In this document: positions 1 through 64,000 of the stretch, in pieces
Position numbering within the stretch: the stretch's first letter is position 1
Layout of the letters: each line of letters begins with the position of its first letter
Source: a virus
Lineage: Duplodnaviria; Heunggongvirae; Uroviricota; Caudoviricetes
Length of the DNA: 64,000 nt
IMG/VR virus record: IMGVR_UViG_3300035034_002381
Location: 1-64,000 of that record
Reading direction: 5' to 3' (one strand)
Position numbers and translations under genes: made by a program
Notes under the pieces: model-generated
What the model was told of the DNA's origin: nothing
Seen by the model: the letters and a program-made list of their open reading frames with translations, nothing else
Databases searched by the model: none

Positions 1-186
1 AAAAACTTTACAAAAAGTAAAACTTTTTATAAAAATCTGTGTATACTTAAAACTTAAACAAATAATTTCGATGCAACAATCAATTTACATACAAAACTTT
101 TTCAACACTATTTTTAGTGTCCATGGGATTTATGTGGAAAAAGAAGAGGATTGGAGTTAACAAATATACAAGATATTTTAACATAA

Positions 187-222
187 GAAAAATCCCTTCT
201 ATTAATTTAGAAGGGATTTTTC
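187..222 (+). terminator. intrinsic terminator hairpin
   Basis: 10-bp stem aaatcccttc/gaagggattt (189-198/210-219) with a T-rich tail, just upstream of the first tRNA. Confidence 0.6.
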
Positions 223-228
223 TATTTG

Positions 229-302
229 GGGCCTTTAGCTCAGTTGGTCAGAGCAGTGCGCTCATAACGCAAAGGTCACTGGTTCGAGCCCAGTATGGCC
301 CA
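229..302 (+). tRNA. tRNA-Met(CAT), elongator or Ile2-type
   Basis: hand-folded cloverleaf: acceptor gggcctt/atggccc (1 mismatch), D gctc-agttggtca-gagc, anticodon arm gtgcg-ctCATaa-cgcaa, T actgg-ttcgagc-ccagt. Confidence 0.85.
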
Positions 303-308
303 CAACAT

Positions 309-347
309 ATTCAGATAAGGTTCTGGGTTCGAATCCCAGTCTGAATA
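309..347 (+). ncRNA. tRNA-like minihelix (acceptor-like stem plus T-arm only)
   Basis: 7-bp stem attcaga/tctgaat encloses taaggtt plus ctggg-ttcgaat-cccag; no D or anticodon arm; sits between two tRNAs. Confidence 0.4.
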
Positions 348-348
348 C

Positions 349-431
349 AGCACAAAGGCGAAACAGGTATTCGTAGCGGATTGTAACCCCGCTGTCTTTT
401 GACATTGTGGGTTCGAGTCCCACTTGTGCTA
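349..431 (+). tRNA. class II tRNA, anticodon GTA (Tyr)
   Basis: acceptor agcacaa/ttgtgct, anticodon loop ttGTAac, 14-nt variable arm tgtcttttgacatt, T gtggg-ttcgagt-cccac. Confidence 0.65.
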
Positions 432-436
432 CAAAT

Positions 437-510
437 AGTCATATAGCTCAATTGGTTGGAGCATCACGCTGATAACGTGAAGGTTATAGGTTCGAGTCCT
501 ATTATGACTA
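437..510 (+). tRNA. tRNA-Ile(GAT)
   Basis: acceptor agtcata/tatgact, D gctc-aattggttg-gagc, anticodon arm tcacg-ctGATaa-cgtga, T atagg-ttcgagt-cctat. Confidence 0.85.
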
Positions 511-511
511 C

Positions 512-586
512 GACGCGGATAAGGCACAGGTAGTCTTGACAGTCTGTAAAACTGTTATGTTATGGGTTCGAGTCCCATGCGCGTCA
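512..586 (+). tRNA. tRNA-like, anticodon GTA on a class I (short variable region) body
   Basis: acceptor gacgcgg/gcgcgtc (7-66 G.G), anticodon arm acagt-ctGTAaa-actgt, T atggg-ttcgagt-cccat; isotype uncertain. Confidence 0.55.
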
Positions 587-587
587 C

Positions 588-673
588 TGAAGTGTACCCG
601 AGCGGTTTGCAGGGACCAGACTGATATTCTGGGAGTATTTTACTCAACGTGGGTTCGAATCCCATCACTTCAA
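588..673 (+). tRNA. class II tRNA with Tyr-like D-arm but anticodon loop ctGATat
   Basis: perfect acceptor tgaagtg/cacttca, D ccc-gagcggtttgca-ggg, anticodon arm ccaga-ctgatat-tctgg, variable arm gagta-tttt-tactc, T gtggg-ttcgaat-cccat. Confidence 0.6.
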
Positions 674-679
674 CCATAT

Positions 680-753
680 CGCGGGGTGCCTGGAGAGGTT
701 CCAGATCGGGCTCATAACTCGAATTAACGTGGGTTCGACTCCCACTCCCGCAA
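680..753 (+). tRNA. tRNA-fMet(CAT), initiator-like
   Basis: C1.A72 mismatch (cgcgggg/tcccgca), anticodon arm tcggg-ctCATaa-ctcga, T gtggg-ttcgact-cccac, discriminator A. Confidence 0.8.
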
Positions 754-755
754 CT

Positions 756-828
756 AGGATAGTAGCTTAGTGGCAAAAGCACAACTTTTACATGGTTGAT
801 ATCGTGGGTTCGAGTCCCATCTATCCTA
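756..828 (+). tRNA. tRNA-Val(TAC)
   Basis: acceptor aggatag/ctatcct, D gctt-agtggcaa-aagc, anticodon arm caact-ttTACat-ggttg, T gtggg-ttcgagt-cccat. Confidence 0.85.
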
Positions 829-867
829 CAACATGGGGGAAGACAAAGGTAAATTTATTGAAGATTT

Positions 868-940
868 GGGGCTGTAGCAAAGTTGGTCTATGCGGTGGAT
901 TGAAGATCCATGGATGTCGGTTCGATCCCGACCGGTCTCA
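868..940 (+). tRNA. tRNA-Phe(GAA)
   Basis: acceptor ggggctg/cggtctc (three G.U pairs), anticodon arm gtgga-ttGAAga-tccat, T gtcgg-ttcgatc-ccgac. Confidence 0.8.
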
Positions 941-1020
941 CAAGATTAAAAAATAGAAATCATGAAAAAAACATTAGATTATCTTTAAAACCTAAAGATA
1001 TGAGCAATGGCATTGAACAT

Positions 1021-1093
1021 GGTGTACATAGCTTAGTGGTAGAGCATCGTCTTGTGGTGGCGAGGGGCGTGAGTTCGAATCTCATTGTACACC
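1021..1093 (+). tRNA. tRNA-His(GTG)
   Basis: extra G-1 opposite discriminator C, acceptor gtgtaca/tgtacac, anticodon arm tcgtc-ttGTGgt-ggcga, T gtgag-ttcgaat-ctcat. Confidence 0.85.
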
Positions 1094-1136
1094 CACTTTG
1101 GTCATTTTTGAATTTTGGATAAAAATTGAAAATAAC

Positions 1137-1166
1137 TAAAACTTTCTACATTTAGTATAATATAAC
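1137..1166 (+). promoter_or_regulatory. recurrent phage promoter-like motif (TAAAACTTT ... TATAAT)
   Basis: TAAAACTTT at 1137-1145 and tataat at 1156-1161, 35 nt upstream of the ATG at 1201. Confidence 0.5.
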
Positions 1167-1200
1167 CTTGGAAAATTAATAACTTAATCTAAACAAATCT

Positions 1201-2661
1201 ATGGTATTATTACAAATTATTGGAGTACTTGCAATTATTTTCGGTATTATTATGATGTTTTTACATCCTATTGCCAAACGAAAAGAACAGAAAATAATTG
1301 ACGAAAAACAAGCTGCCGAGGAGGCAAGAGAAAAAGGTCAATCATATAGACCTGATTTAAGATCATTAAGTAAACCTAACGCGTTTTCTTTATTATTTAC
1401 TAAAAGTAAATCCTGGTTAGTAATGGGATTAGGTTTAGTAGCAATACTAATTCAAGGATTATTCTTTTATAATCCTGCAGGGACTGCAACGGCAGTCCAA
1501 TATATTTGGGGTGGGGATGATCCTGTTACAACACAAGGGATCAAATTAAAATTGTATGGTAAAACGATACCCATCTCATTTGAGATAGCCATGCAGGATA
1601 TTATTGGTGAAAGCGAAGAATATGAAGAAGGAATTTATTATCGAAAAGGCCAACGAAGAGAATTTGCTGATGCGATTAAAGCAGATATTGCAGCATCTTT
1701 AATTGTTTCTGTTGATTACGCTAATGATTCTCTATTCTTGGATATGGCTGATAAAAATAGATCCGAGAAAAAATTGGTTTATGCTCGTATTTATCCAGTT
1801 TATGATCAAGCATTAAAGAATACTTGCAAGCTTATGGACGCCCAAGATTATATTTCCGGTGCATCCTCTCAGTTTGACTATTACTTGAAAGATCAAATGG
1901 AGAACGGTATGTATTTAACTGAGGAAGTTTATGAAGATGTTAAAACTATGCCTATGACTTTGGGTGACTCTCTATCAAGAACAGTTGCTGCGGGTGTGAT
2001 TAATGACGATAAACGTGAGAAGAAATATCGTATTCGTAAAGATCATAATGGTGAACCGATACGAGATGCATCTAACTCATTAAAGAGATATGGTTTAACT
2101 GTGCAACAAGCTGCTGTAACGAATATTGATTGGGAAGAATCCTTTGATGCTCGACTGCAACTACAAAAAGAACAAGTTGCACAAACTCAAATTGAGAAAC
2201 AAGAGGCGGAAAAGGAATACTATGCAACACAGAAAACTATTGCAAAGGGTGAAAGAGAAAAGGCTGAAGTGCGAGTAACATTGGAAAAGGCGCAGTTACA
2301 ACAAACGATTGCGGCGGAAACAAAAGCTAAATCTGCAAAATACAAAGAGCAGGAAGAGATTAATTTACTTGCTGCGGCTAAAAAGGAAGCTGAAAGAATT
2401 CGTGTGACTGCTGATGCTGATGCATATGAAATTATGAAAAAAGTTCAGGTAGGTATTACTCCCGAAACTGAGCTACAAATGAGATTGGATGCTGGAATTG
2501 CAGAAAAAGCGGCAATTGCTGGACCCACAGGTCTAAAACTACCTGATAATTTGACAATCATGACTATGCCAGGAAACGGAAAATCATCTGATGCTGGAAT
2601 TCTTGAATCAATTATCGGAGCCGAAATCTTAAAAGGTAACGGAAACATTAAAACAAAGTAA
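1201..2661 (+). CDS. membrane-anchored SPFH/band-7 (flotillin/HflK-like) protein, tentative
   Basis: 486-aa ORF; N-terminal TM helix LLQIIGVLAIIFGIIMMFL, a second hydrophobic segment, and a long Ala/Glu/Lys coiled-coil tail; family assigned by eye. Confidence 0.45.
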   Translation: MVLLQIIGVLAIIFGIIMMFLHPIAKRKEQKIIDEKQAAEEAREKGQSYRPDLRSLSKPNAFSLLFTKSKSWLVMGLGLVAILIQGLFFYNPAGTATAVQYIWGGDDPVTTQGIKLKLYGKTIPISFEIAMQDIIGESEEYEEGIYYRKGQRREFADAIKADIAASLIVSVDYANDSLFLDMADKNRSEKKLVYARIYPVYDQALKNTCKLMDAQDYISGASSQFDYYLKDQMENGMYLTEEVYEDVKTMPMTLGDSLSRTVAAGVINDDKREKKYRIRKDHNGEPIRDASNSLKRYGLTVQQAAVTNIDWEESFDARLQLQKEQVAQTQIEKQEAEKEYYATQKTIAKGEREKAEVRVTLEKAQLQQTIAAETKAKSAKYKEQEEINLLAAAKKEAERIRVTADADAYEIMKKVQVGITPETELQMRLDAGIAEKAAIAGPTGLKLPDNLTIMTMPGNGKSSDAGILESIIGAEILKGNGNIKTK

Positions 2662-2690
2662 AACTTTTTACTGTAAAAGGTATATAAATA
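2659..2690 (+). promoter_or_regulatory. TAAAACTTT ... TATATAAA promoter-like motif
   Basis: same bipartite motif, upstream of the ATG at 2715. Confidence 0.45.
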
Positions 2691-2714
2691 ATCAAATAAC
2701 AAAAACAAACCAAA

Positions 2715-3176
2715 ATGGTAGATTTCAACACAATCACAGAGAAAAACGAATCTGAAGCAAAAGCAAAATTCAGAGAAAATGGTACCGGAGTTAAAATGGG
2801 AACATTTGCTTCTGGTGACGAAAGCAAATGGGAAGATCTAATTAACACAGGTCTTTTCAGTAATCAAGCTATCAAAAACAGAATGCTTGACGTTGCACGC
2901 AGAATTAACACTATGTGTAATGACGAACTTTTAGGTAATCTTGACGTGGCTTTTACTGTTACTGATGCTCGTGATAATAAGGTGGAATTTACCTACATGG
3001 ATATTTATACTTTTTTACGAGCGGCATACCGTTACAGAAGTGAAACTAAGAATTATAGAGAAATGAAAGCTAGAAAAGCTGAACTTGAAAAATTCACTGA
3101 AGAAACTAAGACCGTAAAAGAAAAACGTGCTGAGGCACTCAAGGAACTTAAAGAACTTGAAAAGTCTCTTGCATAA
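2715..3176 (+). CDS. hypothetical protein with C-terminal coiled coil
   Basis: 153-aa ORF preceded by the promoter motif; no recognisable catalytic motif. Confidence 0.7.
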   Translation: MVDFNTITEKNESEAKAKFRENGTGVKMGTFASGDESKWEDLINTGLFSNQAIKNRMLDVARRINTMCNDELLGNLDVAFTVTDARDNKVEFTYMDIYTFLRAAYRYRSETKNYREMKARKAELEKFTEETKTVKEKRAEALKELKELEKSLA

Positions 3177-3334
3177 AAGTTTCTGTCTCTGGGAGACCTA
3201 ACACTGATGATGACAAGCGTCTTGAAAACCTATTTAATCCATAAACTTGGGAAGAAAATGAGAGTGAGTAACTCGAATGAATCGAATGTATGATTCAAAA
3301 GGTATTGGTAGGTTAATTCTTATCAATACCTCTA

Positions 3335-3428
3335 AAATTCTTCTTAGAATCCATAAAACTTAGCTCATTGGTTGGGCATTTGTATAAGAACAAAAGGAGC
3401 GGTTCAATTCCGTAGACTAGAAGAATTT
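3335..3428 (+). ncRNA. stem-closed tRNA-mimic RNA (Y-RNA/YrlA-like architecture), module 1
   Basis: 10-bp terminal helix aaattcttct/agaagaattt (3335-3344/3419-3428); encloses the CTTAGAATCCATAAAACT motif, D-arm-like gctc-attggtt-gggc, hairpin tttgt-ataaga-acaaa and T-arm-like gcgg-ttcaatt-ccgt. Confidence 0.4.
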
Positions 3429-3432
3429 AATT

Positions 3433-3556
3433 GCCGGGTTAGTGTAAGGGTCAACACACGTAAAGTAAACATAGTGAACTTTACGAATCACTTAGAATAA
3501 CTAACTATACAATCCATATGGAGGACGGATAACTGGTTCGAGTCCAGTGCCTGGCA
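3433..3556 (+). ncRNA. 124-nt tRNA-like RNA with a large insertion between anticodon-position hairpin and T-arm
   Basis: acceptor gccgggt/gcctggc, D gtgt-aagggtca-acac, 8-bp hairpin cgtaaagt/actttacg, 46-nt insert carrying CTTAGAATAACTAACT, T actgg-ttcgagt-ccagt. Confidence 0.4.
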
Positions 3557-3567
3557 CAAATTAAATT

Positions 3568-3620
3568 GCAGAGTGGTGTAGTGGCAGCACACGTAAACGC
3601 CGATTAGTGAAGCATTTACG
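3568..3620 (+). ncRNA. paralogous 5'-half tRNA-like fragment
   Basis: gcagagtggtgtagtggcagcacacgtaaa...tagtgaagcatttacg parallels the 5' half of 3433-3556 (D gtgt/acac, hairpin cgtaaa/tttacg); no T-arm follows. Confidence 0.3.
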
Positions 3621-3720
3621 TTACACTAAAAAATTGGCAAATCTCGTTCAAAAGAAATTTTCAAATGTAACAACAGAAATTGAAGATGTTGATGAATGGG
3701 TATATTTATATGTAAGAATT

Positions 3721-3752
3721 TAAAACTTTTTTCAAACTAAAGAATATAAAGA
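3721..3752 (+). promoter_or_regulatory. TAAAACTTT ... TATAAAG promoter-like motif driving the 3761-3894 RNA
   Basis: motif ends about 9 nt before the 18-bp terminal stem. Confidence 0.5.
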
Positions 3753-3760
3753 ACAATAAT

Positions 3761-3894
3761 ACCAATAAAAATTCGACTTAGAATACCTAAAACTAAAGTT
3801 TAAATTAGCTCATTGAGCATATTTTTTTTATAAATACGGTCTAGGTTAATCCCTAGAAATTCAAACGTTTAGTCGAATTTTTATTGGTTTTTTA
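3761..3894 (+). ncRNA. stem-closed tRNA-mimic RNA (Y-RNA/YrlA-like architecture), module 3
   Basis: perfect 18-bp terminal helix accaataaaaattcgact/agtcgaatttttattggt (3761-3778/3871-3888) followed by a T-run; encloses CTTAGAATACCTAAAACT, tagctcattgagca and T-arm-like tctagg-ttaatc-cctaga; has its own upstream promoter motif. Confidence 0.5.
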
Positions 3895-3900
3895 AAATAT

Positions 3901-3975
3901 TGCGGGGTGGACTGGAGTTGGATCCAGCTTGGTCTCATAAGCCAAATCACGGGAGTTCGAATCTCTCCCCCGCTA
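3901..3975 (+). tRNA. tRNA-Met(CAT) type, second initiator-like body
   Basis: acceptor tgcgggg/ccccgct with a T1.T72 mismatch, anticodon arm ttggt-ctCATaa-gccaa, T gggag-ttcgaat-ctctc. Confidence 0.75.
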
Positions 3976-4280
3976 CTTGTTAATAGGCATTTTATCAGTA
4001 ACACTGGAAGTTTTGGCCGAATAAATTAAAAAGTAAAATGTGTGTTCGTGTGTTAGTAAAGAGCTGCACGAATTAAATTTAATAAGTTCTGACTAGTGGT
4101 TTCGGTTTAATAGGGAAAGATACTTACCACTGAAAAAACTAAAATGTATACCCTGTAGATTTTCAATATTTATCTAACTAAATATTGCGTGTTAGAAAGT
4201 TCTAGATTAACTGTGCACAGGTTATTTAGTTCTTATAAATTTTAGAATGCACTTAACAATGTAGCGTTAATCTAAAAAAT

Positions 4281-4354
4281 GCCTCGGTAACTCAGTTGGT
4301 TAGAGTATCTGCTCGACATGCAGAAAGCCACAGGTTCGAATCCTGTTCGGGGTA
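4281..4354 (+). tRNA. tRNA-Val(GAC) with C at position 33
   Basis: acceptor gcctcgg/tcggggt (G.U rich), D actc-agttggtta-gagt, anticodon arm tctgc-tcGACat-gcaga, T acagg-ttcgaat-cctgt. Confidence 0.7.
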
Positions 4355-4384
4355 CTTATTCTACTTAGAATACTTAAACTTTAT

Positions 4385-4419
4385 AAATTGGTTCGATTCC
4401 AATTTTTATTGGTCTTTTT
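4385..4419 (+). terminator. T-arm-like hairpin terminator
   Basis: aaattgg-ttcgatt-ccaattt followed by ttattggtcttttt; its 3' flank repeats the aatttttattggt of the module 3 stem. Confidence 0.45.
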
Positions 4420-4528
4420 CTGTCAATTAAGTATCAAATAAATTTTTAATATATTGATTGATTTGAATATATTAAACAACCTCTCTTAGAAAATCTAAGT
4501 TAGAGAAGTTAAATCATCAAAAACAAAA

Positions 4529-6472
4529 ATGATGTCTACAAAAACAAAATCTTTATCAAAAGAAAGAGTTGCCTCTGTTTCAGGAGATAAACCAAGACTC
4601 CCAAGAACTCTTGAAACTCTTCAAGGTTTAAGAACAGCTCAAGGATTATCTGACGCGCAAATTGCGAATATGTTAGATAACGCATTATCAGAAACTTCAA
4701 GTAACCATATTATATATGTTCTTGAAAGATTAATGTTACACATTGGTGATGTGAGTCGACAACACAATATGTTGAAAGAATTGGGAATTAATTCTAAATC
4801 TGGTGGCGCACAAGAACGTGGGGTATTCCGATCTATTTTACGATGGTGGGAAAAAACTTTGCCTGAATCATTTGCAGAAAATCTTCGAGTATTCGCTGAA
4901 TTCTCAGTTTTGGAAAACTTGATGTTTTATGAACTTAAAACTGAAAGAGCAACTGGAAAATTAATTGGAAAGGAAATTTTGTTTCCTATGCCAAGTAAAG
5001 TACATGAATTTCTAGCGAACGAAATTCACAAAAATAGAAATGTGAATCTTATTGCTAAGCATTTACCAAAATATGACACTGGTAAAAGTCGAACCACTAA
5101 GAAAACCATGCATATTAAAGACGGTAAGGATAGTTTCATGTGGAAACTTCCTGAAGGTAAAGCTTGGGTTAAATTAAATGGTGATCTAATCGAAGGAGAA
5201 TCTGTTAAGATTACTCAAGGTGATGTAGTTTCATATCCTCGTGATAAATCTTCACATGTTTTAGAAAAACAAAGATTCGTTAATTCTTGGATTTCTAGTT
5301 TCTGTAAAGTTATGGGATGGTCAATTACTGATTATAACAATTTCCGTAAACAACAAAACACACCGGAACAAAAATTCTCAAGTAAACGTGTTTTAAACAT
5401 GCCGAAATCAGATTTCTGGAAAATGCTTGATGGTTTGACTTCTGGTCAAAGATACAGAGTTTCTAGAATGTTAGATTTCAATGCGGAAAAGTGGGGAGAA
5501 TTACCGAAATGGTATGATTTGTGGGAAGGTAACCAAGAAAAAGTAGCCGATAAACTTCGACAAGCTGCAGCTGATGGTGATACTGAAGCAACAGAAAAAT
5601 TGAAGAAAGAATTCAAGGTTAAATCTACTGGAAAAAACACTGTTGATTTATTGAAAGATATGTTAACAGGTAATCATGACGATAGATTCATTAACAACAC
5701 TTATCAATCTATGATTGAGAATATGGATATTGTTGCGAATGTTTTTCCAGTAATTGATGGTTCCGCATCTATGGATTGCCAAATTGGTGGAGGATGGAGT
5801 CCTCGAAGTTCTCGAAGTTCTACGGATAGACAACTTTCAAATAGAGCTGTCGCATATGCTATGGCAATTGCATTTTCTACTAGAAACCCAGTACCAGGAT
5901 TCCGTAACACGTTCGGATGGTTCTCCAGAAACTTTCACATTGTTGGAAAATCTAAGTATGTGAACAATGCACCTAATCAATACGTTGATTCTGGAAGTTA
6001 TACTAAAAAGGTTAATGAGTTCAATGTTTTATCTGAAACTAATACTTTCACTGAAAACTACTCAAACTTGAGAAAATCTGATCCAGGAGAAATATCATCT
6101 ACAAATATGGGTTCTGTGATTACTCACTTCACAAATTTAGTAGAAACTGGTAAATTTCATGTTGAGGATCTTCCATCTGCGTTACTTTTTATCACAGATA
6201 ATGAAAACAACACAGGAATTAGTCCGAAGGAAGCGTTGGCAATAGCTAACAAAATTGGATGGTCTCCATTGGTTATTTTCTGGGGGTTAACTAAAGTTCC
6301 AAGCAACATGATGAATCAGTATAAGGGAATTCCTAACTGCTTACTTGTTGGAGGATTTAATGAATCAGTACTTTCACAAGTACTTAGGGGTATTAAATCT
6401 GGTTCAGTTGATCCAGAGGATGAAATCTGGAGTATTGTCGAAAATAAAAGATATGCAGTAATTACTGAGTAA
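4529..6472 (+). CDS. Ro60/TROVE-like (or DUF2828-like) protein with C-terminal vWA domain
   Basis: 647-aa ORF; MIDAS-type DGSASM, SSTNMG, LLFITDNENNTG and VGGFNESVLSQV resemble, by eye, the Ro60 vWA motifs DVSASM, GGTDCS, TDNETFAG and CGFDTGALDV; helical N-terminal two thirds. Confidence 0.55.
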   Translation: MMSTKTKSLSKERVASVSGDKPRLPRTLETLQGLRTAQGLSDAQIANMLDNALSETSSNHIIYVLERLMLHIGDVSRQHNMLKELGINSKSGGAQERGVFRSILRWWEKTLPESFAENLRVFAEFSVLENLMFYELKTERATGKLIGKEILFPMPSKVHEFLANEIHKNRNVNLIAKHLPKYDTGKSRTTKKTMHIKDGKDSFMWKLPEGKAWVKLNGDLIEGESVKITQGDVVSYPRDKSSHVLEKQRFVNSWISSFCKVMGWSITDYNNFRKQQNTPEQKFSSKRVLNMPKSDFWKMLDGLTSGQRYRVSRMLDFNAEKWGELPKWYDLWEGNQEKVADKLRQAAADGDTEATEKLKKEFKVKSTGKNTVDLLKDMLTGNHDDRFINNTYQSMIENMDIVANVFPVIDGSASMDCQIGGGWSPRSSRSSTDRQLSNRAVAYAMAIAFSTRNPVPGFRNTFGWFSRNFHIVGKSKYVNNAPNQYVDSGSYTKKVNEFNVLSETNTFTENYSNLRKSDPGEISSTNMGSVITHFTNLVETGKFHVEDLPSALLFITDNENNTGISPKEALAIANKIGWSPLVIFWGLTKVPSNMMNQYKGIPNCLLVGGFNESVLSQVLRGIKSGSVDPEDEIWSIVENKRYAVITE

Positions 6473-6492
6473 TCTTAATTTTCAAATTACTA

Positions 6493-6522
6493 AGGAGAGG
6501 CATTTTTGCCTCTCCTTTTTTT
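6493..6522 (+). terminator. intrinsic terminator
   Basis: aggagaggc-attttt-gcctctcct followed by a T-run. Confidence 0.8.
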
Positions 6523-6527
6523 ATGTT

Positions 6528-6556
6528 TAAAACTATATCAATCTTAGATATATAAT
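6528..6556 (+). promoter_or_regulatory. TAAAACT ... CTTAGATATATAAT promoter-like motif
   Basis: near-identical 40-nt block recurs at 22859-22900. Confidence 0.55.
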
Positions 6557-6576
6557 ACAAATAAATTAAATTAAAT

Positions 6577-7140
6577 ATGAAAAATGTAAAAAACTTTCGT
6601 GAGTTTCTGAACGAGAATCGAGTCGAAAAGAGATTAGCTAGTCTGGACGCAGAATATACTATTGACAAAAAGTTGTGTAAACAATTAATGGATGTGGGAG
6701 AGCAAATAGATTATATATACAATAATTTAGATTTGCCACACTCTGACTTTGCCACTTCTAATTTTATACCACCCGAAATTGAAAACGATGATAAAACAGC
6801 GAGTGATTGGGTAGAATCTGAGAAGGCTCTTATAAGAAGTGAACTAAAATCTAAAGAATCTGAATATAAAAAAATTCTTAGAAAAATACAATCTAAACAT
6901 TCGTATATTAATGATGTAATTGAATATCTTAATCAAACTAATTTAGGTTTTACTTTAGAAAATACATTTATTGATAAAATAAACAGAAGAAATGATATCA
7001 TAAATACTGTTGTAATAAAAAGTTGGTATGGGTATGCTAAAGCTTCAAGAAAAGAATTAGAAAGATATAAAATAACACCTGAGCAACTTGCAGGTACTAT
7101 ATTATCAATGCGAGCAGTCGCTGATGAACTAACATATTAG
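6577..7140 (+). CDS. hypothetical protein with CTS-like N-terminal leader (MKNVKNFREFLNE)
   Basis: 187-aa ORF; leader resembles the T4 capsid targeting sequence MKTYQEFIAE. Confidence 0.7.
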   Translation: MKNVKNFREFLNENRVEKRLASLDAEYTIDKKLCKQLMDVGEQIDYIYNNLDLPHSDFATSNFIPPEIENDDKTASDWVESEKALIRSELKSKESEYKKILRKIQSKHSYINDVIEYLNQTNLGFTLENTFIDKINRRNDIINTVVIKSWYGYAKASRKELERYKITPEQLAGTILSMRAVADELTY

Positions 7141-7224
7141 TAATAAAGTACTAAGTGATATTTGTAAACAATTAAAAAATAAGAATATCGAATGTGGCTT
7201 TGATGATGCATTCGACCCTAGTTA

Positions 7225-7425
7225 ATGGAAAGTTTTAAAAGTATACTCGAATCTAAAGATTCTGATAAACTCGCAAAAGAGATCAATAATGCAATCATTA
7301 AAATTGATGATTCTATGTCATACAAAGATTTTGCAGCTGCAGTTATCAAAATAATGAAAGAAGAATACGGAGAACACCTATATACAGAATTCTTAGGAAT
7401 TTTACAAAAAAATCTAAAGAAATGA
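7225..7425 (+). CDS. small hypothetical protein (MESFKSILESK, weak CTS-like)
   Basis: 66-aa ORF; ATGA overlap with the next start. Confidence 0.6.
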   Translation: MESFKSILESKDSDKLAKEINNAIIKIDDSMSYKDFAAAVIKIMKEEYGEHLYTEFLGILQKNLKK

Positions 7426-7790
7426 AGACTTTTAAAGAATTTATAAACGAATCGGAATATATGGTGGTGAATGGAAAGAAAACGCCGAGATAACAGCTAG
7501 ACAATTATCTTCTGGGTTGGTTATTAGCATTGAACCTACAAAAATAAAAGTATTAGTTAGTACATCATCAGAACTAGATATCGATGTTTTAATGTCTAAC
7601 AATGATAAAATTGAATATAGAAGTTATAGACGACTCGCCGTATACAAAACCAGGATCTACACAAAGTTTTATTAGAATAAAACTGAATGGAAAAACTATA
7701 TATGAAGATAAAGGAGCTAATTATGCCGACGCACCAAGTGACGAGATTATTAGAGCTTATGAAGAGGTGTATAAAATTAGATCCAAATAG
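7422..7790 (+). pseudogene. frame-split CTS-family gene (MKTFKEFINESE...)
   Basis: the reading frame passes from frame 0 (7422-7493) to the -1 frame (open 7436 to about 7670) and back to frame 0 (7602-7790); only the first segment has a start codon. Confidence 0.35.
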
Positions 7791-7839
7791 GGAATACGTT
7801 TGCTTCTATACACAATAATTCAAAATATAAGACTTGAAA

Positions 7840-8004
7840 ATGAAAAGATTTTTTAGAGTTGCTAGTATTACATCATTAATTGTTCTGTGTCTATTCACAT
7901 TTTTAATGCACGCGTTTCCATGGGAATGGTCAACTGATATTAGATTATATTGCATATTCACAATGGTTTCTTCATCGATTGTCGCGTATTTCGTAAGCCG
8001 TTAA
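7840..8004 (+). CDS. small membrane protein
   Basis: 54-aa ORF below the track cutoff; two hydrophobic helices; followed by a strong terminator. Confidence 0.5.
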   Translation: MKRFFRVASITSLIVLCLFTFLMHAFPWEWSTDIRLYCIFTMVSSSIVAYFVSR

Positions 8005-8026
8005 TAAAATTTAACATATAGATAAC

Positions 8027-8056
8027 AGTGGGACTTTTATAGTCCCACTTTTTTTG
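8027..8056 (+). terminator. intrinsic terminator
   Basis: agtgggact-tttat-agtcccact followed by a T-run. Confidence 0.8.
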
Positions 8057-8091
8057 TTTATATTTATACTGAATTTAAAAACTCAAAATAA

Positions 8092-8265
8092 ATGTCAAGA
8101 GAAAATATGGATTATATGGGCGATGCAGTCTACGCAGAATACACGGGATGGTCAATTGATTTACGAGTCAATGATCATCGGAATCCTGTCGCTGTCGTTT
8201 TAGAAGAACTAGTCTTACAAAATTTAGTCGATTTTGCTAGACGAAAAGGTCTTAAAATCAAATAA
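8092..8265 (+). CDS. small hypothetical protein
   Basis: 57-aa ORF MSRENMDYMGDAVYAEY..., immediately upstream of 8274. Confidence 0.45.
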   Translation: MSRENMDYMGDAVYAEYTGWSIDLRVNDHRNPVAVVLEELVLQNLVDFARRKGLKIK

Positions 8266-8273
8266 ATTATGAA

Positions 8274-8636
8274 ATGAAAGTAATTTATTCTGCAGTTTTT
8301 GTTGATAAGTCTACCCTTATAAAAAAATTTAAACCGGTATTTGATAACATTCATGCTCATCACATGACTATTGAATTTAGACCAGAATCAACAGATAATC
8401 TGGATATTGACAAAAATTACAAATTGAAAATTATCGGTAGATTAATTACAGACAAAGTTGATGTTCTTCTTGTTGATGATGGAGGCATCAGTAAAAATGA
8501 ATTCCCACACATTACAATTTCTATAGCTGATGGTGTTAGGCCTTTCGAAAGTAATACCGAAATCAAAAATAATTATTCCAAAATAACTAAACTTCGTGGA
8601 GAAATAACAGGCAAAATCGGAGTTTTCACCGCATAA
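8274..8636 (+). CDS. 2H phosphoesterase superfamily protein (LigT/CPDase/Acb1-like)
   Basis: two H-x-T-x motifs (HHMTIEF and PHITISI) about 60 aa apart in a 120-aa protein. Confidence 0.6.
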   Translation: MKVIYSAVFVDKSTLIKKFKPVFDNIHAHHMTIEFRPESTDNLDIDKNYKLKIIGRLITDKVDVLLVDDGGISKNEFPHITISIADGVRPFESNTEIKNNYSKITKLRGEITGKIGVFTA

Positions 8637-8645
8637 ATCTTAACT

Positions 8646-8870
8646 ATGAAAAAGGTAACATTTCTAATTTTAATATTGTTCAACATTAATTTATGGGCAC
8701 AAGAACAACCAGATACAGTTTATGTTCTGAAAAGTTTTACAGTCAAAGGTGTGAGAGCTGATCCTAAAACACCGATCACACAAAAAACAATAGACAAGAA
8801 ATTTATTGAACGCAATTATTTTGGTCAAGAAATTCCTATTCTTTTAAATACCACACCATCAATAAATTAG
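8646..8870 (+). pseudogene. N-terminal fragment of a TonB-dependent receptor (signal peptide plus start of plug domain)
   Basis: MKKVTFLILILFNINLWAQ signal, then VKGVRADPKTPITQKTI...GQEIPILLNTTPSIN; stops after 74 aa, whereas full receptors are 700+ aa. Confidence 0.55.
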
Positions 8871-8949
8871 GTATGGAAAAATCTCAAGACTTTGAACCAA
8901 CCGAACCAGAAGAAATGTATTAAAATAATTGAAAATAACTCTTCCAGAT

Positions 8950-8982
8950 TAAAACTTTTTGATTACTTTTGTATATATACTG
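8950..8982 (+). promoter_or_regulatory. TAAAACTTT ... TATATATA promoter-like motif
   Basis: upstream of a 29-codon ORF and tRNA island 2. Confidence 0.45.
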
Positions 8983-9118
8983 TATATTTAAACAAACAAT
9001 AATGAAAACACAAATCAACATAACTACCAGTTATTCTTTAAGAAGCTTATGTACGTCGCTGAGACTATATGAGACAGGGTATCTATGTTGATCAAACATA
9101 TTTTTGATTACAAACTAA

Positions 9119-9150
9119 ACCCTGTCTATTTAATTAGACAGGGTTTTTTT
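9119..9150 (+). terminator. intrinsic terminator
   Basis: accctgtcta-tttaat-tagacagggt followed by a T7 run. Confidence 0.8.
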
Positions 9151-9154
9151 ATTT

Positions 9155-9245
9155 GGAAGATAAAGCAGCTGCATTGGAGCGGCGACTAGCCTTGAAAACT
9201 AGGTCTCGGAGAAATCTGGGTGGGGTTCGAGTCCTCTGTCTTCCT
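9155..9245 (+). tRNA. tRNA-Ser(TGA)
   Basis: acceptor ggaagat/gtcttcc, anticodon loop ctTGAaa, long variable arm, T gggg-ttcgagt-cctc. Confidence 0.75.
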
Positions 9246-9277
9246 CAAAGTTTTAGTTCATTGACATATTAATATTA

Positions 9278-9361
9278 GAGGATGCGGTAATGGTGGTTAT
9301 TACAGTATCTTGGAAAGGTACCGATCGTTTATTCGGTCAGGGTTCGACTCCCTCATCCTCT
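9278..9361 (+). tRNA. tRNA-Ser(GGA)
   Basis: acceptor gaggatg/catcctc, anticodon arm gtatc-ttGGAaa-ggtac, variable arm gatcg-tttatt-cggtc, T aggg-ttcgact-ccct; ends uncertain by 1 nt. Confidence 0.75.
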
Positions 9362-9365
9362 GCTA

Positions 9366-9488
9366 TGTTCTTCTTAGAATAACTAATTTATGTAAATGTG
9401 AGTTCGAATCTCATCAAATGCTTTTAGCATCTGTAGCCAAATGGTTAGGCAATATACTTGAAATATATAACAAACGATTAGAAGAACA
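9366..9488 (+). ncRNA. circularly permuted tRNA-like element closed by a 9-bp leader-trailer helix
   Basis: order: helix 5' strand tgttcttct, CTTAGAATAACTAATTT, T-arm gtgag-ttcgaat-ctcat, capped acceptor hairpin caaatgc-tttta-gcatctg, ta, D-arm gcc-aaatggtta-ggc, anticodon arm atata-ctTGAaa-tatat, helix 3' strand agaagaaca. Confidence 0.5.
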
Positions 9489-9492
9489 ACAT

Positions 9493-9565
9493 GCTTCCAT
9501 AGTATAAAGGTTCATTATTCCTGTTTTGTAATCAGGCGATATCGGTTCGATTCCGATTGGGAGCT
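9493..9565 (+). tRNA. tRNA-Thr(TGT)
   Basis: acceptor gcttcca/tgggagc, anticodon loop ttTGTaa (31-39 T.T), T atcgg-ttcgatt-ccgat. Confidence 0.75.
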
Positions 9566-9714
9566 CAATGAATATGATGTTTATTTAGATCCTAAAAATG
9601 ATTATCTTATTGGTATAGATAGTAAAAAAATTGAAAAGGTCGAAGAATTGTATAATGTGCGTAATAATAGACAAGGATAATTTATCTTGGAATGATATTC
9701 AAAATAAAATAAAT

Positions 9715-9795
9715 GTTTCAGTGGTGGAATGGTAGACACGTCGGTCTTAGGAACCGATGCCGAAAGGCGTGAGAGTTCGAGTCTCTCCTGGAATA
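9715..9795 (+). tRNA. tRNA-Leu(TAG), canonical class II
   Basis: acceptor gtttcag/ctggaat, D gtgg-aatggtag-acac, anticodon arm tcggt-ctTAGga-accga, variable arm tgccgaaaggcgt, T gagag-ttcgagt-ctctc. Confidence 0.8.
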
Positions 9796-9796
9796 C

Positions 9797-9876
9797 ACTC
9801 TGGTGGATTAGGTAAATTGGTACAGCTAAACGGCTTAGACCCGTATCCCTTCTGGGTTCGAATCCCAGTCAGAGTA
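9797..9876 (+). tRNA. atypical 80-nt tRNA, anticodon TAG (Leu codons), expanded D region, short variable region
   Basis: acceptor actctgg/tcagagt, D region tggattaggtaaattggtacagctaa, anticodon arm acgg-ctTAGac-ccgt, T ctggg-ttcgaat-cccag, A73. Confidence 0.55.
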
Positions 9877-9881
9877 CAAAT

Positions 9882-9961
9882 GCTCCTGTGGTTTATGTAA
9901 ATTGGCACAGCTAAGCGGCTTAAACCCGCAACCTTTATGGGTTCGAGTCCCATCAGGAGTA
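9882..9961 (+). tRNA. atypical 80-nt tRNA, anticodon TAA (Leu codons), same family
   Basis: acceptor gctcctg/caggagt, D region tggtttatgtaaattggcacagctaa, anticodon arm gcgg-ctTAAac-ccgc, T atggg-ttcgagt-cccat, A73. Confidence 0.55.
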
Positions 9962-10056
9962 CAAAAGTTTATCAACGTCTTGAGTCAAGTTGGATGATGA
10001 CAAAAAGGCTAACGGCAGAAGTGAATCCATCGCACTGTGTTACATAAACTTTATCT

Positions 10057-10129
10057 GGCCAGGATTCTCAATTGGACGGGACTCTGTCTTCTAAACAGAT
10101 GTTTGTGGGTTCGAATCCCATCTTGGTCT
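10057..10129 (+). tRNA. tRNA-Arg(TCT)
   Basis: acceptor ggccagg/cttggtc, D tctc-aattggac-ggga, anticodon arm tctgt-ctTCTaa-acaga, T gtggg-ttcgaat-cccat. Confidence 0.85.
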
Positions 10130-10135
10130 CTAAAC

Positions 10136-10209
10136 GCAGGTATACCTAAGTGGTTTAAAGGAGCGGATTGCAAACCCGTTATTCATTGGTTCGAATCCAA
10201 TTACCTGCT
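10136..10209 (+). tRNA. tRNA-Cys(GCA)
   Basis: perfect acceptor gcaggta/tacctgc, anticodon loop ttGCAaa, T attgg-ttcgaat-ccaat. Confidence 0.8.
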
Positions 10210-10214
10210 CACTT

Positions 10215-10297
10215 GGAAGGTAACTTGATGGTGATAGAGGTAGTTTGCTAAACTACTGGCCGTTTACTCGGTCGAGGTTCGATTCCTCTGCCTTCCG
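10215..10297 (+). tRNA. tRNA-Ser(GCT)
   Basis: acceptor ggaaggt/gccttcc, anticodon arm gtagt-ttGCTaa-actac, variable arm ggccg-tttact-cggtc, discriminator G. Confidence 0.8.
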
Positions 10298-10301
10298 CTA
10301 T

Positions 10302-10379
10302 GCTCCTGTGGATTATGTAAAAGCACAGCTAACACCTTGAGGAGGTGATCCTTTGTGGGTTCGAGTCCCGCCAGGAGTA
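10302..10379 (+). tRNA. atypical 78-nt tRNA, anticodon GAG (Leu codons), same family
   Basis: acceptor gctcctg/caggagt, D region tggattatgtaaaagcacagctaa, anticodon arm cacc-ttGAGga-ggtg, T gtggg-ttcgagt-cccgc, A73. Confidence 0.55.
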
Positions 10380-10382
10380 CAA

Positions 10383-10476
10383 AGAAGCAAAGAGTTAGTT
10401 AGGTTAGACTGGCTTGTTATGTGGTGAAATTGGTAAACGCGAGCGCTTTGGTGCTTAGTAACCTTAACACTTCTTA
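10383..10476 (+). ncRNA. tRNA-derived fragment (Leu-type D-arm, no T-arm) flanked by 6-bp complementary ends
   Basis: aagaag/cttctt ends; internal gtggtgaaattggtaaacgc resembles the Leu D-arms at 9715 and 10788. Confidence 0.3.
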
Positions 10477-10479
10477 TTT

Positions 10480-10553
10480 GCTGAGTTAGTATAGTCGGTT
10501 TATTACGATACCCTGGTACGGTATTAACACCAGTTCGATTCTGGTACTCAGCT
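10480..10553 (+). tRNA. tRNA-Thr(GGT)
   Basis: perfect acceptor gctgagt/actcagc, anticodon arm atacc-ctGGTac-ggtat, T accag-ttcgatt-ctggt. Confidence 0.8.
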
Positions 10554-10565
10554 CATGAAAAATAT

Positions 10566-10645
10566 GCCTCTGTGGATTATGTAAATTGGCACAGCTAACG
10601 GTTTCAAACTCCGATCTTTTATGGGTTCGAATCCCATCAGAGGCA
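10566..10645 (+). tRNA. atypical 80-nt tRNA, anticodon CAA (Leu codons), same family
   Basis: acceptor gcctctg/cagaggc, D region tggattatgtaaattggcacagctaa, anticodon arm cgg(t)-ttCAAac-(t)ccg, T atggg-ttcgaat-cccat, A73. Confidence 0.5.
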
Positions 10646-10661
10646 CAAGTAGGAGAAATTT

Positions 10662-10746
10662 AGTCCAGTGGCGAAACAGGTATACGCACAAGATTTAAGC
10701 TCTTGCTTCCATTGAGGAATTGCGGGTTCGATTCCCGCCTGGATTA
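10662..10746 (+). tRNA. tRNA-Leu(TAA), canonical class II
   Basis: acceptor agtccag/ctggatt, D gcga-aacaggtata-cgc, anticodon arm caaga-ttTAAgc-tcttg, long variable arm, T gcggg-ttcgatt-cccgc. Confidence 0.8.
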
Positions 10747-10749
10747 CTA

Positions 10750-10781
10750 AGTTAGTACGGGTTCGATCCCCGTCTTGGCTA
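10750..10781 (+). ncRNA. second tRNA-like minihelix (acceptor-like stem plus T-arm)
   Basis: agttag/ttggct (wobble-rich) enclosing acggg-ttcgatc-cccgt; no D or anticodon arm. Confidence 0.35.
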
Positions 10782-10787
10782 CTAAAT

Positions 10788-10899
10788 TTGACCGTGGTGA
10801 AATTGGTAAACACACCCTTAAATCAGGGAGTATGAGAATATGTACTTGAAGCTGACGCAGAACATCATACATATGTAGGTTCGAATCCTATCGGTCGAA
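10788..10899 (+). ncRNA. 112-nt tRNA-like RNA (Leu-type D-arm) with a roughly 46-nt extra arm
   Basis: acceptor ttgaccg/cggtcga, D gtg-aaattggtaaa-cac, weak anticodon-position hairpin ccct-taaatc-aggg, extra hairpin atatgta...tacatat, T gtagg-ttcgaat-cctat. Confidence 0.45.
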
Positions 10900-10904
10900 C
10901 AAAT

Positions 10905-10978
<74 letters not shown>

Positions 10979-10983
10979 CTATC

Positions 10984-11013
10984 TAAAACTTTATTCAATT
11001 TCCATAATATAAT
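10984..11013 (+). promoter_or_regulatory. TAAAACTTT ... TAATATAAT promoter-like motif
   Basis: immediately after the last tRNA, upstream of the ATG at 11035. Confidence 0.5.
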
Positions 11014-11034
11014 GTGTAACTAAACTTTATAGAA

Positions 11035-11205
11035 ATGGAAAAAATACTAATGTCTGAAATTTTGACTTATGACAACTTCGACGACGGTTTACCTGAAGAA
11101 TATGAATTTGTCGATTCTGAACAAACATATTTTGATGGTGAAAAAGGCTTTGTTAATATCGAAGCTATTATCAGAAGAGAATCAGACTCACAATTTTTAA
11201 AGTAA
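11035..11205 (+). CDS. small acidic protein; possible -1 frameshift extension to 11333
   Basis: 56-aa ORF ending caa ttt tta aag taa; T_TTA_AAG heptamer at 11196-11202; the -1 frame stays open for 43 further codons. Confidence 0.45.
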   Translation: MEKILMSEILTYDNFDDGLPEEYEFVDSEQTYFDGEKGFVNIEAIIRRESDSQFLK

Positions 11206-11260
11206 AATACACCGATTATGGAAAAGGTGAAAATGATCTTATGGAAAGTGTGGGCGAACC

Positions 11261-11326
11261 TGTAACTCAAAAATCCAAAACAATTTTCTACTATGTAACT
11301 CAAAAATCCAAAACAATTTTCTACTA
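11261..11326. repeat. perfect 33-bp tandem duplication
   Basis: tgtaactcaaaaatccaaaacaattttctacta occurs twice (11261-11293 and 11294-11326); encodes VTQKSKTIFYY twice in the -1 frame. Confidence 0.95.
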
Positions 11327-11598
11327 TGAATAGTATGACCTTTTTATTAGGCATTACGTATGTTATCGGATACTTTTTAAGTATCATAATCCTAAAAAGA
11401 TTTCACCATATTTTGGATATTCCAGATTATAATTCATATCCAAAATATAATGAATATTCAAGCAATGCACAAGCATACACAATGTGGTCAATTGTATGGC
11501 CGTTATTTTGGGTCTTAAAAATCATAGTTCTTCTTTTCGAAAAACTTATTAATTTAACTAAATATATACTAAATGGAAACTCAAGCTCAAGAAAGTAA
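11326..11598 (+). CDS. small membrane protein
   Basis: 90-aa ORF with two or three hydrophobic segments. Confidence 0.6.
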   Translation: MNSMTFLLGITYVIGYFLSIIILKRFHHILDIPDYNSYPKYNEYSSNAQAYTMWSIVWPLFWVLKIIVLLFEKLINLTKYILNGNSSSRK

Positions 11599-12508
11599 TA
11601 GAATAATCAAAGAAATTCATTCTTCTTTTTATTCAATGGATCAAGAAACTGATACATATCTTCAACGCCAAATTCAAGCTGCGTATGACGAATCTATCAA
11701 AGGCTCTTTAGAGAAGACTATCAAAAAATATGGTTTTAATAATGCCAAAAACTCTGACATTTTTGATAAAGCATTACTTGAAAGTCGGGAAGAATTAAAT
11801 GATGTCTTAAACGAATGTTCAGTGACATATCCAGGTAAAAAGTTTATTACTGATGAACAAATAGCACAGCTTTGTATCAAATATAATTTATTACTAACAA
11901 CACCAGATAGATTTATTGGTGAAATACCAGAACGTAATATCCAAGAGTTGAACGACTTTAATCCAAAAGGTAGCGAAAAAAAGGCGTTTTTTGATCCCAA
12001 AGTTTTTTATAAATTATATAACTTTATAAGAGAATATGAAGAGAAGCATTATTATATGAATAAAAATCTAAAAAAATCTATTGCAATGATTTATCGATCA
12101 TTTATGAATCATAGTAACATGGATTCAATACTTTTTCCAGATAATAATAAATATATTGTTCATGGTGTCAATGAAGATAAATCAATCACCACAACTGAAT
12201 TAGGTATTCAAACAGCAAAGAAAATATCTGAAGAATTATCTAAGAAAGAAAGAAATTCTGTACCTATTTTACCGTTGTTTTCACAAACTATGATAGCAGC
12301 GACATCTGATTTACTTGATATTCCTAAACTAGGATTGATCAAGAATAAAAGAAATGAACTTGTTTTAGGTCTTAATTCAAAACAATTTAAAGAAAATTTT
12401 CTACCTGATCCAATTGTACTACATAAAGTAAAACGTGGTGCTATTATTATAACTGCTTGGGGCTTGGAATCTCAAGATGAACTAGTATTCAATCCTATTA
12501 TTAATTGA
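11573..12508 (+). CDS. hypothetical protein
   Basis: 311-aa ORF; no motif recognised. Confidence 0.75.
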   Translation: METQAQESNRIIKEIHSSFYSMDQETDTYLQRQIQAAYDESIKGSLEKTIKKYGFNNAKNSDIFDKALLESREELNDVLNECSVTYPGKKFITDEQIAQLCIKYNLLLTTPDRFIGEIPERNIQELNDFNPKGSEKKAFFDPKVFYKLYNFIREYEEKHYYMNKNLKKSIAMIYRSFMNHSNMDSILFPDNNKYIVHGVNEDKSITTTELGIQTAKKISEELSKKERNSVPILPLFSQTMIAATSDLLDIPKLGLIKNKRNELVLGLNSKQFKENFLPDPIVLHKVKRGAIIITAWGLESQDELVFNPIIN

Positions 12509-12512
12509 TAAT

Positions 12513-12695
12513 ATGGAATATACGTGTATAAAGGTAGTAACTATTACAGAAGGTAATTTACCCCCTAGGATAGTAGTTGAATTGAAATCTGGAAATATTA
12601 AAATCGAAATAGAAATAAATGAAGACTTTGAAAAGGTCCCTGAAGATCTATTGAAACTTAAACCGGGCGAAACGTATTCGCTTTTAATAAATTAA
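12513..12695 (+). CDS. small hypothetical protein
   Basis: 60-aa ORF, tight spacing with its neighbours. Confidence 0.55.
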   Translation: MEYTCIKVVTITEGNLPPRIVVELKSGNIKIEIEINEDFEKVPEDLLKLKPGETYSLLIN

Positions 12696-12712
12696 TAAAA
12701 ACAAAACCCCTT

Positions 12713-14710
12713 ATGAAAAAACTATTACTATTATTAATGCTATTTTCTTCTGTGAATTTATTTTCACAAGAAAATTATTTGATCCTTGATACCATTGGTA
12801 TGGATCAATACGAAAAACAAATTTTTGAGGAAAAAGTAAATTCCCCAGAATCTAACGAAGAGATTTCATGTTTAACCTTATTTGCTGGATCCAGACATGA
12901 ATTTAATTCAAAGTTAAAATCAATTAACGAATCAAAAAGCAATGTTGATATTAACGAAACTATTAGAATTCCCGTTGTTTATCATATTATGCACATTACC
13001 AAATTTGGTCTTGGTGGAGTTCCTTTCGAATCAGGACTAATTAGCAAACAACAAGTGTGGTCTGCTTTGGATGATCATATTAAAGGATTCCAAGCATATG
13101 TTGGGACTCGTCAAGAAACGGGATATGATACTAATATAGAATTTTATTTAGCAAACCTGGATGAAGAAGGAAATTTATTTGACGGTGTTATTTATTATGA
13201 TATGGACACAGTCCCCTGGGTAACTACTGAGGAAAGAGAACAATTTTTTAATTTCGGAATGTTTGGTATTGGACTTGATGATTTCTTAATCAAAAATAAC
13301 ATTTCATTAGACCCTGATAGATATCTAAATGTTTACATTACTCCAGAGATTTCTGGTAATGATGGAGGTAATGGGATCCAAGGATATGCATTTTTTCCAG
13401 GTGGTACTCAAGCACTTTGGGGACAAACAAATTTATCAAATATAGTAGGATTACCTTCAGTAAACTATTATGATGCTGATTTTGATGGTATAATGGACGA
13501 AGGAGTGGGGCCTTTACTTAAACCCAGTGCTCAAGAAAATGATACCCATCCACACGAAACCGGACATAATTTCCGTCTTTATCATACATTCCAAGGACAA
13601 AGTTGTGCAATTGAAGGTAATTGTGATACCCAAGGAGATGGAATCTGTGATACGGAGCCAACCCCACGTAATACCCAATGTAATTATAATGGGTGTCCGA
13701 CTCCTACCCCCGTTTCTAATAAGAATTATATGTCATATTCAGAATGCAGGTTTGAATTTACCGAAGACCAAAACCATGAAATGCGATCTTCTTTCACTGA
13801 AGATCTACCATTACTTGTTAGCAGTATTGATTCGGGATTATGTTATATTCCAAGACAAACCCAAGTTGAAATGATCATCCCACAATCAAACGATATAACA
13901 GGATGTCCCGATTCTCCTTTCCTTTCTTTTACTGTAAGAAACCTAGGTCCTGAAGTTGATTCAACAGGAATCCCGGTTATGTTAACAAATCTTGTTATAG
14001 CTTATGGAAATGATTTGTCTAACGTTGACACGTTTGAATTTAATTTAAATTTAGGTCCTTTCCAATATGATGATTTAGTTTTACCTTCTGTAGATAATCA
14101 AAGTTCAAATAGAAAGATCAAATTACTTTCTGTTAACGGATTTCCGGTAGAAGATTCAAGCACTCTTTCTACTAATCTTCCAGTAGGACCTAATGAATTA
14201 ATTGTAGTTTGCCAACCAAACTGTTCATCAATACAAGATAATTATTGGAAAGTTACAAATTTAAATACTGGAACTATTGCATTCCAAAGTGAATATTATC
14301 CTGTTAATTATTCAGGACCTCCTATCGAAACAAGGATCTGTTTACCTGGAGGCAATTATCAATTTTCATTAATTGATGAATCTGAAAATGGTTGGAATGG
14401 TACTTTTTGTAATCCCGATTTTTTCGATGAACCATTTATGGAAGTTTATTACAATGGATCCTTATGTCAATCTATACAAGGTGATGAATTTAATAGTTCT
14501 GAGTGGTCATTTACAAATTGTAACACTAGTACTCAGGGACTGATTGAAAATGAAGAAGAACCTGTTTTAGAATATGAGTACTATACTCAACAAATGGAAA
14601 GAGTAGAATTTGAAGATATTGTTACAAACCAATTCTTTATAATTTATACTTATGAAAAATCTGAAAGTTCTAGAGAGTTGATCGATAGAGATTGGATCAT
14701 AAAACAGTAA
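12713..14710 (+). CDS. secreted zinc metallopeptidase, M43 (pappalysin/ulilysin-like)
   Basis: signal peptide MKKLLLLLMLFSSVNLFSQ; HETGHNFRLYHTFQG fits the M43 HExxHxxGxxH-type motif; Cys-rich; C-terminal strand-rich tail ending IIKQ resembles a T9SS sorting domain. Confidence 0.7.
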   Translation: MKKLLLLLMLFSSVNLFSQENYLILDTIGMDQYEKQIFEEKVNSPESNEEISCLTLFAGSRHEFNSKLKSINESKSNVDINETIRIPVVYHIMHITKFGLGGVPFESGLISKQQVWSALDDHIKGFQAYVGTRQETGYDTNIEFYLANLDEEGNLFDGVIYYDMDTVPWVTTEEREQFFNFGMFGIGLDDFLIKNNISLDPDRYLNVYITPEISGNDGGNGIQGYAFFPGGTQALWGQTNLSNIVGLPSVNYYDADFDGIMDEGVGPLLKPSAQENDTHPHETGHNFRLYHTFQGQSCAIEGNCDTQGDGICDTEPTPRNTQCNYNGCPTPTPVSNKNYMSYSECRFEFTEDQNHEMRSSFTEDLPLLVSSIDSGLCYIPRQTQVEMIIPQSNDITGCPDSPFLSFTVRNLGPEVDSTGIPVMLTNLVIAYGNDLSNVDTFEFNLNLGPFQYDDLVLPSVDNQSSNRKIKLLSVNGFPVEDSSTLSTNLPVGPNELIVVCQPNCSSIQDNYWKVTNLNTGTIAFQSEYYPVNYSGPPIETRICLPGGNYQFSLIDESENGWNGTFCNPDFFDEPFMEVYYNGSLCQSIQGDEFNSSEWSFTNCNTSTQGLIENEEEPVLEYEYYTQQMERVEFEDIVTNQFFIIYTYEKSESSRELIDRDWIIKQ

Positions 14711-14868
14711 ACAAACAATGTGGGTGTATAGAAATGTACACTCACATTCTAACTAAATTTTTATGTAGCAGATGATGAAGTAGCTAAGAATCAAAAATTA
14801 CGAAAATGGCTTGTGTTACCCAAATGGTAAACTGACTTTTCGGGGATTTCTTAAATCAAAAATAAAAC

Positions 14869-15075
14869 ATGGAAAAAGTAAGAATCGTTCAAGATGAAAG
14901 TAGTCATTGGTACATAATCCCTAATAAAAAATTGGAAGATTTTTATGAAGATTCTGTAAACATTGAAATGTGTGATAATGGGAATTTTGATAGAAAATGG
15001 GCGCAATATGCTACAGGCGGCAGCCCTAATAATATTCAATTATATGCAAATTTAGAAGTTTATTTTTCTATGTGA
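14869..15075 (+). CDS. small hypothetical protein
   Basis: 68-aa ORF. Confidence 0.55.
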   Translation: MEKVRIVQDESSHWYIIPNKKLEDFYEDSVNIEMCDNGNFDRKWAQYATGGSPNNIQLYANLEVYFSM

Positions 15076-15110
15076 ATTATTTTGATTATATTTAAACAAA
15101 TAAAATTGGT

Positions 15111-15422
15111 ATGGAAAGAAATGAATTTTTAGAACTTGATGGTTTAGCAGCAGAAACTGAAACACATGAATGGTTTTGGGACAAAAGTTCTACACTACTT
15201 GCTCACAAAAAATCTATAACTTCTAACGGTAGAGAAGACGATTCACTCGACGTTAAATGTATGGTTTGTAGGAATAAAGAAACTGGTGAGTATGACAGAG
15301 TTGTATTAAACAACAAAAACGAACCTATTTATGATACTAAAAGTTTAGAAAGTCTAGGTTTTTGGATTGATAAACATAAAGTAATTAAAAGATACCAAGA
15401 TCATGACAAAATTTCAAAGTAA
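15111..15422 (+). CDS. hypothetical protein
   Basis: 103-aa ORF. Confidence 0.6.
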   Translation: MERNEFLELDGLAAETETHEWFWDKSSTLLAHKKSITSNGREDDSLDVKCMVCRNKETGEYDRVVLNNKNEPIYDTKSLESLGFWIDKHKVIKRYQDHDKISK

Positions 15423-15603
15423 TTCAATAGGAACTGTAATGATACCCGACGGTACGTATTTAGGTACAGTCACTGGTTTTAGAGTTAAACTTAAAAGAGG
15501 CGGAACGATTTTAGAGTTTGAAGTCAAAGACAATAGTAATCAAAGTAATCTTCCTGTTAATATCATAGTTAATGGTATGCGGGCAAAAGTAATACAAACA
15601 TGA
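15403..15603 (+). CDS. small hypothetical protein
   Basis: 66-aa ORF; overlaps its neighbours and ends in an ATGA junction with 15600. Confidence 0.5.
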   Translation: MTKFQSNSIGTVMIPDGTYLGTVTGFRVKLKRGGTILEFEVKDNSNQSNLPVNIIVNGMRAKVIQT

Positions 15604-16139
15604 AAAACTGGAGATCAGTTGCTGATAAAGGTACAAAATTTGATTTAGTTGAATATACCAAAAAATTTCTTGGTGATTATAATCATAGCGATGTACATAT
15701 TTATGTAGGTTGCGATAGTCAAAATATTCGCAAGTCAAAATGGACTGGTTATGTTACTTGTGTAGCATTTCATATAGGTACAATTGACGGCGATGAATTT
15801 TATGGTAGAGGTGTTCACTTGATTTTTCAAACTGAAAAGTACAAAAAAATCAATGATAACTGGACTCGACTTTGGAAAGAAGTTGAAAAATCTATGGAAG
15901 CAGCAGAAACTTTAAGACAAGCTGGTATTTTAATTCACCAAGTAGATCTTGATTTTAACCAGGATGAACTTCATGATTCTAATAGACTAGTTTCGGCAGG
16001 TGTTGGATTATTTGTGGGTTTAGGTTATAAAGTTGCATCAAAACCTGATGAATTAATTGCATCCCGAGCGGCTGATCATATTATTCATCATACTTCTTGG
16101 AAGAATGTAAAAAGTCTAAATGTAAAAAGTCTAAACTAA
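15600..16139 (+). CDS. YkuK/DUF458-like RNase H-fold protein
   Basis: IYVGCDSQ, YVTCVAFHIG and VDLDFN...KPDELIASRAADH follow the remembered YkuK pattern (GTDSQ ... KP..aA..vAD); the 3' end carries a 15-bp tandem repeat (NVKSL twice, 16104-16133). Confidence 0.5.
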   Translation: MKNWRSVADKGTKFDLVEYTKKFLGDYNHSDVHIYVGCDSQNIRKSKWTGYVTCVAFHIGTIDGDEFYGRGVHLIFQTEKYKKINDNWTRLWKEVEKSMEAAETLRQAGILIHQVDLDFNQDELHDSNRLVSAGVGLFVGLGYKVASKPDELIASRAADHIIHHTSWKNVKSLNVKSLN

Positions 16140-16355
16140 TGGAGGAAAGAGATATTCGCATTTACATTTATGATCCAGGAAGTTTGAAAAAATTCCACCA
16201 AATCATAAACACAAACATAAAAGTATTGAGTCTGCAGAAGAACTAATAAAAAGGCTACAAGAAAACCCTAAATTTAGATTTGACAGGAGACAATTTGTGA
16301 TTACGGAATACACTGGAGTTTACCAATCATCAATAATCAAAATCATAAATCCTTT

Positions 16356-16688
16356 ATGAAAAAATGGGATGATATAAGAAACTCGATGTCTGGAAATTCA
16401 GATATTATAGAAGTTTGGAAGAAAGTTGTAGATAAACACCAAAATGAAGAAATTGAGTGGATTGAAAACCTTAGAAAACAAGGTTATAAAGCATCTCATC
16501 CTAATGACGGTTGGGTAGACAGAGAAAATAACAAAATACATCTGGTTTATCCACAATTCAACGATGGAATTGGTGTGAATGATAAACTAATGATTGGTAG
16601 TCCAAACAGTGATAATAATCGACCTGTGCGAATAACCGGCATTGATGAATTTGCAATGACATATTATTTATTTGAAGACTTAGAATAA
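16356..16688 (+). CDS. hypothetical protein
   Basis: 110-aa ORF followed by a terminator. Confidence 0.65.
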   Translation: MKKWDDIRNSMSGNSDIIEVWKKVVDKHQNEEIEWIENLRKQGYKASHPNDGWVDRENNKIHLVYPQFNDGIGVNDKLMIGSPNSDNNRPVRITGIDEFAMTYYLFEDLE

Positions 16689-16712
16689 CCATAACATATT
16701 ATCCTTTTCTTA

Positions 16713-16747
16713 ATGACCAAGATTCTAAGAATCTTGGTCATTTTTTA
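16713..16747 (+). terminator. intrinsic terminator
   Basis: 13-bp stem atgaccaagattc/gaatcttggtcat with loop taa and a T-run. Confidence 0.85.
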
Positions 16748-17058
16748 TGAGAAAAATCTATATATATAAACTAATAATATGTATGGACACAGAATCACAT
16801 AGCTCGTTTAGCGAATCTTTACAAGATAGAAATTACTATCTAGTCAAAGATTACTTACATGAACTAGGATTTTTGCCCTCACAATATTATATTAAAGATT
16901 ATCAGAATTCAATTGAAGTTGATTTTGATGATAATCAAGCCGTCTTTTATATTATAGAAGATATCAAAAAGACAAAATACATAGAGCATTTTGATGTTGA
17001 TTATAAAAAGCCGGCGAATTCAAGAAGACATACTGCAGTGTTTAATTTCACTCAGTAA
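16747..17058 (+). CDS. hypothetical protein (alternative start 16783)
   Basis: 103-aa ORF; the first ATG abuts the terminator T-run, so the internal ATG at 16783 (MDTESH) may be the real start. Confidence 0.55.
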   Translation: MRKIYIYKLIICMDTESHSSFSESLQDRNYYLVKDYLHELGFLPSQYYIKDYQNSIEVDFDDNQAVFYIIEDIKKTKYIEHFDVDYKKPANSRRHTAVFNFTQ

Positions 17059-17119
17059 AAAATGAGAATAAAAAAAATCATTTTATCCTTGATATATAAA
17101 AAAACAAATATAGAAAAAG

Positions 17120-19195
17120 ATGAACAAAGATTCTAATGTATTATTAATACTTGAAAGATCTTCATCAAATCTAGATGTTAACAAGGAATCGGGTGATTAT
17201 ATTCTCGAAGGTATTTTTGCTCAATTTGGAGTTGAAAACAATAACAAAAGGATTTATGAGGAAAAAGAGTATTTACCACATCTCGAATACTTAAAAAAGA
17301 AAATTTCAGAAAATCGATTGATGGGAGAACTTGATCACCCAGAAAAATTTGAAATTGCTTTAGACAAAGTATCTCACGTAATTGAGAATATTGAATATGA
17401 TCAAGCAAAACGCCAGATTAAAGGGCGTGTACGTATTTTAGATACGCCATCCGGAAAAATCGCAAAGAGTCTAATCGACTCTAATATTCCTATTAGTATT
17501 TCATCACGAGCTGCTGGTTCTGTGAGTGAAAATAAAACTGTTTCTATTAAGAGAATTTTTACTTATGATTTAGTTGCTGATCCAGGTTTTGAAGATGCAC
17601 AATTATCAAGAATAAATGAATCATTTGGTTTAGACAACGAAAATAATCTACAAATTTTTGATGCTTCTAGATGGGACAACAATTTTTCGTTTGATGAAAA
17701 AGAAAAAGAAAAGCCTGTTGAGGCAATAAAAGAAAATAAAGAAAATACTACAGATATGAAAGAATTTGTGACAATTGAAAGCATGGAACGCTATTCATTA
17801 ATGGTCAAAGAAGAAATTGCTAAAATCAATACACGATTAGAAACTCTGAATGAGAGTAATGCTAATTCTGATGAAACAGCAGAACTTAGAAAAACCGTTG
17901 ATAATTTAGTAGGGTATGTTAATGAAATGGCTACCGAAATTAATCAAAACAGAGAATACATGTCATATACTGCTGAAATGCTTGACGAAAGTATTTCTTG
18001 GTCAGAAAATGAGATCGGTAATCAAGTTACTAAATTAATTGAATATACTGAATCTGAATTGGCTGTTCATCTTGATGGTTTAATTGAACACAATAACTAT
18101 CTTGCAGAAAAATTAAACACGACTATTGGATACGTTAATGAAGAATTGGCTCCAATTTTAGATGAGTCTATTAATCACAATGATTATTTAGTTGAACAAA
18201 TTGCTAATAACCGAAAATATACTGAGTATCTTGCTGAAAATGCTGTAGACTCAACAAATTTTGATTCGTTAGTAGAATATACTGAACATGTATATGAAAA
18301 TGCTGCTGGAAAATTTGAAGGTAAAATTAATGAATCTGCAACTGCTGAGGATGTAATTAAAAAACATAAACTTAAAACACATCACGATGTTGCTAAGTTT
18401 ATAGGAGATTTTTATGATTTACCAGATACAATTAAAGGATCTACCGATAAATTCACATTTAAAGACGTTGAGGACAACGTAATTAAAGTTGATGGTAAAG
18501 CAGGAACAGTAGACGGTAAAAAATTATCTCTGGCGGGATTGGTTGATCTTATGTCAGGTGGTGATTTTGATCTTCTTATTGAAAATCAAGCTAATAAAAT
18601 TAACGAAAATAAAAACGTATCAACAGATATTGAAAATCGATACATGAGTATCAATGAAAAAATTGACGCGGCTCTTGAGCAGATCAAGAAAACAAAGACT
18701 GAAGAAATCACAGAGTCTAAACGTCATCCTTTCACCAAACTACTCAACGAAAGTAATAGAGCTGCTTTCACTGAGTTAGGAAAAACCGAAAAAGAAAAGG
18801 TTTCAAAAGCTCTAAATGAAAACGGTATTTTAAGTACTGTAAAACTTAACGAAAAATTCACTTCATTGTTAGAAGGTAATTTCGAAATTGTTGAAGAGCC
18901 TAAATGGTTATCTGAAGCACCAGACAAGTATAAAGCTATTTTTGAAAGTTTGAATGAGGAAACTCAGGATAAACTTAGAGCTCAAGCTTCATGGTACGAA
19001 GGTAAACTTAAATCTCCTTATCAAATCGAAAATTTCTGGGCAACTAGAGGACTGAACGAAGACGTTGAGTTGAAGAATCTGAAAGACGATGCTGATGTAA
19101 AACTTATTAAAGAAAGTAATGATAGATCTAAAGATCTGGGTTATTCTTCTGATCGAGTTGCTGCAATTAAACAAGGTCTGAAAAGATTCAAATAA
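17120..19195 (+). CDS. prohead core protease (T4 gp21-like) fused to a scaffold-like coiled-coil region
   Basis: LEGIFAQFGVENNNKRIYEEKEY...GELDHP...ISISSRAAGSV parallels T4 gp21 IEGIFMQAEVVNRNKRLYPKR...GELNHP...GVSSRGLGSL; acidic helical C-terminal 450 aa; sits directly upstream of the capsid gene. Confidence 0.8.
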   Translation: MNKDSNVLLILERSSSNLDVNKESGDYILEGIFAQFGVENNNKRIYEEKEYLPHLEYLKKKISENRLMGELDHPEKFEIALDKVSHVIENIEYDQAKRQIKGRVRILDTPSGKIAKSLIDSNIPISISSRAAGSVSENKTVSIKRIFTYDLVADPGFEDAQLSRINESFGLDNENNLQIFDASRWDNNFSFDEKEKEKPVEAIKENKENTTDMKEFVTIESMERYSLMVKEEIAKINTRLETLNESNANSDETAELRKTVDNLVGYVNEMATEINQNREYMSYTAEMLDESISWSENEIGNQVTKLIEYTESELAVHLDGLIEHNNYLAEKLNTTIGYVNEELAPILDESINHNDYLVEQIANNRKYTEYLAENAVDSTNFDSLVEYTEHVYENAAGKFEGKINESATAEDVIKKHKLKTHHDVAKFIGDFYDLPDTIKGSTDKFTFKDVEDNVIKVDGKAGTVDGKKLSLAGLVDLMSGGDFDLLIENQANKINENKNVSTDIENRYMSINEKIDAALEQIKKTKTEEITESKRHPFTKLLNESNRAAFTELGKTEKEKVSKALNENGILSTVKLNEKFTSLLEGNFEIVEEPKWLSEAPDKYKAIFESLNEETQDKLRAQASWYEGKLKSPYQIENFWATRGLNEDVELKNLKDDADVKLIKESNDRSKDLGYSSDRVAAIKQGLKRFK

Positions 19196-19213
19196 AAAAT
19201 AATTTCATAATAA

Positions 19214-21007
19214 ATGAAACTTTTAAACGAACAAAAGATCTATGATGAGTGGGCTCCTATGCTAGAGGAGGAAACTTCAATCAAAGATTCTTCAAAATTG
19301 GGATGGATGACTAAATATTGTCACTACCATTCATTAAATGAAGCATTCACTGCACCTGCAGCTGGATTGCTTAACACGCCAGGTATGGGTAATGTAACTC
19401 CTGCTGGAGCTGCTGCCGGTGGTGCTAATGCATTCTACGGAAGTACTACTACTGGTTCAGGAGATAAATTCCCTTCATTATTGCCACTATCTATTCAGGT
19501 AGCTGCAAGAACTGTAGGATTTGATATCGTTCCTGTTATTCCTATGAACGGACCTTCGGGGGTTCTTACATACATGGATTATGTCTATGCTGGTGGAAAA
19601 GGAGCATTCGGAGCACCTCCAGGTGCTGCAGGTGCTGCAAACCCAGGTCTTAACGCTTACGCTGACAAGCCGTTAGTATTCAAAATCCAACTTGTTGGAG
19701 ATGAGAAAACTGCTTTCGATGCTGCTGCTGCGGGTGATGAATTCTTATTTGCTTCTGGTGCACTTGCTGCAACTGGAAACACACTACGTGTTGCTAAAAT
19801 CGGTCCTTCTAGAATCGACGGTCACTCTATTTTTAGAGTAATTGGAGAATCTGGTGATGCTGATGCGACTGGCGGTGCAGCTGCTGCTGTAGCGACAACT
19901 CTTACATCGCCACAATCTATCACATTGGCTTCTGTATTTACAGGAACTGCTGCGATGATTACTGCGGCTGGTGCTTTAGTTGATGCTGCTGATTCAGTAG
20001 TTAATCGTCCAGAACTTGTTAAAGCTCTTGAAGATCACGTTCAAGGTTTTGCTGGTGCAGGTCCAAACGATGATGAAGCATGGTCAGGAAATGCGACTGA
20101 TGGTACTGTATCTTACGAACCAATGCGAAGAGGTGTAGGTGAAGAGCAGTACTTCAGAACTATGGGACTTCAAGCTTTCACGAAATTCATTGAAGCTGAA
20201 ACTTTCCAAGTTGCTGCTAATGTTACTACAGAACAAATTCAAGATTTACAACGTCAGTATGGAATCGATGTGATTGCAATGATCGAGAACTCATTAGTAA
20301 ATGATATCTCTCAATCTATTAACAAGCACATTCTTTCTAGAGCTTTCGCTCTTGGATGGGGTGCAAACCTTACATTCAGAGATGTTGAAGGTGCAAACCT
20401 TAACCTTGAATTGGTAAACACTGGAACTGGTGTTACTGCAACTCCTGCTTACATTGATAAGACTGGAGTAGGTACTGCATCTGTATATCCTGCTTTCCAA
20501 GAATTTGCTGGAGCTGCTGCTGCTGCATCATTGGAAAACCAAGCAACATTCCAACGAAGAGTATATTCTAAAGTACTTGCTGCTGGAAACGTTGTTACTC
20601 AAAGAGGACGTAGAGGACCTGCAAACTTCATTGTTACTAACCTTCAGTTAGCGACAGCGTTGCAAGATTCTGCACAATTCTCTTGGGCACCAATGGCAAA
20701 CACCATTAACCAAAACAACGGTTCGCTTTACCCAGTGGGTACTGTAGCCGGAATGACTGTTTATGTAGATCCTAACATGGGATTCTCTGATAACAGAATT
20801 CTTGTTGGACGTAAAGGTGCTGATGAAGAACCAGGACTTAAATTCATGCCTTACTTAATGGCTGAATCAATCCAAACAATTGCTGAAGGTACAATGGCTC
20901 CGAAAGTTGCCGTAAAATCACGTTATGCTTTAGTTGAAGCTGGACACCACCCAGAAACAATGTACTTTACTATTGCAGTAAATGTACCTGTAGGTGGATT
21001 AGTATAA
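19214..21007 (+). CDS. major capsid protein (T4 gp23-like)
   Basis: 597-aa Ala/Gly-rich ORF; VGFDIVPVIPMNGPSGVL, EQIQDLQRQYGIDV, GRRGPANFIVTN and MTVYVDPNM line up by eye with gp23 blocks; strong terminator downstream. Confidence 0.8.
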   Translation: MKLLNEQKIYDEWAPMLEEETSIKDSSKLGWMTKYCHYHSLNEAFTAPAAGLLNTPGMGNVTPAGAAAGGANAFYGSTTTGSGDKFPSLLPLSIQVAARTVGFDIVPVIPMNGPSGVLTYMDYVYAGGKGAFGAPPGAAGAANPGLNAYADKPLVFKIQLVGDEKTAFDAAAAGDEFLFASGALAATGNTLRVAKIGPSRIDGHSIFRVIGESGDADATGGAAAAVATTLTSPQSITLASVFTGTAAMITAAGALVDAADSVVNRPELVKALEDHVQGFAGAGPNDDEAWSGNATDGTVSYEPMRRGVGEEQYFRTMGLQAFTKFIEAETFQVAANVTTEQIQDLQRQYGIDVIAMIENSLVNDISQSINKHILSRAFALGWGANLTFRDVEGANLNLELVNTGTGVTATPAYIDKTGVGTASVYPAFQEFAGAAAAASLENQATFQRRVYSKVLAAGNVVTQRGRRGPANFIVTNLQLATALQDSAQFSWAPMANTINQNNGSLYPVGTVAGMTVYVDPNMGFSDNRILVGRKGADEEPGLKFMPYLMAESIQTIAEGTMAPKVAVKSRYALVEAGHHPETMYFTIAVNVPVGGLV

Positions 21008-21034
21008 GAAATATCTTAAACTATATAAATACCG

Positions 21035-21066
21035 AGAGGGGATCGAAAGATTCCCTCTTTTTTTTT
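21035..21066 (+). terminator. intrinsic terminator of the capsid gene
   Basis: agagggga-tcgaaaga-ttccctct followed by a T10 run. Confidence 0.85.
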
Positions 21067-21069
21067 GCA

Positions 21070-21100
21070 TAAAACTTTATTCAATATTGTATATATAATA
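21070..21100 (+). promoter_or_regulatory. TAAAACTTT ... TATATATAAT promoter-like motif for the endonuclease gene
   Basis: lies between the capsid terminator and the ATG at 21117. Confidence 0.5.
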
Positions 21101-21116
21101 TACAATTATTAGAGCC

Positions 21117-22802
21117 ATGAACACTTCAGTCAAAGATATTATAAAAAACGTAAAATCCACCAAAGGTTTAGCAGTAAAAATATCAAATTCAGAAAGTCTA
21201 AATAAAGAACTTTTAGAATTAACCAAATACCTACCAACAGACTCTAGTATATCTGAGCGCATTTATAATATCTTAAATAATATTGATGTACAAAGTCTTT
21301 GTATTTGTGGTGACACATTACCATTCATTAAAATTTCCAAAGGTTACAAAACTTCGTGTGGTAATAAAGAATGTAAGTCGCGAACACGGAGTAATATTAA
21401 TAAAGAATCCAGTAAGAAAATAGACTGGGGCGAATCGATCAATAAACAACAAAAAACCAATTTACAAAAATACGGTTATGTTTCTAATCTTGCATCACCT
21501 AAAGAACGAGAAAAACATAAAGTTATTCTTAAAGAATTGACTGGATATGAACACCCATTACAGAATCCTGAATCTAAAAAGAAAAGACATAACACTTGTA
21601 TAAAAAATCATGGTACATTAAATTTCATCCATTCAAATAAATCAATACAAACGTTACAAGCAAAATATAATACCACTGCCACTAATTGTGCTCAAATACC
21701 CGAAATTCAAGATAGATCTGCCAAAACCCAATCTATAAATGCTGATAAAGCTTTATATCAAAAAATTGATAAAATAAATAAAACTATAATAGATCTTAAT
21801 AAAACAAATGCTAATATTGAGTGTGTGGGTTGTGGTCGTATTATGAATATACATCGGCAAGCACTCAATTATTATATTCGAAATTCTATTGACAATTGTT
21901 GGTCTTGCAACCCTGATTTTTCACCATTTGCCAGTAACAAAGAAAAGATGATTGTTACATGGCTCACTGATATAGGTATCACAAATATTGACACAAATCG
22001 CCGGAGATTTGGTGGTAAAGAAATAGATATTTTCTTAAATGATTATAACCTAGGAATTGAATTCAATGGCACATATTGGCATAGTGAATTACACAAAGAA
22101 AAAAATTACCATTTAAATAAAAAAACATATATTGAGAACTTGGGTTTCAAGTTGATTAATGTTTGGGAAGATGATTGGGAAGATGATATAAAACGTAATA
22201 TAATTCAAAGCAGAATTAAAAATTTAATAAACCTAAATCACCGCAAAATATATGGGCGTAAATGTCAGATAGTTCAAATATCTAACAAAGAAGCTAAAGA
22301 ATTTTATACCAATAATCATATTCAAGGTCATGCTATATCAGAAATTAACTACGCATTAGTATATGATAATGAAATTGTTTCAGTCATGAGCTTTTCTAGT
22401 AAAAATAGATTTTTCATTAAGAAAAATAGGGATAATGAAATAGAGTTGACTAGATTTGCAAATTTGATAGGTGTAAGTGTTTTAGGTGGTTTCTCTAAAC
22501 TATTCAAACATTTTTTGAAAAATAATGACCATGATACCATTATTTCATTTGCAGAATTTGATTGGACTGATGAGACTAATAATGTTTATCTTATGAATGG
22601 TTTTAAATTTTTAGGGAATTCTGGACCATCGTATTCATGGGTTGTTAATGGAAAACGGTTTTCTAGATTTAACTTTTCTAAGCAAAAATTAATCAAAGAA
22701 GGTTATGATAAGAATAAAACAGAAGTCGAAATAATGCACGAAAGAAAATATTATCGAGCTTGGAATAGTGGTAACTTAAAATTTATTTATAATAAATTAT
22801 AA
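21117..22802 (+). CDS. free-standing homing-endonuclease-like protein (PD-(D/E)xK/Vsr-like core plus Hef-like C-terminal region)
   Basis: GGKEIDIFLNDYNLGIEFNGTYWHSE nuclease-like block; C-terminal IYGRKCQIVQISNKEAKEFYTNNHIQG resembles proteins annotated Hef-like; Cys-rich N-terminus; own promoter; inserted between the capsid gene and a relic of its 3' end. Confidence 0.5.
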   Translation: MNTSVKDIIKNVKSTKGLAVKISNSESLNKELLELTKYLPTDSSISERIYNILNNIDVQSLCICGDTLPFIKISKGYKTSCGNKECKSRTRSNINKESSKKIDWGESINKQQKTNLQKYGYVSNLASPKEREKHKVILKELTGYEHPLQNPESKKKRHNTCIKNHGTLNFIHSNKSIQTLQAKYNTTATNCAQIPEIQDRSAKTQSINADKALYQKIDKINKTIIDLNKTNANIECVGCGRIMNIHRQALNYYIRNSIDNCWSCNPDFSPFASNKEKMIVTWLTDIGITNIDTNRRRFGGKEIDIFLNDYNLGIEFNGTYWHSELHKEKNYHLNKKTYIENLGFKLINVWEDDWEDDIKRNIIQSRIKNLINLNHRKIYGRKCQIVQISNKEAKEFYTNNHIQGHAISEINYALVYDNEIVSVMSFSSKNRFFIKKNRDNEIELTRFANLIGVSVLGGFSKLFKHFLKNNDHDTIISFAEFDWTDETNNVYLMNGFKFLGNSGPSYSWVVNGKRFSRFNFSKQKLIKEGYDKNKTEVEIMHERKYYRAWNSGNLKFIYNKL

Positions 22803-22822
22803 TATATACAACATATATACTT

Positions 22823-22864
22823 GTTGAGGCGGGTCACCACCCAGAAACAATGTTCCCTCTTTTT
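22823..22864 (+). repeat. relic copy of the capsid gene 3' end fused to the distal half of its terminator
   Basis: 22823-22853 matches 20933-20963 at 28 of 31 nt, all three differences being synonymous third positions (VEAGHHPETM); 22853-22864 ttccctcttttt equals 21051-21062. Confidence 0.85.
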
Positions 22865-22869
22865 ATGTT

Positions 22870-22898
22870 TAAAACTTATATTAATCTTAGATATATAA
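22870..22898 (+). promoter_or_regulatory. TAAAACTT ... CTTAGATATATAAA promoter-like motif
   Basis: near-identical to 6528-6556. Confidence 0.55.
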
Positions 22899-22918
22899 AC
22901 TACATATAATCAAATAAT

Positions 22919-23111
22919 ATGAAGACATTTAATGAATACGAACAAATCAATGAATCTGGTAATTAAAACTGCACAAAAAATTCAAATAGATCTTAAGAAA
23001 TTTCTTGAAGATGTAGTAATACCAGCATCTAATGGATATGTTAGAAATGAAGGTGATGCAGCTTTATTGTTATACGATATACTTGCACAAAAATATGATA
23101 TTACAACATAG
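22919..23111 (+). pseudogene. frame-split CTS-family gene (MKTFNEYEQINES...)
   Basis: 15-codon ORF with a CTS-like start, then a 53-codon ORF (MNLVIKTAQ...) overlapping it in another frame. Confidence 0.35.
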
Positions 23112-23235
23112 ACGCTATGAATGACGACGAAAAAATATAGTTTAAGTTCCAAATTATAGATTTAGTTAAGAAAAATCCCAACAATGAAAAACTGGGTGAA
23201 AAGATTAGATCTTTTACTAAAAATATGATATAAAG

Positions 23236-23484
23236 ATGAAAAACATAAAAGATTTTGGTGAGTTTAAATTAAATGAAAAAAGAAATGAGGCACTGAAAAA
23301 GGTTAAAACATCTTCGACTGTGCTAGATAATTTTGTTATGGATGTATTAAAAACTCAAAAGCTTTATCAAAACGAAATTCCTAAGCTACTTGCTAATGAT
23401 AAAGAATTAATAACTGAATTCAAAGAAGGTCGACAAGCATTTAATGATCTTCGAATATTAAATGATATGCTTGCAAAGAAATAA
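23236..23484 (+). CDS. CTS-leader small protein (MKNIKDFGEFKLNE)
   Basis: 82-aa ORF. Confidence 0.65.
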   Translation: MKNIKDFGEFKLNEKRNEALKKVKTSSTVLDNFVMDVLKTQKLYQNEIPKLLANDKELITEFKEGRQAFNDLRILNDMLAKK

Positions 23485-23492
23485 ATAATACA

Positions 23493-23702
23493 ATGAAAAA
23501 CTTAAAAACATTTGAACAGTTTGTAACTGATAAGCTAATGGAAGGTGCAATGTCTGATATACATCTTATGGCTAAAAATTCTAAAACTATAGAAAATTTT
23601 ATAAAAGCTTTTTATAAAAAATACGATAATAAAGTCAAGAAGGGAAAAAGCACTGATGAATGGATAATCAGTCTATATAATGATATGGAATCAAAAACAT
23701 AA
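23493..23702 (+). CDS. CTS-leader small protein (MKNLKTFEQFVTD)
   Basis: 69-aa ORF; its first 30 nt are nearly identical to those of 23712. Confidence 0.65.
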   Translation: MKNLKTFEQFVTDKLMEGAMSDIHLMAKNSKTIENFIKAFYKKYDNKVKKGKSTDEWIISLYNDMESKT

Positions 23703-23711
23703 ATACCACTA

Positions 23712-24743
23712 ATGAAAAATTTAAAAACATTTGAACAATTTGAACTAGAAAATCTTAATGAGAAAGTGGGTTATAATCAAATTTCACACAAAAATAAAAG
23801 TTTTGTAGTTTATAATCATAAAGGAATTGAAGATTTATCTAAAAAATATAAAATTGTCAACCTAAAGAATTCTGTAGGACCTGATATAGAATTTCCTGCA
23901 ATAGCAGAATTAGATAATAATAAACCTTTTATTAGAAACATCTATAGACATGAGCTTGATAAATTAGAAAAAGGAATCTTTTTCGAATCCCATAATTTAG
24001 ACAAAGATGCTAAACTTTTTGAATCTGGAGCGATAACTAAAATTTTGACAGATGCAGGATTTATCAGTTTTGAAGACTCTGATGAATATGATTATGATAT
24101 AGGAATAGGTGGAGTAATTAACACTGTTGATCCAGGTATAGCTAAAGATATAGCAGATGAATTAAATGATAATGGTATATCTGCGAAAGCAAAAAGAGAT
24201 ACTGTAATTGTTGAATCTGTGAATGAGGGAATTTACGCTGATAAACTCGCAAAAGGATTATGGGATGGTGACATGGATTTTTCCGATTTAAGTAAAAGTG
24301 AACAAGACTTAATCGACAAGTTCGTCAAAAGAAATCTTGGTATCTTTAAAGACGAAAGATTTGAGATTCCCTTTCCTGATGAAGCTGCTGACACTGGAGA
24401 GTTTTGGGATGAAATTCAAAAAGATAAAGATTACTCAAAATTTGCAAAGGCTGTTAAAAAAGCAAGTTTGGGTGAAATTGAGTTTGTGAACGAATCTATT
24501 AATCAGATTCCTGGAGAAATACAATTTAATGTTGAACCACATACGTTTCTTAAAGATCCTAGAGAACTAGACAAAGCAGTAGCTGAAGTTGATAAATATT
24601 TAGCGGGCGGTAAAGAAAACATTGGCGGATTTATGATAGATCGATATTTAAAAGATTCTTTTGATCTTGATGCGTTTATTGACTCTGTGCATTTACATTA
24701 CCCTAGACCAATGATTCCTGAAATTCAATCCAAGAATCTATGA
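23712..24743 (+). CDS. CTS-leader protein (MKNLKTFEQFELEN)
   Basis: 343-aa acidic ORF. Confidence 0.75.
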   Translation: MKNLKTFEQFELENLNEKVGYNQISHKNKSFVVYNHKGIEDLSKKYKIVNLKNSVGPDIEFPAIAELDNNKPFIRNIYRHELDKLEKGIFFESHNLDKDAKLFESGAITKILTDAGFISFEDSDEYDYDIGIGGVINTVDPGIAKDIADELNDNGISAKAKRDTVIVESVNEGIYADKLAKGLWDGDMDFSDLSKSEQDLIDKFVKRNLGIFKDERFEIPFPDEAADTGEFWDEIQKDKDYSKFAKAVKKASLGEIEFVNESINQIPGEIQFNVEPHTFLKDPRELDKAVAEVDKYLAGGKENIGGFMIDRYLKDSFDLDAFIDSVHLHYPRPMIPEIQSKNL

Positions 24744-24937
24744 ATGAAGCTAGTCATAAAAATGATTTTCTTGATTTTTTCCGAGTTCCTGATTCTAAAA
24801 GGTTAAAATTTGCAATTTATAAATTTGATGGTAATGACGATATGGATGATTTATTTGATGATCTTAAACCTTATGCATCGACAGTTGATGAGGTTAGAAA
24901 CTATTATGAAATAGCAACAAAAACACGCGATAATTAA
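24740..24937 (+). CDS. small acidic hypothetical protein
   Basis: 65-aa ORF, ATGA overlap. Confidence 0.55.
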   Translation: MNEASHKNDFLDFFRVPDSKRLKFAIYKFDGNDDMDDLFDDLKPYASTVDEVRNYYEIATKTRDN

Positions 24938-25806
24938 TGAACTTTAAAACATATTCACATCTGAAGGAAATTCTTCATGAAAGTGAAAATTATCAAGAAG
25001 TAATACATGAAGCTTTTGAATGGATTGAGGATGATTCTATTTTTGAGGCATACGCGTGGGCTTTTATTAAAAGCCCTGTTAAAGTGACTAAAATGTTTAC
25101 TAATCAAAATAAGCTTACAAAATCTTTAATTAGTCAGGCTGTTATTGATATTGATCTACAGAATCGTAAAGAAGCTGCTAAAAAAATATCTGACCCACAG
25201 AAAGCCAAAAACCAGAGAGAAAAACTCCAACAAGCTCATGACATAAAGAAAAAGGGTTTATCCGATAAAATCAGTGGTATAAAACAAAGAATTGATGATT
25301 TAGCTGGTAGTGATTCTAAACTTCAAGAATTGGCTTCAAATTTAAAAACTAAATCTGGATTAGCTGCTGCAGAGAAATTAATTAAGGCAGCTGATGGGGC
25401 AGAACAGAAAGAATTACAAATTAAGATTAGAAAAAGTAAAGAAAAACTTTCGAGACAAGAAAACATTTTTAAAGAATATGAGTCTAATCTTTCTACTGAG
25501 GATAAAGCTAAAGGTCAAGAACAAGCTAAAACTGCTAAATCTGAAGACGATGGAAAATCTGATTCTACTAAAAAGGATGCAGAGTCTTCTATTGAGGAAA
25601 AAATCGAGGCGGAAAAGGATGCAATTAACGATTTAGTTAGAGAATTTAATGGGAAGAAAAAGAAAATTGCAGAAGCTAGAAAAAGATCGCATATTACACA
25701 AGCAAAATTTGATGAGTTAATGAAAAATCTCATGAAAGAAGGTCACCAAGAAAAAATTGATGTTCATAAAAAGAACATTATAGATTTAAAAAAGAATAGC
25801 AAATAA
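24937..25806 (+). CDS. Lys/Glu-rich coiled-coil protein (weak CTS-like start MNFKTYSHLKEILHE)
   Basis: 289-aa ORF, TAATG overlap. Confidence 0.7.
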   Translation: MNFKTYSHLKEILHESENYQEVIHEAFEWIEDDSIFEAYAWAFIKSPVKVTKMFTNQNKLTKSLISQAVIDIDLQNRKEAAKKISDPQKAKNQREKLQQAHDIKKKGLSDKISGIKQRIDDLAGSDSKLQELASNLKTKSGLAAAEKLIKAADGAEQKELQIKIRKSKEKLSRQENIFKEYESNLSTEDKAKGQEQAKTAKSEDDGKSDSTKKDAESSIEEKIEAEKDAINDLVREFNGKKKKIAEARKRSHITQAKFDELMKNLMKEGHQEKIDVHKKNIIDLKKNSK

Positions 25807-26081
25807 TGAAAAAGGCAAGAACATTTACAGAATTTAATGAGTCTATATCAAACGAAGAAGAACTAAATGAAGCAGTCGATGTATTTATCGCAATTGCTGA
25901 AGCTTTAGACGTAAGTTTAGATGTCGCAAAAATGATAGTAGCTTTGGCAGGAGTCACCGGAACAGTAACTTTCGCAGCAGCAATGACAAAAATCCAAGAT
26001 GTATTGGCAAAGAAAAATCCTAAATTATCTAAGAAATTAGGTGATATTACAAAAGGAGCAAATAACGCGAGAACACAATAG
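25806..26081 (+). CDS. CTS-leader small protein (MKKARTFTEFNES)
   Basis: 91-aa ORF with a hydrophobic central segment. Confidence 0.6.
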   Translation: MKKARTFTEFNESISNEEELNEAVDVFIAIAEALDVSLDVAKMIVALAGVTGTVTFAAAMTKIQDVLAKKNPKLSKKLGDITKGANNARTQ

Positions 26082-26085
26082 AAAT

Positions 26086-26505
26086 ATGGATGATATTAGC
26101 AATGGAGGTGGAATTCTCCAAAAAACAAAGATACTTACAGTAACAAATAAGATTGGTTATGCCAAGAATTCTGAGGGTGTGACTTCTGTATTTGCTAATA
26201 CTGATATTGGAGCAGGCGATCTTATCGAGGTTGCGACCCTTCTAGAAGTTTCAGATATGGTGATGACAAATAGAGAAATTGCTGATCATGTTTTTACAGT
26301 AAATCCAGAAAGTAAACAATATGCGATCGGTTTAGGATTTGCTTGTTTATATCAACATAACGATAAACCTAACGCCGAGTGGAATATACCTAGCGATAAA
26401 AAGGAAATCAGATTTACTGCTAAAGACGACATAAAAAAATCTGAAGAAATCACAATTTCATACGGAAAGAATTATTTCCTAAGTAGAGAAAAGAAAGAGG
26501 AATAA
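26086..26505 (+). CDS. SET-domain protein (putative protein lysine methyltransferase)
   Basis: FACLYQHNDKPNAEW resembles the NHSxxPN motif and EEITISYGKNYF the ELtxdYg motif; start moved to the ATG at 26086 because the track start at 26041 is GTG and overlaps the previous gene. Confidence 0.55.
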   Translation: MDDISNGGGILQKTKILTVTNKIGYAKNSEGVTSVFANTDIGAGDLIEVATLLEVSDMVMTNREIADHVFTVNPESKQYAIGLGFACLYQHNDKPNAEWNIPSDKKEIRFTAKDDIKKSEEITISYGKNYFLSREKKEE

Positions 26506-26562
26506 ATTTTGGAATAAGCTAAAACATTTGAGGCTTTCATGAATATAAACTAAAAGATATTC

Positions 26563-26973
26563 ATGAAAGCCTTTACTTATGTTATAGATATTGATGACAC
26601 TATCAATATTACCGATAGAGATGAAAATAATATAGGACTGTATTCTCAGTCTCGGCCGATACTTAAAGTTATCAATAAAATTCGAAGACTTAAAAAAGAA
26701 GGCCACAAAATCATACTTTTTACTGCTAGAGGTATGCGTACATTTAATAATGATGTCAAAAAAATCGAAGATTTTCATAGAGAAACACTCGTTAAATGGT
26801 TAAATGACCATGAAGTCCCTTATGACGAACTACAGTTCGGTAAACCATGGGGCCCCCATGTAATATATGTCGATGATCGTGCTGTTACTATTAACCAATT
26901 TGTTTTGGGTGGTCCCGAAAATCACAGAAGTTATACACACATTAACAAAACAGTTATAAATGATGAATTATAA
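26563..26973 (+). CDS. HAD-superfamily phosphatase
   Basis: motif I VIDIDDTI, motif II ILFTARG, motif III/IV K...YVDDR. Confidence 0.65.
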   Translation: MKAFTYVIDIDDTINITDRDENNIGLYSQSRPILKVINKIRRLKKEGHKIILFTARGMRTFNNDVKKIEDFHRETLVKWLNDHEVPYDELQFGKPWGPHVIYVDDRAVTINQFVLGGPENHRSYTHINKTVINDEL

Positions 26974-28660
26974 AGTAATTATTCCCGCGGCAGGGAAGGC
27001 ATCAAGACTCAAGCCTTTATCTTCTTCAATGTCAAAATCAATGGTGCCAGTAAATGGTAAACCAATAATTTCATATATTCTTGATCAACTGTTTGAACTA
27101 GGAAATCCATTTCAAATAGTTATTGTTGAAAATGAGCTCGGTGATATTCAAGATTTTGTTAAAAACGCATATCCAAATTATTATGAAGAATCCCGTATTC
27201 TTTTTGCAACTCAAAAAGAAAGGTTAGGTCCTTTGCATGCTATTGAAATTGGTGCAAATAGGTTTCCGGAAAATGATAACATGCCAATTATGGTTTGGCT
27301 CGGAGATACAATCTGTTTGGAAATGGGTGAGTTGCCAGTTAATGAATCTTTATTAATTACATCGCCTGTCGCCGATTATAAAAGATGGTGTTTAGTAGAT
27401 AACGAGAATGTCTTCTATGATAAACCAGATAACAAACCAAGCACTAACCAAGCTTTAATAGGTATATATTATTTCCATGATTTTAAGGCCTTCTACGAGG
27501 CCCTAGATAAGGGAATGCAAGCTCCTATGATTAAAGATGAACATCAAATATCGGCTTTATTAGAAGCATATAAAAAACAACATATATTCAAAATCAGAAA
27601 AACTGATGAATGGTTTGATTGTGGTGAGTTACATACATTTTATGAATCTAAAGCAAGACTTCTTGGAAGATCTGCCAGGTCATTTAATAGTCTAGAAGTA
27701 AATACATTCCATAACACAATTACTAAATCTTCATTAACATTCGAAGGTAAACTGAAAATTGAGAATGAAAAAAATTGGTATTTAGGTTTACCTGAGAATA
27801 TTCAGATTCTCACACCTAGAGTATTAAAATCAAATTCAGGTACGCTAGTTATGTCGCAAGAACCTGGAACACCTCTTAATGAAATGTGGCTTTATGAGGA
27901 TTTGACTGATGATACATGGAAAAGAATAATTGATAAAACGTTACTTATACACAATAAAATTTTCTATCAATCTAGATATATTCCTAAATCTTCTAAATTA
28001 GATAGATTTGCTGCAAGAAAGGAAATGTATCTGACTAAAAATATTGACAGATTGACAGAAATTTCATTCCTGCCTTTTGCACAGAAAAATATAAAAATGA
28101 TTCGAGATTTTGTGCGGGTTACTGGTGAATTATTAATTGAAGATGAAGGTCGTTGGTCGCCACATTTTCATGGAGATTCTCACATGGGTAATATTTTATT
28201 TGAACCTTTACAGGGAAGTATGAAATTTTTGGATCCACGTGGAAAGTTTGGAAATATCGTAGGCATTGAGGGCGATATGTATTATGATATGGCTAAAATT
28301 GCGCAAGATTTTCTTTTACGCTATCCTGAAATTTTATCTGGTCATTATCATTTTAGTGGAGATAATTTTGACCAGCTTGAATTTTATAGAAATGACGAGA
28401 GATCTAAAACTATGCTAAAACATTTCAGAAAAAGAATTGGTGAATATGGTTATATTCCTAATCTTGTTTTAATGTTAGCAACTGTGCTTATCATAACTTG
28501 TATACCTTTTCATAAAGACGATCCAGAAAGACAAAAAGCATTTTGGTATATGGCAGTAAATGTTATTAAAGAAAGAGGGTGGAATATCCAACTCGAAGAT
28601 CATCTCAAAAAACAAAAATTACAATTATCAGACAAGATACATAATCTATACAACTTATAA
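26960..28660 (+). CDS. bifunctional nucleotidylyltransferase (N-terminal) / APH-fold small-molecule kinase (C-terminal): LicC-LicA-like or MurU-AmgK-like
   Basis: N-terminal IIPAAGKASRLKPLS...KSMVPVNGKPII is an NTP-transferase signature; C-terminal HGDSHMGN (H-x-D-x4-N), FLDPRG and GDMYYDMAKI resemble choline/aminoglycoside kinase motifs. Confidence 0.65.
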   Translation: MMNYKVIIPAAGKASRLKPLSSSMSKSMVPVNGKPIISYILDQLFELGNPFQIVIVENELGDIQDFVKNAYPNYYEESRILFATQKERLGPLHAIEIGANRFPENDNMPIMVWLGDTICLEMGELPVNESLLITSPVADYKRWCLVDNENVFYDKPDNKPSTNQALIGIYYFHDFKAFYEALDKGMQAPMIKDEHQISALLEAYKKQHIFKIRKTDEWFDCGELHTFYESKARLLGRSARSFNSLEVNTFHNTITKSSLTFEGKLKIENEKNWYLGLPENIQILTPRVLKSNSGTLVMSQEPGTPLNEMWLYEDLTDDTWKRIIDKTLLIHNKIFYQSRYIPKSSKLDRFAARKEMYLTKNIDRLTEISFLPFAQKNIKMIRDFVRVTGELLIEDEGRWSPHFHGDSHMGNILFEPLQGSMKFLDPRGKFGNIVGIEGDMYYDMAKIAQDFLLRYPEILSGHYHFSGDNFDQLEFYRNDERSKTMLKHFRKRIGEYGYIPNLVLMLATVLIITCIPFHKDDPERQKAFWYMAVNVIKERGWNIQLEDHLKKQKLQLSDKIHNLYNL

Positions 28661-28670
28661 AAAACATACT

Positions 28671-28949
28671 ATGAGCAAAGATTTAGAAAAAGCTAGTGAG
28701 ACACTAGAAGAAACATTGACAGATATCCAAAAGGTGGCAGCTGCTAATTTTTATGATATTGTACAAATTAGTTTAGCCGATAAAGAAGGTAAAGTAGTTG
28801 GTAAAGCTTCTATGAAATATGAAGATATTTTAGCAATGACTAAGATGCATACACAAGATTCTTCACACGTTGTAGGAATGTTATTTCATGCAGTCGAATC
28901 AGAAACTCGTAACAAATTACGAGAAGAAAAAGAAAATGAAGCCAAATGA
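28671..28949 (+). CDS. hypothetical protein
   Basis: start trimmed to MSKDLEK to avoid a 100-nt overlap with the previous gene. Confidence 0.55.
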   Translation: MSKDLEKASETLEETLTDIQKVAAANFYDIVQISLADKEGKVVGKASMKYEDILAMTKMHTQDSSHVVGMLFHAVESETRNKLREEKENEAK

Positions 28950-29134
28950 TTTTTAAAGTAAGAGTAGAAGAAAAGAGCATAGAAGATGTTATAGAACTTA
29001 TTGAAACAGGAGAAGGGAAAAAAGGTCTCCAATTTGATCTATATAATGAAAAACCATATTTTTCACATGTAGAAATTTTCGTTAATACTGATGATTTCTA
29101 CACATTAAAGGATTATTTAAATGAACAAACCTAA
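28946..29134 (+). CDS. small hypothetical protein
   Basis: 62-aa ORF, ATGA overlap. Confidence 0.5.
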   Translation: MIFKVRVEEKSIEDVIELIETGEGKKGLQFDLYNEKPYFSHVEIFVNTDDFYTLKDYLNEQT

Positions 29135-31064
29135 GACTATATGTCTTGTTATGATTGTAAAAAATGAGGCAAAAAATTTACCTCGTTGTTTTTCTACGAT
29201 CAAACATATTATTGATTATTGGGTAATTGTTGATACTGGTTCAACTGATAACACACAGGAAGTTATACAGAAAGAGTTAGCCGATATTCCTGGTGTATTA
29301 ATGGAAAGACCGTGGGTCAATTTTGGTCATAATAGATCCGAATCTTTGGCTTTTGCTAAAAACAGAGCAGATTATCTTTTGCTTTGTGATGCTGATGAAC
29401 AAATTATACCTACACACAATTTTGACAAATCTGAGTTGACTCTTGATCAATATCATTTAAGATATAATGGGAGCTTAGATTATATGGTTCCTTATCTTAT
29501 TAAGTCTAATTTGGCTTGGAGATTTGTAGGAGTTACCCATGAATTTTTGACAGCAAGTGACACAAAATCTTCAGGTGAGATTAAAAGCCTTTCAATTAAA
29601 GATTGGGGAGATGGTGGAGCAAAATCTGATAAATTTGAAAGAGACATTAAATTGCTCGAACAAGGTTTGATTGATGAACCGAAGAATGTTAGGTATATGT
29701 TTTATCTAGCAAATTCTTATAAGAATACTAAGGATTTTGATAACGCAATCAAATGGTATAAAAAACGTATCGATGCAGGGGGTTGGATAGAAGAAGTTAC
29801 ATGTTCATATGAATATATGGGAGGATGTTATCAGCAGAAAAATGACCACGGGAATGCGATTAAAACATGGATAGATGGTTATGAATTTAATCCTTCTCGT
29901 GCTGAGTGTTTATATGAGGCAGGTAAATTACTTCGTGAAGAAAATAAGAATAGAATAGCTTACGAATTTTTACAAAAGGCTAAAGAAATTCCATATCCTA
30001 CTAACGATAGATTATTTATCAAAAGAGATGTTTATGAATATTTGATAGATTATGAACTGACTATTTGTGCATATTATGTTAAACCAGAATATGATATGAC
30101 CGAGACATTTAAAAGGCTAATCTTTTGGCCAAGTCATTTACAACAAAACATTATACAAAATTTTAAGTTTTGGGCTAAAGATTTGAATACACTTATAGGT
30201 CAAGAGGAAAGTATGATCTTGGCTAAAGATTTGATTAGTAATGATTTGGTTGAGGGTTTTACACCTAGTTCCCCATCAATTCTTTTTCATAAAAATCGCA
30301 AGTACATAAATGTGCGCCAAGTATCATATAAAATTGACGAAAATGGTAAGTATTTAGATCGTGCAAGTGGAGGTCATTGTAAACATGTGAATACAATTAA
30401 CACAATGTATTGGACTGATGGACCCTCATATGACACGGAAAATTTTAAACCCAATGATATTTCTACTAAACATGTGAATGGTATTGAAGATCTAAAACTA
30501 TATACACACAATGGAGTAATCAAATACACTGGGACAAAATGGTTGGATTATAACAAAATTTCTATAGTTATTGGTGAGTATACTAAAGAAGGTCTAGATA
30601 ATTATGCTATTCTAGAGTCTCCAGAAGGAAGGAATGTTGAAAAAAATTGGGTACCGTTTGGATTAGATAATGAAGAACTTTTTGTATATGATTGGAATCC
30701 AATAAAAATTGGAAGAATCAAAAATAATAAACTAGTAATCAAAAATTTAAAAACTAGTTTTCCTAACTTGCGTGGATCAGCTCCTGGTAAACTTATTGGA
30801 GATCATATCTATTTTTTATGTCATTTTGTAGAATATTCTACACCAAGAATTTACTATCATATCTTCATTAAAATGCATAAAGATAATTGGGAAAAAATCG
30901 AGATTTCTAAACCGTTTGTTTTTGAAAAACCACAAATAGAATATTCAGTAGGATTTGATTATAATATTAAGACTGATGATATACATATTGCATATAGTGT
31001 AAATGATTCGAATGCAAGAATCAAATCTTATTCACAAACACAATTTCAAAAACTTTTTACTTAA
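29121..31064 (+). CDS. GT2-family glycosyltransferase with TPR region and large C-terminal domain
   Basis: ICLVMIVKNEAKNLPRC...VIVDTGSTDNT...LLLCDADE is the GT2 (SpsA-like) pattern; TPR-like YMFYLANSYKNTKDFDNAIKWYKKRI. Confidence 0.65.
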   Translation: MNKPKTICLVMIVKNEAKNLPRCFSTIKHIIDYWVIVDTGSTDNTQEVIQKELADIPGVLMERPWVNFGHNRSESLAFAKNRADYLLLCDADEQIIPTHNFDKSELTLDQYHLRYNGSLDYMVPYLIKSNLAWRFVGVTHEFLTASDTKSSGEIKSLSIKDWGDGGAKSDKFERDIKLLEQGLIDEPKNVRYMFYLANSYKNTKDFDNAIKWYKKRIDAGGWIEEVTCSYEYMGGCYQQKNDHGNAIKTWIDGYEFNPSRAECLYEAGKLLREENKNRIAYEFLQKAKEIPYPTNDRLFIKRDVYEYLIDYELTICAYYVKPEYDMTETFKRLIFWPSHLQQNIIQNFKFWAKDLNTLIGQEESMILAKDLISNDLVEGFTPSSPSILFHKNRKYINVRQVSYKIDENGKYLDRASGGHCKHVNTINTMYWTDGPSYDTENFKPNDISTKHVNGIEDLKLYTHNGVIKYTGTKWLDYNKISIVIGEYTKEGLDNYAILESPEGRNVEKNWVPFGLDNEELFVYDWNPIKIGRIKNNKLVIKNLKTSFPNLRGSAPGKLIGDHIYFLCHFVEYSTPRIYYHIFIKMHKDNWEKIEISKPFVFEKPQIEYSVGFDYNIKTDDIHIAYSVNDSNARIKSYSQTQFQKLFT

Positions 31065-32362
31065 TGTACATTATAAAAAACAATAAACTTGAATCTACTG
31101 ATAATATCGATTTATTTTTTAATGAGATAAATGTTGGACAACATATTGCTAAATATGGATATTTCGAAAGTGACCTTATTAATTGGTTAAAGCTTACATA
31201 TAAAAATAATGATAAAATCTTTTTAGATTTAGGAGCGCACATAGGTTCATATTCAATAGAATTAGCAGAAAATTTTCATTCAGTTCATTCATTTGAACCT
31301 AATCCAACAGTCTATAATCATTTATGTGCTAATGTTGCATTAAAGAGATTATCAAATAGGGTATTTCCACACAGAGTTGCATTATCGGATAATAAATCTA
31401 AACAGCCATATTATGAGAGATCCAAAGATGGTGGAGGTAATGGAATTGAAGTTGTAAGAGAGAACGATAAGCACTCATTCTTTGTAGAATCTAAATGTTT
31501 AGATGATTATTCTTTCGATAAAGAAATCGGTTTGATTAAAATTGATATCGAAGGTCATGAGTATAAAGCTATTTTGGGTGCATATGAAACTTTGAAAAAC
31601 TCATATTTCCCACCTATAATTTTCGAATCTTGGGCGCAAAATACACACCCAGAATATTCACAAGAAATACTTTTAGAAATTCGTGATAAAACATTTGATG
31701 TATTAAAGGATTATGGATACACTGTTAAATCCATAAGTGGATATAATGAAATGTTTATTGCTGTTCAAGAGCGTGAAAAATCTCAAGAAGATATTATTGT
31801 TGAAGGTCTTTTGACAGATAAGTTAGACGTATGGCTTAACTCACCTGGAGGGACTCGAAGCAATTATATAGCCGATGTTCTAGAAAAAAGTAATTTAAGA
31901 GTGAGAAACGAATCCTGGTATAAGTATGGTTGTCATTGGACTTCTCCTTTATTTGAAAGGGAATTTAAAACTACAAGATTGTTTTGCTACACTAGCGATA
32001 TCGGACTCGCATTGACAAGTCAGTTAAATGCCAATACTATTGATAAACTGAATTTTGCAGATTTTTATAATGAACCATGGGATTTATATCGATGGATACA
32101 AAATATTAAAAAACAAGTGATTAACTGGTCGGATCCTGGCGTATTCTTTTTAAATACCGACTATTTAAATGATAAAGATATTCAGTCTGAATTTAAAACT
32201 CTTACTGGAGATAGTTTAGACATATCAGATTTCAGACTTGACCGTAAATCTAAAAAATTACATCCTGCATTAATACAATACATGGATGAGATTAATGAGA
32301 TTAATGAGTTATTAGCAAAATTACCTAATGCCGGTTTTGGCGGAGAAGTTGATGAAGGTTAA
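31064..32362 (+). CDS. FkbM-family methyltransferase with extra C-terminal domain
   Basis: DLGAHIGSYSIELAE...VHSFEPNPTVYNHLCANV...KIDIEGHE. Confidence 0.6.
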   Translation: MYIIKNNKLESTDNIDLFFNEINVGQHIAKYGYFESDLINWLKLTYKNNDKIFLDLGAHIGSYSIELAENFHSVHSFEPNPTVYNHLCANVALKRLSNRVFPHRVALSDNKSKQPYYERSKDGGGNGIEVVRENDKHSFFVESKCLDDYSFDKEIGLIKIDIEGHEYKAILGAYETLKNSYFPPIIFESWAQNTHPEYSQEILLEIRDKTFDVLKDYGYTVKSISGYNEMFIAVQEREKSQEDIIVEGLLTDKLDVWLNSPGGTRSNYIADVLEKSNLRVRNESWYKYGCHWTSPLFEREFKTTRLFCYTSDIGLALTSQLNANTIDKLNFADFYNEPWDLYRWIQNIKKQVINWSDPGVFFLNTDYLNDKDIQSEFKTLTGDSLDISDFRLDRKSKKLHPALIQYMDEINEINELLAKLPNAGFGGEVDEG

Positions 32363-32366
32363 AAAT

Positions 32367-32580
32367 ATGAAATTAGAAATTGATTTTAGTTTGAGCGATT
32401 TAAAAAATAATTGGAAACCAAAAATTAAGATTTGGTTATCATGGGAGTACTAAAGGTGATAAGATAGAATTTGAAATGTATTTTGATGAATATCACAGTG
32501 AATGGACTTCTTTTAAAGATAAAGCGTTTAAAGGATTTGTTCTTAAAAAAATAGATAGAATATTAGACGAAAATTGTTAA
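32367..32580 (+). pseudogene. frame-split small gene
   Basis: MKLEIDFSLSDLKNNWKPKIKI... stops at 32451-32453 while another frame continues GYHGSTKGDKIEFEMYFDEYHSEW... to 32580; the junction lies in an A-rich run. Confidence 0.3.
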
Positions 32581-32621
32581 AAGTCAAATATTTTGATTAT
32601 ATTTATCCTAAATTAATAACA

Positions 32622-32741
32622 ATGGAATATAAATATAATGAGCTGGAAAAACTTCTTATTCTTATGGGTAAAAAATATCCAAATGACCATGATCTTGGCA
32701 ATCAAGCGCGTAAACTTATTCAAAAGATCAAAGAAAAATAA
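32622..32741 (+). CDS. small hypothetical protein (possibly frame-split, continuing to 32817)
   Basis: 39-aa ORF after ttttgattatattta; another frame continues KFNPIADWRPLTEEELKSNLFKPPF and ends in a TAATG junction with 32817. Confidence 0.35.
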   Translation: MEYKYNELEKLLILMGKKYPNDHDLGNQARKLIQKIKEK

Positions 32742-32816
32742 ATTCAATCCAATAGCTGATTGGAGGCCGTTAACTGAGGAAGAATTAAAGTCAAATCTTT
32801 TTAAACCACCCTTTTA

Positions 32817-33455
32817 ATGAACATATTTGTTCTTGACGAAAATGTCAAAAAATGTGCCGAATATCATTGTGATAAACATGTTGTCAAAATGATTACTGAG
32901 CATAATCAAATTTTGGGTTCGATTTCTTATTTACGTAGAGGTATTTCTAAAAAATCGGAAATAACTGATGAATTTATTCAACAACATTTCCAAAATTTTC
33001 CTAGAAAAAAATTAGCAATTGATATGGATTCATTACCCATTGCTGATCATTCGCCACTTATCAAAAAATTATGGAATTTTGTAAAACCCGCAGAATTGTC
33101 TTGGCCGTACGGTATTGGTTATAAAAATCATCCATGTACACAATGGGCTAATGCGTCTAAAGAAAATTATGATTGGCTATGCTCACTCAATCTTGAATTG
33201 TGTAAAGAATATACTAAACGATATAATCGTCGACATGCTGGTGAGGATATTACTCAATGGTATATTGAAAACGCACCATATCTACCGAATTCTGGCATGA
33301 CTCCATTTGTTTTAGCTATGCCTGATGATTGTAAATCTGATGATCCAGTTGAATCTTATCGAATTTACTACATTTATCATAAATATAAATTTGCCAAATG
33401 GAAAACAAAAGTTCCAAATTGGTATATAAACGTTATAAAACATCAAGAAATATGA
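32817..33455 (+). CDS. conserved hypothetical protein (N-terminus MNIFVLDENVKKCAEYHCDKHVVKM)
   Basis: 212-aa ORF; the N-terminal block looks like a widespread phage and giant-virus family whose function I cannot name. Confidence 0.7.
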   Translation: MNIFVLDENVKKCAEYHCDKHVVKMITEHNQILGSISYLRRGISKKSEITDEFIQQHFQNFPRKKLAIDMDSLPIADHSPLIKKLWNFVKPAELSWPYGIGYKNHPCTQWANASKENYDWLCSLNLELCKEYTKRYNRRHAGEDITQWYIENAPYLPNSGMTPFVLAMPDDCKSDDPVESYRIYYIYHKYKFAKWKTKVPNWYINVIKHQEI

Positions 33456-34009
33456 CAATCAAACACAGAATAACTGATTCTGAAAATACCCATGTTATGC
33501 TCGACATAGAAACTTTGGGTACTGGTGCTAATGCAATCATTTTACAGATTGCAATGGTCAAATTTGGTCTTAACGATCAAAATGGTGAAACAATGAAAAC
33601 TATAGTTAATGTTTTTCCTTGTATCAAAGAACAACATGATGAAGGTAGAACAATGACTTTCGATACAGTTAACTGGTGGCTTGGTCCAGATCATGTGAGC
33701 ATATTAGCAAATCTGCGGAAACAGGAAACATCCAATTTGGTAGATGTTAGATCTCAAATAGCTAAGCACATGGAAGAATTTAGGAAATCGGGAGTTCATC
33801 TGTGGGCAAGGTCACCCAAATTTGACATCAAGATTTTAGAAGATTTTTTAGGAACAGATGTGCCAGAACATTCCCGAAGGCACCAAAGAGATGTTAGAGA
33901 ATATGAATTTATTTCGGGCGATCGCCCAGGTGCATCCCATGATGCAGAAGATGATTGTATTCAACAAATTATATTAGTCACTAATGTTATTCAAAGACTT
34001 TTTATATGA
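33452..34009 (+). CDS. DEDDh 3'-5' exonuclease (DnaQ-like)
   Basis: VMLDIETLG (Exo I) and ASHDAEDDC (H-x4-D Exo III); start set at the ATGA overlap with the previous stop. Confidence 0.65.
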   Translation: MTIKHRITDSENTHVMLDIETLGTGANAIILQIAMVKFGLNDQNGETMKTIVNVFPCIKEQHDEGRTMTFDTVNWWLGPDHVSILANLRKQETSNLVDVRSQIAKHMEEFRKSGVHLWARSPKFDIKILEDFLGTDVPEHSRRHQRDVREYEFISGDRPGASHDAEDDCIQQIILVTNVIQRLFI

Positions 34010-34122
34010 TAACCTCGATAGTAGAAATTATTAAAGAATCTCTAATTGGTAAATCAGTTATAGTTGCCGAGTATTACCCGGATAACAATGAGGGAAATTA
34101 CAAATTCTAAAATAAAGTTAAC

Positions 34123-35022
34123 ATGATATCAGAAGAAAAATTTCCCGATGGACAAATTAATTTTAAAGCAAATACAGAGGACATCAAAAGTCTTTTAACA
34201 CCACCATACATTTTATCAAATGATAATGCGATAAATTTTACAATTGATCTAAGTAACTGGGATAAATTTCAAACTTTGTTGGCAGCCAATGCAAAATTTA
34301 GACAAACGCACAAACAAATTAATTTACATATAGGTTATCTTTTTGGTTCAAGAAGTGACCGTAAATTTGAACATGACGGAATTAACTATTTTCGTGATGT
34401 AATTGCTAAAACAATCAATGATCAAAATTTCAACAAAGTTACTGTATTTGATCCACACTCACTTGCAGTAGAAAATGCAATTAATAATTGTGAGAGTATT
34501 CATCCGTTCCCACAAATCAATCACCATTTTTTAAATATGGTTGGAAATTTAGATTTATCTGAATATGAAATTGTTATAGCGTCTCCAGACCTTGGGGCAT
34601 ACAAAAAAGTCTTTGGAATTTTTGCTAAATTTTCCGAAAAATATCCAAACATACATTTTAATTTTATTTCCGCAAATAAAATTCGTAGTCTGTCTGGTGA
34701 TATTTCTATGGTTTTAAATCCACCATATAAAGAATTTGACAAATCAAAAAAACGAATTCTATATTTAATTGATGATATTTGTGATGGCGGGAGGACCTTT
34801 ATAGAATTTGCTAAACTTCTTAACGAAGATTTTGAGAAAAAGTATCTATATGTATCACATGGAATATTTTCTAAAGGTCTTGATCCATTATTAGAACATT
34901 TCGATAAAATTTTTACTACAAACAGTATTTCGAATACTTATATCAAATATCTAACAAACGATAATACCATTCTAAATTCTAACATTCTTTTTACCACATT
35001 TATTTCGCAACGCAATGAATAA
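34123..35022 (+). CDS. ribose-phosphate pyrophosphokinase (Prs)-like enzyme; candidate ADPR-pyrophosphate synthetase (Adps) of NARP1
   Basis: 299 aa; VFDPHSLAVENAI resembles the Prs DLHA loop, and YLIDDICDGGRTF is a type I PRPP-binding loop. Confidence 0.6.
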   Translation: MISEEKFPDGQINFKANTEDIKSLLTPPYILSNDNAINFTIDLSNWDKFQTLLAANAKFRQTHKQINLHIGYLFGSRSDRKFEHDGINYFRDVIAKTINDQNFNKVTVFDPHSLAVENAINNCESIHPFPQINHHFLNMVGNLDLSEYEIVIASPDLGAYKKVFGIFAKFSEKYPNIHFNFISANKIRSLSGDISMVLNPPYKEFDKSKKRILYLIDDICDGGRTFIEFAKLLNEDFEKKYLYVSHGIFSKGLDPLLEHFDKIFTTNSISNTYIKYLTNDNTILNSNILFTTFISQRNE

Positions 35023-35989
35023 AAAAGCAACAATTCTTCTTGGACTGCCATTAGCAGGCAAGTCGACTTATATAGGAAACAGAATAGAATATGGTGATTG
35101 GTCAGACACAGGATTAGTTTTAGTATCTGCAGATGATCTTAAAGAAAATCATGAAGATTATGATCCCGACCATGCGTATAAAATTCATGAGTGGTCAGTT
35201 AAAGAGGCCGAAAGGCAAATGAAAGAATACTCAGAATTTGGATCAAAACACATTATCATGGACGGTGGTGGCATTAACAATTCATATACTCGTAGAATTA
35301 TGTCTGATCTACGTTTAAAAGGTTATGAAATTGAACTTATACATATTAAAACGCCGCTCCAAGTTTGTCTTCTTAGAAATGAGAAGCGGGTCCGCAAAGT
35401 TCCAGTGCATGATATTGTAACAAAGGCAGCTCGAGAACGTAAACAATATGAGATACTTAAAGATGTTGTAGATAGTGTTACTATAGTTCCATATTTCACA
35501 AACAAACATATTTTTATAGATATGGATGGAGTTATTGCGGGACAGTCTGTCTTGCCAGAATTTGAAGGAAAAATAGATTTTGTTAATAGCGAAATTTTTA
35601 CTATTTTACCACCTGTTCATCAAGTTATTGATAAACTTAATAGTCTTGATTCTGAAAAACATACACTTTATATTTTATCAGCAACACCGAATTCATATTC
35701 GTATACTGAAAAACATGATTGGTTAGATAAACATTTTAACATACCAAGAGAACGCAGATTTTTTGTAAATGCTGGAAAGCATAAAGCAGAAATGTTAGAA
35801 AATCTAAGAATAAAACTCAAAACTGATAAACGTGATGTCACTCTGATTGAAGATACGCACTCGACACTTAAAGATGTTAGAGACCTTAGAATGAATCCAA
35901 TACATGTATCTGAATTTTTATCAAATGATTTTTTGCGAGATGAAGAATTATATGACTATAAATATTACGAAAACCCAAATAATAAATAA
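35015..35989 (+). CDS. P-loop kinase fused to HAD phosphatase (T4 polynucleotide kinase/phosphatase-like architecture)
   Basis: GLPLAGKST Walker A; IMDGGGINNSYTRR and RNEKRVRKVPVHDI parallel T4 Pnk ISDTNLNPERR and RNSKRGTKAVPIDV; C-terminal FIDMDGVIA is a DxDG HAD motif. Confidence 0.5.
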   Translation: MNKKATILLGLPLAGKSTYIGNRIEYGDWSDTGLVLVSADDLKENHEDYDPDHAYKIHEWSVKEAERQMKEYSEFGSKHIIMDGGGINNSYTRRIMSDLRLKGYEIELIHIKTPLQVCLLRNEKRVRKVPVHDIVTKAARERKQYEILKDVVDSVTIVPYFTNKHIFIDMDGVIAGQSVLPEFEGKIDFVNSEIFTILPPVHQVIDKLNSLDSEKHTLYILSATPNSYSYTEKHDWLDKHFNIPRERRFFVNAGKHKAEMLENLRIKLKTDKRDVTLIEDTHSTLKDVRDLRMNPIHVSEFLSNDFLRDEELYDYKYYENPNNK

Positions 35990-35995
35990 AAAGAT

Positions 35996-37714
35996 ATGAG
36001 AAAAATGAACGCTTTCTTAGCAACCGATGGTTATAAAACAGGCCATCACATAATGTATCCTGAAGGAACTATTGAGGTATATGATAATTTAACACCCCGC
36101 AGTTTTAAATACGCAATCAACAATGTCGAGTATGTTATTGCTGTGGGTCAAAAAATGGCAGTCACAGAAATCAACGATATGTTTAACGAAACATTTTTTA
36201 GACATGAAGATGTTGAAAGACTTGCCTTTCATTTATTTAGACAAGGATTACCTGAACAAAAAGCTAAAGAAACCGCAAGAAATAAAATTAAAGCCGAAGT
36301 ATGTAGTGAAATCAAAAAGGAGTTTTCGTTATATCTAGATATGAAATATGATGTTTCGCATATTGAAAGACTTTGGGATTTAGGATATCTTCCTGTAAAA
36401 ATAAAAGCTTTACCAGAAGGTGTAAAGGTCCCAATAAAGGTTCCTGTACTTACAATTGTAAATACTTTGCCAGATTTTTTCTGGTTACCTAATTTCTTGG
36501 AGACTATTATTTCTAATTTGTTATGGAAACCTATGACATCTGCAACTATTGCGTACGAGTTCAAGAAAACTTTGACTAAATGGGCAATGAAAACTGATAG
36601 CAAAAATGTTTCTATTGTAGAATTTCAGGCACATGATTTTTCAATGCGAGGAATGGATTCTATTTATGCTGCTGCTTCATCAGGTTTAGGTCATGCATCA
36701 TCATTCCTTGGAAGTGATACAATACCAGTAATTCATGCAGCAAGATATTATTATGGTGATCAAGGTCCTATTATACATTCTGTAAATGCTACAGAACACA
36801 GTGTCATGTGTGCTGGAGAAAAAGATAGTGAAATTGAAACATTCAGACGATTATTGCGTCTTTTCCCGACAGGAATCTTATCAGTAGTTTCTGATACTTG
36901 GGATTTATGGAAAGTGATAGTAAAATATCTTCCTGAATTAAAGGACGAAATTCTAAAAAGAGCAGGAAAACTGGTTATTAGACCTGACTCTGGAAATCCT
37001 GTTGATATTATTTGTGGTTTTGATCATAATAGATTTGATACACACGAAGAAGCAGAAAAATATTATAGAACTTATGGAATAAAAGATCCAAAATACTATG
37101 TAAAAAACGAATTCTTTACTGTAATTTCACATTCAGGCAACAATTTTAAATATGCAGATTTAGAAGAGACTCCTGCTGATAAAGGAGTCGTGCAATTATT
37201 ATGGGAAATCTTTGGAGGGCAAATAAATGAAGATGGATTCAAAGTTTTAAATGAACACATTGGCGCAATTTATGGTGATAGTATTAATTTCGAAAGAGCA
37301 AATCAGATTTGTGAGAGACTAGCCAGCAAAGGATTTGCGACTACAAACGTTGTACTTGGAATAGGATCCTTCACATATCAGTATAACACTCGTGATAACC
37401 ATGGATTTGCCGTTAAAGCTACTCATATAACTATTCAACATCCTGATGGAAAAATGGAAGAAAGAGACATATTCAAAGACCCACTAACATCGGTAGGTAC
37501 AAATAAAACTAGTGCTAAAGGATTTATTCAAGTACTTAAAGAAAATGGAGAGTATATTATGAGAGATCAGGTTAGTAGAGAACAAGAAGAAAATTCTTTA
37601 CTTACAATGATTTATTTAGATGGTAAAGTTCTTTCCGAAGACACACTCAAAAGTATTCGTAGAAATGTGAATAACGAATTGGCTGTTGAATTAGGATTAT
37701 ATGAAGTAGCATAA
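35996..37714 (+). CDS. nicotinamide phosphoribosyltransferase (NAMPT/NadV)-like enzyme; candidate Namat of NARP1
   Basis: N-terminus LATDGYKTGHHIMYPEGT matches the NAMPT TDSYK..H pattern; 572 aa, longer than typical NAMPT. Confidence 0.65.
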   Translation: MRKMNAFLATDGYKTGHHIMYPEGTIEVYDNLTPRSFKYAINNVEYVIAVGQKMAVTEINDMFNETFFRHEDVERLAFHLFRQGLPEQKAKETARNKIKAEVCSEIKKEFSLYLDMKYDVSHIERLWDLGYLPVKIKALPEGVKVPIKVPVLTIVNTLPDFFWLPNFLETIISNLLWKPMTSATIAYEFKKTLTKWAMKTDSKNVSIVEFQAHDFSMRGMDSIYAAASSGLGHASSFLGSDTIPVIHAARYYYGDQGPIIHSVNATEHSVMCAGEKDSEIETFRRLLRLFPTGILSVVSDTWDLWKVIVKYLPELKDEILKRAGKLVIRPDSGNPVDIICGFDHNRFDTHEEAEKYYRTYGIKDPKYYVKNEFFTVISHSGNNFKYADLEETPADKGVVQLLWEIFGGQINEDGFKVLNEHIGAIYGDSINFERANQICERLASKGFATTNVVLGIGSFTYQYNTRDNHGFAVKATHITIQHPDGKMEERDIFKDPLTSVGTNKTSAKGFIQVLKENGEYIMRDQVSREQEENSLLTMIYLDGKVLSEDTLKSIRRNVNNELAVELGLYEVA

Positions 37715-37755
37715 TGGAACAAGTTACATAATTTTCTAAAATAAACTGATTCTAT

Positions 37756-37790
37756 TAAAACTTTTCAAGTCTAGATTAATATAAAATATA
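37756..37790 (+). promoter_or_regulatory. TAAAACTTT ... TAATATAAAATATAATG promoter-like motif
   Basis: immediately upstream of 37791. Confidence 0.45.
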
Positions 37791-39107
37791 ATGAAAAGAT
37801 CTGGTATTAAAGTAGCGGTATTTCCCATGGGTTCAATTATCCGATTTAGGAAAGATGGAATCAAAAGATCGTTTGGTCGTTTAGAATATTATAATTTGAT
37901 TTGGGCGTTGGCCAGAAATCCAAGTATTTCGGAAATTTGGCTTTTACAAGTTTCTGATTGGGAACAATTGACTGATGATGAAAAAATTGATTTTGATCCT
38001 AGAAAAGTTATTCGTAACATTTATGCGGAATTTAAAGTAGACAAACCTAATAGTAAAAAACAAGAATCTTACGCTGATCTTTGGAACAAAATTTCTCATC
38101 TTAAGCAACCTGATTTTGCAATTGTATTTTCTACACAAGGTCTTACTAGAATTTCTATACCAAATATTATACCTAAAGTAAAAAATCCTGAAGAAAAAGC
38201 TAAATGTTTAGAAATGACAATACGCTATTGTTCTTCACAAATGTATTATCTAAACAATTCAGAAATTCCATATTTTTTGGTAGTTAATGATGGCAGATTT
38301 TTGTATACTAATACACATACAAAATATCTGGATATGTTTAATTTACCCAAAGAAATCATGGGATTTTACAAAAATGATGATTATATACTTCATCATTATG
38401 ATAAAATGCCGGATGATGGTGGCAAAATGACTACTGATGTTGTTAAGTTATCATACAGTAAAATGATTTGGCTTAATAATATCAGTGAAAAAATCATAGA
38501 CCCTGCCAACATAGAGAAAACTGAAAAGTTTTCTATTGTAGCTATGCAGGCAGCTTATGGTAAAGATAAACATGATCCTAGATATTCTATTCTAAAGGAG
38601 TGGTTTTTAGACGTAGATGGAAATGAAGATGTTTCGATTTATGGTAAATGGGGAGAATCTTATGTTAAAGATTATCAACATTTTAAAGGCTTAAAGCCAC
38701 ATACTGAAATTGATGAAATTTTCAAGAAAACTAGGTACACATTATTGATTCCAACAGAACCTTTATGGGTAACTACGAAAATATGTGAGATGTTGAAATT
38801 GGGTGTTGTCCCGTTTTTGCATCCTAGTTATGATGAAAAAAATCTATCATTTGGAGAGGATTCATTTTTTAGAGTAAAAAATCCGGAAGATTTAAAAAAG
38901 AAGATTTCATTTTTAGAAAAAAATCCAGATAAAAGAATCAAGCTCATACAAAAGGCTCAAGAAAAATATATGGAAGGTGTCACAAACGGAACTTGTGTCG
39001 TCGACGCAATTAATCCATATCTTCAACGGGCTAATATTGATGTAGAATTGCAACATGGATTTAGTGATGAACTAATTCGTAAGCGCAAAGTTAAAAAATT
39101 ATTTTAA
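37791..39107 (+). CDS. GT-B-like glycosyltransferase, possibly T4 beta-glucosyltransferase-like (tentative)
   Basis: 438 aa; C-terminal layout FSIVAMQAAYGKDKHDPRY...YTLLIPTEPLWVTTKICEMLKLGVVPFL...FFRVKNPEDLKKKISFLEKNP resembles the T4 BGT C-terminal half from memory. Confidence 0.4.
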   Translation: MKRSGIKVAVFPMGSIIRFRKDGIKRSFGRLEYYNLIWALARNPSISEIWLLQVSDWEQLTDDEKIDFDPRKVIRNIYAEFKVDKPNSKKQESYADLWNKISHLKQPDFAIVFSTQGLTRISIPNIIPKVKNPEEKAKCLEMTIRYCSSQMYYLNNSEIPYFLVVNDGRFLYTNTHTKYLDMFNLPKEIMGFYKNDDYILHHYDKMPDDGGKMTTDVVKLSYSKMIWLNNISEKIIDPANIEKTEKFSIVAMQAAYGKDKHDPRYSILKEWFLDVDGNEDVSIYGKWGESYVKDYQHFKGLKPHTEIDEIFKKTRYTLLIPTEPLWVTTKICEMLKLGVVPFLHPSYDEKNLSFGEDSFFRVKNPEDLKKKISFLEKNPDKRIKLIQKAQEKYMEGVTNGTCVVDAINPYLQRANIDVELQHGFSDELIRKRKVKKLF

Positions 39108-39110
39108 ATT

Positions 39111-40319
39111 ATGAAGAATAAATTTTCTAAGGATGGACATTGGAGATTCGGTACTATAGTTCCATTAATCGGGGGAATGACCATATCCAACCAACAAGCA
39201 ACCGGAGATAATCCGGACTTTTTAATATCTTATCCAGCGTTTGCAGGCAATGATTCTCATTGTGTTAATCATTTTAAAGATACCCCATATTATGTAGTCG
39301 ACCCAGAAACTAATGAATTACCTGAAGACGATACTTTTCAAAATGTAGATTTTGTGTCTGCAGTGTGCCCATGTGCAGGACTTTCTATGTTAAATACTTC
39401 TAAGAAAAGAGGATCTGATGCAGAAATGAATAATTGGATGTATAAATCTGCAGAATTAGTTTTAGAACAAATTAAACCCAAAGTTTTTTGGGGGGAGAAT
39501 GCACCAGGTCTATATACAAAATCTGGTGAAGGTGTAGTCAAAAAATTGAGAGAAATTGCTGAAAAGAATGGTTATGTACTTTCATTAGTCAAAACTAATA
39601 CCTTTTTACATGGTATACCACAACATAGAACTAGAACTTTTTACTTTTTTTGGCAAGGTAAACATGCGCCAATACTGAATTATACCGAGCGGGATGCACC
39701 AACTCTTAAAGAATATCTAGATCAAATTCCTGAAAATGCTTCTATGCAAGATGAAAAATTCGGCTTAGAAAGTATGAATAGTCTTTGGTTTAAATTCTTA
39801 AAAGATCAAAACATAAAAATTTCAGATGTACAAAAAAGTACGTGTAAATCAATTATGGATTATTGTGTAGCCGAAAAATTGATGCCGAAAATGGTTGATT
39901 GGGGTGAAGAAAATGGATATGATAAAATGGTCAGGACTGCTAAGCATATTCTACATAAACAATCTATGGGTAAAGGTTGGTGGGACGCTACACCATTAGT
40001 ACCAACAGATACTATTAATGCGCTGATTAGTAAGAATGCTGGAATTGTCCACCCGAACGGAGAAAGACCAATTAATACCCGAGAAGCTTTATGGTTAATG
40101 GGATTACCACATGATTTTACTATGGTCGATTATGACAATAGAAAAAATAGCAATCACATTTGCCAAAACGTACCGGTAACCACTGCAAAAGACTGGACAT
40201 TCGAAGTGATGAAATTTATCAATAAAGATATTGAAAAAATTGCAACGCCGTTTCTAAAACAAAACAATATCAAACAAAGAATAGATTTACAAGAAAATAA
40301 ATCCAAAGCACTTTTTTAA
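39111..40319 (+). CDS. DNA (cytosine-5) methyltransferase-family enzyme
   Basis: motif IV AVCPCAGLS, motif VI FWGENAPGL, motif VIII GIPQHRTRTFYF. Confidence 0.75.
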   Translation: MKNKFSKDGHWRFGTIVPLIGGMTISNQQATGDNPDFLISYPAFAGNDSHCVNHFKDTPYYVVDPETNELPEDDTFQNVDFVSAVCPCAGLSMLNTSKKRGSDAEMNNWMYKSAELVLEQIKPKVFWGENAPGLYTKSGEGVVKKLREIAEKNGYVLSLVKTNTFLHGIPQHRTRTFYFFWQGKHAPILNYTERDAPTLKEYLDQIPENASMQDEKFGLESMNSLWFKFLKDQNIKISDVQKSTCKSIMDYCVAEKLMPKMVDWGEENGYDKMVRTAKHILHKQSMGKGWWDATPLVPTDTINALISKNAGIVHPNGERPINTREALWLMGLPHDFTMVDYDNRKNSNHICQNVPVTTAKDWTFEVMKFINKDIEKIATPFLKQNNIKQRIDLQENKSKALF

Positions 40320-40321
40320 AT

Positions 40322-41761
40322 ATGAAACCTTTATTTGTAATAGAAGACGAAATACAAAATAAGTCTAATATATTCGAACTAATTAATCCACAAAAATTAG
40401 ATCCGAATAAAAAGACTATATTAATAATCACATACAAAAATTTTGCTGGTGATTTTGACTATATTTATGGATTTAATCACAAGATTATTGAATTATTAAA
40501 AGATCAATATAATATTGTATTTGCTGGAAAGGAAATTAAAAAGAATGTCATCGATATAGATAATTTCTATTTAATTGATATGAAAGGTTATACGAGTTTA
40601 AATCAGAATAGATTTAAGCGCAAAAAAGAAGATCCTAACAGTAACCAAATTAACAGAAATATTTTATGGGAAGAATTTGAATCTGCGTTCGGTGATTTAG
40701 AAATTGATTTAATTTTTTATGCGACACCAGAGTATGCGATTTTACCTCATGGTAAATCTTATCATAAAGATTTCAAAGAAATACAAAACGAAATTCATGA
40801 TTATGTAGGCGCAGATACTAAAAAGATTCAGCGTATTAACGAAATTATGTACGATATCTATGAAAATTATGATACCCATGCATCTATTTTAATGTTTTCT
40901 GCCTGGCATAAAAATGTCATGATGAACTTGCCGGTTTTTCTAAAAGAAAGAAATTCGTTTAAAGTCATTGCATTTTCTATTGATCCTGCAAATACTTATC
41001 GATATTTGGAACACCATGGAATAGAATGTACCAATTTTTATTTTGAAGAAGATAAACGTGGTACTCGCAATTTCGAAAAATTTCCAATAGCACATCTTCA
41101 ACATTTAATTTTTGAAAACAACGAAAATCCTACAGAAAAATATAGTTTAGAAAAAACTACAGATTTTTTCTTTATGGGAACGATTATTCAAGAAAAGGGA
41201 AGTAGAATGCAGATGTGGTATGAATTTTTATCAGATTTAAAATTAGACGATAAATCTAATTTTTGGATCCCAATTAAACATAATGGAATTTACCGAACTA
41301 AAAAACAAGAAACTAGTGGTCATACCAAAAAGGGTTTACAGATTATTGATGAAAAATTCACAGACATTAAAAATGCTATCATAAATCATCCCAATTTTTC
41401 TGGACATTTATTACCATCAGAAGTCAAAAAACATATTGTAGCTTATAAATATTCATTAGTATTGCGATGTGTTTCTATTTATGATAGTCTAAATTTTAGA
41501 CCTATTTATTATGTTTATTTAAACATTCTTCCATTTTTAGATCATATGTATGATCCAGATTATTTACAGATTCCTAAGAAATTTCAAGACAAATTAGCAG
41601 TATCTAATTCACGAGATATCGAGGATAGAATCAAATATTATAATCAAAATCCAAAAGAAAGAATTCAGTTATTAAAAGAAATGAGAGAGTTTTTTGAAAT
41701 AGACGAGTTTTTAGAAGATTGGAAAAACATAACACTAAAACATATAGATCATGCTAAATAA
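40322..41761 (+). CDS. paralogous GT-B-like glycosyltransferase (tentative)
   Basis: 479 aa; FFFMGTIIQEKGSR...KYSLVLRCVSIYDSLNFRPIYYVYLNILPFL...AVSNSRDIEDRIKYYNQNP has the same layout as 37791. Confidence 0.35.
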   Translation: MKPLFVIEDEIQNKSNIFELINPQKLDPNKKTILIITYKNFAGDFDYIYGFNHKIIELLKDQYNIVFAGKEIKKNVIDIDNFYLIDMKGYTSLNQNRFKRKKEDPNSNQINRNILWEEFESAFGDLEIDLIFYATPEYAILPHGKSYHKDFKEIQNEIHDYVGADTKKIQRINEIMYDIYENYDTHASILMFSAWHKNVMMNLPVFLKERNSFKVIAFSIDPANTYRYLEHHGIECTNFYFEEDKRGTRNFEKFPIAHLQHLIFENNENPTEKYSLEKTTDFFFMGTIIQEKGSRMQMWYEFLSDLKLDDKSNFWIPIKHNGIYRTKKQETSGHTKKGLQIIDEKFTDIKNAIINHPNFSGHLLPSEVKKHIVAYKYSLVLRCVSIYDSLNFRPIYYVYLNILPFLDHMYDPDYLQIPKKFQDKLAVSNSRDIEDRIKYYNQNPKERIQLLKEMREFFEIDEFLEDWKNITLKHIDHAK

Positions 41762-42398
41762 GATATTTAAAAGTTTGAGTAATTCTGAAAATGAAGCATT
41801 ATGTGTACAAAGAACTAATCTTTTATTCGAAGCATTAGATATTATAGAAAAACATAATGGGAAAGCTTGGTTAGATTGTGGTACTTTGTTAGGTGCGTAT
41901 AGAGATGGTGAATATATTCCATGGGACGTCGATGTAGATTTAGGAATTAATATCGAGGATGTTACTGAGGAAATGCTAAATGATTTCAGAGATAAATATA
42001 ATATACGACACGATAATGGAAACTTAGATCAATACAAATTTTGCTCATTTTATAAGAGAGATGAAAATGGTGATAATTACAAATTTAGAAGATGTAATTT
42101 ATGGATTGATTTACATATGTACTATCCAAATTATGATGGTACAAGAACTATGACAATTACTACAGGAAAAATTAGAGCACCTAAAAAAATCTTTCCAGCA
42201 CCTGCTGAATGTATCGAGAATTTAGAACAAATTGAATGGCAAGGTAGAAAAGTAAATATTCCTAGTAAAACTGTAAAATATTTAGAACAATGGTATGGAT
42301 ATGATTGGGACGTACCTAACGATAAATGGAAAATGTCTCCGAGTTGGTACGATAATCCAACAAATGACAAAATTATTCAAGGTAAAACCCTCTTTTAA
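41751..42398 (+). CDS. LicD-family phosphotransferase (phosphocholine/phospho-alditol transferase family)
   Basis: KAWLDCGTLLGAYRDGEYIPWDVDVDLGI matches the LicD signature W.d.GTLLGa.R...IPWDdD.D. Confidence 0.75.
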   Translation: MLNKIFKSLSNSENEALCVQRTNLLFEALDIIEKHNGKAWLDCGTLLGAYRDGEYIPWDVDVDLGINIEDVTEEMLNDFRDKYNIRHDNGNLDQYKFCSFYKRDENGDNYKFRRCNLWIDLHMYYPNYDGTRTMTITTGKIRAPKKIFPAPAECIENLEQIEWQGRKVNIPSKTVKYLEQWYGYDWDVPNDKWKMSPSWYDNPTNDKIIQGKTLF

Positions 42399-42416
42399 AC
42401 AAAATAAACAAAACAA

Positions 42417-43178
42417 ATGCATATATTAAATGAATATTTTGACAAGATTTATATTACCAACCTCGACTCGGCCAAAGATAGATATGAAAGATTATCTAAA
42501 GAACTGGATTCATTTGGCGTTGTTTATGAAAGATTCAAAGCATTGACTCCAGATGATGCAAGAAAGGTATTTGCTGAAAAAGGCCTAAAGATTCCTAAAA
42601 GTAATAGTGGAGCTCTTGGTTGCGCAACTTCACATTATATATGCTGTCAACAGGCTGCGAAAAATGGACTTAAAAGAATTTTGATTCTTGAAGATGATGC
42701 AAGAATAACCGATATAGATTTTAATCAAGAGACTCAAAATTTAGTTGAACAAATAAGAAAAACCGACTGGTTTTATCTAAAGCTTGGTTATAATATCACT
42801 AACCAGATGTTAGACGAAAATTTTGAGTTTCATAGAGTTTCAGAAAATTTGTTTAATCTTTCAAAAAGTTCTATGACCACCGCTATAGCTTTCAATATCG
42901 AAAAAATCGTAGAGGATGAGAATGCTTCCACAGTTTTTATTTCTGATCACGCATTAGAAAATAGTAAATTGAATATTCATATTGACCATAGATTGTTTAT
43001 GATGTGTAACGAATTCGGAATTCTACAATGCCATTATTATCCAGCAATATTTACTCAGACTGATGGGTATTCATACATAGGAAAAGAAGAAAGGAAATTC
43101 TCTAATATTGATAAAAGAACAAACAGAATATTCAAAGAGCATATACAATCTTCTAGCTCAACAAAAAAATTATTTTAA
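42417..43178 (+). CDS. glycosyltransferase family 25 (LgtB/Lic2B-like)
   Basis: FDKIYITNLDSAKDRYERL..., GALGCATSHY and ILILEDDARI. Confidence 0.65.
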   Translation: MHILNEYFDKIYITNLDSAKDRYERLSKELDSFGVVYERFKALTPDDARKVFAEKGLKIPKSNSGALGCATSHYICCQQAAKNGLKRILILEDDARITDIDFNQETQNLVEQIRKTDWFYLKLGYNITNQMLDENFEFHRVSENLFNLSKSSMTTAIAFNIEKIVEDENASTVFISDHALENSKLNIHIDHRLFMMCNEFGILQCHYYPAIFTQTDGYSYIGKEERKFSNIDKRTNRIFKEHIQSSSSTKKLF

Positions 43179-43196
43179 ACAAAGAAAATAGAAAAT

Positions 43197-43976
43197 ATGG
43201 AATTTTTAAATATACTACAATCGGAATTACAATCGGGATTTATTTACATACCTAATAGAGGCAATGCTGGGGATGTTGTCATTCAACAATCTACTATTAA
43301 ATTTTTTGAAAAAAATAATCTAAACTTCGAATTAGGAAAAAACACTACAACTTATGTTGGGGAAAATCTAGTTTATGGTGGGGGTGGAAATTTGATTGGA
43401 AAATACCAACCGGCTAAAAAATTCATAAAATTAAATGCGGAAAAAAATCATATAATGATATTACCGCATACAATTAAGAACAGCGAAAAGTCTTTAAATA
43501 TGCTGAATAAGGATTCTATTGTTTTTTGCAGAGAAAGAATATCTCATGAATATGTTAGTAAATTTATTGAAAAATGTTATTTACATAAAGATATGGCTTT
43601 TCATCTAGATTTAGAATCTTATAAAAAGGAATCTAAATATGAAGTAGGAAATATATTTAGAATGGATGTCGAATCTTCTAATAACGTTAAAAAAATTCCA
43701 TCTAATAATGTGGATATATCCAGTGTTTTTAATCGTAGAAATCAGCATACAAATTTAGAAGTAGCTCAAGCTGTATTTGATGATTTTGTTAATTATATAG
43801 CAGATTTCGAAATTGTAAACACAGATAGATTACATATTGCAATTATTGCTGCAATATTGGGAAAAAATGTTAATCTTTATCCTAACTCATATTATAAAAA
43901 TAAAGCCGTATATGACTATACATTATCGTTAGAATATCCCAACGTCAATTTTATCGATGAAGTAAAATATAGATGA
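43197..43976 (+). CDS. polysaccharide pyruvyl transferase family protein
   Basis: PNRGNAGDVVIQ, VYGGGGNL and NTDRLHIAIIAAILGKNV. Confidence 0.6.
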   Translation: MEFLNILQSELQSGFIYIPNRGNAGDVVIQQSTIKFFEKNNLNFELGKNTTTYVGENLVYGGGGNLIGKYQPAKKFIKLNAEKNHIMILPHTIKNSEKSLNMLNKDSIVFCRERISHEYVSKFIEKCYLHKDMAFHLDLESYKKESKYEVGNIFRMDVESSNNVKKIPSNNVDISSVFNRRNQHTNLEVAQAVFDDFVNYIADFEIVNTDRLHIAIIAAILGKNVNLYPNSYYKNKAVYDYTLSLEYPNVNFIDEVKYR

Positions 43977-43983
43977 TGCATTT

Positions 43984-44013
43984 TAAAACTTTTTATTAAT
44001 GTATTAATATAAA
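43984..44013 (+). promoter_or_regulatory. TAAAACTTT ... TAATATAAA promoter-like motif
   Basis: upstream of 44031. Confidence 0.45.
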
Positions 44014-44030
44014 CTTTAATATACTTTTTT

Positions 44031-44603
44031 ATGAAAACAATTATTATTGAAGGATGTGATAGAGTAGGAAAAGATACAGTTTGTAATGGAATAAAACTGA
44101 CTGCGGACTGTTTACTTTATCGACATTGGCTTAAACCTAAAGGTCAAACTAATGATGAAAGAGTTAATTATCAAAAGACAACATTTAAAAAGGAATTTGA
44201 TTTACGTAAATCTTTTTTGGATGATTGGTATCTTAATGATAATGATAAAAATTCTGATTTAATTCTTTGGAACAGAAGTCATATTGGAGAATATGTTTAT
44301 GGAAAACTATATCGAGACTATGATCCAAATTGGATTTATAATCTGGAAAATCTTTATAATTTTTCTGATAATAACATTTATTTGGTAATGTTATATGCAG
44401 ATCCAGATTTTTTGTGTGAGAATGATGATGGACATTCATTCAGTTCTGATATTGAAGGTAAAACGCAAGAAATCAATTTATTCCACGAAGCAGTGGATAA
44501 AAGTCTAATACCAAATAAAATAAAAATAAAAGTAAATGACGGAAAACGTTACCGAGACAGAAAAGAAATTAGAAAAGAAATTTTTGATCGAATCTTCAAT
44601 TAA
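44031..44603 (+). CDS. deoxynucleoside monophosphate kinase (T4 gp1-like)
   Basis: IIIEGCDRVGKDT resembles T4 gp1 FLSGVKRSGKDT; 190 aa; directly upstream of the hydroxymethylase. Confidence 0.6.
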   Translation: MKTIIIEGCDRVGKDTVCNGIKLTADCLLYRHWLKPKGQTNDERVNYQKTTFKKEFDLRKSFLDDWYLNDNDKNSDLILWNRSHIGEYVYGKLYRDYDPNWIYNLENLYNFSDNNIYLVMLYADPDFLCENDDGHSFSSDIEGKTQEINLFHEAVDKSLIPNKIKIKVNDGKRYRDRKEIRKEIFDRIFN

Positions 44604-45468
44604 TCAAAGATTCCAAGAACTTATTGAGCAGATTGAGATATCTGCAGAAATGAATGGTACAGTTAATCCACGAGATTTACTGGTTAAAGAATCACTACTT
44701 ACAGGATTTTCTATTGATCCAAGATATCCATGTATAGATTTCGAAGCAAGAAAATTCAACTATAAATATTTTGCTGCTGAGGTTGCATGGTATTTATTAA
44801 AAGATAATACAACAGAATTTATTTCTAAGTTTTCCAATTTCTGGAATAATATTACAAATCCAGATGGAACTATTAATTCTAATTATGGAAAAATTCTATT
44901 AACACAAATAAACAATACTATCACACCAATAGCATGGGTAGTAAATTCTTTAAGAAAAGATAAAAATTCTAGACAAGCAATTGCATATATTGGAAGTAAG
45001 GATTTTCAATATGAAGGAAATAAAGATTTTGTGTGTACTCAATATATTTTGTTTTTTATTCGAAACGATGAACTTCATATGAAAGTTCAAATGAGATCAA
45101 ACGATATTTTTTATGGATTATCTTATGATGCTCCTTGGTTTTCGTTAGTTCATCAAAATACATTTCTTGAACTAAAAGAATTATATCCAGAATTAAAAAT
45201 TGGAAAGTATTTTCATTTTTCTGATAACTCACATTTTTATCAAAGACATTTTAGTAAAGCTCAAGAAGTCTTACAAGAAGAGGTTAAGCTTGGTCCTAAA
45301 ATTGTTCTTGAGAAACCTTTATGGAGAACTTATGAAAATGGTAATTGCGTTATTACTGAAACGGCTAGTAATTATATAGATTTTTTCAATAAAAATTTAG
45401 GTGATTTATCCGAGTATAAAAACGAACAATTTAAAGAAGTTCTCAAAAAAATCGTAAAAATTAACTAA
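44536..45468 (+). CDS. deoxycytidylate hydroxymethylase (T4 gp42-like; thymidylate synthase superfamily)
   Basis: GTINSNYG, NSRQAIAYI, DFVCTQYILFFIRN (catalytic Cys), MRSNDIFYGLSYDAPW (Asp where ThyA has Asn) and NSHFYQRHF parallel T4 gp42 blocks; start uncertain (68-nt overlap; alternative ATG at 44650). Confidence 0.75.
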   Translation: MTENVTETEKKLEKKFLIESSINQRFQELIEQIEISAEMNGTVNPRDLLVKESLLTGFSIDPRYPCIDFEARKFNYKYFAAEVAWYLLKDNTTEFISKFSNFWNNITNPDGTINSNYGKILLTQINNTITPIAWVVNSLRKDKNSRQAIAYIGSKDFQYEGNKDFVCTQYILFFIRNDELHMKVQMRSNDIFYGLSYDAPWFSLVHQNTFLELKELYPELKIGKYFHFSDNSHFYQRHFSKAQEVLQEEVKLGPKIVLEKPLWRTYENGNCVITETASNYIDFFNKNLGDLSEYKNEQFKEVLKKIVKIN

Positions 45469-45532
45469 ACAAAAATTTTATAGTACCAATATTTTTTATT
45501 ATATTTGTACTGTAATTAAAAACAACACATAC

Positions 45533-46681
45533 ATGAATAATCAAAAAACAATCCAGGCGATTGAGGATAAATTCTCCGCCGCAATTGAACCGCTGAAAAA
45601 GCAAACTGTTCGTAAAGAAATTAATTTTAGAGACATTGAAATCAATGATTCTAAATTATATTTTCAAGATACACCACTTTCAAAAATTGCACAAAGAAAA
45701 ATTTTGAATGAGTTGCAAGTCAAAAGTGGATTTATCAATTATTCTGAAAAATTGGAAGATCGTGACTGGGAAATGATTTCTAAAAAACTTAAAGATGCAC
45801 AAGGTGATCGGGTTGTTTATGGAAATTTTGAAACCGACTCAGAAAACAAAGAAATTATCCAAAACGTTTTTGGTAAAAAACAAGACAAACCTGCTGCCGA
45901 TCCTGGAGATTATGATTTTTTCATAAACTCAATTACAGAGTCTTTAGGAAAATCTGAAATTGAATATGATTTGGGATCATTTAATTTTGATCAATACCGA
46001 AGAATTTTTGATTTATCCCTGCTAAACAGAGAATCAAGTATTGATATCTTTAAGGATGGAAAAGATATTTGGGATGGCGGTCATTCATTCACATTCAATA
46101 CTTCACAATTTTCTACTTCACCATTTTTCGAAAGATTGGTTTGTACTAATGGAATGAGAAGTCGCCAAAACATGTTTAGCTCTTCAATTAACCAAAGTAA
46201 ATTCAATGTTAAGAAAATATCCAGATTGATTGAAAAAAATATTTTGGATGGTACGGAATCTTTGAATGAAGCAATCATGATTCAAGCTAATCACTTGATC
46301 AAAAACAACATCTCAATTAATGAATTTGATATTTTCCGCAAGAAATTCATTACATCCGACGAAGAAAAACAACACCTTTTCGAAAAAATTCGTAATCAAT
46401 ATTTTGATGATAAGCCTTTCTATAAAGCTTATGGAGAAAATATTGCGGAAAAATCGAAAAAATGGAGATCAACCGCAAATTCAGGAATCAATGCATATCA
46501 ATTTTTTAATATGCTTACCTGGTTAGGTTCTCACCAAAAAGAAACTGGATTGTCTGACACAGTTTCTAGAGATATCCAACTAAGCGCCTCTAATCTGTTT
46601 TTCAAAGAAAATCTTGATTTGGAAGATGTGGCTGGAAATGTTAACGTGGATTATCCTGTTAATGATATTGCGTTCGCATAA
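45533..46681 (+). CDS. DUF932-like protein
   Basis: FFERLVCTNGM motif; 382 aa. Confidence 0.45.
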   Translation: MNNQKTIQAIEDKFSAAIEPLKKQTVRKEINFRDIEINDSKLYFQDTPLSKIAQRKILNELQVKSGFINYSEKLEDRDWEMISKKLKDAQGDRVVYGNFETDSENKEIIQNVFGKKQDKPAADPGDYDFFINSITESLGKSEIEYDLGSFNFDQYRRIFDLSLLNRESSIDIFKDGKDIWDGGHSFTFNTSQFSTSPFFERLVCTNGMRSRQNMFSSSINQSKFNVKKISRLIEKNILDGTESLNEAIMIQANHLIKNNISINEFDIFRKKFITSDEEKQHLFEKIRNQYFDDKPFYKAYGENIAEKSKKWRSTANSGINAYQFFNMLTWLGSHQKETGLSDTVSRDIQLSASNLFFKENLDLEDVAGNVNVDYPVNDIAFA

Positions 46682-46718
46682 GATTTTCTTTTCATAATTA
46701 ATCCATTCTGTGGATTAA

Positions 46719-46749
46719 AGCCCGAGCAAATTAATGCTCGGGCTTTTTT
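46719..46749 (+). terminator. intrinsic terminator
   Basis: agcccgagc-aaattaat-gctcgggct followed by a T-run; a second small hairpin lies just upstream. Confidence 0.85.
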
Positions 46750-46796
46750 ATGTTGTTTAAAAATTGATATATAATCTATAAAGAAAATAACATATA

Positions 46797-47360
46797 ATGA
46801 AAAATTTAAAATCTTACGAAAATTTTGAGAATCAACTTTTAGAAAATGGGTGGAGTGGTGAACATCTCGACGCAAATTTTAAACTTGATGGAAATGAAGT
46901 AATTGTGACTTTTGATAAAGCCATGACTTCAGCAGTCAAAAAAGTTCTTGCTGGAAAGAACGATCCTCTACTTGATACAGTAGAGGATGAGATCAGAATT
47001 CAATTAGGTAGAGAAATTGACTGGGATCAAGATGTTGAACCATCTAAATCAGGTATAGGAATGAGATTTGTGCTTGAACATATTCAACTTTTTGAAGGAA
47101 AAGCTTCGCCTGGTGGTGAAATAGAAATTAAAGAACTACAAGATTTGGTAGATGATTTACCTAAAACTGTAATTACACAAAACGCAGAGTACGACAGATT
47201 CGACAGAAATTTTAATTTTGAATTTACAATTAGTGGTGATAATTGGCAGATATATTATGACAAATTGGCCAAGTCACCATATTTATTAAATCTGGATAGT
47301 GGAACGGATAAAGAAATAGTTAATCCACTGGAATTACAAAAATTACTTAAATCATTTTAA
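46797..47360 (+). CDS. CTS-leader protein (MKNLKSYENFENQ)
   Basis: 187-aa ORF. Confidence 0.7.
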   Translation: MKNLKSYENFENQLLENGWSGEHLDANFKLDGNEVIVTFDKAMTSAVKKVLAGKNDPLLDTVEDEIRIQLGREIDWDQDVEPSKSGIGMRFVLEHIQLFEGKASPGGEIEIKELQDLVDDLPKTVITQNAEYDRFDRNFNFEFTISGDNWQIYYDKLAKSPYLLNLDSGTDKEIVNPLELQKLLKSF

Positions 47361-47361
47361 A

Positions 47362-47640
47362 ATGGAAAATGTAGACATGGGATTATGGGCAGTGAATGTA
47401 ACTGTTTATCAAGAAGATTCAAAAGGCAAAGAAAAGGGTGTTAGACATCCTTATCTAGTAAATGCAGCAAGCGCAAAGCATGCGATTGAAATTGTTGAAG
47501 AAGATTATAAAGGTTCACCACAAAAATGGAAAATATCAGCAATTAAAAAATCTAATGTTGTTGATGTATTAAACTATTCTGGTGTACAGAACCTCACGAA
47601 AAATACACAGCTTGATACTAGTTTAATGTTAAATGATTAA
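47362..47640 (+). CDS. hypothetical protein
   Basis: 92-aa ORF. Confidence 0.6.
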   Translation: MENVDMGLWAVNVTVYQEDSKGKEKGVRHPYLVNAASAKHAIEIVEEDYKGSPQKWKISAIKKSNVVDVLNYSGVQNLTKNTQLDTSLMLND

Positions 47641-47730
47641 TATATATTATATTAACAAGTATAACTGAGGTCATTCTAGGCCATCTAGATTTAACACAGA
47701 AGGTCATAGATATAAAATTTAATACACAAA

Positions 47731-47925
47731 ATGAAAAGTTTCAAAAAAGTCTTAGAAAACAAAGAAGCTGATAAGCTATATACTTTAAAACTGGACTTGA
47801 TCAGTTGGTGGAAAGAAAATTCAAGTAAACCAAATGTTATAAAAAAGAGAAAAAACATTCAAGGTAAAATTGATCAAGTAGTAAAATTATTAGATGAAGT
47901 TGTAGATGAAACTTATGAAAAGTAA
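47731..47925 (+). CDS. small protein (weak CTS-like MKSFKKVLENKE)
   Basis: 64-aa ORF. Confidence 0.55.
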   Translation: MKSFKKVLENKEADKLYTLKLDLISWWKENSSKPNVIKKRKNIQGKIDQVVKLLDEVVDETYEK

Positions 47926-47930
47926 ATTAA

Positions 47931-48263
47931 ATGGACACACAACAGTTTAACGAAATTGAAGAGATTAATCAGATTAAAGTTATTCCAAATGGTTGGCGAG
48001 AAGTTACAATTGAGTACGGAATTAAAAAGTATGGGACCAGTGCATCACTACTTTTTTGCTGGAGAGTAGAAAATACTAATTTAATTTTCGAGGCGCCATT
48101 AAATCAAGTTTATGAAGATTGTCAAGGTAAGTATGAAGAACATTTTATCAAAGTTTTGGAAGTCTTCTGGAAAGACTTCGTTGAGTGGAAATCACAAGGA
48201 TTCCCAAAACCCTGGATGCGAAAACACAAAGAGCAATTCGGAAAATACATATACACTTATTAA
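47931..48263 (+). CDS. hypothetical protein
   Basis: 110-aa ORF. Confidence 0.6.
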   Translation: MDTQQFNEIEEINQIKVIPNGWREVTIEYGIKKYGTSASLLFCWRVENTNLIFEAPLNQVYEDCQGKYEEHFIKVLEVFWKDFVEWKSQGFPKPWMRKHKEQFGKYIYTY

Positions 48264-48273
48264 AATTAAACAA

Positions 48274-48876
48274 ATGCAAGGACAATTATACCAATGGCAA
48301 AAAGGTGAATACATTGAACAATATTCTAAAGCTATCGATGTAGAAGAAGAAGGCGAGATGTCATTTCTGATTTTTGAAGATGGTAGAAGAATTAACATCG
48401 AACTTATTGAAGAATTTCTTATACCAGTAAATTCAGAAGACGAAGGTTATATTATCAGAGAAGAAGTTATAGATGATTTAGTAGAAATGAAAGGTAAAGA
48501 CGGTGGGATATATACTGTTCCTGGACCAGATCATGGTAAGCGTCGGATCACGAAAAAACCTAAAACCAAACAAGCCAAACCCATCATCACATCGACACCT
48601 AAACAACAAATTAAAGAGGAACCTAAAAATCTTTATCCTAATGATCCTATAATAGCACTCTTAGAAAAATCAAAAAAGGTCACCAAACCTATTAATATAA
48701 CATTACGTTTAGATATTATTACACAAGGTACATACGATCTGATTATTGACAATTTTGAAGATAGTGAAGAAAGCATTGTTGAATATTTGATTTCTTCTAT
48801 CGATAAAAAGGAATTAGTGGAAAGTATAAAGGTTCAACTTAAAGGTTCGTATTCGAAAACACCAATCACAGTATGA
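48274..48876 (+). CDS. hypothetical protein
   Basis: start trimmed to MQGQLYQ to remove the overlap with 47931-48263. Confidence 0.6.
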   Translation: MQGQLYQWQKGEYIEQYSKAIDVEEEGEMSFLIFEDGRRINIELIEEFLIPVNSEDEGYIIREEVIDDLVEMKGKDGGIYTVPGPDHGKRRITKKPKTKQAKPIITSTPKQQIKEEPKNLYPNDPIIALLEKSKKVTKPINITLRLDIITQGTYDLIIDNFEDSEESIVEYLISSIDKKELVESIKVQLKGSYSKTPITV

Positions 48877-49403
48877 AAGATAAAAATTTAAAATATGAAT
48901 CGAAGAGATTTAACGTTGTTAAAAAACAGGGTAGAGTTAAAATAGATTATAAAAAAATGACAGTTGGCGTTTTACCATATACTATTAAAGATGGACTCCT
49001 AGACAAAATTGGTATTCTGCATGAATGGAATCCTACAAGACAAGATGATTTTTGTCACACGATAATCACTGGTACTGTAGACCCAGAAGATACTGATTAT
49101 CTTTTTGCGGCAAAAAGAGAATTACTTGAGGAAGGTGGCATTAAAGATACTAATGACGATAATTGGATATTTTTAGGTTCATTTTACGTTTCAAAAGGCA
49201 GTAATGAAATGTGTCACACCTTTGCAGTAGATGTTACAGATCTAGAAATTGGTGAAGCAGTAGGAGATGGTTCTGATGCTGAAGAAAAATCTGAATTTTC
49301 TTTAATGGATTCAGGAAATGCAATTACAATTACTAATGAAAGTTTAGTCTTAGCCTCATTTCTAAGACTGTTTGACTTCTTTTATCAAAAGAATAATGGG
49401 TAA
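48873..49403 (+). CDS. Nudix hydrolase
   Basis: Nudix box GTVDPEDTDYLFAAKRELLEEGGI (G-x5-E-x7-REUxEExGU). Confidence 0.8.
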   Translation: MKDKNLKYESKRFNVVKKQGRVKIDYKKMTVGVLPYTIKDGLLDKIGILHEWNPTRQDDFCHTIITGTVDPEDTDYLFAAKRELLEEGGIKDTNDDNWIFLGSFYVSKGSNEMCHTFAVDVTDLEIGEAVGDGSDAEEKSEFSLMDSGNAITITNESLVLASFLRLFDFFYQKNNG

Positions 49404-49746
49404 TTATATCAATTCATATTTACATGAGAAATTGGATAATAAAATTCAATTAATACATGTTACCACACCTGAAATAGCTAAACAAATAAAAATTGAAGGT
49501 TTTATATCCAGGGGATATATAAATCATAAGTATTATTCAAATTTAGGAAATAACGGAATATATTTTTACGATAATAGAAGACAGGCACAATTTTATGCGG
49601 GACATTTAATGAGTAAAATTAATTCAAAAAAGTGGCACTTATATTTTGTGAAATATTGCGTGGATATACAATGCACAATAGTAAAATTGAAGATGGAATA
49701 TTTATCAAAACTGAAGATTTACCAAAAATTAAAATTAATGGTGTGA
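49396..49746 (+). CDS. hypothetical protein, probably frame-split near 49640 (alternative C-terminus to 49785); faint H-Y-E ADP-ribosyltransferase-like pattern
   Basis: LIHVTT, GIYFYD and, in the other frame, SKIEDGIFIK; the second frame (IFCEILRGYTMHNSKIEDGIFIKTEDLPKIKINGVTIESY) looks more protein-like than the track tail. Confidence 0.35.
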   Translation: MGNYINSYLHEKLDNKIQLIHVTTPEIAKQIKIEGFISRGYINHKYYSNLGNNGIYFYDNRRQAQFYAGHLMSKINSKKWHLYFVKYCVDIQCTIVKLKMEYLSKLKIYQKLKLMV

Positions 49747-49796
49747 CCATAGAATCATATAGCGAAATTTATTGATACCAATTAAAACAAAATTAG

Positions 49797-50012
49797 ATGA
49801 ACAGAAAAGATCGTAGAAATGCAGAAAGAAGCATGGGTTTATTAAAAGAGAATAGTAAAAAATCTTGGAGTGCCAGAAAAGAAATCTATGACAGAAAACG
49901 TAAGATTGGTAAAAAAATTCATAATGAGAATGTAGAACGTATCCATAATCAACAATTAGAAGAAGAGGATAGAAAGTACACCCAGCGAATGATTGATAAT
50001 ACAGAAGTCTAA
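49797..50012 (+). CDS. small basic protein
   Basis: 71-aa Arg/Lys-rich ORF. Confidence 0.55.
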   Translation: MNRKDRRNAERSMGLLKENSKKSWSARKEIYDRKRKIGKKIHNENVERIHNQQLEEEDRKYTQRMIDNTEV

Positions 50013-50015
50013 AAT

Positions 50016-50456
50016 ATGCAACTTAAAGATAAAAAAATTTATGTAACAACATTAAAAAAATCTAAACTTAGAAATAAATTTCTAAACTTCAGATTTTACT
50101 ATTTCATATCAGTCCCAGATATTATCAAGGAGTTAGGTGAAGACCCAGAAAATCTTACTGATCGAGGTATTTTTCTAGTTAATAATAAGATTGTTGAAGA
50201 TATTCATAATTGTTTAAAAAGAAAAAAGTATATGGCCATCATATATTCGAATCCTGATTTAAATTATGAAGCAATTAAGAATCTACAAGAAAAATACGCT
50301 GAACATGAAAATATTCTCAGCATATCATTCTTAGATTATAAAAATAAACCAGAAAATGTGGATCTTTGGCAATTATTCGAAGAAGTCATATTCTTTCCAG
50401 AAATGACAAAGAAAAAAATCATTGAATGTAAATCTATTCAAATAGAAGATATATAA
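50016..50456 (+). CDS. hypothetical protein
   Basis: 146-aa ORF. Confidence 0.6.
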   Translation: MQLKDKKIYVTTLKKSKLRNKFLNFRFYYFISVPDIIKELGEDPENLTDRGIFLVNNKIVEDIHNCLKRKKYMAIIYSNPDLNYEAIKNLQEKYAEHENILSISFLDYKNKPENVDLWQLFEEVIFFPEMTKKKIIECKSIQIEDI

Positions 50457-50462
50457 TTCATA

Positions 50463-51734
50463 ATGGCAATAAACTTTCCAATACCTACAGTCGTAGGACA
50501 GATTTATACAAGCGGTGCAAATTCATGGGAGTGGACAGGTCAAGCTTGGAAGGGACTTGGTACTGTTTTACCTGGACCTACAGGCCCTCCTGGGCCTAGC
50601 GAGTACATTCCGCCACCTAGAATTCCTACTATAGAATTAGGAGTTAGAAAGGCTATAAGAGAACTTGGTGAATTTGATAGCATTATGTACAGAATTCCTG
50701 AGATAGATTTTTATACAGAATTTCAAGCTTATAATCCTAAAATATTTCTATTCAGAAAAAACTTTAATAACAAGAGAAAATATGAAACAGATCCAAATGG
50801 TATAGGCACTACTATAAGAACTAATAGAAATGGATCATTCGGACGACCTAAACATATATTTGAATCTAGGAATCCAAATATTGTTAAACAGGCGGCAAAA
50901 AGATTTACTATTTTTGAATGTGATACTAATTTTACTCCATCTTGGGGCGATTCTTTTCCAGAACAAATCCAATTAGTCAATAGTGATTTTACAACGGCAG
51001 TAAATGTTGATGAATGGTTGGTTGATGGTGGAGTACTTGTTACAGGCACTGGAATATTTGTTGATAATAAGGAGACTTTTGAAACACCCGCTATTTCATT
51101 ACCAGCGTACGTAGATAATAACTCTAGAACTAAATTTTCTATACCTATAAAATTTTCAAGTATTCAAGATACAATTGAAATTATAGTTGAAGATGCAAAT
51201 TCTAACGAGATTTCTAGATATCAGATAGTTGAAGTGTTACTAGATACCTTTTATATACCGCTGTTTAATACTGGTGTGAATAATCCTGCCTTTGATATGT
51301 CAGAAATTAAGATTTATCTTAACGCTGATGGTGGATCTTTTGTAATTGAAAAGATTGGTCAACATCCTGATTTTCAAATAGGTAATGTTCCAGATACAAA
51401 TATGTATCAATGGAAAGATATGTTATTATTACCTGAACTAATTCCGTCCGATGCGTTCACTGTATCTAATCCAACATATAATTCAGGAGAACCCTCAAAC
51501 ACACAATTTTTCGATTCAAGCAAAATTGTGTGTGATTGGTATACTAGAGATCCTGGAGTTAGATGGTTATCTACATCAAGTAATGGTTCAAAACAATTTT
51601 TTAAATTTGCGATCGGAATAGAATATCAAAACAAATTATATTATGGACCAAAATCACCAGAGACTCTAGTATGTGAGTATAAAAGAGCTGACGGAATTGA
51701 TGATAATGCTCCTATAGCATTAAATATAAAATAA
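50463..51734 (+). CDS. tail fibre / receptor-binding-like structural protein
   Basis: N-terminus FPIPTVVGQIYTSGANSWEWTGQAWKG followed by the collagen-like GPTGPPGPS is typical of phage fibre N-termini. Confidence 0.55.
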   Translation: MAINFPIPTVVGQIYTSGANSWEWTGQAWKGLGTVLPGPTGPPGPSEYIPPPRIPTIELGVRKAIRELGEFDSIMYRIPEIDFYTEFQAYNPKIFLFRKNFNNKRKYETDPNGIGTTIRTNRNGSFGRPKHIFESRNPNIVKQAAKRFTIFECDTNFTPSWGDSFPEQIQLVNSDFTTAVNVDEWLVDGGVLVTGTGIFVDNKETFETPAISLPAYVDNNSRTKFSIPIKFSSIQDTIEIIVEDANSNEISRYQIVEVLLDTFYIPLFNTGVNNPAFDMSEIKIYLNADGGSFVIEKIGQHPDFQIGNVPDTNMYQWKDMLLLPELIPSDAFTVSNPTYNSGEPSNTQFFDSSKIVCDWYTRDPGVRWLSTSSNGSKQFFKFAIGIEYQNKLYYGPKSPETLVCEYKRADGIDDNAPIALNIK

Positions 51735-51740
51735 GAAATT

Positions 51741-51860
51741 AAAAATATTGGGTGGTTATTATATAGAACAAAAATATTGACCTATTACTATACGAAGCAA
51801 AACTTATTGGTTCGTTATTATACCGCCCAAAACTATTGAATAGTGTCTGTCACTTAAAGA
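51741..51860. repeat. four degenerate 29-30-nt direct repeats (iteron-like)
   Basis: each unit starts AAAA(A/C)T(T)ATTG and carries TTATTA(T)ATA-like cores, starting at 51741, 51770, 51799 and 51829; ends in hairpin agtgtct/agacact. Confidence 0.6.
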
Positions 51861-52005
51861 CACTTCCAAAATTGGGAAGCTTGAACCGAGTTAATTCTTT
51901 TTTTCCTCGAGAAAATTTCTTTTTAGAAAATTTTAGTCTTTCTTTCTTTTCTTTGCCAGGTTCCATACCCGAACTAAAGGAAGTATCATGTTTTTCTTCT
52001 GGCAT
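51850..52005 (-). CDS. possible small basic protein (only plausible minus-strand gene)
   Basis: 51-aa ORF MPEEKHDTSFSSGMEPGKEKKERLKFSKKKFSRGKKELTRFKLPNFGSVFK in an otherwise non-coding gap. Confidence 0.3.
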   Translation of the reverse strand: MPEEKHDTSFSSGMEPGKEKKERLKFSKKKFSRGKKELTRFKLPNFGSVFK

Positions 52006-52052
52006 ATGATTTATGATTAATTTAAGATATATATCTTAAATACACAGATTTA

Positions 52053-53924
52053 ATGGCAAACCCAAATTTTTCAGCCACCAGAAATATAACTAATGAGGTC
52101 GACCTTAATTCTCAAGAAGCACAAAATACTCTTGATAATTCTTCTGACCCAAGTGCACCAAGTTCACTTAATGAATCCAGATTAACCAATGATTCAAATA
52201 TTGGTAAAGGTGGTCCATATTCAAATCCAGGTAGAGCAAGTGGCGGGTGGCCTAATTTCAGAAGACCAGGCGAAGAGCCCGACGATATTGCAGCAATTGG
52301 TGCCGACAGTCTTATCGGAATGCCCTTTCCCGATGATGAAGGTGGTAACGGCTATACCATAACTGCGTTAAAAAGAGGACCAGATTCTACAGGAAACTTG
52401 AACGGTTTCGCCGATCCAAGAACATTTATTGATCGACCAGGTGAACAACCTTGGTATAATACTGATGGTGTAAATGCCAGAGAACCATTAACATCCGAAA
52501 TTATTAAATGGGCTCAAAACGGCCAAGGCAGTAGTGAAGGTGGCGGTCGGAACAAAAGGCCATATAAATACACTGATTTTGTTTTCGCGAAATATTGGAA
52601 CAAAATTCCAAATAACTATATGATGACTTTACGTAGGTTTCCATATCCTGTATTTGATAATTTGCAATTTCCTGGAGAGAATGGTGGTGAAGATGTATCT
52701 CCACAAAAATACTACGCGCCTATAGCACAGGCTATAACTTATATGGGAGATGAAACTGAAAACAAACTTTCGAATATAGTTTCGTTTGATGCGGGATTAC
52801 CTCATAGCGAATTAAAGGCGGAAGTCCATGAGATAACTGGTCAAAATCCAGGGGCTGGGTCTGGTCCAGGAGGCGGATTAGCTAGGGTTTTAGGAATACT
52901 TTCTGGTGAAGCAAATGCACAGACAATCATTCGAAATGGAGAAGCAGTAGATCCTTATACAAATGGACCATATATGAATAGAGTACAAGGTCCATTAAAT
53001 AGAATAGATTCAGTTAATCGAAGAGATCCAGGCCTAACGTTTGATCAAAAATTTGAATTAAAGTTTCATTATGTAGCTAGACCGATTGGTGGATCTAATA
53101 CCAAGGCAGTAATGTTAGATATATTGGCTAATTTACTTACGTTAACATATGCTGAAGCCTCATTTTGGGGAGGATCACATAGATTTACAGGCGGAAGGCC
53201 TGCTTATCCGTTTTTAGGTGGTGCTGCTGGAACAAACGCTTTATTCCAAGGTGATATGGGCGGGTTTTATGATGCACTAACAAATCAAATTGCTGACGCG
53301 GGAGCAAATATTTCCAGTATATTCGATTCATTATTGTCTGGAGATCCAATCGAAGGTCTTAAAAATTTAGCTGCTGGTGGTGCCAAATTAGGAATTTCTG
53401 CTCTAATGGCAGGTAAAAGGCCGATGGCTTGGCAATTACCTGCTTTACTTACGGGTAATCCAGTGGGAGAATGGCATCTGACTGTGGGTAATCCATTAAA
53501 TCCAATTATGGAAATTGGTAATTTGGTATGTACAAATATTAAAATAGAGTTTGGTGATGAGATGGGTCCTGATGACTTTCCACTTGAAATGACCGCTACA
53601 ATTTCACTTGATCATGGAATGCCTAGAGATAAAGCTTCGATTGAATCTATGTTTAACCGCGGAGGTGGGAAAATTTATTATGTACCGGATGAATACCAGT
53701 TTGGTACTGGGAAAAATAGTCTTAATGGTACTTCTGTGGATGCGGCCTCATCTCGAGATGCTACAGAACAAGGACAAACTGTTCATCAACGAACTTCTTC
53801 ACAGAGAAATGTAGAAGAAATCGATAGATTAATTACTAACGGAAAAAGAGATGTATCAGCAGTCTCTAAAAATTTATTAGAAACAGCCAAAATGGTTACT
53901 GGTTATGGGACTAATCAAGTCTAA
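52053..53924 (+). CDS. virion structural protein (baseplate/tail module)
   Basis: 623-aa Gly/Pro-rich ORF at the head of an overlapping structural operon. Confidence 0.55.
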   Translation: MANPNFSATRNITNEVDLNSQEAQNTLDNSSDPSAPSSLNESRLTNDSNIGKGGPYSNPGRASGGWPNFRRPGEEPDDIAAIGADSLIGMPFPDDEGGNGYTITALKRGPDSTGNLNGFADPRTFIDRPGEQPWYNTDGVNAREPLTSEIIKWAQNGQGSSEGGGRNKRPYKYTDFVFAKYWNKIPNNYMMTLRRFPYPVFDNLQFPGENGGEDVSPQKYYAPIAQAITYMGDETENKLSNIVSFDAGLPHSELKAEVHEITGQNPGAGSGPGGGLARVLGILSGEANAQTIIRNGEAVDPYTNGPYMNRVQGPLNRIDSVNRRDPGLTFDQKFELKFHYVARPIGGSNTKAVMLDILANLLTLTYAEASFWGGSHRFTGGRPAYPFLGGAAGTNALFQGDMGGFYDALTNQIADAGANISSIFDSLLSGDPIEGLKNLAAGGAKLGISALMAGKRPMAWQLPALLTGNPVGEWHLTVGNPLNPIMEIGNLVCTNIKIEFGDEMGPDDFPLEMTATISLDHGMPRDKASIESMFNRGGGKIYYVPDEYQFGTGKNSLNGTSVDAASSRDATEQGQTVHQRTSSQRNVEEIDRLITNGKRDVSAVSKNLLETAKMVTGYGTNQV

Positions 53925-54637
53925 TGAAATTAGAAAAAACTATAGATAATAAGAGGGTTTTTGAAAAACCTAATGGCGATCAAGTAATTGATTTGACTCA
54001 ACAAAATTATAATCCGGCGAATTTTACAAAAATCATAGATTATATCATAGTAAGTCAAGATTTGGCTATGCGCCCGGATTTAATTTCTATTGCAGCTTAT
54101 CGAGATATATCCGCGACTGATCTTATAATGAAACAGAATGCCATATCTAATCCTTTTTCGATTGATGAAGGTGAAATAATTTTTATTCAAGAAAGGAGAG
54201 AAATAAATCGCCAGTTTAAAGATGTTGGTCGAATAGCAGATAAAAATAGAGTACGTACACAATATATTGATTCTGATAAAGCACCTGGAATCGATGACAA
54301 TTTAGAAAAATTCAATATTAGACAAAAACCTAAACCTGGCATCAATAAACCAGTAGCTTTACCACCTAATTTTGCTAATTTTGGAGATGAAGAAATTAAA
54401 TTTAGAGGTGGAAAAGTCGTATTTGGAGAAGATATTACAGACAATAAAGAAGTTTGTGAGGAAGAAACATTATCAAAATCAGAGTTTTTGAAAAGACTTT
54501 CCAAAAATAGAATGACGAATACAAATAGAAGATCGATTGAGACTGCACAATCAACTTTTAGAACAGATCAGAACAATATTGATAACCCACCAAATAATGG
54601 AAATTTTAGAAATGGTGGTACTGAAGGAGGTAGATAA
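53924..54637 (+). CDS. LysM-like (tail protein X-like) structural protein
   Basis: DYIIVSQDLAMRPDLISIAAYRDISATDLIMKQNAISNPFSIDEGEIIFI resembles a LysM fold; TAATG coupling. Confidence 0.4.
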   Translation: MKLEKTIDNKRVFEKPNGDQVIDLTQQNYNPANFTKIIDYIIVSQDLAMRPDLISIAAYRDISATDLIMKQNAISNPFSIDEGEIIFIQERREINRQFKDVGRIADKNRVRTQYIDSDKAPGIDDNLEKFNIRQKPKPGINKPVALPPNFANFGDEEIKFRGGKVVFGEDITDNKEVCEEETLSKSEFLKRLSKNRMTNTNRRSIETAQSTFRTDQNNIDNPPNNGNFRNGGTEGGR

Positions 54638-56094
54638 TGGCACAAGAAGAAAAAAGTATAATACGTTCATTATTAGAACCAACAATTGCTTTAGATGAAC
54701 TTTCATTTGCGGATGTCGAAGAAGGTACAAATTCGGGTAATTTTAGAGGAGATAAAGTCCAAAAAACAATAGGTAATTTATTTCCTATGATAGTTATTAA
54801 CGACTATATTATTTCTGAGGAAGAGCTTGAAAGAATGACAATCGACACTACTGGATTTATTCCATTAATTACGATAAAAATGGTTTTGTCTCAAACGTCA
54901 ACATTTGTATCCAAAGCAATGCCCAAAGATGGTGATTTAATGAATGTCTTTGTACGAGCAAGATCAAACGAATTTAAACCTATACGCAATGATTATCTAA
55001 TCACAAACGTTTCAACATCTAAAAGTGTAACTCCTGACGGACATGGAATGTCTATTATTATAGGAGGCGAATTATTTATACCCAATTTATATGATGAAAG
55101 AATAGTTGCTAAGAATGGTTCTTCGTATGAGGCTATAAAAGAAATTGCGCAAGACTTAGGTTTAGGATTTGCGTCAAACGAATCTTTTACAGCTGACGAA
55201 CAAACATGGTTATGTGGTAACAATTCATATTATAATTTTATCCATCATATTACAGATTCTTCTTGGAAAAATGAAAATTCTTTTTTCCAATGCTTTATTG
55301 ATATCTATTATCATTTAAATTTTGTGAATGTGAACAATCAATTCAGTGATCAAGTTAGAATAGATGACGCGCTGGTCGATACGTTATTTTCACAAGATAC
55401 ATTAGAAGGAGAAGAAATAGCATTGACTATTGACCGTAAAGTATTCACAAATATTACTGATAAACAGGGAACACCCATGTGGATTAAGAAATATGCTATG
55501 ATTAACCAATCATCTGATTTGGCCAAAAAATATGGTTATAAAATGCATTGTGAGTTTTTTGAACAAAATACATTAGAGAAATGGGATATTTTTTCAGAAC
55601 CATTAATTGTAGAAAGTTCAGAAAATAACAAAATTCTATTAAAAGGTAGACCTAATGAGGATTTTTATAAAACTCAGATTAAAAAGAGATGGGCAGGTCT
55701 GCAATATTCATTACCCGAACATAATGTACATGATAAATATTTGTATGCACAAATTAATAATCTTATGAACAATACTGAGCTGAAAAAATTACAGCTCAAA
55801 ATTGAAGTACCTAGAGCAAATTTCAATATTTATCGGGGAGAGCGGGTGCCTTGTGTACTTATTTCAGTTGGTGATCCTAGGAAAACTCCGTATTTACAAG
55901 GAGAACAAGAATTGTCCGAAGGCGGAGATTTGTCATCACCGACTGCACCTGTTCTTGATAAATTTTTAAGCGGATACTATATGATTCAGGGTATGGTATT
56001 TTCTTACAAAACAAGAAATCCTGATTTACCGGAAGATCGAGCATTTTTCTCGGAGGATATTATACTTTCTAGAAGGGTTTGGCCTGTACCGTGA
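54637..56094 (+). CDS. baseplate hub-like structural protein
   Basis: 485-aa ORF between the LysM-like and spike genes; position-based call. Confidence 0.4.
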   Translation: MAQEEKSIIRSLLEPTIALDELSFADVEEGTNSGNFRGDKVQKTIGNLFPMIVINDYIISEEELERMTIDTTGFIPLITIKMVLSQTSTFVSKAMPKDGDLMNVFVRARSNEFKPIRNDYLITNVSTSKSVTPDGHGMSIIIGGELFIPNLYDERIVAKNGSSYEAIKEIAQDLGLGFASNESFTADEQTWLCGNNSYYNFIHHITDSSWKNENSFFQCFIDIYYHLNFVNVNNQFSDQVRIDDALVDTLFSQDTLEGEEIALTIDRKVFTNITDKQGTPMWIKKYAMINQSSDLAKKYGYKMHCEFFEQNTLEKWDIFSEPLIVESSENNKILLKGRPNEDFYKTQIKKRWAGLQYSLPEHNVHDKYLYAQINNLMNNTELKKLQLKIEVPRANFNIYRGERVPCVLISVGDPRKTPYLQGEQELSEGGDLSSPTAPVLDKFLSGYYMIQGMVFSYKTRNPDLPEDRAFFSEDIILSRRVWPVP

Positions 56095-56104
56095 TATATA
56101 ACTT

Positions 56105-59023
56105 ATGTCAGCAAATACTAAATATCTAAAAAGAAAGCATGTTTCTAAATTTTTGCAATCTGCACAATTTTTAGGAAAAAGAGGTGTCCTACATAATGAT
56201 TATGACGAACCTACATACGTTGGGTTCTGGGTAGAATTTGATTTTGTTGGCCCTTCATTAGATGATCCTGCGCTGATTAATTATAATCGGATGCCTAATG
56301 GACTTTTAGGTACTGAAAATGGTACATATTCGGCTGAAAAATATCTTAGAAGCATCAACGAGGATCGTAAGGCTGATATGATTAATGCGTTTAATAAACT
56401 TCTTCGAGATATTTCTAAAGAAACTCCGGATGCAATAGCATCAATATCGGGTTTGGATTCTCTGTATAAATTAGATCCGACAAAAAGTTGGAGAGCATCA
56501 GAAGCTGAAATTACATTGAATTTTGAAGAATCTATAGATAATCGCATCAACGCACTGTTTGATCTTTATCGCCAGGGTGCATTCGATGCGTCATTTATGC
56601 GTTGGGCATTACCGGATATTCATAGGTTTTTTAAAATGAATATTTATGTTACAGAGTTTAGAGCTTTCCATGTACCAAGAGGTAATAACGAAAGAGCAAC
56701 ACTAGAAGAAAATGAAGACTTTATAGATATAGGAGATCAAAATAGATCAGGTAAAAGTTTTTTGAATCAACAAGTTGATGGATACAAAACACAATTCAAT
56801 AATATCAGTGATTCAATTAATGAAAGAACTGCTACAGGACCTGATGGTAAAAGTCGTCTAGCAAGTGAAGTGAGTTCAGGATCATTTTTCAGTGCACAAA
56901 CGTCTGATGATATTTCAACTAACGATTATTTTTTGAAGGTTCTCGATAAGAATCTCACGATATTAAAATTTGAACTTGGTGACTGTGAAATTGTTTTACC
57001 TGAACTTGCACCTTCGTGGACACAAGAAATATCAAATCAAATTCATGGAGAATCTTTAACAGCAGCAATGAAGATAAAAATTGGTAATATTTGTGAGGTT
57101 AATGAATATTCAGCTTTAGGTGCTAGCTTATTTCAAGGTTTAGATAATTTAAGTGATTACGTTTTATCCTGTAAATTCAAAACACAGAAAACTGATATTG
57201 ATAAATATTTCGAAATTTTAGGTGATAGTTCTAAATCTACTGCGGACAGTGTCTATTCTGACGTTAATTATCCTTATGGTAAAGGACATTTAACAAACAG
57301 TGATAATGAAATTTTTAAAGGCATAGGCGAAAGATTGTTAGAAAATTCATTTACATTATTAGAATCTACTATACAAAATGCAGTGAGTGAAGAAGTTAAT
57401 GGTGTGTTTTTAGGAAATGTTTATAATTTTTCTGCTGCAAGTGCATTCAGAAGCTTATCAGCTGATCCAAGAGCAATTGGTGCATCACTTTCACAGATTA
57501 TTAATAACGCAAATGGGTCTGAGAATGGTGGAGAAATTCTAAACAACATTAACCTAGAAATCACAAGGGCACCAGACTTAATCAAAAATAATCCTAAACT
57601 TGAATTAAATTTTTCAGAAACTAGAGATCAGAATCCTGGAAGCGCAGATATTGAATCTGTTGACCCACAGGAACAAGACCCGGGAAATTCTGGCTTGACA
57701 CAAGTCGAAATTAATGAGTCTTCACCAGGTAACATTGGATTATTAAGCACACCCACCAATCCAGGTAATCCAGGATCAATAGATTTAAGAATACCAGAAA
57801 AAGCTCAGGCAAATCAAGAAAATGTAGATTTAAATTCTCCAGATTCTCCACAAGCCTCTCCACAAAACGCAGATCTAAATTTTACAGAGCCTCAGAATCA
57901 GAGTACAGGAAATATAGAATTAACACAAGTACCAAACTCTGAAGCTGACACGGGTAACATCGGATTATCCGATGTTCCAGTAAATGACATAAGTGAGCTT
58001 GGAAATCAAGATCTAAACTTTAGAGAGACTACAGACGAAAATCCAGGTAATGTTGATTTAGACGAAATTAGTATATCAGAAGGAAATTTAAGTAATGTTG
58101 GTTTAGACATTAATGAAGTGCAATCAGATACAGAAGATAATGTTGATTTAAATTATCCACCAATAAATGATGCTGATCAAAATAATGTACAACTCACACA
58201 AGTCGAGTCCTCTAATGATCAACCTAATAATGTTGGAATAGATTTTTCTGAATCTACTGATACAAATTTAGATAATCTCGAATTGAATTATCCATCAAAA
58301 TCTACAACCAAAGAAGAAAACGTGGGTTTAGATAATGTAGAAATAAAATCAGACAGACCTACAAATGTTGGTTTGGAAATTGATGAAAACATTAATGAAA
58401 CTGACAAAAACGTAGATCTCAATTATGTTAATAACAAATCTAGTGTTGACGAAAATATCAATTTATCTGAGGTCGAATTAAAATCAAAAAGACCACAATC
58501 TGTTGATTTAAAATTTAATACTAATCCTGAAGCTGAAAATGATAACGTAGACTTAGATTATCCTAAGAAGATTAATAAGGAAAATGAACCAGTTGAAAAT
58601 ATTTCATTATCCGAAGTTAATGATCCTAAAAATACTGTAAATAACGTTGACATTAATTATATAGAACAAAAGAAAAAGGAAAGACCTACAAAAATAGAAA
58701 TAGATGGTGATTATCTTAGAAAGGAAGCGCTAGGTAAAATTGAATTAAAAGGACAAGAATCAACAGGAAAAATTGACACGAAAGTAAATGTCAGTTATCC
58801 ACAAAAAGATAAGAATGAGCCTGGCAATTCCGGTATTGAATATGAATACACAACCGAGAAGGATGTTATAGGAAATACACAAGAAGAATCACCAGAAAAT
58901 GAGACTAATTTAGATAACAAAAACGCAGGTTTAAAATATAGAGATCATAAAACTTTTCCAAAAGAAGGAACAGAAATTCAGTCAACAAAACCTATTAAAA
59001 AGCCTAAGCGCAAAAACGAATAA
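56105..59023 (+). CDS. large structural protein with a highly repetitive acidic C-terminal half
   Basis: 972 aa; from about aa 500 roughly 25 degenerate 12-16-aa units of the type x-N-[VI]-[DG]-L-[ND]-[YF]... Confidence 0.6.
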   Translation: MSANTKYLKRKHVSKFLQSAQFLGKRGVLHNDYDEPTYVGFWVEFDFVGPSLDDPALINYNRMPNGLLGTENGTYSAEKYLRSINEDRKADMINAFNKLLRDISKETPDAIASISGLDSLYKLDPTKSWRASEAEITLNFEESIDNRINALFDLYRQGAFDASFMRWALPDIHRFFKMNIYVTEFRAFHVPRGNNERATLEENEDFIDIGDQNRSGKSFLNQQVDGYKTQFNNISDSINERTATGPDGKSRLASEVSSGSFFSAQTSDDISTNDYFLKVLDKNLTILKFELGDCEIVLPELAPSWTQEISNQIHGESLTAAMKIKIGNICEVNEYSALGASLFQGLDNLSDYVLSCKFKTQKTDIDKYFEILGDSSKSTADSVYSDVNYPYGKGHLTNSDNEIFKGIGERLLENSFTLLESTIQNAVSEEVNGVFLGNVYNFSAASAFRSLSADPRAIGASLSQIINNANGSENGGEILNNINLEITRAPDLIKNNPKLELNFSETRDQNPGSADIESVDPQEQDPGNSGLTQVEINESSPGNIGLLSTPTNPGNPGSIDLRIPEKAQANQENVDLNSPDSPQASPQNADLNFTEPQNQSTGNIELTQVPNSEADTGNIGLSDVPVNDISELGNQDLNFRETTDENPGNVDLDEISISEGNLSNVGLDINEVQSDTEDNVDLNYPPINDADQNNVQLTQVESSNDQPNNVGIDFSESTDTNLDNLELNYPSKSTTKEENVGLDNVEIKSDRPTNVGLEIDENINETDKNVDLNYVNNKSSVDENINLSEVELKSKRPQSVDLKFNTNPEAENDNVDLDYPKKINKENEPVENISLSEVNDPKNTVNNVDINYIEQKKKERPTKIEIDGDYLRKEALGKIELKGQESTGKIDTKVNVSYPQKDKNEPGNSGIEYEYTTEKDVIGNTQEESPENETNLDNKNAGLKYRDHKTFPKEGTEIQSTKPIKKPKRKNE
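57600..58830 (+). repeat. degenerate in-frame repeat array (NVDLNYP-type units)
   Basis: e.g. ENVDLNSP, QNADLNFT, GNIELTQV, GNIGLSDV, NQDLNFRE, GNVDLDEI, SNVGLDIN, DNVDLNYP, NNVQLTQV, NNVGIDFS, DNLELNYP, ENVGLDNV, TNVGLEID, KNVDLNYV, ENINLSEV, QSVDLKFN, DNVDLDYP, NNVDINYI. Confidence 0.8.
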
Positions 59024-59025
59024 AT

Positions 59026-59817
59026 ATGAGTACTAAAAACCAAGAAAAAAGATTATTATCCCAAGATCTTAAAGAGAAAAATTGGATTGGTGAAGTAGTA
59101 GAAAACGATGATCCCGAAATAGAATTCAGATGTAAAATAAAAGTCTTTGGACTATTTGATGATTTAGAAACAGATTCTATTCCCTGGGCATTTCCTGCTA
59201 ATCAAGGAATTTTTGCGTCTGAAGCGGGTGGTGCAGGTAGTGGTTCAGTTCCAAAAATCGGTACTTTACTCAAGGTGACTTTTGAAAATGGAGATATATA
59301 TTCTCCTATGTATCATGCAATACAAAATATTAACCCAGCACTTAAAGAAGAGATTAGAGATGATTATCTTGGATCACATGTGATTGCATATGATGAAGAT
59401 GCAGATTTAAAGATTTTATACCAACCTGATACCGGAATAAAAATCCATCTCAGAGATTCCCATGTTACAATTAATCCTGATGAAAGCATTACAATAGAAC
59501 ATAGGGATTCTTTAAGTATCATAGAACTTGTAGGCGATACAGTGAATGTAGTTACACAGAATAGAATAGAAATGACAGCAGATACGGATATTATTGCGAC
59601 TGCACCACAAGCTACTATTAATGGTACACAAAGAACTACGTTAGGTCCATTAGGTAATTTTGGTGCAGTAGGTTCTGAACCTTTATGGGCATTTCTAAAA
59701 AGTTTAGCAGCCGTAGTTGATGCTAAATGGCCTCCAACACCAGGTATTAATGCTGCAGCTGCAGCGGCAGGAGAAGTAGCAAGTACATCACTCAACAATA
59801 AAGTCTCAGTTCCGTAA
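59026..59817 (+). CDS. baseplate central spike protein (gp5/gpV/VgrG-type OB-fold)
   Basis: IGEVVENDDPEIEFRCKIKVFGLFDD...IPWAFPA...GSVPKIGTLLKVTFENGDIYSPMY is the classic gpV/gp5 N-terminal OB pattern. Confidence 0.7.
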   Translation: MSTKNQEKRLLSQDLKEKNWIGEVVENDDPEIEFRCKIKVFGLFDDLETDSIPWAFPANQGIFASEAGGAGSGSVPKIGTLLKVTFENGDIYSPMYHAIQNINPALKEEIRDDYLGSHVIAYDEDADLKILYQPDTGIKIHLRDSHVTINPDESITIEHRDSLSIIELVGDTVNVVTQNRIEMTADTDIIATAPQATINGTQRTTLGPLGNFGAVGSEPLWAFLKSLAAVVDAKWPPTPGINAAAAAAGEVASTSLNNKVSVP

Positions 59818-59827
59818 AAAATAAAAA

Positions 59828-62587
59828 ATGTCATTAGAACAAGCAACTTCAGAACTCAACAGATTATTAAACACTATACCAAATAGATCGGAAGAGATTC
59901 AAAATTTTATTGAGTTACAAAAAGAATCTTTCAGAAACATTGATGGTGAATTATTTCCTAAGACAGGATTTGAAGAATTATCTTCCGCTGAGTTATTAAA
60001 TATTATAGATCAAACTTATCCTGGGTTCAAAGAAAACTTTCAAGAAATATTCGATACAATTGTACCTGTCACAATTAACGAATTTGACTCTGATGTCTAT
60101 AGCGAAAAGGAAATTCTTGAAGTAATTGAAGATTGGAAGAAAGAATGTGCTATTAGATCGTTAGGTCAAGAAAATTTTTCTAAAGAAGAGATTATAGACT
60201 CTGTTAAAGAGTGTCGGCAACAAGTAGAAAATCCTATCATTCCGTTCACAAGACAAGAAATTATTAAGGCTGCATGTGAAAAAATTATAGAAGAATCGGA
60301 AGTAAATCCAGAAGCAGTCATTCCAGGAAACCCCGATATTGAAGATGTTATTGGTGTCGACACAATAGAACCTGAACTAGGAGTCCAAGAATTAGACAAT
60401 TTACTAGAAGCAATCAAGGATCCGACTGATGTGATAATTATCGGAAATACTTTAGACACAATCCTAGAAATTTTAGTAAAAGTTGGTGATCAAATCTCAT
60501 GTGCCACACCGTTATTTAGAACAGAATCTGGAATAATACCCGGAGGATTTGACTCAGGAGTTGTAAAAGAAATATTTGTGACTGTCGGAGATTCAATACA
60601 AAACACAGAATTAATTCACATAAATGTTCTTTCAAAAAGTAAGTTAGAAAAATCTTTTGCTGAATCTAAAGAACAGATATCAGAAATTCAACAAGCTGTG
60701 GCTCTAAAGGAACAACAATATCAAGCTGAAAAGAAATGGTATTTTTTAAGATTAGAAGAAGCTTGGTTATCAGGTCGCTATGAATCATATGAATATTATT
60801 TTTCTGGTTTTACTGAAGCATTACAAAGAAGAGATACAGAAAATCAAAGATTACAGGATTTAACACAAGAAATTACTGATATCGAAGATCAAATCAATAC
60901 ATTATTTCAGGGTTATGAAACTACATTTGGAACTGGATCATTACCATTAGCAACAAGACAAAATTTAAGAAGTTTAATAGATCTTAGAAATGTTATTTAT
61001 ATTCAGATTCAGGGTGCCGTTTCCATTATAAACCAAGCGAATGGTGAAATCTTACAATTAAGAAATGAACAATACATTTTTGCTGCTACTGAGGCTGATA
61101 TTAATGCGGAAATCACGTCCGAAACTTCTATTATTGACGATTCTATTTTTTCTGTAGATATTCAAGGTAATCCAGCACCGAATGGAAATTTTATTGTTAA
61201 TCCAATTTTTGATGGTGGTACCCAAGTTCAATTCTTTATTCCTTCACAAGAAACAGTGAATGCGTATCCATCATCAAGAACTTTGGCAAAAGGAGTTCAA
61301 CAAAGAATCGAAGAATTCACAAATGAATTAGGAATCAATAATACTATTTCTAGATATATGGACGATGACGATTATTCGTTTAGTTATAATTTATCGTTTA
61401 CACGATTCCCTATAGATATTGATGGAGATGACGATGACGCATGGATCGAAGCTGAAATTATATCTAGAGATAATAGGCGAGATAGATTGTCGGGACCCTT
61501 TCATAATTTACGAGTAGGATTTTATTTGTTTGTTACAGAATCTAGTGATACATTAAAATCTACACCAGCATGGAATATTGAAGTTAAGGAAAAGGAAAAC
61601 TTATTAAGACTAAATATTGATAGTGCTATTAATAATGCTGAAAATAGAATTCGAGATTATTCTAAACAATATGGCCACATTGCTATAAAACTTCAGGACG
61701 CGTTTTTAGAAATACCTGGCACTAGTACTTTAGATTCATTTAGAATTTCTCTAGAAAATAAAGGGGCTGAACGACAAGCAGCCGAAGAATTAGTCTCAAC
61801 TATTAGAGGTGGATTAGAATCAGCAGAAGAAAAAATTCAACAATTAGAAGAAACTCTGAATTCAATAGATAATAAGACTTGCGAATATTATAAGATTTAT
61901 TCCACAGAACTCAGAAATGATATTAATTTTAAATTATGTATTTGGCCACAAGCTACATCTTTAAACGGTAATGGTGGTAGTGAAAATGGAGTACCATTAG
62001 TAAATGAGGAAATTAATTATAGATCTAATCCAAGATCATTAGAAGAATCTCCACCAATAACTGATCTAGAATGGTGGAAAAAATTCTGTAATTTAGCAAC
62101 AATATTTAATTTAGTACCCATTTATTGGCCTATTGGATTATTAATTCCTAATCCTAGTGGTATACTCAAAATTCCTTTACCAGTTATTTGGAGACCTATA
62201 TTTGTATTACAGACTCCATTAGCATTGATTGTAATTGGAATTGCACAAGCCGGAGTATTACCTGGACCATTTGTTTTTGTACTAAATCCTAATGCGTTTA
62301 GTTTGGGGCCAGTAAGTTTAAATTCTTGTTGGTTTACTGGTGCAGTCAGACCATTCAAAAAAATTAAAAATAAACCAGGATCTCAAATTTTACCTATTGC
62401 ACCAATTATACAAATAGGATTGAACAAAATTGACATAAATCCGAGTGCTACTTCTTTGATTCCATTTATTAAGGATGATCTGCCACCATACGAAAGACTT
62501 TCTTTAAATAACATTCTATTTTTGTTATTCTTGAATAGTTGGTGTAGTGCTGGCAAGAAAAGCCAAGGATTTTTTACTAACCCCTAA
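59828..62587 (+). CDS. large virion protein (coiled-coil middle, hydrophobic C-terminus); possible tape-measure/hub-associated protein
   Basis: 919 aa; lipoyl-like barrel-sandwich segment VKVGDQISCATPLFRTES...VKEIFVTVGDSI; C-terminal hydrophobic stretch WPIGLLIP...LALIVIGIAQAGVLPGPFVFVL. Confidence 0.45.
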   Translation: MSLEQATSELNRLLNTIPNRSEEIQNFIELQKESFRNIDGELFPKTGFEELSSAELLNIIDQTYPGFKENFQEIFDTIVPVTINEFDSDVYSEKEILEVIEDWKKECAIRSLGQENFSKEEIIDSVKECRQQVENPIIPFTRQEIIKAACEKIIEESEVNPEAVIPGNPDIEDVIGVDTIEPELGVQELDNLLEAIKDPTDVIIIGNTLDTILEILVKVGDQISCATPLFRTESGIIPGGFDSGVVKEIFVTVGDSIQNTELIHINVLSKSKLEKSFAESKEQISEIQQAVALKEQQYQAEKKWYFLRLEEAWLSGRYESYEYYFSGFTEALQRRDTENQRLQDLTQEITDIEDQINTLFQGYETTFGTGSLPLATRQNLRSLIDLRNVIYIQIQGAVSIINQANGEILQLRNEQYIFAATEADINAEITSETSIIDDSIFSVDIQGNPAPNGNFIVNPIFDGGTQVQFFIPSQETVNAYPSSRTLAKGVQQRIEEFTNELGINNTISRYMDDDDYSFSYNLSFTRFPIDIDGDDDDAWIEAEIISRDNRRDRLSGPFHNLRVGFYLFVTESSDTLKSTPAWNIEVKEKENLLRLNIDSAINNAENRIRDYSKQYGHIAIKLQDAFLEIPGTSTLDSFRISLENKGAERQAAEELVSTIRGGLESAEEKIQQLEETLNSIDNKTCEYYKIYSTELRNDINFKLCIWPQATSLNGNGGSENGVPLVNEEINYRSNPRSLEESPPITDLEWWKKFCNLATIFNLVPIYWPIGLLIPNPSGILKIPLPVIWRPIFVLQTPLALIVIGIAQAGVLPGPFVFVLNPNAFSLGPVSLNSCWFTGAVRPFKKIKNKPGSQILPIAPIIQIGLNKIDINPSATSLIPFIKDDLPPYERLSLNNILFLLFLNSWCSAGKKSQGFFTNP

Positions 62588-62634
62588 TTGATATATACTA
62601 AATAAACAATTATCAATTTTTTAAAAATAACAAA

Positions 62635-63840
62635 ATGAATAACATTACTGAACAAGGAGATCCAGATTTTGACTGGGCAACATATGAATCGGAAGATTTT
62701 AAAGGTTATAACAAGGATATCCAAAAAATCTATCCAGAGTCTAGAGTTTTATGTAGAAAAGACTATGCTTTAGATTTATACGAGTTAATGCTGGATTATC
62801 CAGTCAAAATTAAAGATGTCCAAGATGGAGATATAGTACAAATAACCTCTATTGAACCTGTCGAGGAATACACAGTATTAGTTACGACATATAATGGATT
62901 ATCTTTACGAGTAGATTTAACTAAAGAAAAAAGGTTCTGCGGGTTTTACGATTTAACACCCGAAGATTTATGGGAAGTTTTACAATCACCAGAAAATCAA
63001 ACAGAAATATTGGAGTCTGAACCAGTGTATATCGAAATTAAGAATACATCACAAGGGATAATTGGAAGCTTATCTAAAGCTCGAGATCATAAAGTTCAAC
63101 ATGATTTTCTTGAAGAAATTAAAAGCCCTTCTAGTGCATATCAAGCAAAGGTTGTTGGATTAAATAAGGGTGGATTTTTTGTAAAGGTTCAAGGTATTGA
63201 CGCATTTCTACCAGGTGGATTAGCTGCGGCAAATAAAATTACGAATTTTGAATCTTATTTAGGTAAAGAAATACCTGTAATGATTGAAGATTACTTGAAG
63301 GATAATGATACATTCATTGTTAGTAACAAAAAATATTTAGATCATATTTTACCAGGTAAAATTGCAAATTTATCCTTAGATAAGGAATATAAAGGTACAG
63401 TTACTGGTACTGCAAAGTTTGGTATTTTTATTGAATTTGATGAAATTTTTACTGGACTGATCCATGTTTCTAAAATGATTAAAGAAACCAAAGAACTTTT
63501 TAAGAACAGGGAAATTAAAGCAGGAGATGAAATGTATTTCTGGATCAAAGAAATCACTGATACTAACAAGATTATTTTGTCTGAAGAAAATCCTATGCTT
63601 AAAAAGATTGCGTTTGATCAATTCAAAGAAAGTAGTGTAGGAATGATTAAAGAAGGTAAAGTTATCTCAAACAAACCCTTTGGGACATTAGTCAAAATGG
63701 AAAAAGATATCATAGGATTAATTTCTAAAAAGGAATTAAAAACAAAAAATATTTTTCCTGAAGTAGGTGGAACTATTATGGTGACTGTGGATGATATCAA
63801 GAAAAATAAAATTTATCTTTCATTACCTAATGAAGCCTAA
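62635..63840 (+). CDS. S1-domain RNA-binding protein (ribosomal protein S1-like, three S1 repeats)
   Basis: YQAKVVGLNKGGFFVKVQGIDAFLPG, YKGTVTGTAKFGIFIEFDEIFTGLIHVSKM and IKEGKVISNKPFGTLVKMEKDIIGLISKKEL. Confidence 0.7.
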   Translation: MNNITEQGDPDFDWATYESEDFKGYNKDIQKIYPESRVLCRKDYALDLYELMLDYPVKIKDVQDGDIVQITSIEPVEEYTVLVTTYNGLSLRVDLTKEKRFCGFYDLTPEDLWEVLQSPENQTEILESEPVYIEIKNTSQGIIGSLSKARDHKVQHDFLEEIKSPSSAYQAKVVGLNKGGFFVKVQGIDAFLPGGLAAANKITNFESYLGKEIPVMIEDYLKDNDTFIVSNKKYLDHILPGKIANLSLDKEYKGTVTGTAKFGIFIEFDEIFTGLIHVSKMIKETKELFKNREIKAGDEMYFWIKEITDTNKIILSEENPMLKKIAFDQFKESSVGMIKEGKVISNKPFGTLVKMEKDIIGLISKKELKTKNIFPEVGGTIMVTVDDIKKNKIYLSLPNEA

Positions 63841-64000
63841 ACATTATACACAGAATGAAATTTTAGAAGGTTCTAGAATAGGAATCGAGTTTGAGTTTTA
63901 TACCAAAATTTCACCAAATAAAGTAGGAAAAATGCTTTCTGAAAAATTAGGTAAAAACGTGGTAGTACCAAAATCTATTACCGAACTTGAGAAAAAAGAA
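63830..64000 (+). CDS. hypothetical protein, 3'-truncated by the window edge
   Basis: ATG at 63830 overlaps the S1 gene end; MKPKHYTQNEILEGSRIGIEFEFY... stays open to position 64000. Confidence 0.5.
   Translation, partial: MKPKHYTQNEILEGSRIGIEFEFYTKISPNKVGKMLSEKLGKNVVVPKSITELEKKE

Follow-up and report, generated by a model that had tools for sequence, protein, structure and literature searches.

The window, a 64,000-nucleotide stretch of viral DNA, covers part of the genome of a large phage of the gp23 type, with 21 tRNA genes, and encodes a 139-residue SET-domain protein whose gene would belong to the head module of that phage. The explanation that we prefer, and to which as a whole we give about an even chance, is that this protein is a head-module SET methyltransferase of a kind that sister phages would package via a propeptide, whereas the copy of the window's own clade has no leader and would act in the cytoplasm. 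That the element is a phage, as asserted in an earlier note on this DNA, is confirmed by its Gp23-type capsid protein and S77 prohead protease together with the tRNA genes, and its capsid protein is 40-43% identical to those of Lak megaphages and huge phages. The features of the locus are as follows.

17120..19195, + strand: prohead protease of the T4 gp21 / Peptidase_S77 type, 691 aa (phrog_207 head maturation protease, E=3.2e-40; PF03420 on the same gene)
19214..21007, + strand: major capsid protein, Gp23 type (PF07068, E=4.3e-35)
21034..21059, + strand: hairpin of terminator-like form behind the capsid gene (stem of 11 bp and T-run)
23236..26081, + strand: array of leader-bearing genes directly upstream of the SET gene, recognised by N-termini, regular expression and repeated leader DNA
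23236-23484, 23493-23702, 23712-24743, 24937-25806 and 25806-26081, + strand: the leader genes of this array
24740-24937: 65-aa ORF without a leader, within the array
26086..26505, + strand: SET-domain gene, 139 aa, minimal vSET-like architecture, without a leader (ORF, Pfam SET, AF2 model and conservation)
26531..26572, + strand: perfect 16-bp hairpin, 26 nt past the SET stop codon (RNA fold)

The SET reading frame runs on the + strand from an ATG at 26086 to a TAA stop ending at 26505. Pfam SET (PF00856) matches the product over profile positions 4-105 of 105 with E=4.1e-11 and 43.7 bits, above the gathering cut-off of 22.4 bits, and a phmmer search of PDB sequences returns vSET of PBCV-1 as the top match (1n3j, E=1.1e-9). 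The same 139-aa protein occurs, identical and with shared gene order, on seven contigs from different samples. Two orthologues are 73% and 69% identical to it; these are all that word-indexed homology searches reach, further relatives needing a full HMMER scan, and no SET paralogue was found elsewhere in the 64-kb window. Across the window gene and the two orthologues dN/dS is 0.10-0.26, and by this measure the gene is under purifying selection. It is scarcely conceivable that the ORF is a chance frame with a spurious motif match: nothing but the general AT-richness of the window (32% GC) speaks for this, and domain match, fold, conservation and purifying selection refute it.

An alignment of 82 sequences yielded a usable AF2 model (pLDDT 84.5, pTM 0.73, with residues 21-130 at 86-98), compared with a pLDDT of 33 from a 3-sequence alignment. 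A Foldseek comparison with the PDB gives 358 matches at E<=1e-3, the top 50 of which are all SET domains, and the best match is vSET, 3kma_A (TMt 0.88, rmsd 1.9 A, 26% identity). Model and superposition agree with the SET beta-fold, in which the C-terminal motif IV segment would pack against motif III (pseudoknot region). Structure prediction, which had been proposed as a check, thus agrees with the ORF and the Pfam match, and the 139-aa SET protein of the earlier note stands.

Residue conservation was assessed by column counts over 82 relatives, with the motifs located as follows.

26107..26127, + strand: pre-SET motif GGILQKT, residues 8-14, from alignments (model pLDDT 52-55 here)
26176..26196, + strand: motif I region GVTSVFA, residues 31-37, in which the canonical GxG is V32-T33-S34
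26284..26295, + strand: motif II-equivalent DHVF, residues 67-70, in which the family Tyr is His68
26347..26376, + strand: motif III LYQHNDKPNA, residues 88-97, with His91 and Pro95-Asn96 retained and Gln for Asn90
26446..26487, + strand: motif IV EITISYG with the catalytic-type Tyr126, then post-SET KNYFLSR (Y130, F131, R134), from column counts

The motif I GxG, an AdoMet contact of active SET methyltransferases, is missing: position 32 is Gly in 54/82 relatives and Val in the window protein, position 34 is Gly in 69/82 and Ser here, and the loop varies within the clade (VTS in the window, KTS and IPI in the orthologues). Nor does the window protein have the motif II Tyr (YxG; vSET Tyr50, which lines the lysine channel). 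This position is Tyr in 71 and His in 4 of the 82 relatives, and His68, which aligns with vSET Y50, is invariant across the three clade orthologues. At motif III, the earlier note placed YQHNDKPNAEW (residues 89-99) and EEITISYGKNYF (residues 120-131) correctly, but what it called NHSxxPN reads QHNxxPN, and because the nearly invariant Asn (70/82 relatives, with Gln in 5) is Gln here, the motifs fit less canonically than claimed. Gln90, invariant in the clade, keeps the amide of the Asn in the NHxxxPN motif on a side chain one methylene longer; His91 is shared by 80/82 relatives. Motif IV (ELxF/YDY, with the catalytic Tyr and C-flanking aromatics) is present as E121-I-T-I-S-Y126-G127 with Y130 and F131. 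Its Tyr126 is found in 81/82 relatives, Gly127 in 82/82 and Arg134 in 75/82, and the segment matches EEITISYGDDYW of vSET and, with the post-SET part, is almost the same as EEITISYGDDYWLSR of vSET.

The window clade departs from the canonical form at three of four SET motifs (GxG, Tyr and NH becoming VTS/KTS/IPI, His and QH), with the catalytic Tyr kept, so that SAM binding or catalysis may be weakened or changed and the activity of the window protein is less certain than the earlier note implied. A possible, though doubtful, alternative is that a SET fold with lost or changed chemistry was kept for a non-canonical role once the protein was no longer a packaged effector, either as a pseudoenzyme with SAM or peptides containing Lys as its ligand or as an enzyme with altered product or nucleophile specificity. 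The substitutions do coincide at conserved active-site positions (32, 34, 68 and 90), and the altered motifs are ones that contact AdoMet, the motif II Tyr being a proposed active-site base (PMC3585878, which also gives the motif definition used here for GxG). Moreover, the motif I loop differs even among three orthologues, and a second phage subfamily (P0007 type) drifts alike, having no GxG and replacing the Asn by Q, R, K, S or T. On the other hand, Tyr126, His91, Pro95-Asn96 and the pseudoknot-forming EITISYG are strictly retained, the model keeps the full SET fold, Gln preserves the Asn amide and His, like Tyr, is able to hydrogen-bond; the clade-wide invariance of His68 and Gln90, together with the low dN/dS, fits a pocket that still functions. 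Based on sequence and model, the window protein is most likely a minimal, vSET-like, SAM-dependent protein-lysine methyltransferase.

vSET (A612L) of Paramecium bursaria chlorella virus 1 is a minimal viral SET-domain H3K27 methyltransferase. It is the closest PDB entry to the window protein by sequence as well as by fold; both are virus-encoded, both consist of a single SET core of ~120-140 aa without pre- or post-SET Zn clusters, and their C-termini are nearly identical (EEITISYG-x-x-Y-[WF]-LSR). In the window protein VTS replaces GYG, Tyr50 is His and NH is QH; it also has an N-terminal extension of ~20 residues with GGILQKT, and it carries no packaging signal of its own. The host of the window phage, furthermore, is a bacterium without histones, and the activity of vSET is demonstrated, whereas the window protein is known here from sequence and model. 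vSET is packaged in PBCV-1 virions (PMC7019647), a delivery with the particle that parallels the predicted packaging of leader-bearing phage orthologues.

Single-domain SET proteins of Methanosarcina, Bacillus, Bacteroidota, Patescibacteria and Gammaproteobacteria are 30-41% identical to the window protein over residues 35-126, similar to or above the identity of vSET. Small prokaryotic SET proteins include Methanosarcina Go1-SET (MC1-alpha), chlamydial cpnSET/NUE (Hc1, host histones) and Bacillus BaSET, and those characterised methylate DNA-packaging proteins (PMC10117894); judging by genus, the Methanosarcina loci matched here are presumably Go1-SET orthologues. Unlike the window gene, these are cellular genes. 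They lie outside any capsid module, their products have neither a CTS-like leader nor the pre-SET GLLRK motif, and most of them retain the GxG, Tyr and NH that the window protein has exchanged.

In phage T4, the ten residues of the capsid-targeting signal (CTS) MKTYQEFIAE suffice to package foreign proteins (PMC8442874); gp21 cleaves after L/I-x-E, and the protein-modifying enzyme Alt travels in the head and is ejected (PMC9026906). The genes directly upstream of the window SET gene begin, in their order along the array, with MKNIKDFGEFKLNE, MKNLKTFEQFVTDKLME, MKNLKTFEQFELENLNE, MNFKTYSHLKEILHE and MKKARTFTEFNESISNEEELNE, a T4-CTS-like form (MKxxKTFxxF...LxE) with the consensus MKN-L-K-T-F-E-Q-F. 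A regular expression for this leader matches 13/73 gene starts versus 9/307 internal Met (p=2e-5), leader-coding DNA is repeated within the window, and L/I-x-E sites are present in the window's own leader genes. Three of the products are Lys-rich (17-19% K, pI 9.2-9.4), and PHROGs and Pfam returned no annotation for the leader proteins. By its resemblance to the T4 signal, the leader is probably a capsid-targeting signal. The window phage thus combines a gp23-type capsid, a gp21/S77 protease and a leader-gene array, and its lineage resembles T4 with its internal proteins IPI-III and Alt in these components and in having arrays of small genes, otherwise unrelated, with nothing in common but an N-terminal leader like MKTYQEFIAE and L/I-x-E. 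Alt sets the precedent for a protein-modifying enzyme delivered with the head. The mature parts, however, are not homologous in sequence (a SET methyltransferase versus an ADP-ribosyltransferase), the leader consensus is the lineage's own, the window SET protein lacks a leader, and packaging is here a prediction.

The SET gene stands last in the leader-gene row, on the downstream side of the genes for the prohead protease and the major capsid protein, and is followed by genes for a HAD phosphatase, a nucleotidyl transferase, a GT2 glycosyltransferase and an FkbM methyltransferase; its placement between the leader family and the sugar genes was therefore described correctly before. Between the capsid and SET genes, 21034..21059 is the only terminator-like site found on the + strand. 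The second hairpin, 26531..26572, folds at -27.5 kcal/mol (z=-6.9, with 0/200 shuffles folding as well), includes the ATG (26563) of the HAD phosphatase gene, and separates the head/leader block from the sugar block. Scans for promoters gave counts not above chance, with 14 T4 late-promoter motifs (TATAAATA) found against 13.6 expected and 46 sigma-70-like sites against 45, so that co-transcription of the SET and leader genes is suggested by gene spacing and hairpins only. We consider it very improbable that the SET gene is functionally part of the sugar/nucleotide-sugar block, for example modifying its enzymes or a glycan-bearing protein. It does adjoin that block in the window and in two orthologues, but the strong hairpin separates it from the HAD gene, clade orthologues L007 and L010 have further leader genes between SET and sugar genes, and wider relatives keep SET beside capsid and leader genes with the sugar genes not adjacent.

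Sister phages, whose capsid proteins are 58-60% identical to that of the window phage, carry a SET orthologue in the same place, ~2 kb downstream of the capsid gene, and there it bears a leader: MIDFKTFES..IYE in L012, MDFKSFEEILE followed by SDIFVHGGGLLRKT in L016/17, and likewise in L013, L018, L024, L078/P0031 and L076/P0164. The closest relatives outside the clade, at 37-44% identity (P0159, P0160, P0004, P0005), all begin with a leader and L/I-x-E, and the P0012 and P0023 proteins also start with a leader. The leader pattern is aromatic-x-x-aromatic and then L/I-x-E (leader examples are MKNLKTFEQFELE and MDFKSFEEILE), and most leader-bearing relatives have a cleavage-type site (ILE, IYE, IKE, LYE, LNE, INE or ITE). 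Directly C-terminal to the leader these relatives have the pre-SET motif, G-(L/I/M)-L-(R/K)-(K/R)-(S/T) across the phage subfamily and missing from vSET. The window protein starts MDDISNGGGILQKT, with no CTS-like leader (aromatic-x-x-aromatic within the first ~10 residues) and no L/I-x-E site in its first 45 residues, which limits the packaging argument to the relatives; neither the leaderless state of this copy within a leader-gene array nor the leaders of its orthologues had been remarked on in the earlier note. An upstream in-frame start that would supply a leader was rejected, since the open frame back to 26041 reads MILQKEQITREHNRN. Also rejected was a frameshift fusion to the upstream 91-aa leader gene, the two genes being in different frames and their junction varying between orthologues (L007 has a 14-nt gap there and L009 an ATGA overlap). 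A neighbor-joining tree recovers the window clade with 100% bootstrap and does not place this leaderless clade within the phage subfamily; the parsimonious reading is that the clade lost its leader.

One could suppose that the virion of the window phage still delivers the SET protein as an effector of host takeover or anti-defence. It would get into the head with no cleavable leader, for instance bound to the scaffold core or to a partner that has a leader, and once ejected would methylate nucleoid, transcription or defence proteins, as vSET acts on histone H3 and T4 Alt on RNA polymerase. We regard this as unlikely. The SET gene does sit among leader genes in 3/3 clade members (on both sides in L007 and L010), the relatives carry leaders and have Hc1 histone-like genes near their SET genes, vSET is packaged, and the T4 internal proteins are diverse anti-defence cassettes with only the CTS in common (PMC3012670). 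Yet it is the CTS that confers packaging in T4, both the aromatic pair and an L/I-x-E site are missing from the window N-terminus, and no upstream in-frame start gives a leader, nor is a frameshift fusion conserved in the orthologues.

Under the head-module explanation that we prefer, the row bounded by the terminator behind the capsid gene and the hairpin beyond the SET stop would encode predicted capsid-targeted internal proteins. Because they start with a CTS-like leader, the sister SET proteins are predicted to be head-packaged and ejected like vSET or T4 Alt: they would enter the prohead, lose the propeptide to the gp21-type protease and pass into the host together with the DNA. The window protein would start where the mature form of its relatives begins. 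As its clade has lost the propeptide, our prediction is that the CTS route does not package it, and that it is made together with the internal proteins and acts in the cytoplasm of the infected cell. We infer packaging for the relatives and, for the window copy, enzymatic activity, time of expression and substrates, the most plausible of which would be the Lys-rich internal head proteins encoded alongside it, or proteins of the host nucleoid or of host defence. Among the candidate targets ventured in the earlier note (virion, ribosomal or nucleoid proteins), the context favours virion-internal or nucleoid ones over ribosomal ones for a putative methyltransferase.

Four related phages have an Hc1 histone-like gene at a distance of 0.7-4.8 kb on the downstream side of SET, an arrangement that echoes the cpnSET-Hc1 enzyme-substrate pair of chlamydia, in which cpnSET methylates Hc1 (PMC10117894). 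In the 64-kb window no Hc1-like gene was found by tblastn or by profile against six-frame ORFs. A tentative and more far-reaching reading, which we would not put beyond a modest chance when taken whole, is that this gp23-type lineage (Lak/huge-phage relatives) loads a SET methyltransferase into the head by means of a T4-like capsid-targeting propeptide and injects it, as a counterpart of chlorovirus vSET among bacterial viruses. The enzyme would have histone-like DNA-packaging substrates, either Hc1-type proteins or Lys-rich internal proteins of the phage itself. The window clade would then be a leaderless, remodelled derivative whose enzyme has shifted to modifying head-internal proteins within the cell, possibly with altered product specificity.

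By tblastn, SET relatives occur in 8/50,697 GenBank phage records, all of huge uncultured phages, and PHROGs has no family for the window protein. The earlier description of such proteins as uncommon in phages therefore holds, although they are not unheard of, since entries are already annotated. BFVD/UniProt lists entries titled 'SET domain containing protein [uncultured Caudovirales phage]', the BFVD matches including A0A6J5L8Y2 (E=2e-10, TM 0.72-0.78), and a SET-domain ORF (ORF62) is listed for Stenotrophomonas phage Ps15 (PMC9025141). Like the window protein, these are SET-fold proteins of tailed phages, and none is known to have been characterised. The window protein is 33.6% identical by tblastn to the SET protein of LR756501, a 735-kb huge phage, and 24.8% to those of Lak phages; the LR756501 protein differs in having no capsid or leader context and in its canonical motifs (GWG, NHS). 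The ORF listing around the Lak SET genes is fragmented, probably owing to an alternative genetic code. In a limited literature search, in which absence is not proof, no work on the function of a phage SET protein turned up, and no mention of an association of SET with a head module and leader. By our sequence comparisons, a widespread group of large uncultured phages has SET as a fixed member of its head module, tagged in most of these phages with the putative capsid-targeting leader.

Protein-lysine methylation by SET domains is a hallmark of eukaryotic chromatin control. To our knowledge, there are few prokaryotic or viral SET examples, and those act on DNA-packaging proteins. The locus described here offers a concrete, testable setting for a phage SET enzyme, and the window copy, having no leader and an altered pocket, is a natural comparison for the role of the leader and of the canonical motifs. 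Should the protein be inactive, the finding would reduce to an unusual but ordinary accessory gene. If the proposal is true, bacteria would receive a 'chromatin-type' modifying enzyme by injection from phages, or phages would methylate the proteins that accompany their DNA in the head; injected effectors would then include a new class beside T4 Alt and IPI, and the vSET strategy would extend from algal viruses to bacteriophages.

The earlier note had placed a SET-domain gene at 26086-26505, and the gene holds up: it is a + strand ATG-to-TAA ORF encoding 139 aa that matches Pfam SET (PF00856) over nearly the entire profile (E = 4.1e-11, 43.7 bits; gathering cut-off, 22.4 bits), and its best PDB sequence match by phmmer is vSET (1n3j; E = 1.1e-9), the minimal SET methyltransferase of chlorovirus PBCV-1, ahead of Plasmodium PFL0690c and S. 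pombe Set7. In independent ENA, JGI and Logan samples, 7 contigs encode an identical protein in an unchanged gene neighbourhood, and two orthologues share 73% and 69% identity with it. For these three proteins pairwise dN/dS lies at 0.10-0.26, and dS is close to saturation. The ORF is a genuine gene under purifying selection.

AlphaFold2 with an 82-sequence alignment drawn from the full HMMER scan gave pLDDT 84.5 and pTM 0.73, with residues 21-130 at 86-98; from the three orthologues alone it returned no usable model (pLDDT 33). Foldseek against the PDB found 358 matches to the model at E ≤ 1e-3, and the top 50 were SET domains throughout, led by vSET (3kma_A; E = 1.8e-9, target-normalised TM 0.88, rmsd 1.9 Å over 106 columns) and then by PFL0690c, SUV420H1, S. 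pombe Set7 and MLL1. The SET fold on which the earlier reading hinged is present, and the predicted structure places the protein in the SET superfamily, as a vSET-like minimal SET in both fold and sequence.

In SET proteins, AdoMet contacts come from motifs I (GxG), III (NHxCxPN) and IV (ELxFDY), a Tyr in motif II has been proposed as an active-site base, and motifs III and IV make a pseudoknot (PMC3585878). The earlier note had read YQHNDKPNAEW (residues 89-99) and EEITISYGKNYF (residues 120-131) as fits to the SET motifs NHSxxPN and ELxxDYG; the fold assignment stands, but the motifs are less canonical than claimed. Compared with 82 relatives, the window protein keeps His91 (80/82), Tyr126 (81/82) and Gly127 (82/82), as well as Pro95-Asn96, Glu121, Tyr130 and Arg134, and it departs from the family as follows:

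Position 32: G in 54/82 relatives, V in the window protein
Position 34: G in 69/82 relatives, S in the window protein
Position 68 (Tyr50 of vSET): Y in 71/82 relatives, H in the window protein
Position 90: N in 70/82 relatives, Q in the window protein

Measured against active SET lysine methyltransferases, motifs I and II do not conform, motif IV does, and motif III (QHNDKPN) has Gln90 where the family has Asn, with His91 and Pro95-Asn96 kept. Across the three leaderless orthologues His68 and Gln90 are invariant and the motif I loop varies (VTS, KTS, IPI); three of the four SET motifs are thus remodelled in this clade, with the catalytic Tyr and the fold retained. The main rival explanation, a SET fold with altered or no catalytic activity, draws on the first three motifs, is countered by the retained Tyr and motif IV, and seems to us unlikely. 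We rate an active methyltransferase only a little above a SET fold put to another use. A pre-SET motif, G-(L/I/M)-L-(R/K)-(K/R)-(S/T), at residues 8-14 (26107-26127), is conserved throughout the phage subfamily, and vSET lacks it; its R-K-S/T core is similar to histone H3 methylation sites (ARKS), and a role in automethylation or as a pseudosubstrate is pure speculation.

All large ORFs of the window (GC 32%) lie on the + strand, among them:

17120-19195 (+), T4 gp21-type prohead protease (phrog_207, E = 3e-40; Peptidase_S77)
19214-21007 (+), Gp23-type major capsid protein (PF07068, E = 4e-35)
35996-37714 and 35015-35989 (+), nicotinamide phosphoribosyltransferase (phrog_448, E = 8e-172) and an adjoining Zeta_toxin/AAA_33 kinase-like gene

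The last-named pair of genes forms an NAD+ salvage module, of a kind reported for jumbo phages, and the 21 tRNA genes, in three clusters (229-1094, 3901-4355 and 9277-10979; Met, Tyr and Ile genes among the duplicated), make up a set typical of very large phages. The window has no nucleotide match among GenBank phages; its capsid protein shares 40-43% identity with the capsid proteins of LR756500, a huge phage of 462 kb, and of Prevotella Lak megaphages, and related IMG/VR contigs reach 238 kb. The window is a piece of a large uncultured gp23-lineage phage. Signal-peptide-like N-termini on two ORFs (8646-8870 and 12713-14710; MKKVTFLILILFNINLWAQE, MKKLLLLLMLFSSVNLFSQE), of a kind common in Bacteroidota secreted proteins, hint at that phylum as host, in agreement with the Lak/Prevotella kinship of the capsid protein.

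Many window genes begin with a common leader (by a loose regular expression, 13/73 gene starts versus 9/307 internal methionines; p = 2e-5), including those with these starts and N-termini:

6577, MKNVKNFREFLNE
23236, MKNIKDFGEFKLNE
23493, MKNLKTFEQFVTDKLME
23712, MKNLKTFEQFELENLNE
24937, MNFKTYSHLKEILHE
25806, MKKARTFTEFNESISNEEELNE
46797, MKNLKSYENFENQLLE

The leader is similar to the T4 capsid targeting sequence (CTS) MKTYQEFIAE, in which residues 4 and 7 serve targeting and residues 8 and 10 (L/I-x-E) gp21 cleavage, and whose 10 residues are enough for packaging of foreign proteins (PMC8442874); T4-type internal proteins are varied anti-defence cassettes with the CTS as their sole shared part (PMC3012670). 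The earlier note's name for these genes, a CTS-leader family, is reasonable by analogy with T4. Leader DNA with ~18 nt upstream is repeated among different leader genes at 71-82% identity (23475-23536, 23694-23755, 25788-25835), and these repeats could let cassettes be exchanged by recombination, which has been proposed for the internal-protein loci of T4.

The last leader gene ends 4 nt from the SET gene, and the only + strand terminator-like site found between the capsid and SET genes (21034-21059) directly follows the capsid gene. Just 3' of the SET stop codon, a perfect 16-bp inverted repeat (26531-26572; RNA fold -27.5 kcal/mol, z = -6.9) covers the ATG (26563) of a HAD-phosphatase gene and may serve in translational control or as a terminator-like element; nucleotidyl transferase, GT2 glycosyltransferase and FkbM methyltransferase genes also lie 3' of SET. 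Because of this gene spacing and the hairpins, we group SET with the head/leader block, not the sugar block. The interval 21117-23702 holds a 561-aa endonuclease-like gene (weak Pfam matches to DUF7487 and MTES_1575 REase-like) together with three small ORFs, of which two are leader genes; it is shared with contigs L001 and L005 and missing from otherwise near-identical ones (compare L002-L004, L006). A 31-nt copy of the capsid gene 3' end (20933-20963) lies at 22823-22853, with what is left of the terminator tail behind it, and the arrangement resembles a scar that a mobile insertion left immediately 3' of the capsid gene.

Searching 1.84 billion cluster representatives with a profile returned 2031 proteins at E ≤ 1e-3, with 216 reaching E ≤ 1e-10; outside the protein's own clade, top matches reach only ~E = 1e-28. 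The family is the widespread "minimal SET" group, which takes in chloroviruses (L048), many sequences with N-terminal transmembrane segments, giant-virus-like in look, and no fewer than 578 cellular-genome loci that share 30-41% identity (Patescibacteria, Saprospiraceae and other Bacteroidota, Gammaproteobacteria, Methanosarcina, Bacillus). The nearest relatives are phage proteins with an N-terminal leader:

P0159, P0160, P0004: MNFGSKLYE, then S
P0005: MRTFDNFLNE, then E
P0006: MKVFNDILNE, then D
P0012: MKKFLEFINE, then A
P0023: MITFTEFITE, then G

Contigs (IMG/VR and others) whose capsid protein is 58-60% identical to the window's carry a SET orthologue in the same place, ~2 kb 3' of the protease and capsid genes and amid other leader genes, with the ORF leader-initiated:

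L016/17: MDFKSFEEILE, then SDIFVHGGGLLRKT
L018: MDFKMFEETAGE
L012: MIDFKTFES...IYE, then PQG
L013, L024, L076, L078: likewise leader-initiated

The N-terminus of the window protein, MDDISNGGGILQKT, aligns right after the putative cleavage site of these orthologues, to whose mature form the protein would correspond. Both of its own orthologues are leaderless yet have leader genes on either side. A neighbour-joining tree gives the leaderless clade 100% support, its branching position not being settled by the tree; since leaders are present in almost all neighbouring lineages, leader loss is the parsimonious reading of how the clade may have arisen. In P0006 (255 aa), the SET domain is fused in frame with the next leader gene (...NKNEGNDMKTFNDVINES...), so SET gene and leader cassettes abut in other genomes too. 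A second phage SET subfamily (P0007, P0010, P0014, P0019-22, P0026 and others; L014, L015, L020-L023) is marked by an N-terminal motif, ...LNEDFYNPFDE, by a long C-terminal tail whose end is the conserved NPAVSGVAIKGLGQQ and, in some members, by a 200-550-aa N-terminal extension; it likewise sits amid leader-type genes and lacks the canonical GxG and Asn, a drift similar to that of the leaderless clade.

The leader-bearing orthologues have the sequence features of CTS-bearing internal proteins; the window SET, with neither leader nor cleavage site, is not itself one. The next rival after the altered or inactive fold is an injected effector, still packaged, as T4 Alt, an ADP-ribosyltransferase, is packaged and ejected (PMC9026906); the leaders on orthologues and neighbours fit this, the protein's own N-terminus does not, and we think it quite improbable. 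The reading that we favour, at about an even chance, is that the window SET descends, without the leader, from predicted capsid-targeted phage SET methyltransferases, that it would be made together with the internal head proteins, and that its action would be intracellular, during infection.

Four related phages (L016/17, L018, L024, L076/77) carry, 0.7-4.8 kb downstream of SET, genes for proteins of 59-61 aa with a full-length match to Pfam Hc1 (PF07432; E = 1e-17 to 1e-22), the chlamydial "histone H1-like protein" family:

L016 8115-8291
L017 9559-9735
L018 9116-9298
L024 5638-5820
L076 4260-4442

They consist of the ~57-residue Hc1 domain only, without a Lys-rich tail, and their N-termini (MKTYNEI..) are also T4 CTS-like. 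Chlamydial cpnSET methylates Hc1, and archaeal Go1-SET methylates MC1-alpha (PMC10117894). By their context, the Hc1-type proteins are a lead as candidate SET substrates. No Hc1 gene is detectable across the 64 kb of the window. Three of its co-encoded leader proteins have 17-19% Lys and pI 9.2-9.4, T4 internal proteins being highly basic (PMC8442874), and these Lys-rich proteins offer a second lead to candidate substrates.

SET ORFs are rare in GenBank tailed phages: among 50,697 GenBank phage records, tblastn gave SET matches in 8 when queried with the window protein and in 2 when queried with that of L016. Phage SET domains as such are not new, because SET proteins of uncultured Caudovirales are already annotated in UniProt/BFVD and a SET-domain ORF is known from Stenotrophomonas phage Ps15 (PMC9025141). 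In the literature we found no description of a fixed SET position in the head module, of a CTS-like propeptide on most orthologues, of the Hc1 neighbourhood or of a leaderless clade with remodelled motifs.

Follow-up and report, generated by a model that had tools for sequence, protein, structure and literature searches.

We conclude that two adjoining phage genes, encoding a small HAD-superfamily phosphatase and a 566-aa fusion, probably form a three-activity cassette of the AfhF/AfhE type, which makes a sugar nucleotide and feeds the glycosylation of the phage's own DNA. The two genes are diverged relatives of an enzyme pair characterised in phages not long ago, and not a phosphocholine (Lic) pathway. 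By the window we mean the whole stretch analysed, 64 kb (positions 1 to 64,000 of IMG/VR record IMGVR_UViG_3300035034_002381). The original prediction concerned three open reading frames in it, those of the phosphatase, the fusion and a LicD transferase, and all three are real and lie where it had placed them (Table 1). Of the two routes that it offered for them, activation of a sugar to an NDP-sugar is the one that agrees with a kinase, a nucleotidyltransferase and a HAD phosphatase.

Table 1. Positions of the cassette and of the island genes within the window
Feature	Coordinates	Strand	Details
HAD-superfamily phosphatase, AfhF-like	26563..26973	+	136 aa; DIDDT motif, TIGR01689, 1xpj, 9iqw
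Fusion N-terminal domain, aa 1-239: sugar-1-phosphate nucleotidyltransferase, RmlA/GalU-like fold	26960..27676	+	
Fusion C-terminal domain, aa 240-566: APH/choline-kinase-fold small-molecule kinase	27677..28660	+	
GT2 + TPR protein	29121-31064	+	PF00535 3.7e-11; directly downstream of cassette
FkbM-type methyltransferase	31064-32362	+	PF05050 1.3e-15
GT-B-like protein; candidate DNA glycosyltransferase	37791..39107	+	438 aa; PF13524 Glyco_trans_1_2 2.7e-6, exceeds cut-off
C5 cytosine DNA methyltransferase-like protein	39111..40319	+	402 aa; PF00145 8.5e-24; TIGR00675 dcm 5e-15
Candidate second glycosyltransferase	40322..41761	+	479 aa; distant paralog of the 438-aa GT-like protein
LicD-family phosphotransferase, accessory	41751..42398	+	215 aa; PF04991 9.8e-17
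GT25-family glycosyltransferase, accessory	42417..43178	+	253 aa; PF01755 1.9e-17; PHROG 2835 glucosyltransferase
Polysaccharide pyruvyl transferase-like protein, accessory	43197..43976	+	259 aa; PF04230 3.6e-13
dNMP (thymidylate)-kinase-like protein	44031..44603	+	190 aa; weak PF02223 match, 0.008
ThyA-family enzyme, T4 gp42 dCMP hydroxymethylase type	44536..45468	+	PF00303 6.3e-18

The phosphatase and the two-domain fusion

The DIDDT motif, from which a HAD phosphatase immediately upstream of the fusion had been proposed, can be read directly in the protein, which is small, single-domain and of the DxDxT type. It matches the TIGR01689 model (EcbF/BcbF capsule phosphatase) at 3.2e-28, below the equivalog-level cut-off, and the PDB entries 1xpj (1.1e-18) and 9iqw (5.6e-4); the latter is an RB69-type phage phosphatase with an E-value of 1e-86 to the Bas47 protein. 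Identity in blastp is 46% to the XG4 protein, 41% to that of Enterococcus phage 9183 and 29% to the Bas47 phosphatase (1.5e-6), and the matches to the HAD-IIIA and GmhB models are weak. For RB69 gp51 and DLP3 gp81 too, a paper in NAR (PMC13326640) gives 1xpj as top match. Judged by its sequence, the protein is a member of the AfhF-type family, that is of the 1xpj/9iqw/TIGR01689 phosphatases, and it is predicted to remove the non-anomeric phosphate of a sugar bisphosphate. Its gene adjoins the fusion gene in phage and bacterial loci alike and was found with it in all the fusion-bearing loci examined apart from one (L014); in the window the start of the fusion frame (26960-28660) overlaps the phosphatase stop by 14 nt.

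The NTP-transferase assignment of the fusion N-terminus stands, as residues 5-233 match PF00483 at 6.2e-17, exceeding the curated cut-off, with rmlA_long and Arch_glmU as the best NCBIfam matches. The AF2 model of the fusion has a pLDDT of 92.6, and the best 50 Foldseek matches of the whole model are all sugar-1-phosphate nucleotidyltransferases (47 RmlA-type glucose-1-phosphate thymidylyltransferases and three ST0452 chains; best 4.6e-14). The C-terminal half had been called an APH/choline-kinase fold from its motifs. The window sequence itself has no Pfam kinase match there even at E <= 10; PF01636 (APH) is matched by 38 of 50 members of the fusion family (best 2.8e-7) and Choline_kinase by one of the 50. 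Structurally this half is indeed an APH fold, with methylthioribose kinase among its best matches, and we predict it to be an anomeric (C1) kinase for a sugar phosphate. The fusion is thus one polypeptide with an N-terminal sugar-1-phosphate nucleotidyltransferase and a C-terminal APH-fold kinase, which is the AfhE-type architecture.

The catalytic motifs of both domains are intact. In an alignment of 54 fusion sequences, the RB69-type enzyme included, D116, D220 and G222 of the N-terminal domain are invariant, and G12, R16, K26 (each 53/54) and Q85 (52/54) nearly so; in the C-terminal domain HGD..N, DPRG, K256, E270, H404-G-D406, N411 and D425 are invariant. The catalytic roles ascribed to these residues are those generally known for RmlA and APH enzymes. 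Also invariant are several basic residues and, across both clades, the non-catalytic W143-C144, Y170, W273, R364, R427, K446 and Y455.

The likeness to the RB69-type enzyme extends over the full length of the fusion. Bas47, which we used as the RB69-type representative in place of HY126 AfhE, aligns in blastp at 5e-16 (residues 5-539 against 3-503) with about 24% identity, and the family profile aligns with the RB69-type enzyme in hhalign over 484 columns and both domains (probability 99.2%, E 6.5e-20). Going by these alignments, phosphatase and fusion are full-length, divergent homologs of the RB69-type AfhF/AfhE pair. Its named members are RB69 gp52:53 and gp51, DLP3 gp82 and gp81, and Bas47 bas47_0151 and 0150, those of RB69 and DLP3 being described in PMC13326640. 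The same paper, citing He et al. 2026, presents HY126 AfhE as an Ara5P 1-kinase and UDP-Ara pyrophosphorylase and AfhF as a Mg-dependent phosphatase; together they convert D-arabinose-5-P through the 1,5-bisphosphate and arabinose-1-P to UDP-arabinofuranose for arabinosylation of DNA cytosine. The original statement that no phage DNA modification with such chemistry is described is therefore outdated for the fusion and the phosphatase, while for LicD it still appears to be true: LicD has no match among phage records, and our literature search found no paper.

To MurU of the MurNAc-recycling pair AmgK/MurU there is no similarity at equivalog level: the MurU models match residues 5-62 only (7e-7), and their 29 bits fall far short of the cut-off, which is 250. 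The HddC match in the HMM search is likewise weak and far below its cut-off.

The island and its relatives

The window phage had been called T4-like. This is true only loosely: its major capsid protein (19214-21007) is in the Gp23 family, but the nearest relatives of that protein, at 40-43% identity, are those of Lak megaphages and of a 462-kb uncultured phage. In related phages the cassette forms a module of phosphatase, fusion, a new GT-like protein, a C5 DNA methylase, a dNMP-kinase-like protein and a ThyA homolog. One locus (L045) has SET, HAD, fusion, GT, C5-MTase, kinase and ThyA genes in one contiguous run; another (L007) has the same genes together with GT25, GT32 and FkbM within 12 kb; a third (L005) has ThyA, dUTPase/DCD, HAD, fusion, GT and C5-MTase, with a DNA polymerase further along; and in Enterococcus phage 9183 the cassette lies among genes of nucleotide metabolism. 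This synteny is conserved, and the window, which belongs to a huge phage close to the Lak lineage, has the module in expanded form. Bacterial homologs of fusion and phosphatase are found in surface-glycan loci whose other genes include GT-C/PMT_2, DUF354 and a second NTP transferase.

The 438-aa GT-B-like protein is the constant phage partner of the cassette and a candidate user of the activated sugar. Its orthologs adjoin the fusion in XG4, phage 9183, L005, L007, L008, L045 and L046; members of its family turned up solely on metagenomic contigs and in one phage record, and a PDB sequence search returned no relatives. That it is called a glycosyltransferase from one modest Pfam match counts against the arabinose and DNA proposal. 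The 479-aa protein, with no match in Pfam or PHROG, is 35-50% identical to proteins in the same position in L007, L046 and L009. The weak kinship of the two families is seen at 1.9e-6 between the 479-aa protein and the L005/L006 orthologs of the 438-aa protein, and at 6e-7 between the latter and the L007 ortholog of the former.

The C5-methyltransferase has orthologs of 32-64% identity in L003, L005, L007, L008, L045, L046, L009 and L011. It is a puzzling constant member of the module in a phage that is predicted to swap C for hmC, and it may take part in the DNA-decoration pathway in some way not yet recognised. We considered CmoX, the DNA cytosine C5-carboxymethyltransferase, and rejected it. 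PMC12783734 recognises CmoX by an SPPC motif, by an Arg to which the carboxymethyl group binds and by a neighbouring CmoA gene; motif IV here reads AVCPCAG instead of SPPC, and the window ORFs scanned include no CmoA-like gene.

The dCMP hydroxymethylase of the original prediction is present as the ThyA homolog, whose best PDB match is the T4 enzyme gp42 (1b49, 1.4e-14) ahead of thymidylate synthase (2.7e-9). The catalytic C146 is conserved in the alignment, and MRSND...SYD puts Asp at the positions of E. coli D169 and N177, where Bas47 reads MRSQN; the T4 alignment independently shows the same pattern. We predict that this enzyme supplies the 5-hydroxymethyl-dCMP to which the glycan would be attached. 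A 5-hydroxy-dCMP synthase of the RB69 gp48 type was rejected: the D169N signature, which Bas47 has as Asn, is Asp here. That signature marks the 5-hydroxy-dCMP synthase (PMC13326640). The D169N enzyme accompanies every arabinosylating phage described so far. The absence of D169N and the unexplained C5-methyltransferase both speak against arabinose on DNA. Directly upstream lies the dNMP-kinase-like gene, whose product is 46-53% identical to that of the gene preceding ThyA in L007, L045, L046, L009 and L011; the 'nucleotide kinase' genes RB69 gp45 and DLP3 gp78 adjoin ThyA in the same arrangement (PMC13326640).

The remaining genes are less constant. GT25, with a weak match to TAGT (8e-4), recurs in the corresponding island of L007 and of the JGI contig MF2_ydiL, while the pyruvyl transferase-like gene occurs in the window and in none of the other loci fetched. 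The GT2-TPR and FkbM region (29121..32362) has no orthologs in these other loci, although an FkbM methyltransferase is also part of the contiguous island of L007. Either protein might also use or decorate the glycan, and their membership is uncertain.

By its sequence LicD is a true member of PF04991 with a DxD motif (62.2 bits against a cut-off of 22.6). It matches the Mf1 cholinephosphotransferase model at 4e-20, below cut-off, and FKRP (6kaj) at 1.1e-8 over the DxD region; its LLGAYRDGEYIPWDVDVD aligns to the FKRP catalytic region, and the WDVDVD region to 6kaj. There is no match among 50,697 phage records, and a large database yields seven homologs, six of them close. In all three of the six that we examined (L009, L011 and MF2_ydiL) LicD lies between the C5-MTase and ThyA genes and is paired with its own small PF01467 cytidylyltransferase, TagD/RfaE-like; no such enzyme that could serve LicD turned up in the 64-kb window. 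The predicted reaction of LicD is transfer of a phospho-alcohol from a CDP donor, which would not be a product of the fusion, and we regard LicD as a separate, so far undescribed add-on within the DNA-modification island.

The proposed pathway and its rivals

We infer the identity of the sugar and of the nucleotide, the order of the steps and DNA as acceptor by analogy, the order being that of the HY126 AfhE/AfhF report. The APH-fold kinase would phosphorylate the anomeric hydroxyl of a host-derived sugar phosphate, by analogy D-arabinose-5-phosphate supplied by KdsD of a Gram-negative host; the HAD phosphatase would then take off the original, non-anomeric phosphate; and the RmlA-like domain would join the sugar-1-phosphate to an NTP, probably UTP or dTTP, giving an NDP-sugar, by analogy UDP-D-arabinofuranose. 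The 438-aa and perhaps the 479-aa protein, as GT-B-like enzymes, would glycosylate 5-hydroxymethylcytosine in phage DNA, the modified nucleotide coming from the ThyA homolog and the adjoining dNMP-kinase-like protein. LicD, whose donor would not come from the fusion, GT25, the pyruvyl transferase and the FkbM methyltransferase would be accessory decorators in the island, varying between lineages. The original prediction had also proposed decoration of a DNA-linked glycan, and this remains in our opinion the most likely use of the cassette, on hydroxymethylcytosine, because the cassette travels with ThyA, dNMP-kinase-like, C5-MTase and GT genes.

An undescribed phospho-substituted or pyruvylated DNA glycan is possible because LicD, GT25 and the pyruvyl transferase lie inside the DNA-modification island. 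We offer only as a tentative speculation, and one that we rather doubt, that the hmC-linked sugar is built into a decorated oligosaccharide. LicD would attach an alcohol in phosphodiester linkage, such as glycerol-phosphate, drawing on a CDP donor; the pyruvyl transferase would add a pyruvate ketal, and enzymes of the FkbM type O-methyl groups. If true, a nucleobase would here carry chemistry of the teichoic-acid or capsule style, described for no DNA so far.

It is somewhat unlikely, and still deserves to be taken seriously, that the same logic of kinase, phosphatase and nucleotidyltransferase serves a sugar other than D-arabinose, so that the DNA glycan differs from that of RB69-type phages; ribose-5-phosphate could pass through ribose-1,5-bisphosphate and ribose-1-phosphate to NDP-ribofuranose, or another pentose or hexose phosphate could be used. 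The evidence on the substrate is mixed, as residues of the substrate region are conserved but there is no A5P isomerase and the partners differ. Sugar specificity may differ because identity to the RB69-type fusion is so low, and the base precursor is hmC, not 5hoC. RB69, DLP3 and Bas47 encode a SIS-type arabinose-5-phosphate isomerase (RB69 gp55, DLP3 gp83); the Bas47 enzyme matches nothing in the window, nor anything in about 10 kb around the fusion in any locus of the clade, and Pfam scans find no SIS in the window ORFs, the genome itself being probably much larger than these 64 kb. The window likewise holds no homolog of gp50 or of the RB69-type arabinosyltransferases, to which its glycosyltransferases are unrelated; this and the want of an isomerase in the clade speak against the arabinose proposal. 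To our knowledge enterococci make no Kdo and hence do not need arabinose-5-P, yet Enterococcus phage 9183 carries the cassette. On the other hand, the many non-catalytic residues that are invariant between the clades argue for a conserved substrate, and the Kdo pathway of Gram-negative hosts makes arabinose-5-P available without a phage isomerase. Moreover, some bacterial homologs of the fusion bear a KdsD-like SIS domain, as stated in the 2018 RB69 paper (PMC6024577).

That the NDP-sugar goes to virion proteins or to glycans of the host envelope, as in capsid glycosylation of mycobacteriophages or receptor masking, we consider distinctly unlikely. The cassette is not tied to DNA, because its bacterial homologs sit in surface-glycan loci; in the window it comes just after the structural block with the major capsid protein and beside GT2-TPR and FkbM, and polysaccharide decoration is the classical function of the pyruvyl transferase, LicD, GT25 and FkbM families. 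However, the relatives' cassette is contiguous with ThyA, the dNMP-kinase-like gene and the C5 DNA methylase, genes of replication and nucleotide metabolism surround it in phage 9183 and L005, and the only homologs studied experimentally serve DNA arabinosylation (PMC13326640).

Very improbable indeed is the Lic model, in which a LicA-like alcohol kinase and a LicC-like cytidylyltransferase make CDP-choline, CDP-ethanolamine or similar for LicD to transfer to a glycan: a bona fide LicD-family gene lies in the same region, LicC (1jyk) and LicA (4r7b/4r77) are among the sequence or structure matches and the window offers LicD no small cytidylyltransferase, but LicD is absent from the nine other fusion-bearing phage loci (L001-L005, L007, L008, L045, L046), elsewhere has its own nucleotidyltransferase, a Lic route would leave the obligate phosphatase partner without a function, and the characterised AfhE is a sugar-phosphate kinase and UDP-sugar pyrophosphorylase.

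Comparison with known systems

The complete Lic-type route originally proposed shares superfamilies with our pair (Treponema LicCA fusions included): the APH/choline-kinase fold, a GT-A-like nucleotidyltransferase fold and LicD. HMM and structure searches did not bear out LicA or LicC identity. 1jyk aligns with residues 4-71 only (6.8e-6), an N-terminal loop, whereas RmlA entries align with 5-235, and the profile search agrees; the Foldseek matches and the single Choline_kinase hit point the same way, and the kinase half shows no specific affinity to choline or ethanolamine kinases (LicA) over other APH-fold kinases.

The AfhF/AfhE-type reading finds its closest parallel in the HY126/RB69-type system, which makes UDP-D-arabinofuranose for arabinosyl-5-hydroxycytosine DNA. 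Common to both are the domain order of the fusion, the adjoining small phosphatase of the 1xpj/9iqw family, and linkage to a ThyA-family enzyme, a thymidylate-kinase-like gene and glycosyltransferases. The differences are the low identity of both proteins, the gene order (phosphatase first here, fusion first in Bas47), the missing SIS isomerase, gp50-like protein and arabinosyltransferase, the hydroxymethylase-type ThyA in place of a D169N enzyme, the C5 DNA methylase and new GT-like family as constant partners, and a huge Lak-related phage instead of one of the Straboviridae.

The chemical logic is identical to that of the D-glycero-D-manno-heptose pathway (HddA/HldE kinase, GmhB, HddC/HldE nucleotidyltransferase): an anomeric kinase gives a bisphosphate, a HAD phosphatase a sugar-1-phosphate and a nucleotidyltransferase the NDP-sugar. 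However, the HddC and GmhB matches fall far below their cut-offs, and the HddA and HldE kinases are built on GHMP or ribokinase folds instead of the APH fold. The likeness is one of mechanism; the window proteins do not belong to those families.

Among APH-fold anomeric kinases, MtnK (5-methylthioribose kinase, acting on C1 of a 5-substituted pentofuranose), NahK (N-acetylhexosamine 1-kinase) and maltokinase are best or near-best structural matches of the C-terminal half. They phosphorylate the C1-OH of a sugar, as the AfhE kinase domain is reported to do. They are 11-16% identical to the C-terminal half, act on other substrates, and none is fused to a nucleotidyltransferase.

T4, finally, with gp42 and its alpha- and beta-glucosyltransferases, uses host UDP-glucose and needs no sugar-activation cassette, and its glycosyltransferases are unrelated in sequence to those of the window. 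What the two phages would share is the gp42-type active-site pattern and the predicted course of events, incorporation of hmC followed by glycosylation on the DNA.

The HAD phosphatase, the fusion protein and their kinship with AfhF/AfhE

In our opinion, the region 26563-28660 is likely to be a cassette of the AfhF/AfhE type (the sugar-activation pair of HY126), making an NDP-sugar with which GT-like proteins would glycosylate hydroxymethylcytosine (hmC) in phage DNA. Of this, the folds, motifs, homology and synteny are shown directly. The three open reading frames of the original prediction, a HAD phosphatase and a LicC/LicA fusion feeding a LicD transferase, are indeed present exactly at the coordinates listed in the table.

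The HAD protein carries the DIDDT motif; the family that matches it best is TIGR01689 (EcbF/BcbF capsule biosynthesis phosphatase, 3.2e-28) and its closest solved relative is 1xpj (1.1e-18), which PMC13326640 gives as the top match for RB69 gp51 and DLP3 gp81 too. The fusion begins 14 nt ahead of the stop codon of HAD, and its residues 5-233 match PF00483 (NTP_transferase, 6.2e-17). The assignment of its other half to the APH/choline-kinase fold had been made from motifs and needed a real test, because the C-terminal half alone gave no kinase match and nothing relevant against Pfam at E <= 10. The question was settled by family-wide Pfam counts together with structure prediction, and the motif-based fold is borne out: PF01636 (APH) is reached by 38 of 50 family members (ABC1 by 23/50, fructosamine kinase by 10/50), and the kinase signature K256, E270, H404-G-D406, N411 and D425 is invariant across 54 aligned sequences.

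The model of the whole fusion has a pLDDT of 92.6, and its best 50 Foldseek matches are all sugar-1-phosphate nucleotidyltransferases, 47 of them RmlA-type (top match 4.6e-14, about 250 aligned columns). Since these matches covered the N-terminal domain only, the C-terminal domain was modelled on its own; several anomeric sugar kinases are among its best matches, which agrees with AfhE, whose reported activity is that of a C1 kinase. No AfhE-like structure was found in the PDB. LicC (1jyk) aligns to residues 4-71 of the fusion only, that is, to the N-terminal nucleotide-binding loop, and no LicA-specific signal was found in the kinase domain.

Full-length tblastn matches of the fusion among phage genomes are in Pseudoalteromonas phage XG4, Enterococcus phages 9183, TJE4 and Planchet, and Stenotrophomonas phage DLP_6. 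About 170 RB69-like coliphages give weaker matches, to a protein annotated as 'putative enzyme involved in UDP-arabinose biosynthesis'. At the nucleotide level, blastn in its 'distant' setting with the 2.1-kb region gave no match in 50,697 phage records, and of five patterns matched in a scan of viral contigs for the fusion none was confirmed. With the enzyme of Bas47, the RB69-type representative, blastp aligns residues 5-539 (5e-16), and hhalign of a 50-sequence profile of the window clade spans both domains (probability 99.2%, E 6.5e-20, 484 columns), with the kinase motifs in register (HGDSHMGN with HGDPNFSN, FLDPRG with FIDPRG). The HAD protein matches the Bas47 phosphatase at 1.5e-6 and also PDB entry 9iqw, the solved RB69-type phosphatase (1e-86 to Bas47). 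AfhE/AfhF and the window pair are therefore members of one family, the window pair falling in a distant clade with 24% (fusion) and 29% (HAD) identity to the RB69-type pair.

The RB69 module was proposed for the making of UDP-arabinose in 2018 (PMC6024577). A 2026 NAR paper that summarises the biochemistry of others describes AfhF as a Mg-dependent HAD phosphatase converting arabinofuranose-1,5-bisphosphate to the 1-phosphate, and lists RB69 gp52:53 with gp51 and DLP3 gp82 with gp81 as homologs of the AfhE/AfhF pair (PMC13326640). This family was characterised in 2025-2026 and the cassette is one of its divergent members, so the core of our finding is not new.

Gene neighbourhood, host lineage and base precursor

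The strongest new evidence is the genomic context. In L045, the closest relative on a long contig (fusion 53% identical), there is an uninterrupted run of SET-domain, HAD, fusion, 62-aa ORF, 442-aa GT-like, C5 DNA methylase, 191-aa kinase-like and ThyA genes; L046 has the same set plus a 483-aa protein. A 318-kb contig (L007) holds, within 12 kb, HAD, fusion, a 470-aa protein, GT-like, GT25, C5-MTase, GT32, FkbM methyltransferase, kinase-like and ThyA genes, and eight proteins of this island are 27-53% identical to window proteins. The order in L005 is ThyA, dUTPase/DCD, HAD, fusion, GT-like and C5-MTase, with DNA polymerase a little further downstream, and in XG4 it is ThyA, HAD, fusion, GT-like, one more ORF and C5-MTase. 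In phage 9183 the cassette lies amid genes for dTMP kinase, ThyA, dUTPase, RNase H, thymidine kinase and DNA polymerase. The Bas47 neighbourhood consists of a phosphosugar isomerase, a small ORF, the 561-aa enzyme, the phosphatase, a 389-aa enzyme, another small ORF and a 'dCMP hydroxymethylase'.

Given these contiguous modules, the window has the six-gene core in an expanded and split form. About 9 kb with GT2-TPR, FkbM, DenV, exonuclease and NAD-salvage genes separate the fusion from the GT-like gene, and the stretch from the C5-MTase to the kinase-like gene takes in the 479-aa protein, LicD, GT25 and the pyruvyl transferase. The 382-aa ORF 3' of ThyA has no Pfam, NCBIfam or PHROG match, and the fetched loci contain no ortholog of it. 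A promoter/terminator scan was uninformative, with 36 sites where 39.5 were expected. Conservation in bacterial MAGs is limited to the fusion and HAD, which lie next to a second NTP transferase, GT-C/PMT_2 and DUF354; these are surface-glycan loci, and the cassette is a unit for sugar activation in general, which phages have coupled to DNA-modification genes.

Features of the window and of the loci compared with it
Locus	Coordinates	Feature	Size or match
Window	1201-2661	SPFH/Band-7 protein	
Window	12713-14710	M43 pappalysin-like metallopeptidase	PF05572, 1.5e-10
Window	19214-21007	Major capsid protein	
Window	21117-22802	Gene after major capsid protein	REase_MTES_1575 and DUF7487, both weak
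Window	26041-26505	SET-domain protein	
Window	26563-26973	HAD phosphatase	136 aa
Window	26960-28660	Fusion	566 aa
Window	34123-37714, 48873-49403	NAD-salvage set	NAPRTase/NadV-like: PF04095, 8e-38
Window	35015-35989	Zeta-toxin/AAA_33 kinase fused to NT5C-like domain	
Window	37791-39107	GT-like protein	438 aa
Window	39111-40319	C5-MTase	
Window	40322-41761	479-aa protein	479 aa
Window	41751-42398	LicD	PF04991, 62 bits (cut-off 22.6)
Window	42417-43178	GT25	
Window	43197-43976	Pyruvyl transferase-like	PF04230, 3.6e-13
Window	44031-44603	dNMP-kinase-like	
Window	44536-45468	ThyA homolog	
Window	45533-46681	ORF 3' of ThyA	382 aa
L045	2465-3964	Equivalent in position to window 21117-22802	Mom (DNA modification), weak
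L045	4946-5713	SET-domain gene	
L046	2219-2692	SET-domain gene	
L046	12738-14993	ThyA homolog in two ORFs	151 + 273 aa
L014	4271-6763	Fusion homolog with C-terminal TIR domain	830 aa; PF13676, 7.5e-21
MF2_ydiL	6935-7976	Asp/Glu racemase and small cytidylyltransferase	

The SET-domain gene just 5' of HAD is also found a short way upstream of HAD in the two closest relatives, L045 (one ORF between) and L046 (three ORFs between). The split ThyA of L046 has a NUMOD3 (HNH-type) homing endonuclease gene just 3' of it on the opposite strand, which suggests an intron or other mobile insertion. In L014, a KSB1 bacterium MAG, a sugar-activation enzyme is joined to an immune-type domain, an unusual pairing. 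The NAD-salvage set of the window comprises phosphoribosyl-pyrophosphate-synthetase-like, NAPRTase/NadV-like and NUDIX hydrolase genes, and between the first two sits the zeta-toxin/AAA_33-NT5C gene, which resembles polynucleotide kinase-phosphatase. The gene after the major capsid protein and its L045 counterpart have weak matches of different kinds (see table).

With regard to the phage itself, the window encodes a Gp23-family capsid protein and a prohead protease; the nearest relatives of its major capsid protein are in a 462-kb uncultured phage and in Prevotella Lak megaphages (40-43% identity), and the contigs that carry fusion homologs are 170-320 kb long. Rather than a classical T4-like phage, the source of the window is probably a huge phage that infects Bacteroidota. 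A plausible home is the recently described large aquatic lineage with Bacteroidota hosts, which is reported to have parted from Lak more recently than from T4 and to have several core glycosyltransferases (PMC12619734). The metallopeptidase and the SPFH/Band-7 protein are unusual phage cargo.

The closest solved relative of the ThyA homolog is T4 dCMP hydroxymethylase (1.4e-14, versus 2.7e-9 for thymidylate synthases), and its motif MRSND...SYD has Asp at the positions of both D169 and N177 of the E. coli enzyme, as in T4 gp42. The Bas47 enzyme of this family has Asn at position 169, and D169N is, according to PMC13326640, the signature of 5-hydroxy-dCMP synthases. Hydroxymethylcytosine, not 5-hydroxycytosine, is therefore the base that this lineage is predicted to make. 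Judged by sequence, such a precursor would be unlike that of any arabinosylating phage yet described.

The assignment of the GT-like protein to the glycosyltransferases rests on one Pfam match, and its profile found no relatives in the PDB; an identical protein is encoded on a contig of 64,373 bp. The C5-MTase-like gene is a constant member of the HAD-fusion-GT-ThyA module, present in the window and in L003, L005, L007, L008, L045, L046, L009 and L011, and the motifs of its protein are apparently intact; replacement of C by hmC, as predicted from the ThyA homolog, would leave this enzyme without a substrate. A reading of it as CmoX was ruled out by motif and by the absence of CmoA, according to published criteria. 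A TET/JBP route, from C5-MTase via TET to GT, was likewise discarded: no dioxygenase match was found among the scanned ORFs, and the one TAGT match, a weak one, fell on GT25.

LicD and the variable zone

LicD is a clear member of its family. A tblastn search of 50,697 phage records with it gave no match, and in a large protein database it has just seven homologs, of which six are 53-58% identical to it. The three contexts that could be read all lie in the same island, with C5-MTase on one side and ThyA on the other, and all three have a PF01467 nucleotidyltransferase of 137-140 aa one or a few genes downstream; for this protein in L009 and L011 the best models are RfaE domain II (7e-23) and TagD glycerol-3-phosphate cytidylyltransferase (5e-19). 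Thus in these relatives LicD has its own donor synthase, independent of the fusion. No such small cytidylyltransferase was found within the 64-kb window, so the donor must be supplied by another part of the genome or by the host. LicD is also absent from all nine other fusion-bearing phage loci.

Because of the separate donor synthase and these nine loci, we reject a single route from LicA and LicC to LicD. The idea of sugar activation for a DNA-linked glycan is retained from the original prediction, without its phosphocholine-type Lic chemistry. The presence of a Lic-type transferase inside a DNA-modification island does stand as an observation, and we found no paper on such a case. The pyruvyl transferase-like gene in the same island is absent from all other fetched loci. 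In MF2_ydiL, a JGI contig carrying a LicD relative, the racemase gene lies directly upstream of the small cytidylyltransferase that follows LicD, which hints at a different substituent, possibly an amino-acid-containing one.

The sugar and the known pathways

We infer the substrate, the nucleotide, the order of the steps and the acceptor. The most likely product, on our analysis, would be UDP-D-arabinofuranose or another NDP-pentofuranose. The cassette could instead serve a sugar other than arabinose, given the low identity to the RB69-type pair, a SIS isomerase not found anywhere in the clade, a family member in an Enterococcus phage, and the different glycosyltransferases and base precursor. 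On the other hand, many non-catalytic residues are common to the fusion and the RB69-type enzyme (W143-C144, Y170, W273, R364, R427, K446 and Y455), and SIS-fused bacterial homologs of the fusion were reported in 2018 (PMC6024577), both of which speak for arabinose.

The range of the AfhE/AfhF cassette now extends far beyond RB69-type Straboviridae to a large set of phages, most of them uncultivated, including Lak-related huge phages and phages of Pseudoalteromonas, Stenotrophomonas and Enterococcus. What is new in the module is the hmC-type precursor, a new candidate family of DNA glycosyltransferases and the constant C5-methyltransferase, to which the cassette is tied in the newly added phages, as well as a variable insertion zone beside the compact six-gene core. 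Members of this zone come and go (LicD, TagD-like cytidylyltransferase, GT25, GT32, methyltransferases, racemase, pyruvyl transferase), and core and zone together define concrete candidate DNA hypermodifications. Phospho-substituted or pyruvylated DNA glycans are a possibility; if the accessory enzymes do act on the DNA glycan, DNA chemistry would widen to phosphodiester-linked and pyruvylated sugars, with relevance to restriction and CRISPR evasion and to enzymatic DNA labelling.

In the NDP-heptose pathway a kinase is followed by a HAD phosphatase and then by a nucleotidyltransferase. The window cassette has the same kinase, HAD and nucleotidyltransferase logic, but with a kinase of another fold.
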